Made by a program: the position numbers and the translations under genes | The notes under the pieces: generated by a model | Database searches by the model: none | Seen by the model: the letters and a program-made list of their open reading frames with translations, nothing else | What the model was told of the DNA's origin: nothing | Assembly (NCBI GenBank): GCA_963843885.1 | Contig: CAWJMJ010000016.1 | Coordinates: 193,168-257,167 of the forward strand | Direction of reading: 5' to 3' | DNA from: an uncultured Acidobacteriota bacterium | GTDB lineage: Bacteria > Acidobacteriota > Vicinamibacteria > Vicinamibacterales > UBA2999 | DNA: 64,000 nucleotides | Part shown: positions 1-64,000 of the stretch, piece by piece | Layout of the letters: each line of letters starts with the position of its first letter | Position numbering within the stretch: position 1 is the stretch's first letter

Positions 1-1198
1 TCGAAGAAGCCGTCGCGGCCATCGCCGGCGGCGAGATGGTGATCGTCGTCGACGACGAGGACCGCGAGAACGAGGGCGACCTGACGATCGCCGCCGAGAA
101 GGTCACGCCGGCGGCGATCAACTTCATGGCGAAGCCACGGCCGCGGACTGATCTGCATGCCGATGACGGCCGACCGGCTCGACGAACTCGAGATTCCGCT
201 GAGGTGCCGGCCGGCCGCAACACCACGGCCTTCGACACCGCGTTCTGCGTGGCGATCGAGGCGCAAGCGCGGCGTCACCACCGGCATCTCGGCGGCCGAC
301 CGCGCGACCACCATCCTCGCCGCCATCGACGCCGCGACCAAGGCCTCGGACCTGGCGCGGCCCGGGCACATGCTTCCCGCTGCGGGCGCGCGACGGCGGC
401 GTGTTGGTGCGGGCCGGCCAGACCGAGGCCGCCATCGACCTGGCGCGCATCGCCGGGCTCTACCCGGCCGGTGTGATCTGCGAAATCGTGAACGGCCGAC
501 GGCACGCATGGCGCGGGTGCCCGACCTCGTGAAGTTCGCCCGCCGCCACCGCCTGCTGATGATCACCATCGCCGACCTCATCCGCTACCGGATGCGCCAT
601 CGAGCGGCTGGTCAAGCGCGTGGCCGAGGCGGAGCTGCCGACCGAGCACGGCCAGTTCCGGATCCACGCCTACGAGAGCCCGCTCGACAAGGAGACGCAT
701 GTGGCGCTGGTGTGCGGGGACATCGGCGAGGGCGACGACGTGCTCGTGCGGGTGCACTCCAAGTGCCTCACCGGCGACGTCTTCCACTCGGCCCGCTGCG
801 ACTGCGGCCTCCAGCTCGACGCGGCCATGCAGCGCATCGCCGCCGAGGGCCGGGGCGTGCTCCTCTACCTGAATCAGGAAGGGCGCGGCATCGGCCTGGT
901 CAACAAGATCCGGGCCTACGAACTGCAGGATCAGGGGCTGGACACCGTCGAGGCCAACGAGCGCCTGGGCTTCAAGGCCGACCAGCGCGATTACGGCATC
1001 GGCGCGCAGGTGCTGCGCGACCTGGGCATCCGCACCATGCGGCTGCTCACCAACAACCCGCGGAAATTCGTGGGCCTGCAGGGCTACGGCCTGTCGGTGG
1101 TGGCGACCGCTCCGCTCGAGATGGCGCCGTCCGATACCACCCGCCACTACCTCAAGACCAAGAAGGACAAGCTCGGACACCGGCTCACGAAGGTTTGA
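1..1198 (+). CDS. ribBA: bifunctional 3,4-dihydroxy-2-butanone-4-phosphate synthase / GTP cyclohydrolase II (5' end outside window; frame broken)
   Basis: DHBP synthase motif [32 protein letters not shown] (ORF 36..476). GTP cyclohydrolase II block [18 protein letters not shown]...NQEGRGIGL (ORF 620..1198). The pieces lie in different frames. Confidence 0.9.
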
Positions 1199-1262
1199 CT
1201 TCCTCAGAAGCTCAAGTAGAATAAAGGTTTGTGCCGAGTACCGCCCTGGCCTCACCTGAACC

Positions 1263-2629
1263 ATGTTCGACGCACTGAGCACCAGACTCCAAGACGTTTT
1301 CCAGTCGCTGAGCGGCGAGGTTCGCCTCACGCCGGAGACGACCGAGCGCGTCCTGCGCGAGATTCGCGTGGCCCTCTCGAGGCCGACGTCAACTTCCAGG
1401 TCGTCAAGGCGTTCGTCGATCGGGTGCGCGACAAGGCCAGCGATGCGGCCGTCCAGGCCAGCCTCAGCCCCAGTCCAGCAGGTCGTCAAGATCGTCCGCG
1501 ACGAGCTGCTCGGCCTGTTCGGCGACGCCGCCGGCGGACTGAGCGTCGGCGGGGCGGTGCCCACGCGTCATCCTGATGCTCGGCCTGCAGGGCTCGGGCA
1601 AGACCACGACCACCGGCAAGCTGGCCCTGATGGCTGGCCAAGCAGGGCCGGCATCCGGTGGTCGTCTCGACCGACGTGCGTCGCCCGGCCGCCATCGAGC
1701 AGCTCACCGTCGTCGGCAGCAAGGCGGGCGTGCGCGTCTACGATCCCGCCGGCGATCTGGACCCGGTGGCGCGCGCTCGCGGCGCGCTCGCCGAGGCCCG
1801 CGACACCGGGTGCGACGTCGTCATCGTCGACACCGCCGGCCGCCTGCACATCGACGACGAGCTCATGAACGAGCTGGTCGCCATCAAGGACGTGGTCGAG
1901 CCCGTCGGATCTGCTCTACGTCGCCGATGCGATGACCGGGCAGGACGCGATCAAGAGCGCGGGCGAGTTCAACCGGCAGATCGGCATCACCGGCGTCGTC
2001 CTGACGAAGATCGACGGCGATGCGCGCGGCGGCGCGGCGCTGTCGGTGGTTCGGCGTCGTCGGCGTGCCGATCGCCTTCGTCGGCGCGGCGAGCGGCTCG
2101 AGGATCTCGAGCCCTTCCACGCCGACCGGTTCGTCTCGCGCATGCTCGGCATGGGCGACGTGCTGTCGCTCATCGAGAAGGCCGAAGAGGTCATCGACAG
2201 GGCGACGCGGCCAAGCTCGAAGACAAGATCCGCAAGAACGACGTTCACCTCGGCGATTTCCGTGACCAGCTGCGGACCATCCGCAAGATGGGCCCGCTCG
2301 AGCACATCCTGAGGCTGCTGCCGGGCATGGGCGCGATGAAGGAGCTGGGCGCGCCAGAAGCCGGACGAGAAGCAGCTGCGGCGCGTCGAGGCGATCATCA
2401 ACTCGATGACCGCCGGAAGAGCGCGAGCACGCCGAGGTGATCGACGGCAGCCGGCGCAAGCGCATCGCCGACGGGCAGCGGCACGTCGGTCGAAGACGTG
2501 AACCGGCTGCTCAAGCAGTTCGCCGAGATGCGCAGGATGCTGAAGATGGTGGGGCAGATGACGGGCGAGACCGTGCCCGAGGCCCCCAAGAAGCGGAAGA
2601 AAAAAGGGCCGTTCAGCCTGATGCGCTAG
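1263..2629 (+). CDS. ffh: signal recognition particle protein Ffh (frame broken many times)
   Basis: SRP54 pieces are scattered over three frames: [94 protein letters not shown]. Stop TAG at 2627-2629. Confidence 0.9.
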
Positions 2630-2664
2630 CCGGATGTCCGGCTGGCTGGGACGAGGACATACTT

Positions 2665-2956
2665 ATGTTGTTTATTCGCATGCGCCGCACGGGGTCGAAG
2701 AAGCGCCCCCATTACCGGGTGGTCGTCTCCGAGCGGCGCGACGCCGCGCGAGGGCGGGTTCATCGAAATCCTCGGTTTCTACAACCCGCGCACCAAGCCG
2801 GCCGTGGTCGAAATCAACCGCGAGCGCATCGCGCATTGGATCTCGCAGGGCGCGCGTCCGTCGGATTCGGTGCGCACGCTGCTGGCCAAGCACCTGACGC
2901 GCGACCTGAGCCCGGCCCCGGCCGTCGAGGCCGCCGCGGCCGCGCCGCAGGCGTAG
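2665..2956 (+). CDS. rpsP: 30S ribosomal protein S16 (one frame break)
   Basis: MLFIRMRRTGSKKRPHYRVVVSE, then in another frame FYNPRTKPAVVEINRERIAHWISQGARPS. Conserved position after ffh. Confidence 0.9.
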
Positions 2957-2968
2957 GCGGAGCCAGAC

Positions 2969-3228
2969 GTGGCCGAGCTGAAATCGCTGGTGAGATCGTG
3001 GCCAGGGCGCTGGCCGACCAGCCGGACGCCGTGGAAGTGGTTCAGGAATCGAGCGGCGCGGCGGCACGGTGTTCGAGCTGCACGTGGCGGCCGGCGATCT
3101 CGGCCGGGTGATCGGACGCCAGGGCCGCACTGCCGCGGCGCTGCGCCAGTTGCTGGCGGCGGCGGCCGAAGACGATGGGCGGCAAGATCCAACCTCGACA
3201 TTCCGCGACTCCGTCCGGGCGGCGCTGA
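2969..3228 (+). CDS. KH-domain RNA-binding protein (UPF0109 family); 3' end uncertain
   Basis: VFELHVAAGDLGRVIGRQGRTAAALRQLL contains the KH GXXG motif. It sits between rpsP and rimM as in the conserved operon. The frame is broken. Confidence 0.7.
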
Positions 3229-3253
3229 GCCGTCGGCGGCCACCTGGGACGAG

Positions 3254-3805
3254 ATGTTGCTCGTCGGCGTCGTGGCGCGGACGCGCGGCACCAAGGGGGA
3301 AGTGATCGTCAACGCGACGACCGACTTCCCGGAAGACACGGTTTCGCGGAGGGCGCCACCGTTGGGGGCGCGCGGTAGCGGGCGGCGCCATCGAGGCGCT
3401 CACGGTGGCCCAGTTCCGGATGCATCAGGAGCGGCCGGTCGTGCGGTTCGAAGGGGTGACCGACATGACCGGCGCGGAACGTTTCGCCGGCTGGAGTTGC
3501 GGGTGCCGGGAGCGGCCGCGCAGGAGCTGCCGGAGCACGTCTATTACCATCACCAGCTGGTGGGGTGCGAGGTGCGCACGGCCGACGGCGCGTGGTCGGC
3601 ACGGTGAACCGGGTCGACGGCGAGGGCCAGTCGGTGCGGCTGGTCGTCACGGCGCCGCGGGGCGAAGTGTCGATGCCGCTTCGTGCAGGCGATCTGCGCG
3701 GTCGACCTGGCGGCGCGGCGCATCATGGTGACGCCGCCGGAGGGGCTGCTGGACGTCAACGGGGCGTGGCAGGCGAAGCGGACACAGGGGCGGGAGGCGG
3801 CGTGA
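3254..3805 (+). CDS. rimM: 16S rRNA processing protein RimM (frame broken)
   Basis: [65 protein letters not shown]. The stop overlaps the trmD GTG (GTGA at 3802-3805). Confidence 0.8.
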
Positions 3806-4512
3806 ACTTCGACATCGTCACGATCTTCCCGAGGATGGTGGAAGCCGGTCTCGCCGAAGGCGTGGTGGGACGGGCCAGGACGAGCGGGATTGCTGGACAT
3901 CGTCGTTCACGACTTGCGCGACTTTCACGACCGACAAGCATCACGTCGTCGACGACGTGCCGTTTGGCGGCGGGCCCGGGATGGTGATGAAGGCCGAGCC
4001 GTTGTTCCGGCGGTCGAGGCGATCGAGGCAGCGCGCGGGACGCCGGGCGGTGGTGTATCATGACGCCGGCGGGCCGGCGTTTCACCAGGCGGCGCGCGGT
4101 CCGGCTGGCAGGCACGGGACACGTGTCCTGGCTGTGCGGCCGCTACGAAGGCATCGACGAGCGGGTGCGGGAGGCGGTCGGCGCCGAAGAGATGGTCGAT
4201 TGGCGACTACGTGCTCAGCGGCGGCGAAGTTGCCGGCGCTGGTCGATGCTCGACGCGGTGGCGCGACTGGTGCCGGGCGTCGTCGGGATGCGCGGTCGGT
4301 GAGCGAGGATTCGTTCTCGGCCGGGTGGCTGGATTACCCGCACTACACACGGCCGGCCGTGTGGCGGGGGCGGGACGTCCCGCCGGTGCTGCATCTCGGG
4401 GCACCACGGGGCGATTCGGCATGGCGGCGGGAGTCGGCCAAGGCGCGCACACGCGCGCGACGGCCCGACCTGATGCCGCGGCGTCACGACAGGCGACGAA
4501 GGGAGCGGCTAG
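3802..4512 (+). CDS. trmD: tRNA (guanine37-N1)-methyltransferase (frame broken)
   Basis: [81 protein letters not shown]. Confidence 0.88.
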
Positions 4513-4515
4513 AAC

Positions 4516-4869
4516 GATGGACGCAGATTCAGATGTTGGAAGAGAAGCAGACGATCGCACGGCCCGCCATGCAGGCCGGGGACACCGTCAAGGTGCACGT
4601 GCGCGTCAAGGAAGGCGACAAGGAACGGGTCCAGATCTTCGAGGGCATCGTCATCGCCATGCGCCGCGGCGGCACGCGCGCCTCGTTCACCGTGCGCAAG
4701 GTGTCGTTCGGCCAGGGCGTCGAGCGCATCTTCCCGCTGCACTCGCCGGTCATCCAGAAGATCGACGTCCTCCGCTCGGCCAAGGTCCGCCGCGCCAAGC
4801 TGTATCTACCTGCGCGACCTCAAGGGCAAGGCCGCCCGCATGAAGGAAGTCCGCAAGGCCCACGCCTAG
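4516..4869 (+). CDS. rplS: 50S ribosomal protein L19 (frame break near both ends; start 4516 or 4533)
   Basis: [64 protein letters not shown]. The C-terminal [13 protein letters not shown] lies in another frame. Confidence 0.9.
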
Positions 4870-4892
4870 CGGTCGGCGGTGCGCCAGGGGCC

Positions 4893-5516
4893 ATGTCGAA
4901 AGCCCGTGCCCGGCGCACGACCGAGAATCTCTACCGGCGCTACGGCTTCGGCCTGATCGCCGGAGTGGACGAGGTGGGACGCGGCTGTCTGGCCGGTCCC
5001 GTCCTTGCCTGCGCCGTCGTCCTCGATCCCGCCCGCCACATCCCCGGCCTGGCCGACTCGAAACTGCTCACGCCTGCCGTCCGCGAGCGTCTCCACGACG
5101 TCATCTGCGGGCGCGCCGTGGCGTGGGCCGTCGGCGTTGCAGAACCAGCCGAGATCGACCGATATAACATCCATCGGGCGTCGCTGCGCGCGATGGTCCG
5201 GGCCGTAGCCGGGTTGACGCCGCAGCCCGACCTGGTGCTGGTCGACGCGTTTCGGCTCGACGGTCTGCGGATGGCGCAGCGCGCGGTCACCGGCGGCGAC
5301 CGCCAGTGCTCGGCCATCGCCGCGGCGTCGATCGTGGCCAAAGTGATCCGCGATCGGATCATGGGCGAGCTGCATCGGGCCGACGGGCGGTACGGCTACG
5401 GGCGGCACAAGGGCTACGCCACGGCGGAGCACCTGGCCGCGGTGGCCCGGCATGGATACTCGGAGGCGCACCGCCGGTCGTTCAAGCCGGCCGCGCTGTT
5501 TGAAACTCTGGACTGA
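4893..5516 (+). CDS. rnhB: ribonuclease HII
   Basis: Intact reading frame. [42 protein letters not shown]. Confidence 0.9.
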
Positions 5517-5528
5517 GGGTCGACGAAC

Positions 5529-7502
5529 GTGGCGCCATTCGATCGCGACGGAGCTCTGAAGCGGGCCGAGAAGGCGCTACGGCTGGGCCGCGTCGACCAG
5601 GCCATCCAGGAGTATCAGCAGCTCGTGGCGGCGCAGCCCCGCGACTGGAACAGCGCCAACGCGCTCGGCGACCTGTTCGTCCGTGCCGGGCAGCTCGACA
5701 AGGGCGTCGAGCAGTACACGCGCATCGCCGACCATCTGGCCGAAGAGGGCTTCTATCCGAAAGCCGCCGCCCTCTTCAAGAAGATCATCAAGGTCAAGCC
5801 GCTCGAAGAGTACGCGCACATCCGCGCCGGCGACGTGGCCGCGCAGCAGGGCCTGCTGGCCGATGCCAAGGCCGCCTACCAGTCCGTCGGCGAACGCCGC
5901 CGCAAGATGGGCAACATCCGCGGCGCCGCCGAGATGGCCGTGCGCCTTGGCATGGTCGACCCCGAGGACTTCGCCGCGCGCTTCGTCGCGGCCAAGGCGG
6001 CGCGCGATCTGGGCGACACCGCCGCCGCCATCCGCGAGTTCCGCGCCGTGGCCGAGTGGTTCACGACGGAGGAGCGCATCGACGAGGCGCGGTCGGCCTA
6101 TCGCGACCTGCTCGAGCTCGACCCGACCGACGATGTCGCGCGCGGCCACGTCCTCGACGCCGACATCGCCAGCGGCGATTTTTCGCGCGCCCTGGCCTGG
6201 GCCTCGTCGCCCGCGGAACTCCGCCAGCTCGCCACCGCGCTCGAAGGCGCCGGCCAGCACGCCGAAGCGCTGGCCGTGTTCGGCCGCGTCGCCGACCTGG
6301 ACCCCGGCGACGTCGACGCGCGCGTCACCCTCGTGCGCGCGCACCTGGCCAACGGCGACCTCGGCACCGCCCGCCGCTACTTCACGCCCGAGGTCGTCGC
6401 GCACGATCCCACGCTGTGGATGGCCGTGGCCGAGGCCGAGCTCGCCCAGGGCCACCTCGACGAAGGCCGCGCCGCCGTGGCCAGCGCGCTGGCGGCCGAC
6501 CGGTCGCTGCGCGAATCCGCCATCGCCATGGCGTGCCGTCTGGCCGAGGTCGACGCCGACCGCGCCTATCCGGGCATCGAGGCGGTGGCCGACGCGGCCG
6601 TGGCCGACGGCGATTTCGCGGCGGCGGCGGCCGCCCTGCACGAGTTCGTCACGCGCGTGCGGCGTCATATCGTCGCGTTGATGCGGCTGGTCGAAATCTG
6701 CGTCGACGGCGGTCTCGAGGCCACGATGTACTCGGCCCAGGCCCAGCTGGCCGACGCCTATCTCGACGCCGGCCGCGGCCTCGAAGCGCGCATCATCAGC
6801 GAAGACCTGGTGGCCCGCGAGCCCTGGGACACGGCCAATCTGGCGCGCTTCCGGCGCGCGCTCGAGATGCTGGGCGAGCCCGACCCCGACGCCGTCATCG
6901 CCGATCGGCTGAGCGGCGACAGCCCGTTCATGGCCACCGACAAGATGGACCTCAACGAGGGCTTCAGCTTCGACGACCCGGTGGACCTCCCCGAGCCGGT
7001 CCCGGCCGACGTGGTCGAGGTCGATCTGATGGAGGCGTTCCGGTCGGACGACGGCGACGCCGGCAAGGCCAAGGGGCAAGTCCGTCGGCGAGCCGGCGGC
7101 CGACCCGCCCGGCCCTCGGACGACGGTCTGGCGGCCGAGCAGCTCCGGCTCGGCTTGACCTACCGGGACATGGGCATGCTCGACGACGCCGTCGTTTCGC
7201 TTGAACTGGCGGCGCGTTCCTCGCGCCAGCGTTTCGAAGCGGCCTCGACACTCGGCCGGCTGCTGGTCGAACGCCAGAATCGCGCCGGCGCGCTGGCCTG
7301 GTTCGAGCGCGCCGCCGAAGCCCCGGCGCCCTCGGTCGATGCCGGCCGCGCCCTCCTGTATGATCTAGCCGACGTGCTCGAAGACCTCGGTGAGAACGGC
7401 CGCGCCCTGGCGGTGTTCGGCGAACTCGACGCCGATGCCGGCGGCTACCGCGACGTGCCGGCCCGGATCGCACGGCTCAGCCGCGCCCAGGTCCGGGGAT
7501 AG
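5529..7502 (+). CDS. TPR-repeat protein, 657 aa, function unknown
   Basis: Intact long ORF with coding-like codon bias. Repeated TPR-like helices, e.g. ALGDLFVRAGQLDKGVEQYTRIADHLAEEGFYPKAAALFKKIIKVKP. Confidence 0.7.
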   Translation: MAPFDRDGALKRAEKALRLGRVDQAIQEYQQLVAAQPRDWNSANALGDLFVRAGQLDKGVEQYTRIADHLAEEGFYPKAAALFKKIIKVKPLEEYAHIRAGDVAAQQGLLADAKAAYQSVGERRRKMGNIRGAAEMAVRLGMVDPEDFAARFVAAKAARDLGDTAAAIREFRAVAEWFTTEERIDEARSAYRDLLELDPTDDVARGHVLDADIASGDFSRALAWASSPAELRQLATALEGAGQHAEALAVFGRVADLDPGDVDARVTLVRAHLANGDLGTARRYFTPEVVAHDPTLWMAVAEAELAQGHLDEGRAAVASALAADRSLRESAIAMACRLAEVDADRAYPGIEAVADAAVADGDFAAAAAALHEFVTRVRRHIVALMRLVEICVDGGLEATMYSAQAQLADAYLDAGRGLEARIISEDLVAREPWDTANLARFRRALEMLGEPDPDAVIADRLSGDSPFMATDKMDLNEGFSFDDPVDLPEPVPADVVEVDLMEAFRSDDGDAGKAKGQVRRRAGGRPARPSDDGLAAEQLRLGLTYRDMGMLDDAVVSLELAARSSRQRFEAASTLGRLLVERQNRAGALAWFERAAEAPAPSVDAGRALLYDLADVLEDLGENGRALAVFGELDADAGGYRDVPARIARLSRAQVRG

Positions 7503-7509
7503 GCGCGGC

Positions 7510-7740
7510 GTGCGCCGCCTCCTGATCATCGCCCTGCTCATCGAGCTGGGGCTGCTGCTGATCGTCATCCCGTGGTCGGCCTACTGGGAGCGCAACTACT
7601 TCGCCCAGGTGTCGCCGGCCGTCAACGCCGTCGTCACCAACAACTACATCCGCGGCGCCATCACCGGACTCGGGACGGTCAATCTCTTCGCCGCCCTGGC
7701 CGATCTGGCCATGCTGGTGCGCCGCCGCACCACGTCGTGA
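7510..7740 (+). CDS. small membrane protein, function unknown
   Basis: GTG start 8 nt after the TPR gene stop. VRRLLIIALLIELGLLLIVIPWSAYWERNYF and a second hydrophobic segment. The stop overlaps the next gene's start (GTGA). Confidence 0.5.
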   Translation: MRRLLIIALLIELGLLLIVIPWSAYWERNYFAQVSPAVNAVVTNNYIRGAITGLGTVNLFAALADLAMLVRRRTTS

Positions 7741-8447
7741 GTCCCGGCCCGCCGCCCGCGCGCCTGCCGCGCCCGCGCGTCGGCCTCGTGAGCGACCGGC
7801 ATCGCCTGTGCGCGGCGGCCGGCTACCCGCTGTCGGCCGCCACCGCCCTGCTCGCCGCGCAGGTCGAGGCCGCCGGGGCGTGCGGGGTCGAGTTCTTCCA
7901 GGTCCGCGAACCCGATCTCGGCGGCGCGGCGCTGCTGGCGCTGACGCGCGAGCTGCTCGCCGTGTCGCGCGGACGCGTGCGCGTGGTGGTGAACGACCGC
8001 GCCGACGTGGCCGCCCTGGCCGGGGCGGACCTGCATCTCAAGGGCGGCTCGTTGCCGCTGGCCCGGATCCGTTCCTGGCTGCCGCCGCACACGTGGGTGT
8101 CGAGGGCCGTGCACGACCCGGCCGAACTGCCCGGCGCCGCCGGCGCCGACGCGCTCATCGCCGGCACGGTGCGACGGACCGTGTCGAAACCGGGGGCGAC
8201 GCGCTGGCTCGGCGTGGACGGCCTGGCGCGGCTCGCCCGCGCCACGGCGCAACCGGTGTTTGCGATCGGCGGGGTGACCGCGGCCGACTGGCCGGCGCTG
8301 GCTGGCGCCGGTGCGGCCGGGCTCGCGGCCATCGGCTGGATGCTGCCGCGACCCGGCGAAGATGCCGGCACGGCCGTGGCTCGCGCGATGTCCGACATCG
8401 AGGCGGTGATGGCCGCGAGCGGCCCGCCTCATGGGTTAACATCGTGA
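7737..8447 (+). CDS. thiamine-phosphate synthase family protein (ThiE/TenI-like, divergent copy)
   Basis: VEFFQVREPDL, VVVNDRADVAALAGADLHLKGG, GADALIAGTVRRTVSKPG, PVFAIGGVT follow the ThiE motif order. Confidence 0.6.
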   Translation: MSPGPPPARLPRPRVGLVSDRHRLCAAAGYPLSAATALLAAQVEAAGACGVEFFQVREPDLGGAALLALTRELLAVSRGRVRVVVNDRADVAALAGADLHLKGGSLPLARIRSWLPPHTWVSRAVHDPAELPGAAGADALIAGTVRRTVSKPGATRWLGVDGLARLARATAQPVFAIGGVTAADWPALAGAGAAGLAAIGWMLPRPGEDAGTAVARAMSDIEAVMAASGPPHGLTS

Positions 8448-8487
8448 GTTCTTGCAGTCGGTCGTGGTGGAGAAGCGCAGGTGACGG

Positions 8488-8976
8488 GTGGTAGTGGAAT
8501 CGACTGACGATCTCGGGCTCGCGCTCCGGGCCAAACGCGAGGCGGCGGGGCGCTCGCTGCGCGACGTGGCCGACGTCACCAAGCTGGGCGTCCGGACGCT
8601 CGACGCGCTCGAGCGCAACCAGGTGGAACGTCTGCCCCCGGGAATCTTCCGCCGTTCGGTCGTGCGCGCCTATGCCAAGGAGATCGGGCTCGATCCCGAA
8701 GCCACGTTGCTGGCCTTCCTGGAACGCCACCCCGACAACCTGCCGCCGCCCGGCCGTCCATCCGGGCCGGTCGCGGATGTGCCGCTGCGCATGACGGGCA
8801 CCTCGGACATCTCGCCGTGGCTGGTCATCGGGCTGGTGCTGGCGGTGGTCGTGCTGTTGGGCGTGGTGGTGCTGCAGTGGTCGCAGCGCCCCACCGGCGT
8901 GACCCCGGGCGCCGGCGATCAGCGTCGTGGCGGGCTGACGTCCGGCGCCGCCGTTTCGCCGCCAGGGAGCCGGTAA
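8488..8976 (+). CDS. helix-turn-helix protein with one TM segment (RodZ-like)
   Basis: LGLALRAKREAAGRSLRDVADVTKLGVRTLDALERNQVERLP (HTH), followed by the TM segment ISPWLVIGLVLAVVVLLGVVVL. Confidence 0.6.
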   Translation: MVVESTDDLGLALRAKREAAGRSLRDVADVTKLGVRTLDALERNQVERLPPGIFRRSVVRAYAKEIGLDPEATLLAFLERHPDNLPPPGRPSGPVADVPLRMTGTSDISPWLVIGLVLAVVVLLGVVVLQWSQRPTGVTPGAGDQRRGGLTSGAAVSPPGSR

Positions 8977-9764
8977 TGGACGTCGGGCTGCGCACGCCTC
9001 TCGTCGAGGCGTTCCGGCGCGCCGATGTGCCCAAGGATCTGAAGCTGGACGCCGCCGCCGGCCTGGTGGCGCCGCGTGCCCTGGAGCAACTGGCGCTGTT
9101 TGCCATGCTCGTCGACGACGCCGACGCCGACGTGCGTGGCAAGGCCGAACGCACGCTGTCGCTGATTGCGCCGGCAGCCATTGCCGCCGTGCTGGCGCGC
9201 GCCGACGCGCCCGCCGACCTGATCCGGTTCTTCGACGCCCGCGGGATCGTCGCGGCGGCAGGCCCCCCCGACGCTGACACCGACGCGCCGCTCGTCGAGA
9301 CGCCGCTCGAGGTCGTCGAGCCGTCGGCCGGCGCCGGTGGCGGCCCGGCCGACACCATGTCGATGACCCAGCAGATTCAGAACATGGGCATCGTCGATCG
9401 CGTCCGCGTCGCCATGAAGGGCTCGCGCGAGGCGCGCGCCATGCTGATCCGCGATCCCAACCGGATGGTGGCCGCGGCGGTGTTGTCGTCGCCCAAGCTG
9501 ACCATGGCCGAAGTCGAGAGCTTCGCCAAGATGGCCAACGTGTCGGACGACACGCTGCGGGCCATCGCGCAGAATCGCGCGTGGGTCAAGAATTACGGGA
9601 TCGCGCACGGCCTCGTGAAGAATCCCCGGACGCCGGTCGCCATGTCGCTGAATCTGATGCAGCGGCTGGTCGATCGCGACGTGCGCGCGCTCGCCGTCGA
9701 CCGCAACGTGCCGGAACCGCTCCGGCTGGCCGCCCGCAAGCGCATGGTCAAGGCGACCAGTTAG
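8976..9764 (+). CDS. conserved hypothetical protein with helical (HEAT/LRV-like) repeats
   Basis: Intact ORF starting at ATG 8976. Repeated NP.TP....L motifs (LVKNPRTPVAMSLNLMQRL, VLSSPKLTMAEVESF). Confidence 0.5.
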   Translation: MDVGLRTPLVEAFRRADVPKDLKLDAAAGLVAPRALEQLALFAMLVDDADADVRGKAERTLSLIAPAAIAAVLARADAPADLIRFFDARGIVAAAGPPDADTDAPLVETPLEVVEPSAGAGGGPADTMSMTQQIQNMGIVDRVRVAMKGSREARAMLIRDPNRMVAAAVLSSPKLTMAEVESFAKMANVSDDTLRAIAQNRAWVKNYGIAHGLVKNPRTPVAMSLNLMQRLVDRDVRALAVDRNVPEPLRLAARKRMVKATS

Positions 9765-10051
9765 CCGCGGACACCCTTGGCGCGCCGGCGGAGACCGGCG
9801 CCGCCCGGCGTCATGGGCTGGTCCTCGGCGGCGCGCGGCCGGGCGCCCTTGCCGCTGACCCCCCATTCGGCGCGCATCTGCGCCAGGCCGTCCATGTAGA
9901 CGGCGACGCGCTCGCGCGCCTCGTCGGACTCGAGCGAGATGAGCAGGCCGATGGCGCGCTCCAGGTCGGCGGCAATGGTCGCCTTGGTGGCAGAGAAGTA
10001 GAGCTGTTTGATCTCGTCGGCGGGGTCGCGGGCGTCTGGCATGTCAGGCAT
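9761..10051 (-). CDS. hypothetical protein, 96 aa
   Basis: ORF whose start overlaps the stop of the GHMP kinase gene by 8 nt (same strand, so the two are probably co-translated). No recognisable motif. Confidence 0.4.
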   Translation of the reverse strand: MPDMPDARDPADEIKQLYFSATKATIAADLERAIGLLISLESDEARERVAVYMDGLAQMRAEWGVSGKGARPRAAEDQPMTPGGAGLRRRAKGVRG

Positions 10052-11042
10052 CCTCGGTCACGACGACGCCCGTCGATTCGACCACGGCGTCGAGCACGGC
10101 CGCGCCGGCGCTGGCCCAGGCCTGACGCACGCGCGCCGCTGCCTCGGGCGGGGCGAGCGCGAACACGCAGCCGCCGCCGCCCGCCCCGCACACCTTCCCG
10201 GACCAGGCGCCGGCAGTCAGGGCGGCGTCGAGCAGCGCGTCGATTTCCGGCGTGGTGACGCCTGGCGCCAGCAGTTTGCGGGTGCGCCACTCATCGGCCA
10301 GGGCGGCACCGGCCGCGCCCCAGTCGCTGGCCTCGAGGGCGGCGCGCATCCGCCCGGTGGCGGCGACGATGGCGTCGAAGCAGTCGATCACCTGCGGGTC
10401 GCCGTCGATGCGGCGCTTGGTGATCTCCCAGTTGTTGATGCCGGACTGGCGCGGGGCGCCGGTGTAGCAAACGATCAGCCGCGCCGACAGGGCGGCGGGA
10501 TCGAGCGACAGCGGCACCCGCCGCACGCGCGCCACGTCGAGTTCGACGGCGGCCACCCCGCCAAAGAGCGCGGGCCGGTAGTCCTGCACGCCGGTCGGCA
10601 CCCCGATGACCTGGGCCTCGACGTTCTTGGCGATCTCGAGGATCGCGTCGTCGTCGCCGGCCCGCCCGGTCCAGTAGTTCAAGGCTGCGGTGACGGCGAT
10701 GTTCAGCGCCGATGATCCGGCGATGCCGGCCCCGGCCGGCGCCTCGCTGTCGGTCGTGATGGTCACGCCGCGAACGCCGAAGGCGTGCGCCAGCCTGGCC
10801 AGGAGCGGCAGAGTGGCGCAGGTCGGCAGCTCGTCGTAGCCGAGCGGCGCAGTGCCGACGCCGAGATCGCGCGAGGTGAGGACGATGCGGTCGTCGTGGC
10901 GCGGTTCGAGCCGCACGCGGGCGCGCAGGCTGATTGCGGCGTTGAGGGTCTGCGCACCGGGATGGAACAGGTAGAGCGGCCAGATGTCGATCGTGCCGCC
11001 GGCAAGATCGACTCGCGTCGGGGCCGAGGCGGTTACGGTCAC
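10044..11042 (-). CDS. GHMP-family sugar kinase (HddA/fucokinase-like)
   Basis: Intact 332-aa ORF. RVDLAGGTIDIWPLY and the GHMP motif PAGAGIAGSSALNIAV. Confidence 0.75.
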   Translation of the reverse strand: MTVTASAPTRVDLAGGTIDIWPLYLFHPGAQTLNAAISLRARVRLEPRHDDRIVLTSRDLGVGTAPLGYDELPTCATLPLLARLAHAFGVRGVTITTDSEAPAGAGIAGSSALNIAVTAALNYWTGRAGDDDAILEIAKNVEAQVIGVPTGVQDYRPALFGGVAAVELDVARVRRVPLSLDPAALSARLIVCYTGAPRQSGINNWEITKRRIDGDPQVIDCFDAIVAATGRMRAALEASDWGAAGAALADEWRTRKLLAPGVTTPEIDALLDAALTAGAWSGKVCGAGGGGCVFALAPPEAAARVRQAWASAGAAVLDAVVESTGVVVTEDA

Positions 11043-11050
11043 GGCGGAAT

Positions 11051-11056
11051 TATAAT
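11051..11056 (+). promoter_or_regulatory. candidate -10 box (TATAAT) 11 nt upstream of the nagZ ATG
   Basis: TATAAT-GCTGCTACCCA-ATG with no Shine-Dalgarno sequence. Confidence 0.4.
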
Positions 11057-11067
11057 GCTGCTACCCA

Positions 11068-12161
11068 ATGCCCGCGCCCCTCCGCCGCCGTATCGGTCAG
11101 TTGCTCTTCGGAAGTCTGCCTGGCCGCGAGATGACCGTGGAGCTGCGCGCGCTGGCCCGCGAGTTCGATCTCGGCGGCGTGGTCCTCTTCTCCCGGAACG
11201 TCGAGAGCCCCGAGCAGGTGCTCGACCTGGCCACGTCGATCGAGGGGCTCGGTGTGGCCGCGCCCTCGTGGGTCAGCGTCGATCAGGAAGGTGGCCGCGT
11301 CGCCCGCCTGACCGCGCCCTTCACGGTGTGGCCGCCGATGGCCACTCTCGGCCGGGCGCCGTCGCCGGCGCTCGCCACCAGGTTCGCCACCGCGCTGGCG
11401 CGCGAGCTGCGCGCCGTCGGGGTCTCGCTCGATTTCGCGCCGGTGCTCGACATCAACACCAACCCCGCCAACCCGGTCATCGGCGATCGCGCGCTGTCGG
11501 CCGACGCGCGCGCGACCGCGGCGCTGGGCGCGGCCATCATCACCGCGCTGCAGGCGGGAGGGGTGGCCGCGTGCGGGAAGCATTTTCCGGGACACGGCGA
11601 CACCACCGTGGACTCGCATGTCGACCTGCCGGCCGTGGGTCACGCGCCCGATCGGCTGCGGGCCGTCGAGTTCGAGCCCTTCCGGGCAGCGATTGCCGCC
11701 GACGTGGCGTTCATCATGACCGCCCACGTGGTCGTGACGCTCGATCGACGAGTCACGGCCGGCCACCCTCTCACCGCGCGTGTTGCGCGTGCTGCGTGAC
11801 GAACTCGGGTTCCAGGGCGTCGTGGTCAGCGACGACCTGGACATGCAGGCCATCGCCAAGACCTGGACGCCGCCCGAGGCGGCCACGGCGGCGGCAGCCG
11901 CCGGATGTGACGCGATGCTCGTGTGCAGCGGCGATGTGAACGTGCAGGCGGCGACGCTCGAGGCGCTGGTCAAGGCGGTCGAGTCGGGGGCCCTGCCGCT
12001 GGCGCGCGTAGACGACGCCCTGGCGCGCCTGCGGCCGCGCCAAGGCGCGGTTCCTGGGTGGCCCGCGGGCCCCGCTGCGCGACCGGCTGCGCGCCTGGCG
12101 CGGCGTGGTTGGATGCGAGGAGCATCAGCTCGTCGCCGCGGAAATGGCAGGCTTCGCGTGA
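11068..12161 (+). CDS. nagZ: beta-N-acetylhexosaminidase (GH3), frame break near 11.76 kb and 12.03 kb
   Basis: VDQEGGRVARL, GKHFPGHGDTTVDSHVDLP, FQGVVVSDDLDMQAI. Stop TGA at 12159-12161. Confidence 0.85.
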
Positions 12162-13112
12162 TTGCCGCCGACCGCCGCACCGAGGGCGGCCGCAACCGCC
12201 CGCGCCGTCTCCAGCCCGGTGATCGCGTTGCGCTCGTGGCCCCGGCCAGCCCGGTCAAGCCCGAGGATGTGGACCGCGGCGCCTACGAACTCCGGGCCCT
12301 CGGCTTCGAGCCGGTGTGCGACGATCGCGTGCGCGCCCGTCATGGCTACGTCGCCGGCTGGCCGGCGCTCCGCGTCTCGGCGTTGGCCGACGCCTGGCGC
12401 GATCCGTCGATTCGCGCCCTGGTGGCCGTGCGCGGCGGCTATGGCAGCCAGCAGTTGCTGCCTCTGCTCGACCCGCGATGGCTGGCCGCCGACGCCCAAA
12501 GTGTTCATCGGCTACAGCGACGTCACGGCGCTGCTGACCTGGCAGGTCATGCACGGCATGGTGGCGTTCCACGGGCCGATGGTGGAAGGACGGCTGGCGC
12601 AGGGGCATGCGGGGTACGACCGCGCGTCGCTACTGGCCGCCGTGGCGCAACCGGTGGCCATGGGCACGCTGGCTCCGGCCGGGCTCGAGGTCTTCCGCGC
12701 GGGTGAGGCCGCCGGCGTGCTGATGGGCGGCACGCTCACGCAACTCTCGTCGCTCCTGGGCACCCCGTTCGCGAGCATTCCCCGCGAGCCCGCCATCCTG
12801 TTCATCGAGGACGTCGGCGAGCGGCCGTACCGGCTCGACCGCATGATGACGCAGCTCCACCAGGCCGGGATGTTCCGGCACGTCACCGGTGTGCTCCTGG
12901 GAGCGTTTCCCGGATGCGACGAGGGCGGCGGCGGACCCACGGCCCGGGCCGTGCTCGCCGATCTGTTCGCGCATTTTCCCGGCCCGGTCGTGTTTGGATT
13001 CCCGTCGGGCCACACCACGGAACCGCTCATCACGCTGCCTTTCGGCGTTCGTGCGCGGCTGCTCGCCGGCACCGCTCCGGCGTTGTCCATCGAAGAACCC
13101 GCGGTCTGTTGA
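12158..13112 (+). CDS. ldcA: LD-carboxypeptidase (muramoyltetrapeptide carboxypeptidase), one frame break
   Basis: VALVAPASP, RGGYGSQQLLPLLD, KVFIGYSDVTALL (Ser nucleophile motif), FPSGHT. GTGA overlap with nagZ and TGATG overlap with mpl. Confidence 0.85.
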
Positions 13113-14513
13113 TGGCGCGCCGGGTGCATCTCATCGGCATCTGCGGGACGGCCATGGCCACCCTGGCCGCGCTGCTGAAGTCGCGCGGTGACGACGTGCG
13201 CGGATCGGACGAGCACGTTTATCCGCCGATGAGCGACTTCCTGGCGGCCGAGGGCATCCCCATCCTCGAAGGCTACGCGGCCGCGCACATCACCGACGAC
13301 CTGGATCTCGTGGTCGTCGGCAACGCCGTGTCGCGCGGCAATGTCGAACTCGAGGCCGTGCTCGATCGCTCGCTGCGCTATGCGTCGCTACCCGAGACGA
13401 TTCGCGACACGTTCCTGTGGGACGCCGATGCGGTGGTGGTGGCCGGCACGCACGGCAAGACCACCACCACCTCGCTCACGGCCTGGGTGCTGACCAGCGG
13501 CGGGGCCGATCCGTCGATGCTGGTCGGCGGCATCGCCAAGAACTTCGGCGCCGGCGGCGCCAGCTACCGCGTCGGCCGCGGTCGCGCGTTCGTCATCGAG
13601 GGCGACGAATACGACAGCGCCTACTTCGACAAGACCGCCAAGTTCCTCAAGTACCTGCCGGATATCGCCGTCGTCAACAACGTCGAGTTCGACCACGCCG
13701 ACATCTACGCCGACCTGGCGGCGGTGCGGCTGGCGTTTGCGCGCTTCGTGCTGCTGGTGCCTCAGCGGGGGCTGGTGCTGCTCGGCGCCGACAGCCCGGT
13801 GGCCGCGGCGCTGGCGCCCCAGGCGCGTTGCCGGGTGCAGACCTTCGGGCTGTCCGAGGGCGCCACCTGGCGGGCCAGCGCCCTGACCGCGCACGGCGAG
13901 GGCACGCGCTTCACGGTGCACGGCCCCGACGGCGTGACGGGCGAGTTCGAGGTGCCGCTTGCTGGGCGCCCACAACGTCCGCAACGCCCTGGCGGCCGTG
14001 GCCGTCGGCCACGAGTGCGGCCTGGGCGTGACGGCCTTGCGCACCGGGTTGGCGACCTTCGCCGGGGTGAAGCGCCGGCTCGAAGTCGTGGGGGAACGGC
14101 GGGGCGTCACCGTCTACGACGACTTCGCCCACCATCCCACGGCGGTGGCCGAGACGATTGCCGCCATGCGCGGCTCGCGGCCGGGTCACCGGCTGTGGAC
14201 GATCTTCGAGCCGCGCTCGGCCTCGTCGTGCCGGCGCGTGTTCCAGGACGACTTCGCGACGGCGTTCGGCGGCGCCGACGAGGTCGTGATCGCGCCGGTG
14301 TATCGCAGCGCGCTGCCCGAATCCGAGCGCCTGTCGGGCACGCAGCTTATCGCCGACCTGCAGGCGGCGGGCGTATCAGCCCGGCAACTTCCCGGCGTGG
14401 ACGAGATCGTCACGCACCTGATCACGCACGCGGCCCCTGGTGACGACGTCGTGGTCATGTCGAACGGCGGTTTTGGCGGCATCCACAAGAAGCTGCTCGA
14501 GGCGCTGGCATGA
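13112..14513 (+). CDS. mpl: UDP-N-acetylmuramate:L-alanyl-gamma-D-glutamyl-meso-diaminopimelate ligase, one inserted base near 13.96 kb
   Basis: HLIGICGTAMATLAALLKSRGDDVRGSDEHVYPPMSDFL (Mpl signature VYPPMS), GTHGKTTTTS, EGDEYDSAYFDK, HNVRNALAA, DDFAHHPTA. Confidence 0.9.
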
Positions 14514-15212
14514 GCGGCCCGCTGTCGCGGCCGCGCCTGCACCACTCGGGCGACGCGCTGGTGCTCGTCCAGTTGGAGGCGCGGGTGGCACCGGAGGTCA
14601 ACGCGCGCGTGGTGGCGCTGGCCGAGGCCATCGTCGCGGCACACGTGCCTGGGGTGCGCGACGTAGTGCCCGGTTACGCCGCGGTCGGCGTGCACGTCGA
14701 CCCGCTGCACTTCGACGCCTCGGCCCTGGAACAGGTCGTGGCCCATGCGTGGGACGTGACCGGACCCGAGCCGGCGGCGGCGCGAGTGGTGGAGATTCCC
14801 GTGTGCTACGGCGGCTCCTACGGGCCGGACCTCGAGGCGGTGGCGGCCTTTGCCCGGTGCACCCCGGATGACGTGGTGCGGCGCCATGCCGCCGAGACGT
14901 ATCGCGTCTACATGCTCGGCTTCCTGCCCGGCTTCGCCTATCTGGGCACCGTCGACGCCAGTATCGCGATGGCGCGTCGCGCGACGCCGCGCGAGCGTGT
15001 GCCGGCCGGATCGGTTGGCATCGCCGGTCTCCAGACCGGTGTCTATCCCATGCCCGAGCCCCGGCGGGTGGCAACTCATCGGCCGGACCCCCTGGACGAT
15101 GTTCGATGCCAGCCGCATCGCCCCGGCGGTCGTGCGCGCGGGCGACCGGGTGCGCTTTCGGCCGGTGCCGGCGGGCGAGTGGGACCGCCTGGCGGGCGGT
15201 CCACGGCCATGA
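14510..15212 (+). CDS. pxpB: 5-oxoprolinase subunit B / allophanate hydrolase subunit 1 (KipI family), one frame break
   Basis: VPGYAAVGVHVD, VYMLGFLPGFAYLG, then GGWQLIGRTPWTMFD in another frame. Confidence 0.8.
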
Positions 15213-16165
15213 GCCCCGCCGCCGGTCTCACCGTGCTCCGCCCGGGCCTGCTCACCACGGTGCAGGACCTGGGACGGTGGGGCAGCCAGGCGCTGGGCGT
15301 GCCGGTCAGCGGCGCCATGGATTCGCTAGCCCACCGGTTGGCCAACGCGCTCGTCGGCAACCGCGACACGGCCGCCACGCTGGAGGTGACGCTGCTCGGG
15401 CCGGAGCTGCGTGCCGAGCGCCCGCTGGTCGTCGCCGTCGCCGGCGCCGAGTTCAGCCTCACCGTGGACGGCCGGCCCGTCCCGCACCAGGCGCCCTTTG
15501 CCATGGCAGCCGGCGCCGTGCTCCGCTTCGGCGCGCGCCACGGCGGCAGCCGCGCCTACCTGGCGGTCGCCGGAGGCATCGCCACGCCGGTCGTGATGGG
15601 AAGCCGCAGCACGCATCTCGTGAGCGCCATGGGCGGGCTCGACGGCCGCGCGCTGGTGGGCGGCGACGTGCTCCCGGTCACGCCGGCTGACCGCCCTGGG
15701 CTGCCGCGTGGCGCCCGTCCCTATACCCGCCCGGCGCCGACGGCCCCGTCGCGGCTGCGGGTCGTGCTCGGACCGCAGGACGCCTGGTTCTCGCGGGAGG
15801 CCATCGCGACGCTGCTGCGCGAGGAGTTCCGGGTGTCGACCACGTCGAACCGCATGGGCTTCCGTCTCGAAGGGCCGACGCTCGCGGCCGTACGCCTCGA
15901 CGAGCCGCTTTCGGAGCCGGTGCCGTTCGGCGCCATCCAGGTTCCGGCCAGCGGCCAGCCGATTCTGCTCATGGCCGATCGCCAGACCGCCGGCGGTTAT
16001 CCGAAGATCGCCACCGTCATTTCCGCCGACCTGCCCGTGGCCGGACAACTCGGTCCCGGTGACGTCATGCGCTTTACGGCATGCACGCGAGCCGAGGCGC
16101 GGGCCGCGCTGGTCACGCGCGAGCGCGAGCTGCTGCGAGCCATGCCCGAGGAGTTTCCGGTATGA
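15209..16165 (+). CDS. pxpC: 5-oxoprolinase subunit C / allophanate hydrolase subunit 2 (KipA family)
   Basis: LTVLRPGLLTTVQDLGRWGSQALGVPVSGAMD, SNRMGFRLEG, ADRQTAGGYPKIATVI. Intact. Confidence 0.85.
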   Translation: MSPAAGLTVLRPGLLTTVQDLGRWGSQALGVPVSGAMDSLAHRLANALVGNRDTAATLEVTLLGPELRAERPLVVAVAGAEFSLTVDGRPVPHQAPFAMAAGAVLRFGARHGGSRAYLAVAGGIATPVVMGSRSTHLVSAMGGLDGRALVGGDVLPVTPADRPGLPRGARPYTRPAPTAPSRLRVVLGPQDAWFSREAIATLLREEFRVSTTSNRMGFRLEGPTLAAVRLDEPLSEPVPFGAIQVPASGQPILLMADRQTAGGYPKIATVISADLPVAGQLGPGDVMRFTACTRAEARAALVTRERELLRAMPEEFPV

Positions 16166-17100
16166 GTGGCTTCGCCGAGGTGTTGCGGCAGGGCTTTCCG
16201 GACCTGGCGGCGCACGTCAACGCGCCGCTGGCGCCGCTGACCACCTTCAAGGTCGGCGGCCCGGCCGACTGGCTGGTCGAGCCGCACGACGGCGACACCA
16301 TCGTGCGGCTGCTGAAGATCGCGCACGCCCACGGCGTGCCGGTGACGATGCTCGGCGGCGGCTCCAACGTGCTCGTCGCCAGCGCCGGTGTGCGCGGGCT
16401 GGTCATCCGTCCCCGCGGCGGCGCGATGCAGATGGTCGGACGCGATCGCGTCCGCGTCGACGTCGCCGTGACCATCAACGCGCTGGTGCGCTGGACGGTG
16501 GCGCGCGGGCTGGGGGGCGTCGAAGCGTGGGCCGGCACACCCGGCACGGTGGGCGGCGCCGTCCATGGCAACGCGCACTGGCAGAACGCCAACATCGGCG
16601 ACCTGATCGACAGCGTGCGCGTCGCCGGCCGCGACGGCAGCTTGCGGCAGGTCGATCAGGACCGCATGGACTTCGGCTACGACACGAGCCGCCTGCAGCG
16701 CAGCGGCGAGATCGCCATCTGGGCGGCGCTCCGCGTGACGCCGGGGCAGGAGCCCGACCGGCTGCGGGCCGTGGCCCGCGCGTCGCTGGCCTTCCGGAAG
16801 CGGACCCAGCCGCTGGCGTCACCGAGCGCCGGCTGCATCTTCCAGAACCCGCAGCCCGGCCGCGACCGCGTGCCCGAAGGCATTCCGCCGTCGGCCGGAG
16901 CGCTGGTCGATCGCGCCGGGCTGAAGGGGCACGCCTGCGGCGGCGCGCGCGTGTCGCTGACGCACGGCAACTTCATCGTCAACGACGGCTCGGCGACGCC
17001 GGCGGACATCGCCGCGCTGGTCGAGCTGTGCCGCGCGCGGGTGGCTGACGCCTTCGGCGTGACCCTGCGCGAAGAGATCGTCAGGCTCGGCGTTTGGTAA
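16162..17100 (+). CDS. murB: UDP-N-acetylenolpyruvoylglucosamine reductase
   Basis: PLAPLTTFKVGGPADWLVEP, LGGGSNVLV, AGCIFQNP, GGARVSLTHGNFIVN. Intact. Confidence 0.9.
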   Translation: MSGFAEVLRQGFPDLAAHVNAPLAPLTTFKVGGPADWLVEPHDGDTIVRLLKIAHAHGVPVTMLGGGSNVLVASAGVRGLVIRPRGGAMQMVGRDRVRVDVAVTINALVRWTVARGLGGVEAWAGTPGTVGGAVHGNAHWQNANIGDLIDSVRVAGRDGSLRQVDQDRMDFGYDTSRLQRSGEIAIWAALRVTPGQEPDRLRAVARASLAFRKRTQPLASPSAGCIFQNPQPGRDRVPEGIPPSAGALVDRAGLKGHACGGARVSLTHGNFIVNDGSATPADIAALVELCRARVADAFGVTLREEIVRLGVW

Positions 17101-17116
17101 TGGACAGGAGCCCATC

Positions 17117-18409
17117 ATGTCGACGTTGCTCATCGAGGGAGGCCACCGGCTGTCGGGCGTGGTGGACGTGGAAGGCAACAAGAACGCTGCCTTGCCGCTC
17201 ATGGCCGCGACGTTGCTCACGACTGAACCGTGCGTGCTCACCAACGTGCCGCGCATCGTCGACGTCGACGTGATGGCGCGCCTGCTGCTCGATCTCGGCG
17301 CGGAGGTCGAGGGCATCGGCAGCCCGACGCTGCGCATCCGCTGCCAGGCGGTGACGTCGCACGAACCGGATCGCGCGCTGGTCGGCCGCCTGCGGGGGTC
17401 GGTGCTGCTGCTCGGGCCGCTGCTGGCGCGCGCGCGGCCGCGCCAGCGTGGCGCCGCCCGGCGGCGACTTCCCGGCCCGGCGCACCATCCGCACGCACAT
17501 CGAAGCGCTGACCGCCATGGGCGCCGAGCACGTGACCGGGGCAGGGCCACCGCCTCGAAGCGCCGCGCGGGCTGAAGGCGGCGTCGATCTACCTCGACGA
17601 GGCGTCGGTGACCGGCACCGAGACGGCGCTCCTGGCGGCGGCAGCGGCGCCCGGCATCTCGGAGATCCGCCACGCCGCCTGCGAGCCGCACGTCGTCGAG
17701 CTGTGCGAATTCCTGTCGCGCGATGGGCGTCGGCATCACGGCGCCGGCACGCACACCATCCGGGTCGAGGGCGGCACGCGGCTGGGCGGCGCGACCAAGG
17801 CGCTCTACGGCGACTACATCGAGGCCGGGAGCTGGGCGGTGGTTGGCGCGATCACCGGCGGGGAAATCGAGATCCGGGGGCGCGCGGGCCATCGACATGG
17901 AAGTCGTCACGGCCGCGCTGCGCAAGCTGTCGGTCGGCGCTGCGGCACGGACGACGACGTGCTTCGTGTGCGAGCCGTCGCGCGCTGATCGGCGCCGGCC
18001 GCATCACGACCGGGCTGTGGCCCGGGTTTCCGAGCGACCTGGTCAGCCTCGTGACCGTGCTCGCGACCCAGGCCGACGGGCGCACCCTGGTGCACGACTG
18101 GATGTACGAGCTGCGGCTGTTCGCGCTCGAGCAGATGAGCGGCATGAGCGCGGACCTGTTCCTGTGCGATCCGCACCGCATCATCGTCAGCGGCCCGGCC
18201 AAGCTCGCGGCAAGCCGCTCGACAGCCGCGACATCCGCTCGGGCATGGCGCTGATCGCCGCGGCGCTGGCCGCCACGGGACAGAGTCGGGTCGAGCCGCT
18301 CGAGACGGTCGAGCGCGGCTACGGCCCGCTGGTGGAGCGCCTGCAGACGCTCGGCGCGCAGGTGTCGAGAAGTCTGAGCGTCCGGGCGGCGGACGCGGCG
18401 GCGGTTTGA
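17117..18409 (+). CDS. murA: UDP-N-acetylglucosamine 1-carboxyvinyltransferase (frame broken many times)
   Basis: MSTLLIEGGHRLSGVVDVEGNKNAALPLMAATLL, TGTETALLAAAAAPG, WPGFPSDLVSLVTVLATQADG, DIRSGMALIAAALAATG, ERGYGPLVERLQTLGAQV. Confidence 0.9.
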
Positions 18410-20249
18410 GCGGCTTGGCCGGGCTCGGGCGGCGGCGGCAGCGCGGCTGCAGCGTGGGCACCGGCCGGCGTGGGCGCCGCCGGGCCGCTCGGCCGGCGGA
18501 ACGGCATCGGCGCGCGGGCGGGCGCGGCGGCTCGGGGGAATCGGCAGCGTCGATGACCGTGGAGGTGCCGGTGTCGCGGCCGACGCGGAACGGCCGCAGA
18601 TCCGCCTCGGTCAGGTCGAGCACGCGCACGATGTGCGGCGTCAGCGTGAGGATGATGTCGGTCTCCTGCGTCTCGCGTGCGGTTGTGCGCGAACAGCCGG
18701 CCGAGCAGCGGCAGGTCGCTCAGCCCGGGGACGCCCGACAGCGATCGTTCCGCTCGTCGTCGCGGATCAGCCCGGCGAGCATGTTGGTCTCGCCGTCGCT
18801 CAGCCGGATGACGGTGTTGATCTCGCGGTTGCCGAACGTCGGCAGGCCGCCGAAGCCGGCGCCCGAGATGCTGCTCACCTCGATCTTCAGGGCCAGCGAC
18901 ACCTCGTCGTCGTGATGCGTGCGCGGCGTGATGTCGATGTTGACGCCGATGTTCTCGTAGTTGAACGAGGTGATCGGCTGCTGGTTGACGCCGCCGGTGG
19001 CGATCGGCGCGAAGGTGGTGACCGGCACCGGCACCCGCTCGCCGAAGCGCGCCTGCGCCGGCGATGCCTTCCGACGTGCGCAGCTGCGGGTTGGCCAGCG
19101 TGCGGGTGTTGGCGTCGTTCTTGAGCAGGCGGTAGTAGAGGCCGGGCAGGTTGGTGAGGAAGACGCCGGACGGGCGTGAGGTTGCGCAGGTCGCGCAGCG
19201 TGAGGTCGCCGCGGTTGCACGTCGGCCTGGCCGTCGATGCCGGTCGGCGATTCGGCCGGCGACGCGATCTGCAGGCCGTACTCGCGCAGGCGCGTGCGAT
19301 CGACCTCGAGCAGCTCGACGTCGATCACCACCTCGGGCCGCGCCTTGTCGATGGCCTGCGATCGATGCGGCCGGCGGCGGCCACGCGCTCGGGCGTGTCC
19401 TTGATGCGAGATCGCGTTGGTGGCGGTCATCGGCGCCATCCGCCGCGCGTCGACGACGATGCGGAGGAGGTCGATCGTCTCCTTGAGGTCGGCGTTGCTC
19501 AGGTAGAAGGTGCGGACGACCTCTTCTTCGTACTCGCGCCGCTTGGCGGGCGTGTCGGGCACGATGGTGATGGTGCGCGGCGCGGTGACGCGCCAGAAGG
19601 TGCGGGTCGCCGGCGAGACCGACGTCGAGCGCCTCCGCGAGCGCCGGCCTTGCGCAGGTCGACGCTGATCGGGGCTGTCGCGGAAGGCCGGGTCGAACAC
19701 GACGCTCAGGTTGGCGAACTTGCCGATGGCGGTGAAGACGTCGCGGGCGCTGGCGTCGCGGAAGATGAGCGAGTCGGGCAGGATGACGTCGGCGGGCACG
19801 TCGGCGCCCGGCAGCGGCGCGCGAGGCTGTCCTTGATGAGCGCCTCGAGCGTGGTCTTGCCGCCGCGGTCGAGCGCCACCTGCGTCCGCATCTGGGCGCG
19901 CACGCGTGCGGAGTTCGTCTTGGATCTGCCCGTTGGCCGGGTTGAGTTCGGCGGCGAGCTGATATTCGATCAGCGCTTCCTCGGTGCGGCCGCTGGCGTT
20001 GTGACGCCGGGCGCGCGCGAAGTGGTCCTGCGCGGCGCGCAGCTTGGCCCGGTCGAGGGCGAGACGGACGGCGCGGTCATCGGGCCGGGCCCGCGCAGCC
20101 TTGGTGTATTCGGCGACGGCCAGGTCGTAGTCTTGCTGTTGTTCGGCGGCCCGCGCCTGGTTGAGCGACGAGGTGGAGGCGCACGCCGCCGTCAGCAGCC
20201 CGAAGACGAGGGTCGCGGCGAGCGCGAGCGGGCGGCGGCTACTGCGCAT
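18319..20249 (-). CDS. secretin-family outer-membrane protein with lipobox signal peptide and N-terminal TPR region (frame broken; 3' end uncertain)
   Basis: MRSSRRPLALAATLVFGLLTAAC (lipobox), TPR-like AEYTKAARARPDD...IEYQLAAELNP, secretin N-domains (DVFTAIGKFANLSVVFDP, RTFYLSNADLKETIDLL), secretin core NIGVNIDITPRTHHDDEVSLALKIEVSS...GFGGLPTFGNREINTVIRLSDGETNMLAGLI...LPLLGRLF. Confidence 0.8.
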
Positions 20250-20917
20250 TGGTGATGACGTCCACGCCCTTTGGGACGCGGAACGCGAAGAGCGTATCGG
20301 GCGGGCGCTGATTCTCCTTCAGATTCGAGAAGACGAAGCTCGAGCGGCCGCCTTGCCGGTCGAGCGCCACCAGGTGACGGAATCTGGTAGGTGACCGGGT
20401 CCACGCCGACCGCCAGCCATTCGAAGTCCTGGTCGGGCCGCTTGGCAACGAGCTTGAGCCCGAGCAGCCCTGGGGCGGCGCCCGGGAGGTCCATGGCCGA
20501 GGCCTCGAAGTCGCGCACCAGGTTGGCCTGGCCGGTCAGGAACAGCGCCGGGGTGGTGTCGGCTCCGGTCGGGGCCGGGCTGACCATGACCTGCTTGTCG
20601 GCGGGAAAGTAAGCGTAGATCTTGACGCCGTCGGAGACGAATTCCTTCTTCTCGGGGGCCGTGTAGACCCAGCGCATGCGCCCGGGTCGCTTGATGACGA
20701 CGGTGCCACGCTCGGTCGTCTTGGTGCGCAGCACGCCGCCTTCGTAGGTCTGCGTGAAGTCGCCAGCGAAGTCGCGCACCCCGTCGTAGCGCGCCTGGAC
20801 GAGGCGGGCCAGTTCCGCCGGGGCCGGTGCCGACCCCTGCGCCGCAGCCAGGGCGGCGGCGCACAGCACCAGGCTGAGCGTCAGCAGACGGCCGGGACGG
20901 CGATGGGGGCTGGCCAC
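20239..20917 (-). CDS. lolA: LolA-family outer-membrane lipoprotein carrier protein (one frame break)
   Basis: Signal peptide, then RYDGVRDFAGDFTQTYEGG...VVIKRPGRMRWVYTAPEKKEFVSDGVKIYAYFPADKQV. Its 3' end overlaps the secretin start by 11 nt. Confidence 0.8.
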
Positions 20918-20995
20918 GCCCTCAGTATACGCAGTTGGCGGAGCAGCGGATGGGAAGGTGGTGGGCGGGTGCGGCGTCCGAGAGGTCGGGGGTGA

Positions 20996-21071
<76 letters not shown>

Positions 21072-21141
21072 AATGACCCCGGACGCGTTGTCACACGAAC
21101 CAGACAACCCGTAAATACTAGCACAGCGGCGGTCGCGGACG

Positions 21142-22128
21142 TCAGCCCAGCCACGCGTGCAGGGTGTACTCGGCACGCACGTAGTGAGCGCCGGCCGCTT
21201 CGTAAACGCGAATGACCGCGAAGTTGTAGTTCTGTGTCTGGTACTCGCCCATGCCGCCGCGGGCGTGCGACCAGAGCGTGGCGTCGCGGATGAGGCTGGC
21301 ATAGGCGCCCGGGCTGTCGCGACGGCAGGCGCCGAGTCCGCCGCCGTAAATCGGCATGCCGAGGCTCGAGGCCGGCTGGCGCCGGCGGTAGGCGAGATAC
21401 CCATTGAGGCGCCCGTCCGAATCCTCCGAGACCAGGATGATGTCGGCCATCGCGCCGCTGACGCACTGGCGCGCCCACTCCACGTAGAGTTCGTCGGCGC
21501 GGGCCGAGGACAGGTGCGGGTCGAGGTGGAAGCGGCCGCGGTAGCCCTGATAGGCCTCGCGCGTGATGTCGATGATGGCCGGGTGATCGTCCGGGCGCGA
21601 TGCGCGGATGACGCCGACCGTCCGGACGTCGCGCGGCGGATCCTTGACCGGCCGCATGATGTAGGTGACGAGCGCGTCCATCGTGCGGAAGCCGTGCTCC
21701 TCGAGGACGCCGAGGGTGTCGAGGTCGGCCACGTCGACGCGCGCGGTCAGGTGCTTCACCCCGGCGGCCTGTGCCGCCGCGCAGGCGGCGCCGATGACGG
21801 CGACGCGATCGTCGAGCGAAGCGGCCGGGGTCGCGACGACGTAGTCGATGCGGGCCATGGGCAGGCCGAAGAAGGCGCTGTCCCAGTCAAGTGGGCGGGC
21901 CACGACGGCCGCCCGCGGGCGCTCGTCGCCCACCACGCGGCTGAACTCGCCGGGCACGGCCAGGGCGCTGGTCACCTCGGCCTGCAAAATGGCGAGCTGC
22001 TCCTTGCGCGAGTAGGTCCGGTACTGGCGGTACGGCTTGAAGGCATGACCTTCGAGCAGCGCCGTCAGGTCGTCAGGGCGCAGAGCAGCAAGCGGCAGCG
22101 GTTCGGACATCGGCAACAGGGGCCGCAC
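21142..22128 (-). CDS. WecD-like GNAT N-acetyltransferase (TDP-4-amino-4,6-dideoxy-sugar acetyltransferase family) with ~90-aa N-terminal extension
   Basis: Intact 328-aa ORF. RPLDWDSAFFGLPMARI, LEEHGFRTMDALVTY, GRFHLDPHLSSARADELYVEWARQCV and QTQNYNFAVIRVYEAAGAHYVRAEYTLHAW parallel, from my memory of it, the E. coli WecD sequence in the same order. Confidence 0.65.
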   Translation of the reverse strand: MRPLLPMSEPLPLAALRPDDLTALLEGHAFKPYRQYRTYSRKEQLAILQAEVTSALAVPGEFSRVVGDERPRAAVVARPLDWDSAFFGLPMARIDYVVATPAASLDDRVAVIGAACAAAQAAGVKHLTARVDVADLDTLGVLEEHGFRTMDALVTYIMRPVKDPPRDVRTVGVIRASRPDDHPAIIDITREAYQGYRGRFHLDPHLSSARADELYVEWARQCVSGAMADIILVSEDSDGRLNGYLAYRRRQPASSLGMPIYGGGLGACRRDSPGAYASLIRDATLWSHARGGMGEYQTQNYNFAVIRVYEAAGAHYVRAEYTLHAWLG

Positions 22129-22177
22129 AGGGCCAAACGGTGCGCCATTGTAACCGGCGCGGTGCCGGTTCCATGGC

Positions 22178-24112
22178 TCACGGCACCTTGACGAAGACCT
22201 CGTTCGAGGGCCGGCTCAGCCCGCACGCGTTCTGGGCCAGCACGCGCACGTAGTAGTCGCCGTTGGGCGCGTTGCCGGCCAGGGCCGTGGCGGTGGTGCC
22301 GGTGGCGGAGACGACCAGGTTGCTGAGGCCAGGCGCGCTGCCGACCGCGAACGTGTAGCCGGTTGGCGGTGTGCCGGCCGGGGCGGTCCACGTGAAGGTC
22401 AGGAACGAGCCGTTCTTGGTGAAGGCAAGGTTGGTGGGCGGCTGCGGCACGGCGGTGCACGCCGCTACGGTGAGCACGATCTCGTTCGAGGGCGCGCTGA
22501 AGCCGCACACGTTGCTGGACTGCACGCGCACGTAGTAAGTGCCGTAGGCGACGTTGCCGCTGAGGCTGGTGACGCTGGCCGGATAGTCCTGGACGCCCAG
22601 GTTGGCGAGGCCAGGGCCGGTCCCCGCCAGCAGGCGATAGCCCTGGACCATGCCGGTCGAGGGCGCCGTCCATTGCAAGTTGACCAGCGTGTCGTTCGAC
22701 GATCCGGAGAGCGTGCCGGGCGGGCCCGGCGGCGTGCAGGCCCCCACGGTGACGGCCCGTTCGACCGAGGACAGGCTCGTGCCCAACGCGTTCTGGGCGC
22801 GGACCCGCAAGTAGTAGGTGCCGGCCGGCACATTGGGGATCGCGGTCGAGGTCACCGAGGCTGGATAGGTGGCCGAGCCCAGGTTGTAGACGCCGGGGGT
22901 GTTCCCCGCATCGAGGATATAGCGTTGGGCCACGCCGCCCGTCGATGCCGGCGTCCACGACAGCGTGATGGTCGAGAGGACCGCGGCGACGGTGAAGTTG
23001 GTGGGCGGGTCGGGCATCTTCGTTTCGGCGGCGATGCCCCGGTATATGGTGGTGATGCCGTTGACGTCGTCGGCGTCCAAGCCGCTCGGCGCCGTCGTGC
23101 AGCTGCCCTTGGGATTCGGCGCCATCATCGCCGTCGGGACGTTCGAGTGGCCGAGGCCGAGCGCGTGGCCGAGCCCGTGGGCCACCGCGTCCTCGAAGCA
23201 GCCGGGCGCGGTTGATTGCACGCCGGAGTCGTTGAGCACGACGAAGCCCTGGATGAACTTCTGGAACTCCGTGCCGTTGACGATGCGCCGGTCGCCGGTC
23301 GTGTAATAGCCGCCGCCGACCACCCAATCGTTGACGCCGCCGCACGGGTCGTTGAACGAAACCGCGATGCGGCCGTTGCCGGTGAAGTCGGCCGAGCAGC
23401 CCCCGGTATAGGCGCCGCCCACCTGCAGGTCGAGGTCCATGCCGGAGTTCCGCCACAGGTTGACGGCGGCGGTGAATCGCTGGGGCGTGGCATGCGTCCA
23501 GGTCGCGGGCACTGTCCCGGCGTCGACCACGACCGCGGTGCGCTGATCCACCTCGTGCCAGCGCGCCGGATAGCTGTCCGTGCTCAGGAACGCGAAGCGC
23601 GGGCCAGGCTGTCGCGTGAAGGCCGCGTACTCCGGCGGCACCGCGTCGTAGTGCTGCAAAAGTGCTCGGGGCCGGGCCGCCAGCTCGCGCTCGACGGCCG
23701 CCGCGAGGCCGGCGTCGTAGGCCCACTTGCCGCGGCCGAGGCCAACGGTGTGCAGGGTCCGCTCGGCGCCGCTGGTGGTGAGGGCCACCAGTACGTCCTC
23801 ACCGACGCGGAAGGCGGCCTGCTCGGGCAGCCACAAGCCGATGCCGCCGGCCTCGCCGCCACGCTGCTTGAGCACGAGCCGCGGCGGCACATCCTGGCCC
23901 AGGAGCACCCGCGCCACGTCGAGCGCAACGTAGGTGTGAATGGTGCGGCCCTGGTCGTCCCAGCGCGCTTCCAGGCTCGCCACGCGGCCGCTCACGACCA
24001 GCGTGCCGGCAGGCGCCTCGGGCAGCAGCGCGGCCGGCTGCGCCAGCGCCGGGGCAACGGAAAGGACGGCGAGGAGCGGCAATACGAGCGTGGCAACAGT
24101 CGGAGGGGTCAT
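22178..24112 (-). CDS. secreted matrixin-like (M10 metzincin fold) protein with Glu-to-Gly in the zinc motif, followed by three Fn3-like modules
   Basis: Intact 644-aa ORF with signal peptide LPLLAVLSVAPALAQP. Residues 312-322 read HGLGHALGLGH, against the metzincin motif HExxHxxGxxH, followed by S and the Met-turn AMM. The C-terminal ~280 aa are three ~90-aa modules, e.g. PPTNLAFTKNGSFLTFTWTAPAG...GDYYVRVLAQNACGLSRPSNEV. Confidence 0.7.
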   Translation of the reverse strand: MTPPTVATLVLPLLAVLSVAPALAQPAALLPEAPAGTLVVSGRVASLEARWDDQGRTIHTYVALDVARVLLGQDVPPRLVLKQRGGEAGGIGLWLPEQAAFRVGEDVLVALTTSGAERTLHTVGLGRGKWAYDAGLAAAVERELAARPRALLQHYDAVPPEYAAFTRQPGPRFAFLSTDSYPARWHEVDQRTAVVVDAGTVPATWTHATPQRFTAAVNLWRNSGMDLDLQVGGAYTGGCSADFTGNGRIAVSFNDPCGGVNDWVVGGGYYTTGDRRIVNGTEFQKFIQGFVVLNDSGVQSTAPGCFEDAVAHGLGHALGLGHSNVPTAMMAPNPKGSCTTAPSGLDADDVNGITTIYRGIAAETKMPDPPTNFTVAAVLSTITLSWTPASTGGVAQRYILDAGNTPGVYNLGSATYPASVTSTAIPNVPAGTYYLRVRAQNALGTSLSSVERAVTVGACTPPGPPGTLSGSSNDTLVNLQWTAPSTGMVQGYRLLAGTGPGLANLGVQDYPASVTSLSGNVAYGTYYVRVQSSNVCGFSAPSNEIVLTVAACTAVPQPPTNLAFTKNGSFLTFTWTAPAGTPPTGYTFAVGSAPGLSNLVVSATGTTATALAGNAPNGDYYVRVLAQNACGLSRPSNEVFVKVP

Positions 24113-24139
24113 CGTCTTCCAGTCATACCACGGGTGTGG

Positions 24140-25795
24140 CTACGGGTTATGGGGCGGGCGCGCGATGGCCGTTCCCGGCGTGGCGTGGGCCAGGGGTGCG
24201 GCCGGCGGCGCTGCGGGACAGCCGAGGTCGAACAGCCGATAGCGATCGTGCGCGTAGGACAGCTCGATGCTACGCCGCCGCGCCAGGTCAACGGCCATCT
24301 GCGGTTGCGTGGCCTCGAGCGCCGGCCAGTCGGCCACGGCCACGAAGCACACCCCGCGCCGGTCGTGCAGGTAGTCGACCACGGCCGGCGAGATCGATGT
24401 CGCGTCGAAGCTCCAGCCCTTGCGATGCGCGAAATAGAGCAGCATCGGCGAGTTGCTGCCGTAGCGCTCGTACTCCACGGTGGCGATGAGCGCGTCTGGC
24501 GGCGTCACCTGGTCGATGGCCCATCCGGCGTCGACCACGGCCTGGTTCAGGTTGTCCGGCCGGTAGAGATACGAGATGGCGCCGCTGTCGCCGAAGCCCA
24601 TGACGGCGGTGGCCACCAGGGCGGCGCTGGTCGCGGCCGCCACCGCGTGCCGCCAGGTTCCGAAGCGCGTGTAGAAGGGCCACGAGAAGAGCGGCGCCGC
24701 GGCCATCCCGAAGTAGAGCGCCAAGGGCGGCAGCGTGGGCAGTTGGTGGAACTCGTGCGGCAGCTGGCCGGCAAGCGACACGGCCACGAGCGACAGCGCG
24801 GCCAGCATCCACACGTCCACGACCGAACGCGCCCGGCCGGACCAGCGCCAGCTGGCGAGACCGGCCAGGGTGAGCAGCGTGAACACGGGCGTGAGGTGCA
24901 GCGCCCAGTAGCGCCGGGCCAGTTCGCTGGCCGTGTCCCAAGTGAGCAGGTCGCGACGCGTCCAGTGCGACACGGTCGTGAACGGCCCGGCAAACTGCGC
25001 GATGTCGCCGGGATAGGTGCCGGAGGGACGGAGGATGGCCTGCGTGAGCCCCGTTTCCAGAAAAATCTGGTCGGCGTGCAGGTACCAGAGCGCAATGGCA
25101 CCCACGGCAGCCAGCGGCGCGGCCACGAACCACGGGTCGGCCAGGGTCCGGCGCAGGCCCCTGCTGGCCAGGCCGGTCCACACCACCGGTCCGAGGACCA
25201 GGATGGCCGGCAGCTTGACCAGGCCGGCCAGCGCCAGGGCCACCGCGCCGAAGAACGCGTGTCGCCACTGGCCCGTCTGCGTGTAGGCCACGTAGCCAAG
25301 CACCGCCGCCACCGAAAAGGCCAGCATGGGCGTGTCGGAGAGCGGCGTGCGGCCGAAATACACCACGCTCGGCGACACGGCCATGAGGAAGGCGGCCGCC
25401 CGTCCGGCCGGCTGGCTGAAGAGGCGAGTGCCCAGCCGGTAGGTCCACCACACCGTGGCCAGCGAGAAGCCCACGGGCACGAGCCGCCCGGCCACGTCGC
25501 TGATGCCGGCCATACGCCACGCCAGCGCCATGAGCAGGTGCAGCAGAGGGAACTCGAGCCCGACGCGGCCATCGGGGCCACCCCAGCTCACGGAGGGATA
25601 GAAGAAATCGATCGGCCCTTCGGTCCACAACCGCGCGATGTCGGCGTTGGTGACCTGGCGCCAGCTATGGGCGTCGATGAACGGAACGTCGATGCGGTAG
25701 AGACGGAAAGCCAGGGCCAGCGCGAGGATGGCCAGCGCGCACCAGTCCACGCGCTGCCCGGCGCGGGAGGACACGGCGGAATCGGGTGACGTCAC
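24140..25795 (-). CDS. GT-C fold membrane glycosyltransferase (PMT_2 / ArnT-like, GT39/GT83-type)
   Basis: Intact 551-aa ORF with many hydrophobic segments. The N-terminus ALAFRLYRIDVPFIDAHSWRQV...LVPVGFSLATVWWTYRLGTRLF...AAFLMAVSPSVVYFGR is typical of the ArnT/PMT family. Confidence 0.7.
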   Translation of the reverse strand: MTSPDSAVSSRAGQRVDWCALAILALALAFRLYRIDVPFIDAHSWRQVTNADIARLWTEGPIDFFYPSVSWGGPDGRVGLEFPLLHLLMALAWRMAGISDVAGRLVPVGFSLATVWWTYRLGTRLFSQPAGRAAAFLMAVSPSVVYFGRTPLSDTPMLAFSVAAVLGYVAYTQTGQWRHAFFGAVALALAGLVKLPAILVLGPVVWTGLASRGLRRTLADPWFVAAPLAAVGAIALWYLHADQIFLETGLTQAILRPSGTYPGDIAQFAGPFTTVSHWTRRDLLTWDTASELARRYWALHLTPVFTLLTLAGLASWRWSGRARSVVDVWMLAALSLVAVSLAGQLPHEFHQLPTLPPLALYFGMAAAPLFSWPFYTRFGTWRHAVAAATSAALVATAVMGFGDSGAISYLYRPDNLNQAVVDAGWAIDQVTPPDALIATVEYERYGSNSPMLLYFAHRKGWSFDATSISPAVVDYLHDRRGVCFVAVADWPALEATQPQMAVDLARRRSIELSYAHDRYRLFDLGCPAAPPAAPLAHATPGTAIARPPHNP

Positions 25796-25862
25796 GGGTA
25801 CGAAGCCAGGGGCGGACCGGTGCTCCGCGTCCGCCCCTCGGCTCTCGATGTCCTGACCGATG

Positions 25863-27189
25863 CTAGGGGACGAACCCGGCCTGGAGGAATGGCTGCAGCG
25901 TCCAGCGCGCCCCGAAGCTCACCGCCGGCGGGTTGGGGCTCGTGATCTCGGTGGCCTGGCCGGTGGGATTCGGACCGCAGTGGCCCCCGATGACATCCCA
26001 GGCGCGGACCTTGAACGTGCCCTCGTCGCCCTCATCGCCCCAGTTGTAGGTGATGACGTCCTGCGACATGTCGCCGACGTTGGCGCGCTTCCAGTTCAGG
26101 CCCCAGCGCTTGTCGCGCTCGCGCAGCTTCGACACGAGACGGAACAGCCAGCGGTTGTTGCCGCCGAACTCGTGGCAGGAGTTGCGCAGGTCGGCGGGAT
26201 AGGCCGCCGCGATCTCGCGCACGACGCCAAGGACGTAGCGACGGCGCCGGCAGCGCCGTCCCGGGCGCGGGATCGGCGGCGCGAGGCTGCATCTTGAGCG
26301 AGTTCTGGTCGACCACGATGTTGGCCGAGGCCGCCGGCCCCTGCGCGCCGCACGCGAACACCGCGGCGACGTCGAGGCGCCACACGCCCTCGGGCAGCGT
26401 GTTGCTGAAGCGGGTGACGGCCGCGCCCACCGGAACCGACCCGATGGCGGCGCCGCCCTGATAGCCGGTCAGCACATATCCGGCCGCGCCGGGAACCGGG
26501 GTCCACGACACGCTGACGAAGCCGCCGAAGACGCTCGTCGACAGCGCCGGCGCGGGGGGCGTGTCACACGCGCCGCCGGCCGGCATGTTCAGCGTGAACT
26601 CCGGCGAGTCGGGGCTTTCGCCGCCGGCGTTGACCGCCACGACGCGGAAGTAGAACGTGCCGGCGGGCATGGGGCCGTAGGCAAAGATGTTCGTGCCCAG
26701 GTTGAGCACGGCATCGCTGCCGCCGGGGTTGACCCCGGCCTTGAGCCGGTAGCCGAGCGGCGCGCCGCCGCCCGCCCCGGGACTCCAGGTGGCCACGATG
26801 CTCGTGCCGTTGCGCGCCACGACCAGGTTCGTGGGCGCCGCCGGAGGCGTCGCCAGGGTGGTGACCGTGCCCGACACTTCGTTGGAATACTGCAGGCCGC
26901 CAGCGGTGACGGCGATGACCCGCGCGTAGAACGTGCCGACCGCCGGAGCCACCACGGCACTGGTCGTGACATTGCCGACGCTGAGAGAACCCAGGTATGC
27001 GCCCGGGACGACCCCGGCTTGGAGCACGTAATCGGTCGCGCCCGCCGTGGCGCTCCATGTGAACGTCACGTTTGCGCCCGACACCGCGGGGGCGTTCATG
27101 ACCGGCGCCTGCCGCGCTTCAGCCATCCCCGCCATGACGACCGACACCGCGATGGCGGCAAGAGCTACTGACCGTGAGACTACGTGCAT
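25863..27189 (-). CDS. secreted protein: signal peptide + three Fn3-like modules + conserved C-terminal domain of unknown function (paralog 1; one frame break near 26.24 kb)
   Basis: Start MHVVSRSVALAAIAVSVVMAGMAEA with SD AAGGAGAG upstream. The modules lie in ORF 26032..27333 and the C-terminal domain in ORF 25863..26222. The 1327-nt span (3n+1) agrees with a one-base indel. Confidence 0.75.
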
Positions 27190-27334
27190 CCTGACTCTCC
27201 TTGTTCGACTTCCGCAGGCCGGCGAGTGGCACCGGGCACGGACTGTTGCTCGACCATGCTTCCAGGGGAAGAATGGCCCGGGGGAGTCTAACACGGCTGG
27301 CAGGACCGCGCAGTTCCGCTCCACACACGACAAA

Positions 27335-27366
27335 GCCCGTCGCCTCTCGGGGGAGAGACGACGGGC
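27335..27366 (-). terminator. hairpin downstream of Fn3 paralog 2
   Basis: The minus strand reads GCCCGTCGTCTCTC-CCCC-GAGAGGCGACGGGC followed by TTTGTCGTGTG (imperfect stem, short U-tract). Confidence 0.45.
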
Positions 27367-27390
27367 CGGTCGTCGGGCGAGGCCGAACGG

Positions 27391-28716
27391 CTAGGGTACC
27401 GCCGGGAAGCCGGCTTGCAGGTAGGGCTGCAAGGTCCACTTCGCGCCGGTGGACCACAGCACGGTCTGGTTGATCCACGCGGGCGTGGGGTTGCTGCCGC
27501 AGTGGCCGCCGATGACGTCGACCGCATGCACGTAGAGCGTGCCCTCGTCGTTCTCGGGGCCGTAGTTGTAGGTGATGATGTCCTGCGACAGGTCGCCGGT
27601 GCGGGCGCGCTTCCAGTTGAGGCCCCAGCGCGTGTCCTCGCGCCGCAGGCGCTCGACCAGGCGGAACAGCCAGATGTTGTTGCCGCCGTGTTCCACGCAC
27701 GAGTTCCGCAGTTCATTGGGATAGCGGCGCGCGATCTCTTCGACGACGGCGGCGCGGTTGGGGAGCGGCAAATAGTTGGGCGGCGTCGGCGCCGGTGGAT
27801 TCGGCGTCCGGTTGCCCGACCCGCCCGAGCCGGTCACGACGATGGTCGCGTCGGCCGAGGTCGCGATGGCCCCGCAGGCATTGGCCACGGTGACGCGGGC
27901 GTAGTAGGTGCCGGTCGGGACACCGGGGTAGGACGCGGCGGTCTGCGACGGCGCGAAGGTCTGGCTGTGGGCCGCGGCGCCGCCTGGCGAGGTCGAGAAG
28001 TCGAGGCGGTAACCAATCGCTCCGGGCACCGGCGACCAGCCGACGCCAACCGTCGAGCCGCTGACCTGAACCTGCACGGCCGGCGCCGAGGGGGTGACAC
28101 ACGCCGCCGGCGAGACGACCAGTTGCACCTCGTTCGACGCGCCGCTGGTCCCGCCGGCGCTGACGGCGTGCATGCGGGCGTAGTAGGTTCCAGGGGGCAC
28201 GTTCTCGAGTGAGGACTGCGGGGCGATTGGCATCGGCAGGACACCCTGCGTCTGGCCGGGCGCGCCACCGGCGGCGAGGAGGATGCCGCTGAGCGGTCCG
28301 GGCGGCAAGGTCATGCTGAAGGTGATGGTGGTGCCCGACACCGTCGCGGAGAGACCGGTCGGAGGCTGGGGCGGCCCTTGCACCGAGGTTACCGTCACCT
28401 CCACGACGTTCGACGAGGCGCTCTGGCCCTGCGCGTTACGGGCCAGCACCCGCAGGTAGAACCTCCCTTGGGGCGCCTGGACGGAGAACGATGTCAGTCC
28501 TCCCAGTTCGTAGCCGGCCAGCATCAGGCCGGGCGTGGTCCCGGCCTCGGCCCGGTAGCTGGTGGCACCGGGCACGGCGGTCCAGGCGGCCGACACCGTC
28601 TGGCCGTTGGCCTGGGCTTGGAGGACCGGGGCGGCCAGTTGGGCGGCCGCCAGCGAAGGAAGAGCCAGGGCGACGAGAGCGGCGATGCAAGCGCGGGCAC
28701 ACGAGTTCATGAACAC
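27391..28716 (-). CDS. secreted protein: signal peptide + three Fn3-like modules + conserved C-terminal domain of unknown function (paralog 2, intact)
   Basis: Intact 441-aa ORF with signal peptide CIAALVALALPSLAAAQ. Three ~90-aa modules (W..VPGA.SY...G..PG....RFYLRV.A.N..G.S..SN). C-terminal domain LRNSCVEHGGNNIWLFRLV...RWGLNWKR...DVIGGHCG...WTLQPYLQAGF. Confidence 0.8.
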   Translation of the reverse strand: MFMNSCARACIAALVALALPSLAAAQLAAPVLQAQANGQTVSAAWTAVPGATSYRAEAGTTPGLMLAGYELGGLTSFSVQAPQGRFYLRVLARNAQGQSASSNVVEVTVTSVQGPPQPPTGLSATVSGTTITFSMTLPPGPLSGILLAAGGAPGQTQGVLPMPIAPQSSLENVPPGTYYARMHAVSAGGTSGASNEVQLVVSPAACVTPSAPAVQVQVSGSTVGVGWSPVPGAIGYRLDFSTSPGGAAAHSQTFAPSQTAASYPGVPTGTYYARVTVANACGAIATSADATIVVTGSGGSGNRTPNPPAPTPPNYLPLPNRAAVVEEIARRYPNELRNSCVEHGGNNIWLFRLVERLRREDTRWGLNWKRARTGDLSQDIITYNYGPENDEGTLYVHAVDVIGGHCGSNPTPAWINQTVLWSTGAKWTLQPYLQAGFPAVP

Positions 28717-28740
28717 CTCGGGAAAAGTCGTGTCGGACTA

Positions 28741-28756
28741 TGCCAAGGTGATGCCA
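28741..28756 (-). promoter_or_regulatory. sigma-54-like -24/-12 element upstream of Fn3 paralog 2
   Basis: The minus strand reads TGGCATCACCTTGGCA. The GG and GC are correctly spaced, with one mismatch in the -12 TTGC. It lies ~25-30 nt upstream of the start codon region. Confidence 0.35.
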
Positions 28757-28920
28757 GACCAAGGCTCCAGTAAACTCGCACGTTAACGTCTCGGCGGGCG
28801 CGGGCCCAGACGCGAATGACACTATTGGTGACGGCTGGCTGACGGTACGGGGACGCTTGCCTGACGACTCCCCGTTGGGTCGCGACGCCACGTGAGTGCA
28901 GGCCGCAACCCGCCCGCCGA

Positions 28921-28926
28921 TATACT
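28921..28926 (+). promoter_or_regulatory. candidate -10 box (TATACT) 10 nt upstream of the pfkA ATG
   Basis: TATACT-GAGTAACTCA-ATG with no Shine-Dalgarno sequence. Confidence 0.35.
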
Positions 28927-28936
28927 GAGTAACTCA

Positions 28937-30017
28937 ATGTCTCCAGAACATCGCAAGATTGGCGTGCTTACCGGCGGCGGCGACGCTCCCGGCCTCAATG
29001 CGGTCATCCGCGCCGTGGTCAAGGCCGGGTGCAACGCCGGCATGGAGGTCATCGGCCTCGAAGACAGCTTCGACGGCCTGCTCGACCCGAGCCGCTCCCG
29101 CCCGCTCACGCCGCACGACGTCACCGGCATCCTGCGGCTGGGCGGCACCATCCTGGGCACGACCAACAGCGGCAACCCCTTCGAGTACCCCACCGAAGCG
29201 GGGAAGGCCGACTACTCCGACCGGGTGGTGCAGACCTTCGGTGAAGATGGGACTGGACGCCCTGGTGGTGATTGGCGGCGACGGCACGCTCGCCATCGCC
29301 CACCAGTTCTACCTCAAGGGCATCCCCGTCGTGGGCGTGCCCAAGACCATCGACAACGACATCGTCGGCACGACCAGCTGCTTCGGCTTCGATACCGCGG
29401 TGTCCTTTGCCGCCGACGCCATCGACCGGCTGCACACCACCGCCGAGGCGCACAAGCGCATCATGGTCGTCGAGGTGATGGGCCGCTATGCCGGCTGGAT
29501 TGCGCTGCACGCCGGCATCGCCGGCGGCGCCGACGTCATCCTGATCCCCGAATGCCCTACGACGTCGAGAAGGTCGCCGAGCACATCCGCAAGCGCGATG
29601 AATGGGGCGCGCGCTTCAGCATCGTCGTGGTGGCCGAGGGCGCCAAGCCGGTGGGCGGGAAACTGACGCTGCGGTCGGAGGCGCGCCCGGGCGTGGTCGA
29701 GCGGCTGGGCGGCGTGGGCGGCCACCTGGCCGAGGCGCTGCAGAAGCTGACGGGGAAGGAAAGCCGCAGCGTGCGTGCTCGGGCACCTGCAGCGTGGCGG
29801 CTCGCCGACGCCGTTCGACCGCGTGCTGGCCACGCGCTTCGGCGCCAAGGCCGTGGAGCTGGTGCGCCGCGGCGTGTTCGGCCGGATGGTCGCGAACAAC
29901 CCGCCGGACATCGTCCACATCCCGCTCTCGGATGTCGTCGGGCGGTGCAAGACCGTGCCGCTCGATTACGACCTGCTCGCGACGGCCCGGGCGCTGGGCG
30001 TCTCGTTCGGCGACTGA
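28937..30017 (+). CDS. pfkA: 6-phosphofructokinase (ATP- or PPi-dependent), three frame breaks
   Basis: [81 protein letters not shown]. Confidence 0.88.
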
Positions 30018-30045
30018 CGGCGGGCCGCCGGGCGGCTGCCGTCAG
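30014..30045. terminator. GC-rich hairpin between convergent pfkA and thrC
   Basis: CTGACGGC (30014-30021) pairs with GCCGTCAG (30038-30045). There is no U-tract on either side. Confidence 0.3.
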
Positions 30046-30069
30046 GCCGGTGCGGTCCGGCGGCTGGCG

Positions 30070-31225
30070 TCAGCGCACGGTGTGCAGCACGTCGAGGTAC
30101 TTCAGCGCGCCGCCGGTATTGAACAGCACCACCGTCTCGTGCCGGTGCATCCTGCCCGACGGCGACGAGCGCGCGGATGGCCGTGAGCGCGGCGCCGCCC
30201 TCGGGCGCGGCCGAGATGCCCTCGAGGCGGCCGATGACCAGCATGTCCTCGACCATCTGCGCGATCCGAGACGGCGAGCGCGGTGCCGCCGCTCTCGCGA
30301 ATGGCGCGCAGGATCAGGAAGTCGCCGATGGCGCGCGGCACGCGCAGGCCGTCGGCCACGGTGGTCGCGTTCTCCCAGGGCGCCGCCGTCTCCGCCCCGG
30401 TCTCGAACGCGCGCACGATCGGCGCGCAGCCCTCGGCCTGCACCGACACCATCTTCGGGCGCTTCGGCGCCGATCCAGCCGATGCGCTTCCATCTCCTCG
30501 AACGCCTTCCACATGCCGACGAGGCCGGTGCCGCCGCCGGTGGGATAGATGATCCAGTCGGGCAGCTCCCAGCCGAGCTGCTCGGCGAGCTCGTAGCCCA
30601 TGGTCTTCTTGCCCTCGACGCGGTACGGCTCCTTCAGCGTCGAGACGTTCGTACCACCCGAGCGGCTTGCCCTTTTCGGCGGCCATGCGGCCGGCGTCGG
30701 TGATCAGCCCGTCGACCAGCGTGACGTGGGCGCCGTAGAGGCGGCATTCGTCGACGAACGGCTGCTTGGCGTCCTTCGGGATGAAGACCTCGCAGCGCAG
30801 GCCGGCGGCAGCCGCGTAGGCGGCCGCGGCGTTGCCGGCGTTGCCGGCCGTGGGCAGCGCAATCGTGTCGGCGCCGAGCGCCTTGGCGCGCGTGATGGCG
30901 GCCGACTGGCCGCGCGCCTTGAACGAGTTGGTCGGGATTGAGCGACTCGTCCTTGATGAACAGGCGGTCGAGGCCGACGGCGGCGCCGAGACGCCGCGCG
31001 TGCAGCAGCGGCGTGAAGCCTTCACCGAGCGTGACCGGCGCGTCGCCGGCAGCAGGGGCAGCATCTCGCGGTAGCGCCACATGTTCGGCTCGCGGCCGGC
31101 CAGGACTGTCTCGCGACCACGCCCGCGCCGTCCTCGAGGTCGTAGCGGGCGAGCAGGGGAAGCGCCGCAGGCCGGCACAGGAAGTGACGCTCGCGCGGGT
31201 CGAACGGCCCGGCGCCGCACGGCAC
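30070..31225 (-). CDS. thrC: threonine synthase (frame broken many times)
   Basis: N-terminal zinc-ribbon-like PCGAGPFDP...LLARYDLE, MWRYREMLP, VTLGEGFTPLL, ESLNPTNSFKARG (PLP lysine motif), LPTAGNAGNAAAAYAA, IIYPTGGGTGLVG, VVLFNTGGALKY. Confidence 0.88.
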
Positions 31226-31281
31226 ACTAGCATTCGAGGTGGGTGAAATACATGGTGGCCTGGATGGCGCCGCCGGAACGG

Positions 31282-32664
<1,383 letters not shown>

Positions 32665-32684
32665 TCAACGACATCTAGGCGGGC

Positions 32685-32690
32685 ATTATA
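32685..32690 (-). promoter_or_regulatory. candidate -10 box (TATAAT) for pyrH
   Basis: The plus strand reads ATTATA, which is TATAAT on the minus strand, about 43 nt upstream of the pyrH ATG and just downstream of the tsf hairpin. Confidence 0.35.
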
Positions 32691-32699
32691 GGTCAGACC

Positions 32700-32731
32700 G
32701 ACGCGACGCCGGAGAATGCCGGCGTCGCGTC
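32700..32731 (-). terminator. perfect 13-bp stem hairpin 10 nt downstream of the tsf stop (terminator or attenuator, no U-tract)
   Basis: GACGCGACGCCGG (32700-32712), loop AGAATG, CCGGCGTCGCGTC (32719-32731). Confidence 0.45.
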
Positions 32732-32740
32732 GCCGACTGC

Positions 32741-33345
32741 TTACTCGATGGTTTCGCCGAGCTTGAAGCGGACGAAGCGCGTGACGGTGATGTTCTCGCC
32801 GGTCTTGGCGGTGGCCGCCTGCAGCATCTGCTGGATGGTCACGCTCGGGTCGCGCACCGACGGCTGCTCGAGCAGGCAGATCTGCGCGTAGAAGCTCCCG
32901 AGCTTGCCCTCGACGATCTTGTCGATGACCTGCGCCGGCTTGCCGGAGCCTGCGAACTGCGCGCGGTAGATGTCCTTTTCCTTCTCGAGCTCGGCGGCCG
33001 GCACCTCCTCGCGGCTGCACGAAGCGCGGGTCGGCGGCGGCGATGTGCATGGCGATTTCCTTGGCCAGCGCCTGGAAGTCGTCGGTGCGGGCGACGAAGT
33101 CGGTCTCGCAGTTCACTTCGACCAGCACGCCGACCTTGCCGCCCATGTGGATGTAGTGGCCGACCACGCCTTCCTTGGTGGCGCGCCCGGCGCGCTTGGC
33201 CGCGGTGGCCAGGCCCTTCTTGCGCAGGAGCTCGAGCGCCTTCTCGGGGTCGCCGTCGGCTTCCGCGAGGGCGACCTTGCAGTCCATCATGCCGGCGCCG
33301 GTCTTGTCGCGCAGCTGCTTCACCATGTTCTGCCGTGATTGCCAT
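32741..33345 (-). CDS. tsf: elongation factor Ts (frame broken)
   Basis: [92 protein letters not shown]. Confidence 0.9.
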
Positions 33346-33407
33346 CTCGTCTCCATCGAGGCGCCGGCGAGCGCCGGGTTGCGGTCGCGCCGATCGTGCG
33401 GCGCGGT

Positions 33408-33445
33408 ACAAAGAAAGCCGGCCGGAGTTCCGCTCGCGGCCGGCG
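33408..33445 (-). terminator. intrinsic terminator or attenuator between rpsB and tsf
   Basis: The minus strand reads GCCGGCCG-(12-nt loop)-CGGCCGGC followed by TTTCTTTGT. Confidence 0.55.
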
Positions 33446-33466
33446 TGTGCGATCGACGCGACGCCG

Positions 33467-34320
33467 CTAGGCCGTCGGAGTCGGGGTGGGTCGGCGGCCG
33501 GGCGGCGCGTCGGGGCGCTGCGGACGGCGCACCGCGCCGGGACGCACCGTGCGCGCGCGCGTCGTCGGCGGCGGCCTGGTCGGCCTGCGCGGCGGCCTGT
33601 TCGGCGCGCCGCGATTCGCGTTCGGCCTGGCCGTCGAGCACCGACGTCGGCGACGCGCGCCGCAAACAGCTTGATCGAGCGCAGGGCGTCGTCGTTGCCG
33701 GGAATCACGAAGTCGACCTCATCGGGGTCGCAGTTGGTGTCGACGATGCCGATCACCGGAATCTTCAGCTTGCGCGCCTCGTCGACGGCAATCTTTTCCT
33801 TCCGGGTGTCGACCACGAAGAGCGCGTCGGGCAGCCGCGACATGTTGCGGATGCCGTCGAGGTTCTTCTGCAGCTTGCTTCTTTTCCTTCTCGGCCTTGC
33901 GCGATCTCCTTCTTCGGCATCGACCTCGTAGCGGCCGTCGGTGGCCATGGCTTCGAGATCGCGGAGACGCGCGATGCTGCGCTGGATGGTGGAGAAGTTG
34001 GTCAGCAGGCCGCCCAGCCAGCGCTCGTTGACGTAGTACATCCCGCAGCGCGCGGCTTCGTCGGCGATGACGTCCTGCGCCTGCCGCTTGGTGCCGACGA
34101 ACAGGATGGTCTTGTCTTCGGCGACGAGCTGACGAACGTAGTCCTCCGCCTCGCGGAACAGCTTGACCGTCTTGCCGAGGTCGAGAATGTAGATGCCGCT
34201 GCGTTCGCCGAAGATATACGGCTTCATCTTCGGGTTCCAGCGCTTCGTCTGGTGACCGAAGTGCACACCTGCCTCGAGCAGGTCCTTCATCGCGAGTGGG
34301 GCCAAGCGTCCTCCATCCAT
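33467..34320 (-). CDS. rpsB: 30S ribosomal protein S2 (frame broken in the C-terminal part)
   Basis: [81 protein letters not shown]. Confidence 0.92.
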
Positions 34321-34326
34321 CGGTCG

Positions 34327-34720
34327 TTACCGCTTGCTGAACTGGAACCGCTTGCGGGCTCCGGCCAGACCGTATTTCTTGCGTTCCTTGGCTCGCGCGT
34401 CGCGCGTCAGGAGCCCTTCCTTCTTCAACTTGCTGCGCAGCTCGAGGTCGAACGCGCACAGCGCGCGCGAGATGCCGAGGCGAATGGCGCCGGCCTGACC
34501 GGCCACGCCGCCGCCGGCGACCGTGCACAGCACGTCGAACTTCTCGCCGGTCTCGGTGAGGTATCAGCGGCGTCTTGACGGCGATGCGCAGCGACTCGGT
34601 GGGGAAGAACTCGGCGAATTCGCGCCGGTTGACGGTGATGGCGCCCGTCCCGGGACGCAGGAACACGCGGGCCGTGGACGTCTTGCGGCGGCCGGTTGCG
34701 TAATACTGAAGTGCGGCCAA
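34327..34720 (-). CDS. rpsI: 30S ribosomal protein S9 (one frame break; TTG start inferred)
   Basis: [72 protein letters not shown]. Confidence 0.88.
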
Positions 34721-34721
34721 G

Positions 34722-35155
34722 TTATGACGACCTCGAACGAAACCGGTTGCTGCGCCGCATGCGGGATGCGTGGCGCCGGCGTAGACCTTGAGTTTTCCGT
34801 ACATCGCGTCGCCGAGCGTGGTCTTCGGCAGCATGCCGCGCACGGCTTCTTCCACCAGGCGCGCCGGCTGGCGCGAGCGGACGACCTTGGCGCGTTCTTC
34901 GCGCAGGCCGCCTTCGTAGCCCAGTGGTGGCGGTAGATCTTCTGATCTTCCTTGCGGCCGGTCAGCTTGACCTTGGCGGCGTTCACGATCACGACGTGGT
35001 CCCCGGTGTCGAGGAACGGCGTGTAGGTCGCCTTGTGCTTGCCCTGAAGCATCTTGGCCGCGGCAGTGGCGATGCGCCCGAGAACCTTGCCCTCGGCGTC
35101 GATCACGTGCCAGCGGCGCGTCACCGTTCGCGGGTGTCGCCACATACGTTCGCAT
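34722..35155 (-). CDS. rplM: 50S ribosomal protein L13 (frame broken)
   Basis: [87 protein letters not shown]. Confidence 0.9.
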
Positions 35156-35200
35156 CGTTACAGTATCCTTCTAGTCCTGCCGACTGCACGGCAAACCCAA

Positions 35201-35230
35201 ATAATACGCCCGTTTCCAGAAAACGGTCAA
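35201..35230 (-). promoter_or_regulatory. candidate sigma-70 promoter for rplM-rpsI-rpsB
   Basis: The minus strand reads TTGACC-(18 nt)-TATTAT, about 45 nt upstream of the rplM ATG. Confidence 0.4.
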
Positions 35231-35509
35231 GCGCCAAAGTCCGGACTGGTCAGCGCGACGTCCCGGCCGCACGGCCGACACGGATGCCCTGATCACTGAT
35301 GATGAGCGCTGCACACGAACACCGGTGAGTATGCACGCGCTGCACGCCGACGCACGATATTGCCGGCCAGCTCGGTGATGGCGCGCGCAGCTGCACGCGA
35401 TTAACCGAAATTATCCATAAGTCCGCCAGCAACGCTTGTGCGAAGCTGGTGCCGCCGATACGGTTCGCGTAGTGACGAAGATGGTGTCGCCAGCCGCGAC
35501 GGAAAAAAT

Positions 35510-35524
35510 TGTCAGTCGCTGACA
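35510..35524. repeat. inverted repeat TGTCAG-TCG-CTGACA flanked by an A-run and a T-run
   Basis: AAAATTGTCAG TCG CTGACAGTTTT forms an 11-bp stem if one G:T pair is allowed. It lies ~100 nt upstream of the sigma-54-like element. Confidence 0.5.
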
Positions 35525-35620
35525 GTTTTGTAAGTGCGGGAACTGACACCTGAGGATCGGCACACCGACACCTGGAGCCGATTTCGGGGCAATTCGAGCG
35601 GCACGACAAGGTTTTCGCGT

Positions 35621-35635
35621 TGGTATCAGGTTTGC
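35621..35635 (+). promoter_or_regulatory. sigma-54-like -24/-12 element upstream of pilM
   Basis: TGGTATCAGGTTTGC compared with consensus TGGCAC-N5-TTGC. The GG and GC are correctly spaced. It lies 62 nt upstream of the pilM GTG. Confidence 0.35.
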
Positions 35636-35696
35636 CCTACGGGGTGCGGCGAGTGCCGGATGCAGGGCCTCCGGCGATGAAAAGGAAGGCGGCGTA

Positions 35697-36762
35697 GTGT
35701 TCTTCAACAGAAGCAAGCCGGTCGTCGGCCTCGACATCGGCTCGAGCGCCGTCAAGGCCATCGAGCTCAAGCCCGTCGGGACGCGGCTTCAAGGTCGTCG
35801 GCCATCGGCGTCGAGCCGGTGCCGCCCGACAGCATCGTCGATGGCGCCATCATCGACGCCAGCGCGGTGACCGACGCCGTCCGCCGCGTGCTTCAGTCGC
35901 CACCGCATTCAAGGCCAAGGACGTCGTGGCCTCGCTGTCGGGCAACTCGGTCATCGTCAAGAAGATCACCCTGCCGGTGATGACCGACGACGAGCTGAGC
36001 CGAGTCGATTCACTGGGAAGCCGAACAGTACATCCCGTTCGACATCCAGGACGTCAATCTCGACTACCAGATCCTCACGCCGGCATCGCCGCAGCGGCAG
36101 GGCACGATGGAAGTGCTGCTGGTCGCGGCGAAGAAGGACAAGATCGCCGACTACACCGGCGTCGTGACCGCCGTCGGGCGCACGGCCGTCGTCGTCGACG
36201 TCGACGCCTTCGCGCTGCAGAACGCCTTCGAGGCCAACTACGGCGTCGAGCCCGGCCGGGTGGTGGCGCTCGTCAACGTCGGCGCCAGCGCCACAACATC
36301 AACCTCGTGTGCGACGGCACGTCGCTCTTCACCCGCGACGTCGCGCATCGGCGGCAACGCCTTCACCGAAGCCGTCCAGAAGGAACTGGGCCTGCCGTTC
36401 GAGGGCGCCGAGGACGCTAAGAAGGGGCATGCCGGTCGACGGCGTCAGCGCCGAGGACCTCCGGCCGGTGCTGCAGCGCGGTCACGGACAACGTGCTGCT
36501 CGAAATCGAGAAGACGTTCGACTTCTTCAAGGCCACCTCGACCAACGACCGCATCGACCGCATCATGCTGAGCGGCGGCGCCTCGCGCGTCGACAGTTCG
36601 ACCAGGCGCTGCACGAGCGGCTCGGCGCGAGGTCGAGCACTTCGATCCGTTCAAGATCGTGCGATCGACCCGGCCGCCCTCCAGGCCGGGCAGGCCGCCG
36701 ATTTCGCGCCGCTCTGTGCCGTCGCCCTCGGCCTGGCGCTCCGCAAAGGCGGTGACCGGTGA
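35697..36762 (+). CDS. pilM: type IV pilus assembly protein PilM (frame broken many times)
   Basis: [113 protein letters not shown] precedes the GTG. Confidence 0.88.
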
Positions 36763-37392
36763 TTCGCATCAACCTCGTCGCCGCGCAGACGCCCGTCAAG
36801 GTCCGGGCGCCGCATCGACACGGCCCAGAAGATCGCGCTGGGCGGCAGCCTGATCGTGTTGCTGGCCGTGGCCTTCGTTGGCTGGAGCTACTGGTCGCTG
36901 GAGCAGACGGCCGCCCAGGTCGAGCGCGATATCGAGGAGCGCACCCGCGAGGAAGCACGGCTGGTCCAGGTCATCGCCGAGGTCCGCGACTTCGAGGCGC
37001 GCCGCGAGCGGCTGCAGCAGCGGGTCACGCTCATCGAGGAACTGCGGCGCGGCCAGACCGCGCCGGTGCACATCCTCGATCAGGTCAGCCTGGCGCTGCC
37101 CGAGATGGTGTGGCTCACCAAGCTGTCGCAGACCGGCTACGACATCACGCTCGAGGGCAACTGCCTGACGCTGACCGCGTTGTCGGATTACGTCGGCGCG
37201 CTCGAGCACTCGCGCTACTTCACCCGGCCGGTCGAGATCATCAACAGCGAGGTCGTGCCGGCTACGGCGACCACGCCCGAGCTCATCAAGTTCGTCATCA
37301 AGGGCGGGTTCCAGATGTCGGGACTGCACGCGCCGGCCCCGCCGGCGGCTCCGGCGGGCGCGCCGGCGGCCAAGGGAGGCGCCCGTGGCTAA
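36759..37392 (+). CDS. pilN: type IV pilus assembly protein PilN (one frame break near the 5' end)
   Basis: MIRINLV, TM segment, then coiled-coil EARLVQVIAEVRDFEARRERLQQRVTLIEELRRGQTAPVHILDQVSLALPEMVWLTKL. Confidence 0.85.
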
Positions 37393-38001
37393 CCTGGCCA
37401 TGAACAAGCTGCCCTGGTGGGGGCAGTTGCTGGTGTTCGTCGTCGTCGGCGTGGCCATCGTCGGTTCGGCTACTTCTACATGTGGGAATGGCCCCAGCAG
37501 GAAGCCCTCGACGTGCGGCGCGGCACGAACTCGCGGCCATTCAGGGCCGCATCGACAAGGGCATGGAGACGGCGCGCAAGCTGCCGGAGTTCCGGGCCCA
37601 GGTGGGCGACGCTCGAGGGGAAGCTCGACAGCCTGAAGGCGATCCTGCCGGAAGAGAAGGACGTGGCCGATCTGCTGCGCCGCATCCAGACGCTGGCGGC
37701 GCAGTCGAACCTGACCATCCGCCACTTCCGGCCGCGCGCCATCACGGCCAAGGAACTGCACGCCGAGTGGCCGATCGAAATCGAGGTCGAAGGGGCGTAT
37801 CACAGTGTCGGTCTGTTCCTCGACCGCGTGGCCAAGCTGCCGCGCATCATCAACGTCGGGTCGATCGAGATGACCGGCGCCCCGCCGCGGCCCGGTTCCG
37901 CGGCCACCGTCAAGGTGACCTGCACCGCCATGACCTTCGTGCTCAACGACCAGCCCACTGGAGCGCCCGCACCCGGAGTGCCGGCGAAGAAAACCGAATG
38001 A
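37385..38001 (+). CDS. pilO: type IV pilus assembly protein PilO (frame broken)
   Basis: LPWWGQLLVFVVVGVAIVG, LKAILPEEKDVADLLRRIQTLAAQSNLTIRHFRP...EWPIEIEVEGAYHSVGLFLDRVAKLPRIINV. Confidence 0.85.
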
Positions 38002-38478
38002 AGTCCTTCGTGATCGTGTTCACCTTGGCGCTGGCCCCCGCGGCGTCGCTCGGCGCGCAGGCGCCGGCGCCGGCCGCCGCCCCCGCCGCCGCCCCAAGCG
38101 GATCTGCCGTCGCCGGACCCGGACTACACCTACAGCTCGGGCGGCCGCCGCGACCCGTTCATGAGCCTGGCGACGCCCAAGGGCCCGCTGCTGCAGACGG
38201 TGCCTGGCACCGCCAAGGGCGCGGCCGGCATCGCCGTCGATGAGCTCGTGGTCAAGGGCATCGTGCTCTCGAACGGCAGCTACGTGGCGATGGTGGCCGG
38301 CGCGGGCGGCAAGACCCAGACCTACACCGTCAAGGCCGGCAGCCGATTGTGGGATGGCATGGTGCAGTCGATCGCCGCCGATGCCGTCGTGATTCTCCAG
38401 CAGGTCAGTGATCCGCTGTCACTCGAAAAGCAACGCAGTGTGCGCAAGACGCTGCGCACCCAGGAAGAGGGCAAATGA
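37998..38478 (+). CDS. pilP: type IV pilus assembly protein PilP-like (one frame break)
   Basis: Signal peptide MKSFVIVFTLALAPAASLGAQA. RRDPFMSL, DELVVKGIVLSNGSYVAMVAGAGGKTQTYTVKAGSRLWDGMVQSI. Position between pilO and pilQ. Confidence 0.75.
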
Positions 38479-40427
38479 TGCTCGGCCGAATCGCTCCACT
38501 CGTGACGGTTGCCGCGTGTGTCGCCGCGCTCGCGGGACATGTCGCCGCCGTCGATGCCACGTCGAGTGGTGCGGAGTTCCCGCACCTCCGCGCGGTGTCC
38601 GCCCGCGACGACGGCGGCGTCAGCGCGGTCGTCATCGAGGCGACCGAGCCGGTGGCCTACGTCACCTCGCAGCCCGACCCGCTGACCGTGCTCGTCGACC
38701 TGCGCAATGTGCGGGCCGGCGGCATCAAGGCCGGCGCGACGGCCCGCGAGCTGACCCCGCTGCGCGGGGTGCGCGTCGAGGAAAGCACGGCGGCCGACGG
38801 CACGCCGGTCGCCCGCGTCCGCGTCACCCTCGAGCGCGCCACCGCCCACCGGGTGCGCACCTCGCGCAACCTGATCGTGGTCGAAGTGGACCGCCAGGCC
38901 CCGGCCCGGGCCGACGACGCCCGCGTCGTCGGCCGCTGCCCTGGTCAAGACGGTCGCTGTGGCCGCCGCGCCCGAGCCCGCACCGGCCGCACCGAGCCGC
39001 ACAGCGGCGCGGCGAAGCTGGCCGGCGCTGCCCGTAGCGCTCGCGGCCGCGACGGTGCCGGCAGCCGTTGCCGTGCCCGTCGCCACGGCGACGGCGCCCG
39101 CCCCAGCGGCCCAGGCCCAGAGTGCGATGGTGGCGGATCCGCGGCACCGACCGCGCCGGACGCAAGTTCACCGGCCATCCGGTCTCGCTCGATTTCCAGG
39201 GCGCCGACCTGCGCGCGGTGCTCCGCACCTTCGCGGAGATCAGCGGCCTGAACATCGTCATCGACCCGACCATCCAGGGCACCGTCGATGTCGTCGCTGC
39301 GCGACGTGCCGTGGGATCAGGCGCTCGACATCATCCTGCAAGCGCCAACAAGCTCGGCTACTTCGTCGACGGCACGATCGTCCGCATCGCGCCGCTGACC
39401 GTGCTGGCCGACGAGGAAGCGCAGCGCCGCAAGCTGACGGACGAGCAGGCGCTCGCCGGCGAGCTGCGCGTGCATGACCCGCGCCCTCAGCTACGCCAAG
39501 GGCCGAGGACCTGCGGCCCATGCTCACCGCGCAGCGCGCTGTCGACGCGCGGCGAAGTGCAGGTCGACGCGCGCACCAACACGCTGATCATCCGCGACCT
39601 GCCGGACCGGCTCGACCGCGGCCGACGCGCTGATCACCACGCTCGATCTGCCGCAGCCGCAGGTCGAGATCGAAGCGCGCATCGTGCAGACGACCCGCGA
39701 CTTCGCCCGCAACCTCGGCGTGCAGTGGGGCGTCAGCGGCCGCGTCATCGCCGGCGCTCGGCAACACCACCGCCGCTGGCCTTCCCGAACAACGGCAGCA
39801 TCACCGGCCGCACCGCGCGGCGGTCGCAGGGCCCCGACGGCGTGCCGCCAACGGCGTCAACCTCGGCGTGGCCAGCGACCTCGAGCGCGCTCGGCCTGGC
39901 GCTCGGCTCGATCAACGGCGCGCTCAATCTCGACGTCGCGCTGTCGCGCGCTCGAACGGTCGGGGCAAGGCCGCCTGCTCTCGACGCCGCGCGTGTCGAC
40001 GCAGAACAACGTCGAAGCCGAGATCACGCAGGGCGTGCAGATTCCGATTCAGACCGTCGCCAACAACACCGTGACGGTCACCTTCAAGGACGCCGCGCTG
40101 ACGCTGAAGGTCACGCCGCAAATCACCGCCGCCGAACACGGTGATCATGCGCATCTCGGTCGAGAACGCCTCGCCCGACTTCAGCCGCGCCGTCAACGAC
40201 ATCCCGCCCATCGACACGCAGCGCGCCGTCACCACGGTGCTCGTCGGCGACGGCGAGACGACCGTCATCGGCGGCATCTACGTGAGCCGCGAGCAGACGG
40301 TCGCAGGACCGCACGCCGCTGCTGTATCGCGCTGCCGCTGCTCGGCTGGCTGTTCAAGCGCGACGACGTCAGCGACGAGAGCCGCGAACTGCTGATCTTC
40401 ATCACGCCCCGCATTACCAAGGGCTGA
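38475..40427 (+). CDS. pilQ: type IV pilus secretin PilQ with N-terminal AMIN domain (frame broken many times)
   Basis: AMIN-like VSAVVIEATEPVAYVTSQPDPLTVLVDLRNV, VSLDFQGADLRAVLRTFAEISGLNIVIDP, TNTLIIRDLPDRLD, PQVEIEARIV, RLLSTPRVSTQNNVEAEITQGVQIPIQ, ETTVIGGIY, LLGWLFKRD...ELLIFITPRI. Confidence 0.9.
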
Positions 40428-40459
40428 CCGACCGAGTCTTCAGCGAGGCAAAGGACATC

Positions 40460-41107
40460 ATGCGAGTCTCGAATTCCACCCAGCGAATGGCGGCGGCTCT
40501 GCTGGCCGCGGCGGCACTTATGACCTCGGCGTGCGGGGAAGTGGCGCGCACCGGGCGGTCGCCCGCCTACCTGATCATCGATGTGCTCGAAGGCGCCAGC
40601 GGCGCCAAGCCCGACGAGTTCTTCGGCAACGTGATGTCGGATGTCGTCACCAATATCAAGGTGAAGGCCGGCGAGACCGAGACGCTCGTGCCGACCGTCT
40701 TCAACGACGTCGGCCGGGGCACGTTCCGACTCGGCCTCAAGGCGCCCGGGCCGGCCGTGCAGCCGACCGCGGCATCGCCCCTGAACGCCATCACGTTGAC
40801 CCGCTACCGGATCGTCTACAAGCGGTCCGACGGTCGCAACACCCAGGGCGTGGACGTGCCCTACGCCATCGACGGCGGCATGACCATCACGGTGCCCTCG
40901 AACGGCACGGCCCAGGGGGTGTTCGATCTGGTGCGCCATTCCGCCAAGAACGAAGCGCCGCTGCGCGCCCTGCGCTCGAACGGCGGCGCCCAGATGATTG
41001 CGACCATCGCCGACATCAGTTTCTACGGCGCCGACCAGGCCGGCAACGAAGTGACCGTGACGGGCTCGTTGTCCATCACGTTCGGCGACTTCGGCGATCC
41101 CCAGTAG
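40460..41107 (+). CDS. lipoprotein, function unknown (215 aa)
   Basis: Intact ORF with lipobox LMTSAC. No recognisable catalytic motif. Lies immediately downstream of pilQ. Confidence 0.6.
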   Translation: MRVSNSTQRMAAALLAAAALMTSACGEVARTGRSPAYLIIDVLEGASGAKPDEFFGNVMSDVVTNIKVKAGETETLVPTVFNDVGRGTFRLGLKAPGPAVQPTAASPLNAITLTRYRIVYKRSDGRNTQGVDVPYAIDGGMTITVPSNGTAQGVFDLVRHSAKNEAPLRALRSNGGAQMIATIADISFYGADQAGNEVTVTGSLSITFGDFGDPQ

Positions 41108-41127
41108 CTTTCGAAAGGACACGAGCC

Positions 41128-42162
41128 GTGACGTTCTCCAATTCACGAGTCATCACCGCGACTCTCGCCGTGATGGCGACCACCGTCCTGATGGCGGGCT
41201 GCACCGTCAAGAAGACGGAGGCGCCGCCCCTGGCCGGTCCGTCGGAGCTGGGGCTCTCGCTGCGCACCACCGCGACCCCCGACATCCTCGACCAGGACGG
41301 GCTGTCGCAGTCGGTCGTGGAGATCGTCGCCCGTGGCCCCGACGGCCGCCCGGCGCGCGCGGTGCCGGTGCGCGTCGAGATCGTGGTCAACGGCGTGGCC
41401 ATGGACTACGGCCGGCTGTCGAGCCGCAACGTCGTCACCGGCGACGACGGCATGGCCCGCCTCACCTACACCGCGCCGCCGGCGCCCAGCGAGGCGGTCG
41501 ACACCTTCACCATCGTCACCCTCTACCTGACGCCAGTGGGCGGCGACTACCAGGGCTCGAATTCCCGCTCCGTCGAGATTCGCCTCGTGCCTCGGGGCGT
41601 GATTCGGCCGCCCAACGGCGCGCCGGTGCCCGCGTTCATCGTCACGCCGACGCCGGTCACCACCTTCACCCCGGTCACCTTCGATGCCTCGAGCACCAAG
41701 GACGAAGGTCAACCCTGCGGCTCGACGTGCAGCTATGCATGGGACTTCGGCGACGGCTCGTCGGCGACCGGCATGATCGTGTCGCACGAGTTCCGCACGC
41801 CCAGCAGCTTCACCGTGCGTCTCACCGTCGTCGACGACCGTGGCACGGCGGCCACCCTGGCGCAGGCCGTGTCGGTGACGGCCACCGAGAAGCCGAAGGC
41901 CGACTTCGTCTTCTCGCCGACGGCGCCCAAGGCCGGCCAGGACATCTTTTTCAACGCGGCCTCGTCGACCGCCGCGCCCGGCCACAAGATCGTGGCCTAT
42001 GATTGGGACTTCGGCTCCGGCCGTACCGGTACCGGCATGACCATCGCCAAGCGCTACGACACGCCCGGAACCTATGCCGTGACGCTCACGGTGGTCGATG
42101 ACACCTTCTCGCCTGGCGGGACGGCGGTGACGACGAAGACCGTGACCGTCAGCGTCCCTTAA
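41128..42162 (+). CDS. lipoprotein with Ig-like domain and two PKD-like domains
   Basis: GTG start with lipobox VLMAGC. Big-like segment QSVVEIVARGPDGRPARAVPVRVEIV. Two PKD signatures: YAWDFGDGSSATG...FTVRLTVVDDRG and YDWDFGSGRTGTG...YAVTLTVVDD. Confidence 0.7.
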   Translation: MTFSNSRVITATLAVMATTVLMAGCTVKKTEAPPLAGPSELGLSLRTTATPDILDQDGLSQSVVEIVARGPDGRPARAVPVRVEIVVNGVAMDYGRLSSRNVVTGDDGMARLTYTAPPAPSEAVDTFTIVTLYLTPVGGDYQGSNSRSVEIRLVPRGVIRPPNGAPVPAFIVTPTPVTTFTPVTFDASSTKDEGQPCGSTCSYAWDFGDGSSATGMIVSHEFRTPSSFTVRLTVVDDRGTAATLAQAVSVTATEKPKADFVFSPTAPKAGQDIFFNAASSTAAPGHKIVAYDWDFGSGRTGTGMTIAKRYDTPGTYAVTLTVVDDTFSPGGTAVTTKTVTVSVP

Positions 42163-42170
42163 GACACACC

Positions 42171-43541
42171 GTGGCCCCATCCCGTATCGAAGAACTGCGA
42201 CGCCGGGTCCAAAGCGATCCGGCGTCCATCGCCTTCGCGCAGCTCGCCGAAGAGTACCGCCGCGCGGGCCAGACCGAGGAAGCGGTGCGCGTCTGCCGGG
42301 AAGGCCTGACCCGTCACCCCGGCTACCTGTCGGCGCGCGTCACGCTCGGCCGGGCCCTGCTCGACCTGGCGCAGCTCGATGCGGCCCGCCAGGAACTCGA
42401 GTTCGTCGTCACGGAGGCGCCCGAGAACCTGGCGGCCGTCCGTGGGCTGGCCGAGATCTTCCACCGGGACGGGCAGACGGCCGAGGCGCTGCACTACTAC
42501 CAGCGCGCGCTGGCGCTGGCCCGCCACGATCCCGAAATCGAAGAGATCGTGCAGCAGCTGTCGCGTCAGCTCGGGGCCGCCGCGGCCAATCCTGGCGGCG
42601 GGCTCTCCTACGAGGAGGCGCATCAGGAGCTGCTGTCGGCGGCCTCGCGCGTGCCGCTGGCGGCTCCGCAAGATCCGCCGCCGGTGCGCGATGCCGACCA
42701 GGGCGCGACCGCGCCGTTCGACTTCGACCGGCTGGTGGCCGCCCTCGGCAGCCCCGCCGCGCCGCCGCACGTGGAAGCGGCGGTTGCCGGCTACGCCGGC
42801 GCCGCGGCCTTCGAGTTGCCCGACTCGCCGGCATTGGACGGCGCCGACCCGTTTGCCGCCCTCGAAGCGGAATTGCGCGCCAACGAGGCCCACCTGGGCG
42901 CACCGAAGATCGCGCCGTGGTCGTCGGCAGACAGCGAGGCAGCCGAGGCCGGCGAGTTCATGGACGGCGACGCCGACGCGGCAACGCTACAGGATCCGAG
43001 ATGTCGCTGGCCGACGTGCTGGCCGACACGCTGCTCAGCGACACGCACGAGGCGGCGGTGCCTGGGGACGGCGCCGCCGACCAAGGTGAAGGCGACCGAC
43101 GGGACCCGCTCGAGAGTTACGCGGTCGTGGCGGTCGAACGGACTGAGCCGGTCGCGCAGGGAGAACCGGCCGGGCCGGGCGAGCAGGTGACCACGCCGGC
43201 TGCCGACGCCGTCGGGCAGGAGCCGTCGTTCGGCGGCGCCGTGTTCGCGGGCGCCGTCGACCCGTTCGCCATCGACCCGTTCGCAGTGGCCGTGGTTCTG
43301 CCCGTGGCAGACGTCGACGTGCCGGTGGAACCGCCGCCGGCGGCCGTCAGCAACGTGAGCGACGCGACCGGCTGGGACTTTCCGTCAGAGTCCCCGCGCG
43401 CGGCATGCGGAGGACACACCGGCCCCTGCGCCGCTGGCGCCGGCGCCGCCGACCCGGCACGCGTCCCCATCGTCATCGGAGGGTGTGCTCGACGAACTCG
43501 AGAGCTGGCTGACCACGCTCCAGGACCGCCTGAACGGCTGA
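42171..43541 (+). CDS. TPR protein with long acidic, Ala/Pro-rich C-terminal half (one frame break near 42.99 kb)
   Basis: No signal peptide. TPR helices AFAQLAEEYRRAGQTEEAVRVCREGLTRHPGYLSARVTLGRALLDLAQLDAARQEL...ALHYYQRALALARHDP. The tail ends at TGA 43539-43541. Confidence 0.6.
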
Positions 43542-43573
43542 CGACGCCACGCCGGCGTGCCGCGTTCTCCACC

Positions 43574-44682
43574 ATGCCTGCGCCTCCCGAACTGCTCGCC
43601 TCGCGGCTGGCGGCGCTGTCTGCCGCCGTGGCGACCGCGGCCGTCGACGCTCTGGTCGTCTCGCACCCGCCCAATCTCCTGTATCTGTTTGGCGTCCCGG
43701 CCTCGGCCGGGTTGGCTGTCGTCACGCCGGCCGGCGCCACGGTGGTGGCCGACGAGCGCTACCGCGAAACCTTCGCGCAGGCCGCGGCCGCGCTGCCCAA
43801 CGTCGAGGTGGTCGCGGTCGGGGTGGGGACGAGCTACGAAGAGACGCTGGCCCGCGTGCTTGGCGCCAGGTCGGTCCGAGTGGCCGGGGTAGAGGCCGCC
43901 GCGATGAGCCTGAGCCGGGCCGGCGCAGTGCGCCGCCACCTGCCTGAGGGGGTGCGCCTGGTCGAGACCGAGGGGGAGGTCGAGGCCCTGCGGATGGTCA
44001 AGGATCCGTGGGAACAGGCCATATTTCGCGAGGCCGGAGCTCGGCTCACCGCAGTCGCCGCGTGTATACTGCCCAAGGTGTCGGCGGGGCGGCAGGAACG
44101 CGACGTCGCCTGGGACATCGACGCCGCGCTTCGCCAGGGCGGCTTCGAGCGGTCAGCCTTCGAGGCGATTGTGGCCTCGGGTCCGAATAGCGCCCGGCCG
44201 CATCATCGCGCGGGCGACCGGCGCATCGCGCCGGGAGATCTTCGTGGTCGTGGATTTCGGGGGCGTGCTCGACGGCTATGCTGTCGACATGACCCGCACG
44301 GTGACGGTGGGCGAGGTAGGGGACGACCAGCGCCGCTGGTTGGCCGCCGTCGCCGCCGCACAGCGCGCGGCCATCGCGGCCGCCCGCCCTGGCGCGCTGC
44401 CGTCGACGGTCGACGGCGCGGCGCGCGAGGTATTGACCAGGGCCGGGCTGGGGGAGCGCTTCCTGCACAGCACGGGTCACGGATTAGGGCTTGAAGTGCA
44501 CGAACGCCCGGCCATCGGCCCGCGGGGCGACGGCGCCGGACCACTGGCTGCCGGGATGGTGTTCACCGTCGAGCCGGGCGTCTACGTCGCCGGGCGCGGC
44601 GGAGTCAGAATCGAAGACGACGTCATTGTCACAGCAAGCGGCGTGGAGCGCCTGACTGGCGCCGTGCCGGGTTTCGAGGCTC

Positions 44683-44693
<11 letters not shown>
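43574..44693 (+). CDS. pepP: Xaa-Pro aminopeptidase (M24 family), one frame break
   Basis: [84 protein letters not shown]. Confidence 0.85.
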
Positions 44694-45137
<444 letters not shown>

Positions 45138-45144
45138 GCCAACC

Positions 45145-46526
45145 ATGTTCAAGAAGATCCTGATCGCCAATCGCGGCGAGATCGCGCTGCGCGTCATCTG
45201 CGCCTGCCGCGAACTGGGCATCAAGACCGTCGCCGTGTACTCCGAGGCCGACGAGAACTCGCTGCACGTCCGCTTTGCCGACGAGGACGTCTGCATCGGC
45301 CCGGCGCGCAGCGCCGAGAGCTATCTGAACGTCCCGGCGATCATCAGCGCCGCCGAGATCACCGGCGCCGACGCCATCCATCCCGGCTACGGCTTCCTGT
45401 CCGAGAGCGCCTATCTCGCCGAGGTCTGCGAGGCCTGCCACATCCGCTTCATCGGCCCGACCCGCAGCGTGATCCGGCTGCTGGGCGACAAGTCGAAGGC
45501 GCGCCGCGCCATGAAGAAGGCCGGCGTGCCGATGCTGCCGGGCAGCGACGGCCCGGTCGAGAGCGAGGAGCAGGCGCATCGAGATGGCCAAGGACGATCG
45601 GCTATCCGGTGATCATCAAGGCGGTGGCCGGCGGCGGCGGCCGCGGCATGCGCATCGTCAAGACCGCCGGCGGACCTGCCGCATGCGCTGCGCACGGCGC
45701 AGCGCGAGGCGGAGGCGGCCTTCGGCGTCGGCGACGTCTACATCGAGAGTACCTCGAGGCGCCGCGCCACATCGAGTTCCAGATCCTCGGCGACCACCAC
45801 GGCAACGGTCGTGCACCTCGGCGAGCGCGAGTGCTCGATCCAGCGCCGCCACCAGAAGCTGCATCGAGGAATCGCCGTCGCCGGCGCTCACCGAAAAGGT
45901 GCGCCGCAAGATGGGCAGCCTGGTCGTCGATGCGGCGCGCGGCCGTGCAGTACACCAACGCCGGCACGTTCGAGTTCCTGATGGACGAGAAGGGCAACTT
46001 CTACTTCATGGAAGTGAACACCCGCGTCCAGGTCGAGCATCCGGTGACCGAGATGGTCACCGGCATCGACATCGTCAAGGAGCAGATCCGCATCGCCGCC
46101 GGCGAGCGCGCTGTCGGTTCAAGCAGAGCGACGTGACCTTCACCGGCCACGCGATCGAATGCCGCATCAACGCCGAGGATCCCGAGACGTTCGTGCCGTC
46201 GCCGGGCGTGATTCACGCCTTCAGCCATGCCCGGCGGCCCCGGCGTGCGCGTCGACACCGCCGCGCACGCCGAGTGCACCGATCCCGCCGTACTACGACT
46301 CGATGATCGCCAAGGTCATCGTCCACGGCCGCGACCGCGCCGAGTCGATCGCCCGCATGAAGCGGGTCGCTCGAGATGACCGTGATCGAAGGCATCAAGA
46401 CCAGCGATCCCGCTCCACCTCAAGATCCTGAGCGATCCCGACTTCGTGGCCGGGCGCCTCAGCACTCACTTCATGGAGCGCTTCATGCCTCCGGCCAAGA
46501 CGTCGTCGCTGGCGGCCTCGGCCTGA
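45145..46526 (+). CDS. accC: acetyl-CoA carboxylase biotin carboxylase subunit (frame broken many times)
   Basis: [137 protein letters not shown]. Confidence 0.92.
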
Positions 46527-46545
46527 CCGCCGCCCGGCCACGCCC

Positions 46546-47192
46546 ATGATGTCGCCGCTTTACGCCATCGTCGACGTGGACCTGAGTGCGCGGGCCGGCG
46601 TGGCGCCGGTCGACATCGCGCGCGCCTATCTGCAGGGCGGCGCGCGCCTCCTGCAAGTCCGCGCCAAGAGCCTGACCGGCGGCCCCTTCCTGGCGCTGGC
46701 CGACCAGGTCGCCGCGGCCGCCCGTGACACCGGCGCCGTCGTGGTGATCAACGACCGCGTCGACGTGGCTCGCGCCGCCGGCCTGGGCGTGCACCTCGGT
46801 CAAGACGACCTGCCGGTGGCGGCCGCGCGCGCGCTGCTCGGCCCGGACGCGGTCGTCGGATTCTCCACCCACACCCCGGCACAGCTCGCCCTCGCGCTGC
46901 GCCAGCCCGTGAGCTACGTCGCCTACGGCCCGGTCTTCGCCACCGCCAGCAAGGCCACCCGGATGCGGTGGTGGGCCTCGACGGACTGGTCCGCGGCGGC
47001 GGCTGCCGCGGCAGCGGCCGGCGTGCCGCTCGTGGCCATCGGCGGCATCACGCTCGGCCACGGCCGGCGCCGTGCGCGCGGCCGGCGCCACGAGCAGTCG
47101 CCGTCATCGCGCGATCTGCTGGCTGGCCCCGAGACGCCCCGCCGAGCGCGCGCGCCCGGTTTCTCTGGGCGCTTGGCGCGCAGACGGTATAA
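46546..47192 (+). CDS. thiE: thiamine-phosphate synthase (canonical copy; frame broken in the 3' third)
   Basis: LYAIVDVD, GARLLQVRAKSL, VVINDRVDVARAAGLGVHLGQDDL, GFSTHT, YVAYGPVFATASK, PLVAIGGIT. The stop TAA at 47190-47192 lies inside a TATAAT hexamer. Confidence 0.8.
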
Positions 47193-47193
47193 T
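47188..47193 (+). promoter_or_regulatory. candidate -10 box (TATAAT) for the permease gene
   Basis: GGTATAAT lies 62 nt upstream of ATG 47256, which has SD GGAGG. The hexamer contains the thiE stop codon. Confidence 0.35.
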
Positions 47194-47255
47194 TCCCCCG
47201 GCTTTGGGCCCGAACGCGCCGTCAACGCGGCCGGGCTGCACCAAATGGAGGCTGA

Positions 47256-48937
47256 ATGGATTCGAATCTGCTCAAGACGAAGTCGATCGAGCAACTGGTC
47301 GGCGACGTCGAACACGGCAGCAAGGCCCTGAAGCGCAGCCTCACGGCGTGGGATCTCACGCTGCTCGGCATCGGGGCCATCATCGGCACCGGCATCTTCG
47401 TGCTCACGGGCACCGCGGCGGCCAACCAGGCCGGCCCGGCCATCATGGTGTCCTACCTGTTCGCCGGCCTGGCCTGCGGCTTCGCCGCGCTGTGCTACGC
47501 CGAGTTCGCGTCGATGATTCCCGATCGCCGGCAGCGCCTACACCTACGCCTACGCGACCATGGGCGAGCTGTTCGCCTGGATCATCGGCTGGGACCTGAT
47601 CCTCGAGTACGCGGTCGGCTCGATGACCGTGGCCATCGGCTGGAGCGGCTACATGCAGAAGCTGCTGTCGGGCGCCGGCATCACGCTGCCGTTGTGGATG
47701 TCGGCGGCGCCGAGCGCCGCCAGCCCCGGCACCATCGTCAACCTGCCGGCCGTGATCATCGTGCTGTGCATCTGCTACCTGCTGGTCGTCGGCATCCGTG
47801 AGAGCGCGCGCTTCAACGCCATCATGGTCGGCGTGAAGCTGGCGGCGGTGGTGTTCTTCATCGGCGCCGGTGCCGTCTACGTGAAGCCCGAGAACTGGGA
47901 TCCGTTCACGCCCTACGGCTGGTCGGGGGTGATGGGCGCCGCCGGCGTGGTCTTCTTCGCCTATATCGGCTTCGATGCCGTGTCGACGACGGCGGAGGAA
48001 GCCAAGAACCCGCAGCGCGATCTGCCCATCGGCATCATCGCGTCGCTCGTCGTCTGCACCATGCTCTACCTGGTGGTGGCGGCCATCCTCACGGGCATCG
48101 TCCCGGTGCGTCGACTACAAGACCGATCAGGAGTTCCTCAACGCCCCGGTGGCCTTCGCGCTTGAGCCTCATCGGGCAGGACTGGGCGGCCGACCTCGTG
48201 TCGGCCGGCGCCGTGGCCGGCATCACGTCGGTGCTGCTCGTGATGCTCATGAGCCAGCCGCGCATCTTCTTCGCCATGAGCCGCGACGGCCTGCTGCCGC
48301 CAGGGGTCAGCAAGGTCCACCCGAAGTTCGGCACGCCCTACATCACCACCATCATCACCTGCGTCGTCGTGGCCCTGGTCGCCGGCGGTCACGCAGATTC
48401 AGACGGTCGGCGAGATGACCTCGATCGGCACGCTCTTCGCCTTCGCCATCGTGTGCGGCGCCGTGCTGATCCTGCGGGTGACGCGGCCCGAGGTGCATCG
48501 GCCCTTCCGCGTGCCGTTCGGCCCGGTTATTCCCGGTGCTCGGCATCCTGTCGTGCGTCTACCTGATGCTGAACCTGCCCATCCTTACCTGGATCCGGTT
48601 CCTGGTGTGGCTCGACCTCGGCATGCTGATCTACTGGTTCTACGGGCGCACCCACAGCCCGCTGTCCGACGAGCGCGAGAAGGCGGCGAGATCGGCCTTC
48701 GAGAACGTCGCCAACTTCGTGTTCGTGATGGGCGCGCTGGCCGTGTTCAACACGGCCTGCATCGCCGTGCTGGCCTACATGACCGAACTGGGCCTCACGA
48801 CCGAGACCATCGCCAAGTGGCACGAGATCGGCGTGACGGCCGAGGAAGCCGACGTCTTCGGCCTGAAGTGGCTGGCGGTGTCGGCGGTGATACTGGCCGC
48901 GGGCTTCGGCTTGCGGAAGGCCTCGTCGTCGAAGTAG
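47256..48937 (+). CDS. APC-superfamily amino acid permease (cationic amino acid transporter-like; frame broken)
   Basis: LKRSLTAWDLTLLGIGAIIGTGIFVLTG, GSAYTYAYATMGELFAWIIGWDLILEY, FFAYIGFDAVSTTAEEAKNPQRDLP, QPRIFFAMSRDGLLP, HPKFGTPY. Confidence 0.85.
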
Positions 48938-49162
48938 GCGGGGCACCCGACTCGGGGCGCAAGCGCCGGACACCGTGACCGGGCAGCGCGCGATGGTGGC
49001 GCTGGCGAACCCGTCGTGACGAGACTGCGTCGGCGCGTCGGCGAAGCTCGAGCGCTTGCGGTCGCCCGGCCGCCGGTGCCGCCGTCGCCACGGCTCCACT
49101 CAGGAAGGACATATGCACTGCGATTCGTTGCCCGAGGCGCGTCCGTTGGCTGGAGGGCGCGC

Positions 49163-50102
<940 letters not shown>

Positions 50103-50107
50103 CCGCC

Positions 50108-50710
50108 ATGACCCGCATCGCGCTGACCGGCGGCATCGCGACGGGCAAGAGCGTCGTCGCGCGGGCGCTGCGCGACGCGGGCGTGCGCACGGTCGACGCC
50201 GATCAACTGGCCCGCGCCCTGGTCGAGCCCGGCACGCCGGGACTGGCGGCGGTCGTCGATCGCTTCGGCCCGGGTGTCATCGCCGCCGACGGGCGGCTCG
50301 ATCGCCAGGCCGTGGCGCGGGTGGTGTTTGCCGATACCGCGGCCCGCCGCGACCTCGAGCAACTCCTGCATCCAGGGGTGCGGCAGGGCATCGCGGCCTT
50401 CTTCTCGGCGCTGGCGCCGGGCGAGGTGGGCGTGGCGGAGGTGCCGCTGCTCTACGAGACCGGCTGGGTGACCGCGTTCGACGTGGCGGTCGTGGCTGCC
50501 TGCCGGCGCGGCACGCAGCGGGCCCGGCTGATGGCGCGCGACCAGATGACCCAGGCGGCCGCTGAGCAGCGGCTGGCGGCGCAGTGGCCGATCGAGGACA
50601 AAGCGCGCCTGGCGGATGCGGTCGTCGTCACCGAAGGGCCGTTGGCGCAGACACTGACGCAAGCCGCGCGCCTGGCGGGCTGGCTCAGAGGTCGCTCGTG
50701 TCCTTGGTGA
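50108..50710 (+). CDS. coaE: dephospho-CoA kinase
   Basis: Intact. MTRIALTGGIATGKSVV (P-loop), VDADQLAR, VPLLYETG. Confidence 0.88.
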   Translation: MTRIALTGGIATGKSVVARALRDAGVRTVDADQLARALVEPGTPGLAAVVDRFGPGVIAADGRLDRQAVARVVFADTAARRDLEQLLHPGVRQGIAAFFSALAPGEVGVAEVPLLYETGWVTAFDVAVVAACRRGTQRARLMARDQMTQAAAEQRLAAQWPIEDKARLADAVVVTEGPLAQTLTQAARLAGWLRGRSCPW

Positions 50711-51906
50711 CCGGGCCGATGCGTTCCTCGACGAAGCTGTTCCACTCGTGACAGTGCGGGCACTGCCACAGCAGTTCGGTGACTGCGGTAGTGACAGCGC
50801 AGGCACACGTGCGGATCGAGATAGAAGACGGCGGCCTTGGCGTGCCGGACATAGCGTTCGACCGAGCCGCGGTCGAGATTCATGTGGAGCAGCAGATCCC
50901 AGATCGCCTCGTGCACGGTCAGCCCGTGCGGGTTGTGGCTGAGAGCCTCCAGGAACTGGTCGAGGGCCGTGGCGGTGTGGCCGTCTTCGGCCAGCGCGCG
51001 CCCGAGCGCCAGCCGGGCCCGCCAGTTCTGCGGATGCGCCGCCGCGACGCGCCGGCACAGATCGAGAAAGCGCTCCGGCTGGCCGCTGGCCGTATAGGCC
51101 GCGCGCAGCCGTTCCAGCACCAGATGCGCCCGGTCGGGCGTGCTGTCCACGACGTTTTCCCACACCGCAATGGCCTCGTCGCGCTTGCCCTCGCGGGTCA
51201 GCGTCTCGCCCAGGTTCACTGACGCCGGCGTGACGGCCGGATCGAGGTCGAGGGCGGTCACGAAGCGGGCATGCGCGGTGGCGACGTCGCCGGCCTTCAG
51301 CGCCGTCAGGCCGCGTTCGTTCTCGAGGAAGGCCAGAATCCCCTGGCTCTTGGCCGGCGATTCGGGCCCGGCCATGGCCACGAGTTCCTGGCGGACGCGG
51401 GCGGCCTCGTCCCACTGGCGCTGTTCCTCGTAGACCTTCTCGAGGTGCAGCAAGGCGTAGGAATTGGCCGGATCGAGCCGGCGCACTTCCTTGAACGCCT
51501 CGACGGCGCGGTCGACGAAGCCCCCCCGCTTGAAGTCGAGGCCCAGGCACAGCATCACGTAGGCGTGCTCGACGCGCGTCAGGTTCTGGCGCTGGAGCAG
51601 CGACTGATGGACCTGGATGGCCCGCGACACCTGGCCGCGCTCGCGGTAGACGTTGCCCAGGATCAGGTGAATCTCCAGGGCGTCGGCATCGACGCGGGCG
51701 GCCTGGCTCAGTTCCTCGATGGCCAGATCGATCTGGTTGGCCACCAGGAAGTTCAGGCCAAGCACGTAGTGGTGCGAGTCACGGGCTTTGCGCCGGTCGA
51801 TCCAGCGCCCGTCGCGCAGCTTGTAACGCTCCCAGGCCTTGCCGATCGCGACGCCGGCCAGCAGCGCCAGCAGCACCGAGATGAACGGCAGATAGTCGCT
51901 CGGCAC
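50685..51906 (-). CDS. lapB: lipopolysaccharide assembly protein B (TPR + C-terminal rubredoxin-type zinc finger; one frame break near 50.79 kb)
   Basis: N-terminal TM segment FISVLLALLAGVAIGKAW, then TPR repeats. The C-terminal CLRCHYRS...CPHCHEW lies in a shifted frame. The 3' end overlaps the coaE 3' end. Confidence 0.8.
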
Positions 51907-51910
51907 AGGG

Positions 51911-54347
<2,437 letters not shown>

Positions 54348-54388
54348 ATCGGCGAAGCCGTCGCGGCCTCGACGGCAGGACCGGTAAG

Positions 54389-54928
54389 ATGAGCAGCGCC
54401 ATGGCGACCACTACTTCCCGTGCCCAGGGTGTGATGCTCGCTGGCGCCGCGCTGGCGGGCTGGCTGGCCGGCTCCACGCTCAACCCCCCGGTGGCGGTCA
54501 CGCAGGTCGCGGCGCCGCGGCCCGTCGCGACGCCGATGGCCCGAACGGAACTGCCGCACGTGCGGTGGCCCGCCGCGACGCGCCGGGTGGGCCCGCCGGC
54601 GCCGTCGCGCAATCCCTTCTCGTTCCGCGCGGCGGCTCCAGTCGCGGCGGCGCGCCGCGTGGTCGCGGCCGCGCGTGACGAGGTGCCCGTCGCCGCCGCG
54701 TCGTCCGCCATGGACGACGCGGCGCTCGCACCGGCACCGCGCTGGCGGCTGTCAGGCATCGCCACCAGCGACGGCGGCGATGTCGTGGCGGTCATCAGCG
54801 GCGGCGGCGACGTGCATCTGATGCGCGCCGGCGAGGCGCTGCCGGGCGGCGACGACGTCGTCGAGGTGGGACCGTCCCATGTCGTCGTGCGCACCACGGC
54901 TGGCCTGCTGACCCTGCGCCTGCCGTAA
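54389..54928 (+). CDS. hypothetical membrane-anchored protein with PilP/GspC-like C-terminal beta domain
   Basis: N-terminal hydrophobic segment VMLAGAALAGWLAG, Ala/Pro-rich linker, then WRLSGIATSDGGDVVAVISGGGDVHLMRAGEALPGGDDVVEVGPSHVVVRT. The domain assignment is only pattern resemblance. Confidence 0.4.
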   Translation: MSSAMATTTSRAQGVMLAGAALAGWLAGSTLNPPVAVTQVAAPRPVATPMARTELPHVRWPAATRRVGPPAPSRNPFSFRAAAPVAAARRVVAAARDEVPVAAASSAMDDAALAPAPRWRLSGIATSDGGDVVAVISGGGDVHLMRAGEALPGGDDVVEVGPSHVVVRTTAGLLTLRLP

Positions 54929-55160
54929 CGGCACGACGCGCCGATCAAGGCGCGACCAGGTGTGCGGTCGCTGTCCATGGCGCACAAGCGGCGTGCCACA
55001 TCACATATGACCCGTGCGGACGATCCGGCCACGTTCGATCCGTCGTGACGACGCGGGGCGCGGTCAATCACCCGAAGGGCCATCGCCGCGCACCGTCGAC
55101 GGTGCAGCGTGTTCGTCGCCGCGCCGGCGCCGCGTCTGGGACGAAGTGCGGCGCGCGCCG

Positions 55161-55178
55161 CCTGCGGAATTCCGCAGG
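55161..55178. promoter_or_regulatory. perfect 18-bp palindrome (operator-like) abutting a TATAAT box
   Basis: CCTGCGGAATTCCGCAGG is its own reverse complement and is followed immediately by TATAAT. Confidence 0.6.
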
Positions 55179-55184
55179 TATAAT
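55179..55184 (+). promoter_or_regulatory. candidate -10 box (TATAAT)
   Basis: A consensus hexamer in a 482-bp intergenic region. The 14-mer TCCGCAGGTATAAT is identical to the one at 59748-59761. Confidence 0.4.
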
Positions 55185-55311
55185 GCCACTCTTGTGCGAG
55201 CTGTCACGAGCCTGCCCGGCACGCGGGCCCAGGCGGGAGAGCGCGCACCAGTGGTGGTGCAAACCGGTGTTTTGTTCGACTTCGTCGGCCTGGGTGCGTT
55301 CCTACGGGGGC

Positions 55312-55332
55312 TTATCCACAGGGTTTTCCACA
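55312..55332 (+). promoter_or_regulatory. two direct DnaA-box-like 9-mers
   Basis: TTATCCACA (55312-55320, perfect consensus) and TTTTCCACA (55324-55332, one mismatch), about 80-100 nt upstream of the mdh ATG. Confidence 0.4.
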
Positions 55333-55410
55333 GAACGTGTGAACATCCTGATCCCGGGCGGCGGGGGCCTGACCTAATTCCCGCATCGGGTCTGTGTTTG
55401 GAGCGTATCG

Positions 55411-57560
<2,150 letters not shown>

Positions 57561-57562
57561 AC

Positions 57563-58444
57563 ATGGCCGTCCTGCTCGACCAGAACACGCGCCTGATCGT
57601 CCAGGGCCTCACCGGCCGCGAAGGCACGTTCCACGCCAAGGCCGCGGCGGCCTATCGGCACCACCGTCGTCGGCGGCGTCACGCCCGGCAAGGGCGGCAC
57701 GACCCACGAGGGCTGGCCGGTGTTCAACACCGTCGCACGACGCGGTGACGGAGACCGGCGCCAACGCGTCGGTGATCTTCGTGCCGCCGCCGTTTGCCGC
57801 CGACGCGATCATGGAAGCGGCCGACGCCGGCATCGCGCTGGTGGTCTGCATCACCGAAGGCATTCCGGTCGTCGACATGATGCAAGGCGATGACCTTCCT
57901 GCAGGACGCGCCCGGCGCACGCGGCTGATCGGCCCGAACTGCCCGGGCATCATCTCGCCGGGCAAGGGCAAGGCCGGCATCATCCCGGCCAACATCTGCA
58001 AGGAAGGGCGCATCGGCATCGTGTCGAAGAGCGGCACGCTCACCTACGAAGCGATCGCACCAGCTGACGCGCCTTGGCATCGGCCAGATCGACCTGCATC
58101 GGCATCGGCGGCGATCCGCTGATCGGCACGACCCACATCGACGCGCTCGAGCTGTTCCAGCCGACGACGACACCGAAGCGGTGATCATGATCGGCGAGAT
58201 CGGCGGCACGGCCGAGGAAGAAGCCGCCGCCTGGATCAAGGCGCACTTCAAGAAGCCGGTCGTCGCCTTCATCGCCGGCCAGACGGCGCCGCCGGGGCGC
58301 CGCATGGGCCACGCCGGCGCGATCATCGCCGGCGGCCAGGGCACGGCGGCCGAGAAGATGGCGGCGCTGACCGCCGCCGGCGTCACGGTGGTCAAGAGCC
58401 CGGCCGACATGGGAGACTCCCTGGTCAAGGCGCTCGCCCGATGA
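57563..58444 (+). CDS. sucD: succinyl-CoA synthetase alpha subunit (frame broken many times)
   Basis: [107 protein letters not shown]. Confidence 0.92.
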
Positions 58445-58535
58445 TCCACCTGGCTGTGACCCGCTGCTCGTTTACGGGCTCGTTTGCCCGCAGGGGCGCG
58501 GTGTAGGCCGAATCGTTCGAATCGGCACGCACTCA

Positions 58536-58576
58536 CCGCCGCCCCGGCCGACAGGCCCGGGCGGCGGTTTTCTTTT
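58536..58576 (+). terminator. intrinsic terminator after sucD
   Basis: CCGCCGCCC...GGGCGGCGG GC-rich stem followed by TTTTCTTTT. Confidence 0.75.
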
Positions 58577-58590
58577 GGGGGACGACCGAC

Positions 58591-59760
58591 ATGACCATGC
58601 GCGACCTCGCCGACCTGCGGAAAGCGCTCGACGACCTCGACAAGGTGCTGCTGCACGCGCTCGGCGAGCGCACCCGGCTGGCGCACGAAATCGCCGACGT
58701 CAAGGCCGACGCCGACCGCCCGGTACGCGACCTGGACCGCGAGGCCGCGCTCGTCGCCCACCGTTCCGCCTACGGCGAGCGGCTCGGCCTCGACCCGGCG
58801 CTGGTCCGGCGCATCTATCACGAGATCCTCGAGGACTCGGTGCGGCGTCAACACGACTGGCTGCAGTCGCCCGTCGACACCGCGGCCGAGCCGTGGACCG
58901 TGGCCTACCAGGGCACGGAAGGCGCCTACGGCCACGAGGCGGCCCAGCGCCACTTCGGCGTGGAGCGGCGGGTCATCACCTTCCGTCCCTACCGGTCCTT
59001 CCGCGACACGCTCGAAGCGGTGCAGCGCGGCGACGCGCAACGGGCCGTGCTCCCGATCGAGAACAGCACCGCCGGCTCGGTCAACGAGGTCTACGACCTC
59101 CTGTTCCGCCTCAACCTGGCCATGGTGGGCGAGGAGGTGCTGCCCATCCGGCACTGCCTGCTCGGGGTGCCGGGCGCGACCATCGCCGGGCTGACCCACG
59201 TCCACTCCCATCCGCAGGCGCTGGCGCAGTGCAGCGATTACCTGGCCGGGCTGGCGGACGTCGAGAGCGAACCGGCCGCCAACACCGCCCTGGCGGCGGC
59301 GCGCGTGGCCGAGCGCGGCGATCGCGCGCACGCGGCCATCGCCAGTGGCGAAGCCGGTGACCGCCACGGCCTCACCGTGCTGGCCCGCGACATCGCCAAC
59401 CAGGCCATCAACCTGACGCGCTTCGTGGTCATCGCCGCGACGCCGGTGGACGTCAACCCGCTGGTGGCGTGCAAGGTGTCGCTGGTGTTCGGCACCAGAC
59501 ACGAACGCGGCGCTCTCGTGCGCTGCCTGAATGTCCTGGCCGAAGAGGGTCTCAGCTTGACCAAGCTGGAATCACGGCCCAAGCCCGGTTCGGCCTGGGA
59601 GTACGTCTTCTATGTGGACGTCGAGGGGCACTTGGGCGAGCCGCGGGTCCAGTCGGGGTTGGCCGGACTGGCCACGGCCACGCAGTTCCTCCGGGTGCTC
59701 GGGTGCTATCCGCAGGCAGTCATCTCCGGCGGGGGAGGCTCGGGCCGTCCGCAGGTATAA
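58591..59760 (+). CDS. pheA: bifunctional chorismate mutase / prephenate dehydratase (P-protein)
   Basis: Intact 389-aa ORF. Chorismate mutase helix LRKALDDLDKVLLHALGERTRLAHEIADVK. AYQGTEGAYG, PIENSTAGSVNEVYDLL, and ACT region TRFVVI...ESRP. Confidence 0.9.
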   Translation: MTMRDLADLRKALDDLDKVLLHALGERTRLAHEIADVKADADRPVRDLDREAALVAHRSAYGERLGLDPALVRRIYHEILEDSVRRQHDWLQSPVDTAAEPWTVAYQGTEGAYGHEAAQRHFGVERRVITFRPYRSFRDTLEAVQRGDAQRAVLPIENSTAGSVNEVYDLLFRLNLAMVGEEVLPIRHCLLGVPGATIAGLTHVHSHPQALAQCSDYLAGLADVESEPAANTALAAARVAERGDRAHAAIASGEAGDRHGLTVLARDIANQAINLTRFVVIAATPVDVNPLVACKVSLVFGTRHERGALVRCLNVLAEEGLSLTKLESRPKPGSAWEYVFYVDVEGHLGEPRVQSGLAGLATATQFLRVLGCYPQAVISGGGGSGRPQV

Positions 59761-59761
59761 T
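59756..59761 (+). promoter_or_regulatory. candidate -10 box (TATAAT) 9 nt upstream of the ndk ATG
   Basis: GGTATAAT-CGACCAGTT-ATG with no Shine-Dalgarno sequence. The hexamer contains the pheA stop TAA. Confidence 0.4.
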
Positions 59762-59770
59762 CGACCAGTT

Positions 59771-60184
59771 ATGCAGCGTACATTTGCCATCATCAAACCA
59801 GATGCCGTCCGTGCCGGTTCCATGGGCAAGATTCTTGCCCGCGTGGAAGCGGAAGGGTTCACCGTGCGGGCCGCCCGCATGATCCACATGTCCAAGGGCG
59901 AGGCCGAAGGCTTCTACCACGTGCACGCGGCCCGGCCGTTCTTTGCCGCGCTCACCGACTTCATGTCGTCGGCGCCGTGCCTGGTGCTGTGCCTCGAGGC
60001 GCCCGACGCCATCAAGAAGTGGCGCGACCTGATGGGCGCGACCGATCCGGCCAAGGCCGAGGCCGGGACGCTGCGCAAGGAGTTCGGCGCGTCGATCGAC
60101 AACAACGCCACGCACGGCTCCGACGCGCCGGAGACGGCGGCGTTCGAACTGGGCTACTTCTTCCGCGGCATGGAACTCCGCTAG
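59771..60184 (+). CDS. ndk: nucleoside diphosphate kinase
   Basis: Intact. [31 protein letters not shown] (active-site His). Confidence 0.93.
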
Positions 60185-60192
60185 CCCACTGC

Positions 60193-60390
60193 GTGGGTCC
60201 GCTGCTCGTCGTCGTCGGACTGGTCGTGGCCGCAGCCGGCGCCCTGATGATGGCTGGGCGTGCCGCTGGGCCGGCTGCCCGGCGACATCGCCGTCGAACG
60301 CGACGGCTTCCATTTGTACTTGCCCATCACGACCAGTCGTGCTGGTGAGCGGCGGCGTTCATGCTGGTCAGCTGGCTGCTGCGCCGCTGA
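60193..60390 (+). CDS. DUF2905-family small membrane protein (one frame break)
   Basis: [17 protein letters not shown], then [24 protein letters not shown], typical of the family. Confidence 0.6.
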
Positions 60391-60413
60391 GGCGCGAGTC
60401 GAAGGAGAGGTCG

Positions 60414-60970
60414 ATGGCCATCAAGAGCGATCGGTGGATCCGGCGCATGGCGCTCGAGCACGGCATGATCGAGCCGTTCGAGGATCGCCAGGTGCGCGCC
60501 GGCGTGGTCTCGTACGGGCTGTCGTCGTACGGCTACGACATGCGCGTCGCCGACGAGTTCAAGGTCTTCACAACATCTACAACACGGTGGTCGATCCCAA
60601 GAACTTCGACCCGCAAGTCGTTCGTCGACATCAAGGCAGCCGAGCTGCATCGTGCCGCCCAACTCGTTCGCGCTGGCCCGCACCATCGAGTACTTCCGCA
60701 TCCCGCGCGACGTGCTGACGGTCTGCCTCGGCAAGTCGACCTACGCGCGCTGCGGCATCATCGTCAACGTCACGCCGTTCGAGCCCGAGTGGGAAGGCCA
60801 CGTCACGCATCGAGATCTCGAACACGACGCCGCTGCCGGCGAAGATCTACGCCAACGAGGGCATCGCGCAGGTGCTGTTCTTCCAGAGCGACGAGCCGTG
60901 CGAGGTGTCGTACAAGGACAAGAAGGGCAAGTACCAGGCGCAGCGCGGCGTCACGCTGCCCAAGATCTGA
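60414..60970 (+). CDS. dcd: dCTP deaminase (frame broken)
   Basis: [97 protein letters not shown]. Confidence 0.9.
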
Positions 60971-60971
60971 C

Positions 60972-60990
60972 GGGCCCGGGTTCCGGGCCC
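60972..60990 (+). terminator. short GC hairpin after dcd
   Basis: GGGCCCGG-GTT-CCGGGCCC followed by TCGATTCC (weak U-tract). Confidence 0.35.
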
Positions 60991-61023
60991 TCGATTCCCC
61001 GGGTCATAGAAGACGAACAGACG

Positions 61024-61557
61024 ATGATACGGACTCACAAAGGCACGGCACCGACGGTCGACGCGACGGCGTACGTGGATCCACTCCGCCCAGGTCATCG
61101 GCGACGTCCACATCGGCGCCGAGTCGTCGGTGTGGATGAACGTCGTCATCCGCGGCGACGTCCATCGCATCCGCATCGGCCGCCGCTCGAACATCCAGGA
61201 TCTGACGATGGTGCACGTGATGCGCGACACCCATCCGACGACCATCGGCGACGAGGTGACGGTGGGGCACTCGGCCGTGCTGCACGGCTGCACCATCGAA
61301 GACCGCGTGCTCATCGGCATGGGCGCGATGCTGCTCAACGGCGCCCACATCGGCGCCGACTCGGTGGTCGCCGCCGGCACGTCTGCGTCACCGAAGGCAT
61401 GCGCATTCCGCCCCGTTCGCTCGTGATGGGCCGGCCGGCCAAGGTCAAGCGCCCGCTGACCGACGACGAAGTGGCCGAGATCCGCTGGTACGCCGACAAC
61501 TACGTGGCCTATCGCCTCGACTACCTGGCCGAGAGCGGCGTCGTGGCGCCACGCTGA
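61024..61557 (+). CDS. gamma-carbonic-anhydrase-like left-handed beta-helix protein (YrdA/PaaY family; two frame breaks)
   Basis: [74 protein letters not shown]. Confidence 0.8.
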
Positions 61558-62942
61558 TGGCCGTCGTCGACCAAGCCGGCGCGCGGCATGCGCGACTTCC
61601 TGCCGGACGACGTGCGCCGCCGCGCAGCATGTCATCGGCGTGATTGCCGAGGTCTACCAGGGCTACGGCTTCGAGCCGCTCGAGACGCCGTCGGTCGAGA
61701 ACATCGAGACGCTGCACGGCAAGTACGGCGAAGAGGGCGACCGGCTGATCTTCAAGATCCTGAAGCGCGGCGAGGACGGCAAGGCCGGCGAGGCCGACCT
61801 GGCGCTCCGCTACGACCTCACCGTGCCGCTGGCGCGGGTCGTGGCCGAGCACCGCGCCACGCTGCCGAAGTTCTTCAAGCGCTACCAGGTGCAGCCGGTG
61901 TGGCGCGCCGATCGGCCGCAGAAGGGCCGCTTCCGCGAGTTCTACCAGTGCGACGTCGACGCCATCGGCTCGACCTCGATGACGGTCGAAGCGGAGCTGC
62001 TCGCGGCCGGCGGCCGACGTGCTTCAGCGCGCTCGGCTTCACGGACTTCACATCGCCTCAATCACCGCCAGCTGTTGAGCGCGCGTGCTCGACGCACGCC
62101 GGGGTGCCGGCGGCGCTGCACGGCACGGCGCTCGTGCCATCGACAAGGCCGACAAGATCGGCCGCGACGGCGTCGCGGTCGAGCTGGAGACGAGCGGCTT
62201 GCGCCGGCGAGCGGCGCGCGACGTCACTGCTCATCGACTGACGCGGCGGCGCCGCCGGCGCGACACTCGCGGCGCTGGATGGTTCAGCCGCAATCGGCCG
62301 CTCAACGACGGCGGGCACGGCCGGCCGTCGACGGAACTGCGCGCAGATCTTCGCGCTGTGCCGACGAGCACCAGCGGCCGGCGCCCATCTGGCGCATCGA
62401 CGCAGCCTGGCGCGCGGCCTGTCGTATTACACCGGCGCCGATCTTCGAAATCGCCGTGCCGGATCTGGCCGGCAGCCTCGGCGGCGGCGGCCGCTACGAC
62501 AACCTGGTCGGCATGTTCTCGGGTGAGCGCGTGCCCGCCTGCGGCATCTCGCTCGGCCTCGAGCGGATCCTGGTCGTGATGGCCGAGCGCGGCATGTTCC
62601 CGCCGGCGCGTGGTCCCGACGCCGGCCGACGTCATGGTCGTGCAGTGGTTCGCGAACCGCGGCGACCTGTATCCGACGTTCGCCGACCGAGCTGCGCGGC
62701 GCAGGCTGCGCGTGGAGCTCTATCCGGACTGCGCCGGCCGAGGTGCAACCGAAGTCGGCGAACTCGGCAAGCAGTTCAAGTATGCGCCGGCGAGCGCGGC
62801 ATCCCATTCGTGGCCGTGATCGGAGACGCACGAGCTGGAGGCGCGGACAGGTCACGCTCAAGGACGCTGGCCGACGGCGACGCAGGTCGATCGTCGACCG
62901 CGACGCCGACGTGGCCGACGTCTCATCGAAGTCACAGAATGA
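61557..62942 (+). CDS. hisS: histidine--tRNA ligase (frame broken many times)
   Basis: [98 protein letters not shown] overlap with the preceding gene. Confidence 0.9.
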
Positions 62943-62950
62943 GGACGTCA

Positions 62951-64000
62951 ATGGCTGAGCAACTCGGAACCCTGGCCCGCACGCACACCTGCGGCGCGCT
63001 GCGCGCCGCCGATGTCGGCGCGACGGTCGTGCTGCTCGGCTGGGTGCATCGGGTCCGCGACCTCGGCTCGCTGCTGTTCCTCGACGTGCGCGATCGCCAC
63101 GGCCTCACGCAGGTCATCGTCGAAGGACGACGAGGCGCTGCTCGAGCGCGCCAAGCGCCTGCGCTCGCGAGTTCGTCGTGGCCATCATCGGCGTGGTCGA
63201 GCGGCGCGTCCGCCGAGACGGTGAACGCCAAGCTGCCGACCGGCGAGGTCGAGGTGCGGGCCGAGGGAAGTGCGCGTCCTCAACGAGGCCAAGACGCCGC
63301 CGTTCTCGATCGCCGAGGACCAGAACGTCTCGGAAGAGACGCGGCTGCGGTATCGCTACCTCGATCTGCGCCGGCCGCAGCTGCAGCACAACATCGGCGC
63401 TGCGCCACGCGGTCACGATGGCGCTGCGCAAGTACTTCGACGAGCAAGGGTTCTACGAGATCGAAACGCCGATCCTGACCAAGTCCACGCCCGAAGGCGC
63501 CCGCGACTTCCTGGTGCCGAGCCGCGTGCATCCGGGCGAGTTCTACGCGCTGCCGCAGTCGCCGCAGATCTTCAAGCAGATCCTGATGATTGCCGGCTTC
63601 GATACGCTACGTGCAGATCGCCCGCTGCTTCCGCGACGAGGCGCTGCGCGCCGACCGGCAACTCGAGTTCACGCAGGTCGACCTCGAAATGGCGTTCGCG
63701 ACGCCGCCAGATGGTCTACGACGATCGTCGAAGGCGCGCTGGCGGCTGCTTCCGCGAGATCGGCGTCGAGATCCGCCGGCCGTTCCGGCGGATGCCGTAT
63801 GCCGAGGCGATCGCGGTCTACGGCTCGGACAAGCCCGACCTGCGCTTCGGCCTGGAGATCCAGGACGTCGGCCCGCTGCTTCGCCACGTCGGCGTTCGGC
63901 ATCTTCCGCGAGGCCGTGGAGCACGGCGGCACGGTCCGCGGCTTCGTCATCCCGGGCGCGGCGGCGGTACTCCCGCCGCGAACTCGACGAGCTCGTCGAG
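62951..64000 (+). CDS. aspS: aspartate--tRNA ligase (3' end outside window; frame broken many times)
   Basis: [121 protein letters not shown]. Confidence 0.92.

Follow-up and report, generated by a model that had tools for sequence, protein, structure and literature searches.

The enzymes with a GT-C fold include ArnT, whose target is lipid A, and STT3, AglB, and Pmt, whose targets are proteins. WecD/RffC is a dTDP-fucosamine acetyltransferase of known two-domain structure (2fs5). In the bacterial envelope, the degenerate LytM (M23) factors EnvC and NlpD activate cell-wall amidases, and exemplify metallopeptidase homologues without catalytic residues that serve as non-catalytic partners. Among the metzincins, ADAM7 (HQLGH) and ADAM29 (HHLGH) are listed in a review of this subject as pseudopeptidases that lack the catalytic Glu and act through protein–protein interaction (PMC11266112). 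In the excerpt of its table considered here, the metzincin examples are ADAMs (M12) only, with no M10 example in these passages (PMC11266112).

The locus described here is a block of five genes in a window of 64,000 nucleotides (the whole stretch of DNA analysed) from an uncultured member of the Vicinamibacterales (Acidobacteriota). It encodes a WecD-like acyltransferase (AT), a matrixin-like protein, a GT-C glycosyltransferase, and two paralogues with a C-terminal domain (CTD) that has no counterpart in Pfam, NCBIfam, or the PDB. Two features are new: the CTD family itself, with a confident structural model that lacks a fold neighbour in the PDB, and a matrixin-like domain that, judged by its sequence, is a conserved pseudo-metzincin.

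Layout and integrity of the locus

The original prediction had placed five minus-strand genes in this block, and the list of open reading frames (ORFs) agrees with it on all five (Table 1); its domain calls were also right according to Pfam, NCBIfam, and PDB searches. The genes are separated by 49, 27, 67, and 201 bp, and scans of the block for promoters, terminators, and Rfam families gave nothing except the tRNA.

Table 1. Coordinates of the block, its boundaries, and the features of its genes.
Feature	Position	Strand	Remarks
tRNA-Ala (CGC)	20996-21071	minus	ARAGORN; Rfam tRNA 61.4 bits; boundary on the lolA side
Five-gene block	21142-28716	minus	
AT	21142-22128	minus	WecD-like GNAT acyltransferase, 328 aa, cytoplasmic
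Matrixin-like protein	22178-24112	minus	644 aa; signal peptide, N-terminal domain of ~130 aa, metzincin domain, three Fn3 modules
Fn3 array of the matrixin-like protein	22181-23020	minus	Three modules; Pfam fn3 in 3 stretches; PDB titin Fn3 arrays, E 1e-24
Zinc-binding motif HGLGHALGLGH	23147-23179	minus	Residues 312-322; Gly in place of the catalytic Glu, all three His retained; followed by Met-turn (AMM)
GT-C glycosyltransferase	24140-25795	minus	551 aa, membrane protein, GT39/ArnT-like; C-terminal soluble alpha/beta domain
CTD paralogue 2 (gene 4)	25863-27189	minus	~441 aa once repaired; architecture as paralogue 1; one frameshift
Single frameshift of gene 4	26232-26244	minus	Junction ~26236-26238, ...LPAPS / YVLGVVREIAAAY...; from three-frame translation and repaired protein
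CTD paralogue 1 (gene 5)	27391-28716	minus	441 aa; Sec-type signal peptide, three Fn3-like modules, Pro-rich linker, CTD
CTD of paralogue 1	27394-27768	minus	~Residues 317-441; alpha+beta domain, undescribed
pfkA	start near 28955		Other boundary of the block

The block had also been described as almost free of indels. This stands for four of the genes, which align unbroken to the proteins of a short-read-assembled relative, but not for gene 4, whose two ORFs (26032-27333 and 25863-26222) lie in different frames, so that its CTD falls into the second one. Accordingly, gene 4 aligns to its orthologue in L006 in two HSPs (frames -2 and -3); paralogue 1 aligns to its own L006 orthologue in a single piece at 65% identity. 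An assembly error is the probable cause of the frameshift, given that several frames are needed for the neighbouring pfkA as well (at least two against the proteins of the same short-read-assembled relative).

A block that abuts tRNA-Ala, and whose gene content differs between relatives, might be regarded as an island, mobile or of recent acquisition, with this tRNA gene as its insertion site. This is hardly credible, however, and was rejected on GC content and synteny: GC is uniform across the block (0.69–0.72) and matches the surroundings, inspection of the ORFs revealed no integrase, transposase, or repeat, and 39 species-level genomes have the locus in the same place, with pfkA on one side and lolA on the other. 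With this uniform GC, and with synteny across the order, the locus is an old resident and not a recent insertion.

Conservation in related loci

The comparison set comprised 39 species-level loci, all from Vicinamibacterales or from unclassified Acidobacteriota MAGs; the zinc motif was scored in 40. The idea of five genes conserved as a unit did not survive this comparison. The only constant part, found in every one of the 39 loci, consists of one to three tandem CTD genes with the matrixin-like gene directly after them, co-oriented, between pfkA and lolA. The GT-C gene adjoins the CTD genes in 19 of the 37 decidable loci, either between them and the matrixin-like gene or upstream of them in divergent orientation; in 18 loci, close relatives (L014, L018, and L026) included, the stretch from pfkA to the matrixin-like gene lacks it. 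The AT gene directly follows the matrixin-like gene in six loci, lies on the same strand at a greater distance in 13 and on the opposite strand in seven, and is absent within 6 kb or more of flank in four.

The flanking genes (pfkA, a threonine-synthase-like PALP gene, frr, pyrH, tsf, rpsB, and lolA) keep their order in the relatives. Between the matrixin-like gene and the AT gene the cargo is variable, and includes a reprolysin with Fn3 modules and a 672-aa membrane protein in L006, a Peptidase_S8 with fn3 in L079, and a GDSL lipase and PA14 in L081; further secreted hydrolases with Fn3 modules are present in some of the related loci and missing from others. The CTD loci of Myxococcota hold the CTD without GT-C, matrixin-like, or AT genes. 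Among the 31 CTD loci without a matrixin-like gene (26 of Myxococcota type and five from Acidobacteriota), there is no conserved gene besides the CTD gene itself, and four related Acidobacteriota loci (L043, L051, L052, and L055) share neighbours only among themselves. The original prediction knew of no described system with this composition; none was found for the gene set here either, and literature searches yielded no description of the five genes together.

These observations bear on whether there is a functional unit at all. The genes could be neighbours by pfkA–lolA synteny alone, with the GT-C enzyme acting on lipid A or polysaccharide, the AT contributing to nucleotide-sugar synthesis, and the Fn3 proteins being unrelated exoproteins in a hotspot of secreted genes. 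The fixed order of the flanking genes, the changing cargo of L006, L079, and L081, and the Myxococcota CTD proteins, which work without the partners of the block, all agree with such a reading. Moreover, the pairing of CTD and matrixin-like genes is found in one bacterial order only and the whole pfkA–lolA region is syntenic, so that adjacency alone could reflect inheritance and not function. Nevertheless, both genes remain adjacent and co-oriented in 39 of 39 loci despite the turnover of the rest, and their products have the same type of Fn3 stalk with the same number of modules. The absence of any unit is less likely than not.

Three exported proteins with a common Fn3 stalk

The matrixin-like protein and both CTD paralogues have hydrophobic N-termini ending in AxA-like sites, as read directly from their sequences, and their location is presumably outside the inner membrane. 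The matrixin-like protein and the paralogues have Fn3 arrays of the same module type (35–38% identity to the array of paralogue 1, E 8e-21), which bears out the earlier view of three secreted proteins built on one kind of Fn3 module. The PF00041 profile (cut-off 25) scores 68.3 bits in the matrixin-like protein, over three stretches, whose counterparts in the paralogues reach 25.9 and 25.7 bits, the latter value being the sole Pfam match of paralogue 1, whose matches among PDB sequences are likewise Fn3 only. The two paralogues share 45% identity (E 1e-92). They are indeed tandem copies with a signal peptide, three Fn3-like modules, and a C-terminal domain that cannot be assigned from the databases.

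A pseudo-metzincin conserved across the order

The assignment of the matrixin-like protein relies on a Peptidase_M10 match (PF00413) of 39.5 bits (cut-off 24), in which only model positions 111–158 of 159 align, and on matches to the catalytic domains of MMP-12 and MMP-9 in the PDB (E ~1e-5). The mutated zinc motif noticed originally was confirmed. The zinc ligands, the Met-turn, and the profile are those of a matrixin, whereas the full signature HExxHxxGxxH, with its general-base Glu, is not found. H312, H316, H322, and M330 are invariant in A4. The pattern HxxxHxxGxxH/D and the Met-turn persist across the 40 orthologous loci, the third ligand being Asp in L018, L035, and L049, and the position of the catalytic Glu (the second of the motif) is occupied by G, V, or N, and never by E, in all 40. 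Distant homologues (P0317 and P0318) retain HEIGH. Because the Glu is absent throughout while the zinc ligands and the Met-turn are kept, the domain is classified here as a conserved pseudo-metzincin, although another base could still give a metzincin without this Glu some weak activity.

Like ADAM7 and ADAM29, the protein keeps its His ligands and loses only the general-base Glu (PMC11266112). With the matrixins of family M10 it shares the HxxxHxxGxxH spacing, the Met-turn, the profile match, and the MMP matches. Unlike all of these, it is a bacterial exported protein in which the Glu has been lost in an entire bacterial order, and, unlike matrixins, it has an N-terminal region of ~130 aa without a family match and three Fn3 modules behind the metzincin domain. 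The comparison with EnvC and NlpD is one of concept only, that of a non-catalytic metallopeptidase homologue acting alongside envelope proteins: the clan here is that of the metzincins and not M23, and the CTD is not a known amidase.

A C-terminal domain family without described relatives

The CTD is a domain of ~120 aa with the signature SC..G..LR..D.RWG.N.KRG..S.D...Y..D.I.gHCG, derived from 149 domains, and its AF2 model has a pLDDT of 86.5 and a pTM of 0.86. The family comprises at least 711 clusters (50% identity) at E<=1e-3. Pfam gave no CTD match in the proteins of the window or in 109 family members, and NCBIfam gave none. In PHROGs, the best CTD match had an E of 0.048, and GenBank phages offered nothing usable. 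The CTD profile had no match at E<=10 among PDB sequences, and the Foldseek matches of the model to the PDB (best E 1.5), with a TM of ~0.15, are noise. The sole relative outside the family is a structural model of uncharacterised tailed-phage proteins (E 2e-5, TM 0.63).

In 146 diverse representatives, the CTD lies at the extreme C-terminus, with a median of two residues after it, as a single copy in 132 and in tandem in 14. The Pfam domains that accompany it are fn3, Ig_Rha78A_N, TIG, DUF5719, CarboxypepD_reg, and PKD, and a T4SS pilin, with no others. Since these are all non-catalytic beta-sandwiches or the pilin, the CTD is the only candidate functional domain of its proteins. In Myxococcota, the family includes lipoproteins made of two CTDs and little else, with no conserved neighbours.

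The near-invariant residues of the 149 domains are R, K/R, N, S, D, D, and H, with the His conserved in only 85%. A papain/NlpC-like Cys-His dyad (SC plus GHCG) was discarded as a leading idea: both Cys disappear jointly from divergent copies, as expected of a disulfide, and some copies have another residue in place of the His. The RNase-like names in the Foldseek noise (angiogenin, onconase, and colicin D) carry no weight, and a barnase-like fold, considered from the order of helices and strands, was dropped with no microbial RNase among the matches.

The CTD might still be a new catalytic domain, namely a cell-wall or glycan hydrolase, in which case the Fn3-CTD proteins would be secreted or periplasmic lytic enzymes with the pseudo-metzincin as their regulator. 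The near-invariant Ser, Asp, Asp, His, Arg, and Lys suit this possibility, as do the tailed-phage relative, the lack of any other non-spacer domain, and one member that is fused to a T4SS-pilin domain and encoded near a PrgI gene, given that T4SS clusters of the Gram-positive type usually include a cell-wall hydrolase. However, no sequence or fold match links the CTD to known hydrolases, the incompletely conserved His sits beside a Cys that covaries with the second Cys and looks structural, and repetition in tandem within one protein is more usual for binding modules than for catalytic domains. Moreover, the phage context and the T4SS context were each observed only once. Taken together, a hydrolase is quite improbable.

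The glycosyltransferase and the acetyltransferase

The GT-C enzyme matches PF13231 (PMT_2; 48.4 bits, cut-off 26.1, E 1.6e-12) and PF02366 (PMT; 31.3 bits, cut-off 22.7, E 1.9e-7), and its relatives are named 'glycosyltransferase family 39' or 'ArnT family' at the source. Its AF2 model (pLDDT 89.8) has the multi-pass membrane core and the periplasmic domain of the GT-C fold. All 27 Foldseek matches to the PDB at E<=1e-3 are GT-C enzymes, with STT3 at E 3.5e-10; the best match over the whole chain is ArnT (5ezm; TM 0.60/0.61). As in GT39/GT83 enzymes such as Pmt and ArnT, the multi-pass fold comes with a conserved acidic motif in the first loop (D36/D41, H43, W45, and R46). It differs in having no sequence match in the PDB at E<=0.1 and 13–19% identity to every solved GT-C enzyme, and among the named matches its subfamily is limited to Vicinamibacterales/Acidobacteria. 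The WWDxG motif of STT3/PglB-type oligosaccharyltransferases was sought in the 551-aa translation, which has no WWD and a single WW within a membrane helix (VWWTYRLG); the enzyme is therefore not of the STT3 type. Since the fold matches include lipid-acceptor (ArnT) and protein-acceptor enzymes (STT3, AglB, PglB, and Pmt), the nature of the acceptor is not readable from the sequence or from the modelled fold.

The best NCBIfam matches of the AT are the WecD equivalogs NF008212 (53.3 bits, cut-off 219) and TIGR02382 (33 bits, cut-off 195.1), both below equivalog level. A match to 2fs5 (E 1e-6 over residues 77–323) supports a relationship at the level of the fold, so that the AT is homologous to the two-domain WecD structure. 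Unlike WecD/RffC, however, it is not an equivalog and has 75 extra N-terminal residues, and the ORFs of the window show no further ECA or dTDP-sugar genes next to it. Its membership of the block is doubtful, and it is better seen as a syntenic neighbour.

The two enzymes had inspired the idea of a dedicated protein-glycosylation module, where the GT-C enzyme would draw on an acetamido sugar linked to polyprenyl phosphate, to whose synthesis the AT would contribute, and would O-glycosylate the three Fn3 proteins on their Pro/Thr/Ser-rich linkers during emergence into the periplasm, as Pmt does in Actinobacteria. The GT39/PMT_2 signature and the fold shared with protein-glycosylating enzymes favour this idea, and so does the GT-C gene adjoining the CTD genes in about half of the decidable loci in two arrangements, as adjacency through rearrangement suggests linkage; the block of L006 also holds a second large multi-pass membrane protein. 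On the other hand, the GT-C gene is missing from the block in close relatives and from all Myxococcota CTD loci, a 50%-identical paralogue is located elsewhere, in an unrelated context with no CTD gene nearby, and the best whole-chain fold match is a lipid A transferase. In addition, the GT-C enzyme lacks WWDxG, there is no gene for a polyprenyl-phosphate glycosyltransferase (GT2) in the block of the window, and the AT, far below the WecD cut-offs, varies in distance and strand and is absent from four loci with enough flank. A dedicated module of this kind is improbable. As the acceptor is not readable, the three Fn3 proteins may be glycosylated, but the evidence does not point to this as the purpose of the block.

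Proposed explanation

The best explanation as a whole, put forward tentatively and at somewhat below even confidence, is that of a chromosomal locus specific to Vicinamibacterales, extending from pfkA to lolA/tRNA-Ala, for Sec-exported proteins on a common three-module Fn3 stalk. Its conserved core would comprise one to three tandem genes for a stalk with a CTD, followed by a gene for a metzincin-like head on the same stalk. The CTD would be the working end, an autonomous and disulfide-braced alpha+beta domain with near-invariant charged and polar residues. Their pattern (R, K/R, N, S, D, D, and H) suggests binding, or possibly cleavage, of an anionic polymer of the envelope or the extracellular space, such as a glycan or peptidoglycan. 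The matrixin-like protein, with ADAM7, ADAM29, and the LytM factors as known parallels, would most likely serve in binding or scaffolding without proteolysis, and its partners may be the CTD proteins with the same stalk. The GT39/ArnT-like enzyme would be a facultative passenger that may modify the three Fn3 proteins or the envelope, although its two arrangements next to the CTD genes in 19 loci hint at a closer link than that of a passenger, and the AT would be a syntenic neighbour.

A more far-reaching version has only a small chance of being correct. According to it, the CTD would represent a new fold whose biochemical activity or binding specificity is also new (for instance, an unrecognised envelope-glycan- or peptidoglycan-acting class) common to Acidobacteriota, Myxococcota, T4SS-pilin fusions, and tailed phages; in Vicinamibacterales, a dedicated pseudo-metzincin partner bearing the same Fn3 stalk would control or target it, and the GT-C enzyme, where present, would be a protein O-glycosyltransferase outside Actinobacteria that decorates the stalks.

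Significance

The exported proteins of Vicinamibacterales, a poorly cultured group that is abundant in soil, have hardly been studied. If none of the functional readings holds, the block would be an ordinary lineage-specific cluster of exoprotein genes. If the link of the GT-C enzyme to the Fn3 proteins is true, it would point to GT39-type protein O-glycosylation in Acidobacteriota. The loss of the catalytic Glu across a whole order, with the zinc site kept, provides a clean natural example of a bacterial pseudopeptidase, and the widespread CTD family, with its confident predicted structure and no described relative, is a good target for structural and functional studies.

Organization and Conservation of the Locus

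The five genes between tRNA-Ala and pfkA are separated by gaps of 49, 27, 67, and 201 bp. The G+C content is approximately 70% across the whole window, with no compositional step at the block, whose nearest relatives are found in Vicinamibacterales/Acidobacteriota MAGs. The ORFs and domain calls of the original prediction agree in coordinates and in profile and structure checks. Its description of the block as almost free of indels, however, does not hold for gene 4, which carries a frameshift at approximately 26236–26238, while the other four genes each align unbroken to proteins of L006, a locus from a short-read-assembled relative. pfkA (28892–30703) can be aligned to an intact orthologue only by using two or more frames. 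The ORFs for secretin-like and LolA-like proteins (18720–20917) also look frameshifted, with overlapping alternative-frame ORFs holding the conserved ends. The frameshifts in pfkA and in these two ORFs are likely long-read assembly errors, rather than signs of pseudogenes.

Features of the block and its boundaries
Feature	Coordinates	Strand	Product or role
tRNA-Ala	20996–21071		one block boundary
Acetyltransferase	21142–22128	minus	328 aa
Matrixin-like protein	22178–24112	minus	644 aa
GT-C	24140–25795	minus	551 aa
Gene 4, CTD paralogue	25863–27189	minus	~441 aa, two frames
Gene 5, CTD paralogue	27391–28716	minus	441 aa
pfkA	start near 28955	plus	other block boundary

The profile of the C-terminal domain (CTD), run against one genome per species, yielded 77 loci, which were then searched by tblastn with the window proteins. 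A CTD gene and a matrixin-like gene are both present in 39 loci, all of which belong to Vicinamibacterales or to unclassified Acidobacteriota MAGs. Each of these has, downstream of pfkA, one to three tandem CTD genes with the matrixin-like gene directly after them. Throughout the order, synteny extends to the flanking housekeeping genes. The five genes do not behave as the single unit that had been proposed, given that the GT-C and acetyltransferase genes are variable. The constant core of the locus consists of the CTD paralogues on their Fn3 stalks and a pseudo-metzincin with its own Fn3 stalk. The MAG records of L007, L022, L025, L042, L048, and L049, titled "uncultured Bifidobacteriaceae", carry a high-GC Vicinamibacterales-type locus, and L074, titled "Enterobacterales", has a CTD gene but lacks any match to the matrixin-like gene, GT-C, or pfkA, as in Myxococcota-type loci; all these taxonomic labels look wrong.

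The cargo between the matrixin-like and acetyltransferase genes differs between loci. L006, from a close relative, holds two extra genes (15491–17284 and 17332–19350), encoding a metalloprotease of the reprolysin type that retains an intact HELGH motif and has Fn3 modules of the block's type, and a multi-pass membrane protein of 672 aa that has no match in Pfam, possibly another GT-C-like enzyme. Other cargoes are a Peptidase_S8 with fn3 (L079, 12233–16186), and a GDSL-lipase-like protein plus a PA14 protein (L081, 1–4927). The site behaves as a hotspot of exoprotein genes, with different Fn3-tagged or secreted enzymes in relatives.

The CTD Paralogues

The products of genes 4 and 5 (45% identity) each start with a signal-peptide-like sequence, followed by three Fn3-like modules and then the CTD. 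Their Fn3 arrays are 35–38% identical to that of the matrixin-like protein (E 8e-21). Several modules (22181–23020 and 26300–28620) are preceded by a linker Cys (..ACT/ACD..) and contain another in an N-x-C-G loop near their end; the pair may be a conserved disulfide within the module, as would suit an oxidising environment outside the cytoplasm.

The CTD has no match in Pfam, NCBIfam, or PDB sequences, and a word-indexed search retrieves 36 proteins, most of them pieces of frameshifted genes. Against 1.84 billion representatives, its profile recovers at least 711 clusters with E ≤ 1e-3, of which 122 reach E ≤ 1e-30. For 146 top-ranking representatives, the protein ends with the domain (a median of 2 residues follow it), which is present as a single (132), double (13), or triple (1) copy. 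Its Pfam-recognisable partners are beta-sandwich spacers (fn3, Ig_Rha78A_N, TIG, DUF5719, CarboxypepD_reg, and PKD), the remaining one being a T4SS pilin domain in two cases. One of these fusions, P0158 (L085, 1566–3374), is encoded approximately 3.6 kb from a PrgI gene of a Gram-positive-type T4SS (7026–7433), a context that could point to a CTD acting on the cell wall.

The CTD signature is SC..G..LR..D.RWG.N.KRG..S.D...Y..D.I.gHCG, with R, S, D, and D conserved at 97–99%. The confident AF2 model (pLDDT 86.5, pTM 0.86) has three helices and then five strands; Foldseek finds no fold neighbour in the PDB (best E 1.5), and structural similarity is limited to uncharacterised proteins of tailed phages (E 2e-5, TM 0.63). 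Because divergent copies lose both Cys together and the His is not universal, a Cys-His dyad is disfavoured, and the Cys pair more likely forms a disulfide.

In Myxococcota, the products of CTD genes are lipoproteins that contain two CTDs in tandem, and no conserved neighbour genes are found at these loci. The CTD genes of P0040 and P0087 (L086, 4876–7750; L087, 10785–13610), on separate contigs, are found close to one and the same gene trio (methyltransferase, LPG_synthase_TM, and radical SAM), which in L087 is also beside GT4 glycosyltransferases and an epimerase. A second locus type occurs in some Acidobacteriota (L043, L051, L052, L055, and L066), where pfkA, the matrixin-like gene, and the acetyltransferase gene have no match nearby; one conserved neighbourhood is common to four of these five, and L066 encodes, 8 kb away, a GT-C homologue with 42% identity.

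As the only non-spacer domain, and one that functions without partners in another phylum, the CTD would be the working end of its proteins. Binding of an anionic polymer is favoured by the invariant basic, acidic, and polar residues and the frequent tandem duplication. Catalysis is possible, in view of the T4SS-pilin-fused member near the PrgI gene and the phage proteins with the same fold.

The Pseudo-Metzincin

The matrixin-like protein matches Pfam Peptidase_M10 with 39.5 bits over model positions 111–158 only, contains three fn3 stretches (Pfam), and matches MMP catalytic domains in the PDB. Its zinc motif reads HGLGHALGLGH. Since the Glu position is G, V, or N in 40 of 40 orthologous loci, and the distant homologues P0317 and P0318 retain HEIGH, a sequencing error is ruled out and the general base has been lost throughout the lineage. 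The His ligands and the Met-turn are kept in these 40 loci, the third ligand being at times Asp (GLGD in L018, L035, and L049), as in snapalysin-type metzincins. Most simply, the protein would be a non-proteolytic binding or scaffolding partner. The nearest described analogues, among the pseudopeptidases listed in PMC11266112, are the Glu-less ADAM7 and ADAM29.

The Glycosyltransferase and the Acetyltransferase

The GT-C protein matches Pfam PMT_2 and PMT, and its relatives are named GT39 or ArnT family in source records. Its predicted model (pLDDT 89.8) resembles GT-C enzymes only, with STT3 giving the lowest E-value (3.5e-10), ArnT the best superposition (TM 0.60/0.61), and AglB, PglB, and Pmt likewise among the matches. 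No WWDxG motif is found in its 551 residues, and an STT3-type OST is therefore ruled out. The gene lies between the CTD and matrixin-like genes, as in the window, in 10 of the 39 loci, and is divergent, upstream of the CTD genes and adjoining pfkA, in nine; in 18, including the close relatives L014, L018, and L026, no GT-C gene is present from pfkA to the matrixin-like gene, and in two its placement is undecided. A 50% identical paralogue is located in an unrelated gene context. In about half of the species, the locus does without GT-C. The enzyme may glycosylate the CTD and matrixin-like proteins, its fold matches comprising lipid-acceptor (ArnT) as well as protein-acceptor (STT3, AglB, PglB, and Pmt) enzymes.

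The acetyltransferase scores 53.3 and 33 bits against the NCBIfam WecD equivalogs (cut-offs 219 and 195), and its residues 77–323 match the WecD structure 2fs5 (E 1e-6), which assigns it as a WecD relative below equivalog level. Its gene immediately follows the matrixin-like gene in six loci, is co-oriented but more distant in 13, has the opposite orientation in seven, and is not found in four with at least 6 kb of flank; no specific link to the block is seen.

Dedicated glycosylation of the secreted Fn3 proteins by GT-C with an acetamido sugar, as in the original prediction, is only partly supported: the gene identities and the adjacency of GT-C to the CTD genes, which survives one rearrangement, speak for it, whereas the 18 loci with no GT-C in the block and the missing acetyltransferase link speak against it. 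The block is an old exoprotein gene cluster, chromosomal and lineage-specific. It is of interest for its widespread but undescribed domain and its conserved bacterial pseudo-metzincin, rather than as a demonstrable new system.

What the first reader, a model, noticed from the sequence alone, without database searches (positions are those of the whole stretch)
25863..28716. Tandem paralogs with a conserved, unassignable ~120-aa C-terminal domain
The two adjacent genes encode ~441-aa proteins with identical architecture. The C-terminal domains align by eye without large gaps. Paralog 2 reads YPNELRNSCVEHGGNNIWLFRLVERLRREDTRWGLNWKRARTGDLSQDIITYNYGPENDEGTLYVHAVDVIGGHCG...WTLQPYLQAGF. Paralog 1 reads YPADLRNSCHEFGGNNRWLFRLVSKLRERDKRWGLNWKRANVGDMSQDVITYNWGDEGDEGTFKVRAWDVIGGHCG...WTLQPFLQAGF. 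Invariant residues include two Cys, a His (GGHCG), several Asp and Trp, and RWGLNWKR. That pattern could be a Cys/His hydrolase-type centre, or a disulfide plus a binding site. I cannot match it to any family from memory. The domain is joined to the Fn3 array by a Pro/Thr-rich linker (TPNPPAPTPPNYLPLP).
Basis: seen in the sequence. Interest (0 to 1): 0.75.

Follow-up and report, generated by a model that had tools for sequence, protein, structure and literature searches.

The report
New cell-wall-associated domain on Fn3 stalks
Two neighbouring genes of a soil acidobacterium encode exported proteins ending in a small, strongly conserved domain that no family or structure database recognises; phage relatives sit beside cell-wall-degrading genes or on tail proteins, so it probably cuts or grips the bacterial cell wall.

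Summary
Paralog 2 (27391-28716, minus strand) is an intact 441-aa gene: signal peptide, three Fn3-like modules, Pro/Thr linker, then a ~120-aa C-terminal domain. Paralog 1 has the same layout but is broken by a +1 frameshift at about 26238. This is probably an assembly error, because housekeeping genes in the window are frameshifted too.

The C-terminal domain is truly unassigned. It has no Pfam, NCBIfam, PHROG or PDB sequence match, and a confident AlphaFold model (pLDDT 90.6) has no Foldseek neighbour in the PDB. It is not a lineage oddity. A profile search finds 706 cluster representatives, mainly in Vicinamibacterales and Myxococcota, plus about 11 phage or prophage loci.

The Cys/His-centre idea fails. 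The two Cys are lost together (382 both, 9 neither) and the His is replaced in phage homologues, so the pair is a disulfide. The universal core is R363, N367, K369, R370, S377, D379 and D400.

In 7 of 11 phage loci the gene lies within 1 kb of an endolysin, and those endolysins come from at least four unrelated families. Elsewhere the domain ends tail proteins.

Best reading: a new peptidoglycan-directed head domain, probably hydrolytic, possibly only binding. Function is inferred, not shown.

The parts
27391..28716 (-). Paralog 2: intact 441-aa gene (signal peptide, 3 Fn3-like modules, linker, C-terminal domain)
   Evidence: ORF list and translation. Orthologous upstream-copy clade in Vicinamibacterales.
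28642..28716 (-). Predicted Sec signal peptide of paralog 2 (aa 1-25, ...LPSLAAA|QL)
   Evidence: Read from the sequence. Hydrophobic core plus an AxA site. Judged by eye; no predictor was run.
27829..28641 (-). Three Fn3-like modules of paralog 2 (aa 26-111, 112-203, 204-296)
   Evidence: Pfam fn3 E 1.3e-5, 25.7 bits, on aa 118-198. The nine modules of the three genes align.
27757..27831 (-). Gly/Ser then Pro/Thr-rich linker (GSGGSGNRTPNPPAPTPPNYLPLPN, aa 296-320)
   Evidence: Sequence. The 'PRxPxPxPGxxLPLP' lead-in is conserved across family members.
27394..27756 (-). C-terminal domain of paralog 2 (aa 321-441). Disulfide pair C340/C406. Core residues R363, N367, K369, R370, S377, D379, D400.
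   Evidence: HMM score 212 bits. AlphaFold model pLDDT 90.6, pTM 0.88. Conservation.
25863..27189 (-). Paralog 1: same architecture, about 441 aa once a 1-nt insertion is removed. ATG at 27189; signal peptide MHVVSRSVALAAIAVSVVMAGMAEA.
26232..26244 (-). Frameshift site in the linker of paralog 1: one extra base in CCGTCGCTACGTC relative to the intact orthologue
26302..27114 (-). Three Fn3-like modules of paralog 1
   Evidence: Pfam fn3 E 7.3e-6, 26.6 bits. Module alignment.
25866..26237 (-). C-terminal domain of paralog 1 (YVLGVVREIAAAYP...QAGFVP)
   Evidence: HMM score 197 bits. 65% identity to paralog 2. Downstream-copy clade.
24140..25795 (-). Context: PMT_2 / GT-C-type membrane glycosyltransferase immediately downstream
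   Evidence: Pfam PMT_2 E 1.6e-12. A relative is present in 23 related loci.
22178..24112 (-). Context: secreted M10 (matrixin-type) metalloprotease followed by three Fn3 modules of the same type
   Evidence: Pfam Peptidase_M10 E 6.8e-10, fn3 E 7e-19. Module alignment.

Best explanation
The ~120-aa C-terminal domain founds an unannotated protein family. It is a small alpha+beta module: three N-terminal helices, a five-stranded antiparallel sheet and a short C-terminal helix. One disulfide staples it (C340-C406 in paralog 2). It works outside the cytoplasm as the only functional 'head' of its proteins. Here it is held on three Fn3-like spacers behind a Sec signal peptide.

I propose that it acts on peptidoglycan. 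By my inference from strand periodicity, the conserved polar residues lie on one face of the beta1-beta2 hairpin and beta3: R363, N367, K369, R370, S377, D379 and D400. That face would engage a muropeptide or glycan strand. Most probably it also cleaves it.

My tentative guess is a stem-peptide or amide bond, for two reasons. The endolysins next to it in phage lysis cassettes are all glycan-strand cutters. And K369/S377 close a hairpin in the way a Ser-Lys pair would.

**What is shown:**
- the family exists and its core residues are conserved;
- the disulfide covariation;
- the extracytoplasmic architecture;
- the phage lysis-cassette and tail associations.

**What is inferred:**
- the ligand is peptidoglycan;
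- the domain is catalytic;
- the bond type.
For: **1. Family and fold.**
- 706 representatives at E<=1e-3 and 149 at <=1e-30. 130 stretches in GTDB species genomes.
- The domain is C-terminal in 159 of 180 proteins.
- The model is confident and has no PDB neighbour. The only fold matches are two uncharacterised Caudovirales proteins (E 5e-5, TM 0.65).

**2. It is the only non-spacer domain.** In 127 full-length members the partners are fn3, Ig-like, TIG, PKD, CarboxypepD_reg and DUF5719, never a known enzyme. The adjacent gene puts an M10 protease head on the same Fn3 stalk.

**3. Export.** Signal peptides in the window's proteins; lipoprotein signals in Myxococcota and in a 183-aa class; paired-Cys covariation.

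**4. Phage context.** In 7 of 11 independent viral or prophage loci a peptidoglycan hydrolase gene lies within 1 kb:
- L079, GH108/phrog_315, between the endolysin and a holin-like gene, upstream of terminase;
- L089, phrog_315, overlapping stop/start;
- L090, phrog_7;
- L087;
- L100, in the same ORF as a Mano/AH2-type endolysin;
- L085, NlpC/P60-like;
- L086, SleB-like.

A rough binomial with 9% chance per locus gives p about 1e-5. The partner endolysins belong to at least four unrelated families, so the linkage survives endolysin replacement.

**5. Tail proteins.** The domain also ends a 695-aa tail protein after a Gly/Pro/Thr linker (L083/84, phrog_1887) and a tail-fibre-like protein (L082). 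That is the layout of tail-associated lysins.

**6. A shared ligand.** The same core motif, R-[WF]-G-x-N-x-K-R-G...S-x-D...D-[VI]-[IV], is kept from Acidobacteriota and Myxococcota to phages of 53-70% GC. This argues for a ligand common to diderm bacteria rather than a strain-specific surface glycan.

**7. Two-copy proteins.** One copy is canonical and the other has lost N367, K369, R370 and S377 equivalents. That pattern is typical of an active domain paired with a degenerate one.
Against: - No biochemical evidence and no recognisable catalytic signature.
- No similarity to any known peptidoglycan hydrolase or binding domain.
- In every phage lysis cassette a canonical endolysin is also present. 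The domain might therefore be an accessory (binding, regulation, outer-membrane step) rather than a second lysin.
- Tandem copies, lipoprotein-plus-linker layouts, and signal-anchor plus coiled-coil layouts (L085, L100, P0248) fit a binding or tethering module equally well.
- Bacterial neighbourhoods give no cell-wall signal. The window locus sits in a housekeeping syntenic block. A second acidobacterial locus and L080 sit among GT4, NDP-sugar and methyltransferase genes. Myxococcota loci share no neighbour.
- No member was found in 50,697 cultured-phage records.
- L086, L089 and L090 are related phages, so the seven loci are not fully independent.
Confidence: 0.35

Rival explanations
1. Non-catalytic peptidoglycan-binding or anchoring module. 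The conserved Arg/Lys/Asp/Asn/Ser face binds a muropeptide, as OmpA-like or SPOR domains do. It tethers lipoproteins, stalked proteins, spanin-like lysis proteins and phage tail tips to the wall.
For: - Lipoprotein + disordered linker + domain(s) in Myxococcota and the 183-aa class.
- Signal-anchor + domain + coiled coil in L085, L100 and P0248, at the position that the i-spanin occupies after the same endolysin type in phages Mano and AH2.
- Tandem copies.
- A canonical endolysin is always present alongside.
- No catalytic signature. The two-domain model shows beads on a string (pTM 0.44).
Against: - It is never fused to any catalytic domain in 127 architectures, unlike LysM, SH3, PG_binding or SPOR.
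- In the window's proteins nothing else could be the working end.
- In two-copy proteins one copy has lost the core residues, which argues against avidity.
- The 190-200-aa phage proteins (domain plus a ~70-aa tail) look like complete small lysins.
Confidence: 0.28
2. Module that recognises or processes another envelope glycan (exopolysaccharide, LPS or capsule). It would serve as a lectin-like tip on bacterial stalks and as a receptor-binding tip on phage tail fibres.
For: - The second acidobacterial locus (10 loci) lies between a GT4 glycosyltransferase, an outer-membrane beta-barrel, a methyltransferase and a sugar nucleotidyltransferase.
- L080 lies among GT4, epimerase and LPG_synthase_TM genes.
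- The window has a PMT_2 glycosyltransferase next door.
- It sits at the C-terminal position of tail-fibre-like and tail proteins.
- A tail assembly chaperone follows the gene in L089.
Against: - Receptor-binding tips diversify, but this core is nearly invariant across phyla and phages.
- L079 and L086 are lysis cassettes proper, away from tail genes.
- The bacterial neighbourhoods may only reflect vertical synteny.
Confidence: 0.14
3. Periplasmic inhibitor or regulator of peptidoglycan hydrolases (like Ivy, MliC/PliC or immunity proteins). It would protect the producer, or time phage lysis.
For: - Periplasmic or lipoprotein location.
- A disulfide-flanked His loop, GGHCG, recalls the CKPHDC loop of Ivy. 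This is a resemblance from memory, not a test.
- It is adjacent to endolysins of several families.
Against: - One inhibitor fold is unlikely to fit at least four unrelated endolysin families.
- The His/Cys loop is absent in exactly the phage proteins that sit next to endolysins.
- Fusion to tail proteins is unexplained.
- No effector partner is conserved in bacteria.
Confidence: 0.06
4. One reading: a Cys/His (papain- or NlpC/P60-like) hydrolase centre formed by the SC and GGHCG motifs.
For: Both Cys are about 97-99% conserved and the His about 92% among bacterial members.
Against: - The two Cys are gained and lost together (382 both, 9 neither).
- The His is replaced by Ala in the Cys-less phage homologues, and by Glu, Ala, Val, Ile or Ser in some bacterial ones, while R/N/K/R/S/D/D stay.
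- The proteins are exported, where paired Cys oxidise.
- No Pfam or Foldseek link to any Cys-peptidase clan.
Confidence: 0.03
5. C-terminal toxin of a polymorphic-toxin or bacteriocin system.
For: A variable N-terminal delivery or stalk region with a conserved small C-terminal domain. Producers are soil competitors or predators.
Against: - No conserved small downstream (immunity) gene. Downstream of paralog 2 is paralog 1, then a glycosyltransferase.
- No conserved neighbour in Myxococcota.
- The domain is conserved rather than polymorphic. The locus is vertically inherited in a housekeeping block.
Confidence: 0.04

Closest known systems
Tail-associated lysins / virion-associated peptidoglycan hydrolases (e.g. 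lactococcal phage Tal with a C-terminal M23 domain, T4 gp5 lysozyme); from general knowledge
   Same: A small domain at the C-terminus of a tail protein behind a flexible Gly/Pro-rich linker (L083/84, L082). The same domain type is also used in lysis modules.
   Different: No sequence or fold similarity to M23, lysozyme, CHAP, NlpC/P60 or SLT. Activity is unproven.
Small modular endolysins of phages of Gram-negative hosts, including SAR endolysins
   Same: 190-200-aa phage proteins made of this domain plus a ~70-aa second domain sit beside holin or endolysin genes. L085 and L100 carry an Ala/Gly/Val-rich N-terminal signal-anchor.
   Different: They always accompany a canonical endolysin rather than replacing it. 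Some carry a C-terminal coiled coil, which endolysins do not.
Peptidoglycan-binding modules on tethers (OmpA-like domain of Pal, SPOR domains)
   Same: Lipoprotein signal + disordered linker + small alpha/beta domain. By inference, conserved Arg/Asp-type residues lie on an exposed sheet face.
   Different: No detectable homology or fold match. Never fused to amidases or other enzymes, as SPOR and LysM often are.
i-spanins (Rz-type; N-terminal membrane anchor plus periplasmic coiled coil; Kongari et al. 2018, PMC6139136)
   Same: In L100 the gene follows the same endolysin type that is followed by the i-spanin in phages Mano and AH2. It has an N-terminal hydrophobic segment and a helical C-terminal part.
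   Different: Spanins have no globular domain of this kind. L086 has a separate membrane-anchored, coiled-coil candidate next to its endolysin.
Secreted bacterial hydrolases with Fn3 spacers (e.g. the neighbouring M10-Fn3x3 protease; chitinases and cellulases with Fn3 linkers)
   Same: Signal peptide, repeated Fn3 modules and one terminal head domain. The same Fn3 module type is used by three adjacent genes.
   Different: The head is an unknown domain, and there is no separate carbohydrate-binding module.

Membership tests
Fibronectin type III (Pfam PF00041), stalk only | Match to the fn3 profile above the gathering score | tested here: met
   25.7 bits (cut-off 25) in paralog 2 and 26.6 bits in paralog 1, one module each. 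The other modules are assigned by alignment to these and to the M10 gene's modules (fn3 E 7e-19).
Any Pfam-A / NCBIfam family, for the C-terminal domain | Profile match at or near the curated threshold | tested here: not met
   No hit for either paralog. 63 diverse members scanned at E<=10 give only 13 families, each hit by a single member, best E 0.012.
Papain-like / NlpC-P60 / CHAP Cys-His hydrolases | Invariant nucleophilic Cys and catalytic His | tested here: not met
   The Cys pair covaries as a disulfide (382 both, 9 neither). The His is replaced in phage and some bacterial members.
Papain-like / NlpC-P60 / CHAP Cys-His hydrolases | Fold similarity to solved members | tested here: not met
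   Foldseek against the PDB: best E 1.1, TM<=0.25. No Cys peptidase among the hits other than noise.
Known peptidoglycan hydrolase or binding domains (GH19/22/23/24/25/73/108, Amidase_2/3, M15, M23, YkuD, SleB, LysM, SH3b, PG_binding_1-3, SPOR, OmpA-like) | Sequence or structural similarity | tested here: not met
   None appears. The functional link rests on phage gene context only.
Peptidoglycan hydrolase, as a functional class | Demonstrated cleavage of peptidoglycan | not testable with these tools
   Needs zymogram and muropeptide analysis.
Barnase-like microbial RNases (considered because the helix-helix-helix-5-strand order is alike) | Fold match to barnase / RNase Sa / T1 | tested here: not met
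   No such hit in the PDB Foldseek search.
C-type lectin-like / Link module (considered because of a 'WGL' strand and weak Link-module hits) | Significant fold match | tested here: not met
   TSG-6 Link module hits at E 3.7-7.6, TM 0.15-0.21.
Polymorphic toxin C-terminal domains | Cognate immunity gene immediately downstream; toxin domain varies between strains | tested here: not met
   Downstream genes are the paralogue and a glycosyltransferase. No conserved neighbour in Myxococcota. The domain is conserved and vertically inherited.
Two-component spanin, i-spanin subunit (phage relatives only) | N-terminal transmembrane anchor, periplasmic coiled coil, partner o-spanin lipoprotein gene | tested here: inconclusive
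   Position and N-terminal hydrophobic segment fit in L100 and L085. No o-spanin partner was identified. Most phage members lack an anchor.

The most novel reading that the evidence does not exclude
The domain is the catalytic core of a previously unrecognised class of peptidoglycan-cleaving enzyme with a fold absent from the PDB. Soil Acidobacteriota and Myxococcota would use it as secreted or lipoprotein lysins. Phages would use it as a second lysin in lysis cassettes and as a tail-tip wall-piercing enzyme, possibly with a Ser-Lys or Asp-Asp mechanism unlike known lysins.
Probability: 0.3. Interest if true: 0.75.

Novelty: new variant of a known kind. Interest (0 to 1): 0.5.

Why it matters
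If the domain binds or cuts peptidoglycan, it adds a new fold to the small set of known wall-active modules.

- It would give function to several hundred 'hypothetical' protein clusters in abundant soil phyla.
- It would explain an unannotated gene that recurs in phage lysis cassettes.
- It could supply new enzybiotic or cell-wall-probe parts.

Even without a proven function, the family is well enough defined here to be registered as a new domain family. It has boundaries, a disulfide, seven near-invariant residues and a confident model. That also makes it a good target for a structure and a simple sacculus assay.

There is a technical lesson too. The window comes from an error-prone long-read assembly, so apparent pseudogenes in it should not be taken at face value.

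Tried and rejected
**Sequence family searches with no result.**
- Pfam, NCBIfam and PHROGs on the domain, including per-member scans. Only phrog_12792 (unknown function) was hit weakly, by 5 of 63 members, best E 0.016.
- PDB sequence and profile searches: nothing.

**Structure searches.**
- Foldseek against the PDB with the single-domain model and with a two-domain model: nothing.

**Heterodimer / pseudo-dimer idea.** It was prompted by two observations. Vicinamibacterales carry two adjacent genes, while Myxococcota fuse two copies in one protein. The AlphaFold model of a two-copy protein gave well-folded domains but pTM 0.44 and a disordered linker. So there is no support for a fixed pair, though the alignment was shallow, with 9 sequences.

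**Operon-partner search.**
- No conserved neighbour in Myxococcota.
- The window-type locus is a vertically inherited housekeeping block.

**Cultured-phage homologues.** tblastn of the domain and of a phage member against 50,697 records found nothing.

**Other failed or uninformative searches.**
- A wide alignment was too diverse for the viral DNA-pattern scan. A narrower one worked. A second scan added only one locus.
- I read the ORF downstream of the L100 gene by eye as a permuted papain-like amidase. This could not be confirmed and is not used.
- The word-indexed protein search returned only proteins of 250 aa or less, all 'hypothetical'. It therefore understated the family compared with the exhaustive profile search.

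**Ideas rejected by Foldseek or for lack of motif order:** barnase-like, C-type-lectin-like, SGNH, ADP-ribosyltransferase, PTP-loop and PD-(D/E)xK.
Full report
**1. What is in the window**

On the minus strand, 27391-28716 is an intact ORF of 441 aa (paralog 2). The downstream gene (paralog 1) is split. An ORF ending at 26032 carries the N-terminal part, with its real start probably the ATG at 27189 (MHVVSRSVALAAI...). A 119-aa ORF at 25863-26222 in another frame carries the C-terminal domain.

The break lies in the linker. Compared with the intact orthologue of the closest relative (L004, 85.5% nucleotide identity over both genes), the window has one extra base within CCGTCGCTACGTC at 26244-26232.

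Several housekeeping genes in the same window also change frame relative to intact orthologues from Illumina-assembled relatives:
- phosphofructokinase, 28892-30017, at least three switches;
- a 250-aa gene at 31937-32636, four switches;
- a gene at 20242-21458, three switches.

The nearest relatives are Microflora Danica Nanopore MAGs (PMC12313526). I therefore read the frameshift as most likely an indel error.

After correction both proteins are about 441 aa: signal peptide, three Fn3-like modules, a Gly/Ser then Pro/Thr linker, and a ~120-aa C-terminal domain. The two C-terminal domains are 65% identical (E 3e-53). The window holds no third copy.

The nine Fn3-like modules of these two genes and of the M10 metalloprotease gene at 22178-24112 align to one pattern. 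A PMT_2-type membrane glycosyltransferase (24140-25795) lies between them.

**2. The domain is unassigned but not an orphan**

No database recognises the C-terminal domain:
- Pfam and NCBIfam give no hit.
- Scanning 63 diverse members one by one at E<=10 gives only scattered single-member noise.
- PHROGs give only a weak, unannotated family.
- PDB sequence and profile searches are empty.

An AlphaFold model built on 34 homologues is confident (pLDDT 90.6, pTM 0.88). It shows three N-terminal helices, five antiparallel strands and a short C-terminal helix. Foldseek finds nothing in the PDB (best E 1.1, TM<=0.25). Its only significant matches are two uncharacterised proteins of uncultured Caudovirales in BFVD (E 5e-5, TM 0.65, and E 0.02).

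The family is sizeable:
- An exhaustive profile search of 1.84 billion cluster representatives gives 706 hits at E<=1e-3 and 149 at <=1e-30.
- A scan of one genome per GTDB species gives 130 stretches, in Vicinamibacterales (Acidobacteriota) and Myxococcota (Polyangiales, Sandaracinaceae, Myxococcaceae).
- No source gives any member a name other than 'hypothetical protein'.

**3. Anatomy of the family**

The domain is C-terminal in 159 of 180 proteins, and 11 proteins carry two copies.

In 127 full-length members the only partner domains are beta-sandwich spacers: fn3, Ig-like, TIG, PKD, CarboxypepD_reg and DUF5719. There is never a known catalytic or wall-binding domain.

Arrangement differs by lineage:
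- In Vicinamibacterales the tandem gene pair is the rule. Both genes are intact in Illumina MAGs. Upstream and downstream copies form separate clades, so the duplication is old. Both copies keep all key residues.
- In Myxococcota the proteins are lipoproteins with a long disordered linker and two copies in one chain. The N-terminal copy has lost the equivalents of N367, K369 (changed to Arg), R370 and partly S377.
- A 183-aa lipoprotein class has a single copy.

An AlphaFold model of a two-copy protein folds each copy well but gives pTM 0.44 with a disordered linker. There is therefore no evidence for a fixed pseudo-dimer.

**4. Which residues matter**

Across 395 domain instances:
- both Cys are present in 382, both absent in 9, and one absent in 4 (misaligned or frameshifted); Fisher p about 4e-15;
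- the Cys-less set includes five phage proteins without signal peptides, in which SC becomes AH and GHC becomes GAG or AAG;
- the His is about 92% conserved and is replaced by Glu, Ala, Val, Ile or Ser in some bacterial members.

So C340-C406 is a structural disulfide and the His is dispensable. The Cys/His-centre idea is rejected.

What is universal, including in phages, is listed below in paralog 2 numbering:

| Residue | Conserved in |
|---|---|
| R363 | 391 of 395 |
| N367 | 373 |
| K369 | 374 |
| R370 | 373 |
| S377 | 383 |
| D379 | 393 |
| D400 | 393 |

By the alternation of residues along strands beta1, beta2 and beta3 of the model, these should lie on one face of the sheet. K369 and S377 would close the beta1-beta2 hairpin.

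**5. Context that bears on function**

Bacterial neighbourhoods are not informative:
- The window-type locus is embedded in a conserved housekeeping block: phosphofructokinase, threonine synthase-like, ribosome recycling factor and others.
- Myxococcota loci share no neighbour.
- A second acidobacterial locus lies among GT4, outer-membrane beta-barrel, methyltransferase and sugar nucleotidyltransferase genes, as does L080.

Phage contexts are informative. Eleven independent viral or prophage loci carry the domain. In seven, a peptidoglycan hydrolase gene lies within 1 kb:

| Locus | Neighbouring hydrolase | Distance / position |
|---|---|---|
| L079 | GH108/phrog_315 endolysin | 53 nt upstream; a holin-like gene and terminase follow |
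| L089 | phrog_315 endolysin | overlapping |
| L090 | phrog_7 endolysin | 211 nt |
| L087 | homologue of the L089 endolysin | about 960 nt |
| L100 | Mano/AH2-type endolysin, 45-56% identity | the first 165 aa of the same ORF |
| L085 | NlpC/P60-like 'cell wall-associated hydrolase / tail lysozyme' | about 760 nt |
| L086 | SleB-like endolysin | 466 nt; a membrane-anchored, coiled-coil ORF lies between |

For L100, the gene that follows this endolysin type in the cultured phages Mano and AH2 is the i-spanin.

With a generous 9% chance per locus, seven of eleven gives p about 1e-5. L086, L089 and L090 are related phages, but their endolysins belong to different families, which itself argues for functional linkage.

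In the remaining loci:
- the domain ends a 695-aa tail protein (phrog_1887) behind a Gly/Pro/Thr linker (L083/84);
- it ends a tail-fibre-like protein (L082);
- it lies near internal-virion or tail genes;
- it lies in a prophage 3.7 kb from a lysozyme gene.

**6. Interpretation**

A small exported domain that is the sole non-spacer part of its proteins, that phages place both in lysis cassettes and at tail ends, and whose core is invariant from two bacterial phyla to phages of varied GC content, most economically targets a shared envelope polymer. That polymer would be peptidoglycan.

I lean to a catalytic role (0.35) for four reasons:
- it is never an appendage of another enzyme;
- in the window it occupies the place that a protease head occupies in the neighbouring gene;
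- the tail-protein layout mirrors tail-associated lysins;
- two-copy proteins keep one canonical and one degenerate copy.

A tentative refinement follows from the partners. The lysis-cassette endolysins are all glycan-strand cutters (GH108, lysozyme-type, SleB-like), so a peptide- or amide-bond activity would be complementary.

The main rival (0.28) is a non-catalytic wall-binding or tethering module. It fits the lipoprotein, spanin-like and tandem layouts, and the constant presence of a canonical endolysin.

Lesser rivals are a lectin-like module for other envelope glycans (0.14), a hydrolase inhibitor (0.06), a toxin (0.04) and the Cys/His hydrolase (0.03).

**7. Novelty and verdict**

The family is absent from Pfam (2025 copy), NCBIfam 20, PHROGs v4 and the PDB (2026 copies). 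It is a new domain family, possibly a new fold, within a familiar kind of protein: exported, modular and envelope-directed.

'Unassignable' is upheld, and the Cys/His guess is not. The function remains an inference from phage gene context, so I give it moderate interest.

Noticed in passing
window 28892-30017 (+), also 31937-32636 and 20242-21458 (-): Phosphofructokinase and other housekeeping genes switch reading frame several times relative to intact orthologues from Illumina MAGs. The window appears to come from an error-prone long-read (Nanopore-type) assembly, so apparent pseudogenes here are suspect.
   Followed up: partly
window 22178-24112 (-): A secreted M10 (matrixin-type) metalloprotease carries three C-terminal Fn3 modules of the same type as the two paralogues. 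Three adjacent genes share one stalk module.
   Followed up: partly
window 24140-25795 (-): A PMT_2 / GT-C-type membrane glycosyltransferase lies between the protease gene and the paralogues, and a relative is found in 23 related loci. It could O-glycosylate the Pro/Thr-rich linkers, as Pmt enzymes do in actinobacteria. This is untested.
   Followed up: no
L049, L051-L054, L056, L057, L059, L061-L063, L066, L068, L070, L075, L078 (match near 8001 in most): In Myxococcota the two domain copies are fused in one lipoprotein. The N-terminal copy is degenerate at the core residues. In Vicinamibacterales the two copies are separate adjacent genes and both are canonical.
   Followed up: yes
L100 1151-2419 (+): One ORF without an internal stop joins a Mano/AH2-type endolysin (first 165 aa) to a signal-anchor + domain + Gly-rich linker + helical tail. 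It is either a true fusion or two genes with a missed stop.
   Followed up: partly
L086 5445-5753 (+): A 102-aa ORF with an N-terminal transmembrane segment and a coiled-coil tail lies between the SleB-like endolysin and the domain gene. It looks like an i-spanin candidate. A further ORF with hydrophobic segments follows at 6386-6838.
   Followed up: no
L069 4845-14996 and nine syntenic loci (L055, L058, L064, L065, L071, L072, L074, L076, L077): A second acidobacterial locus carries one to three further genes with the domain. It is flanked by GT4 glycosyltransferase, an outer-membrane beta-barrel protein, a methyltransferase and a sugar nucleotidyltransferase.
   Followed up: partly
P0119 (470 aa; representative-library protein): It has two nearly identical domain copies that lack both Cys and the His, followed by a Cys-rich C-terminal extension. 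This is an unusual member of unknown origin.
   Followed up: no
The word-indexed protein search returned only proteins of 250 aa or less. Many were C-terminal fragments called from frameshifted long-read contigs. Gene calls for this family in public metagenomes are often truncated.
   Followed up: partly
L006, L021, L028, L042, L044, L045, L073 (record titles): Several contigs that are syntenic with Vicinamibacterales loci are titled 'uncultured Bifidobacteriaceae' or 'Enterobacterales' in TPA 'binchicken' assemblies. The organism names look wrong.
   Followed up: no
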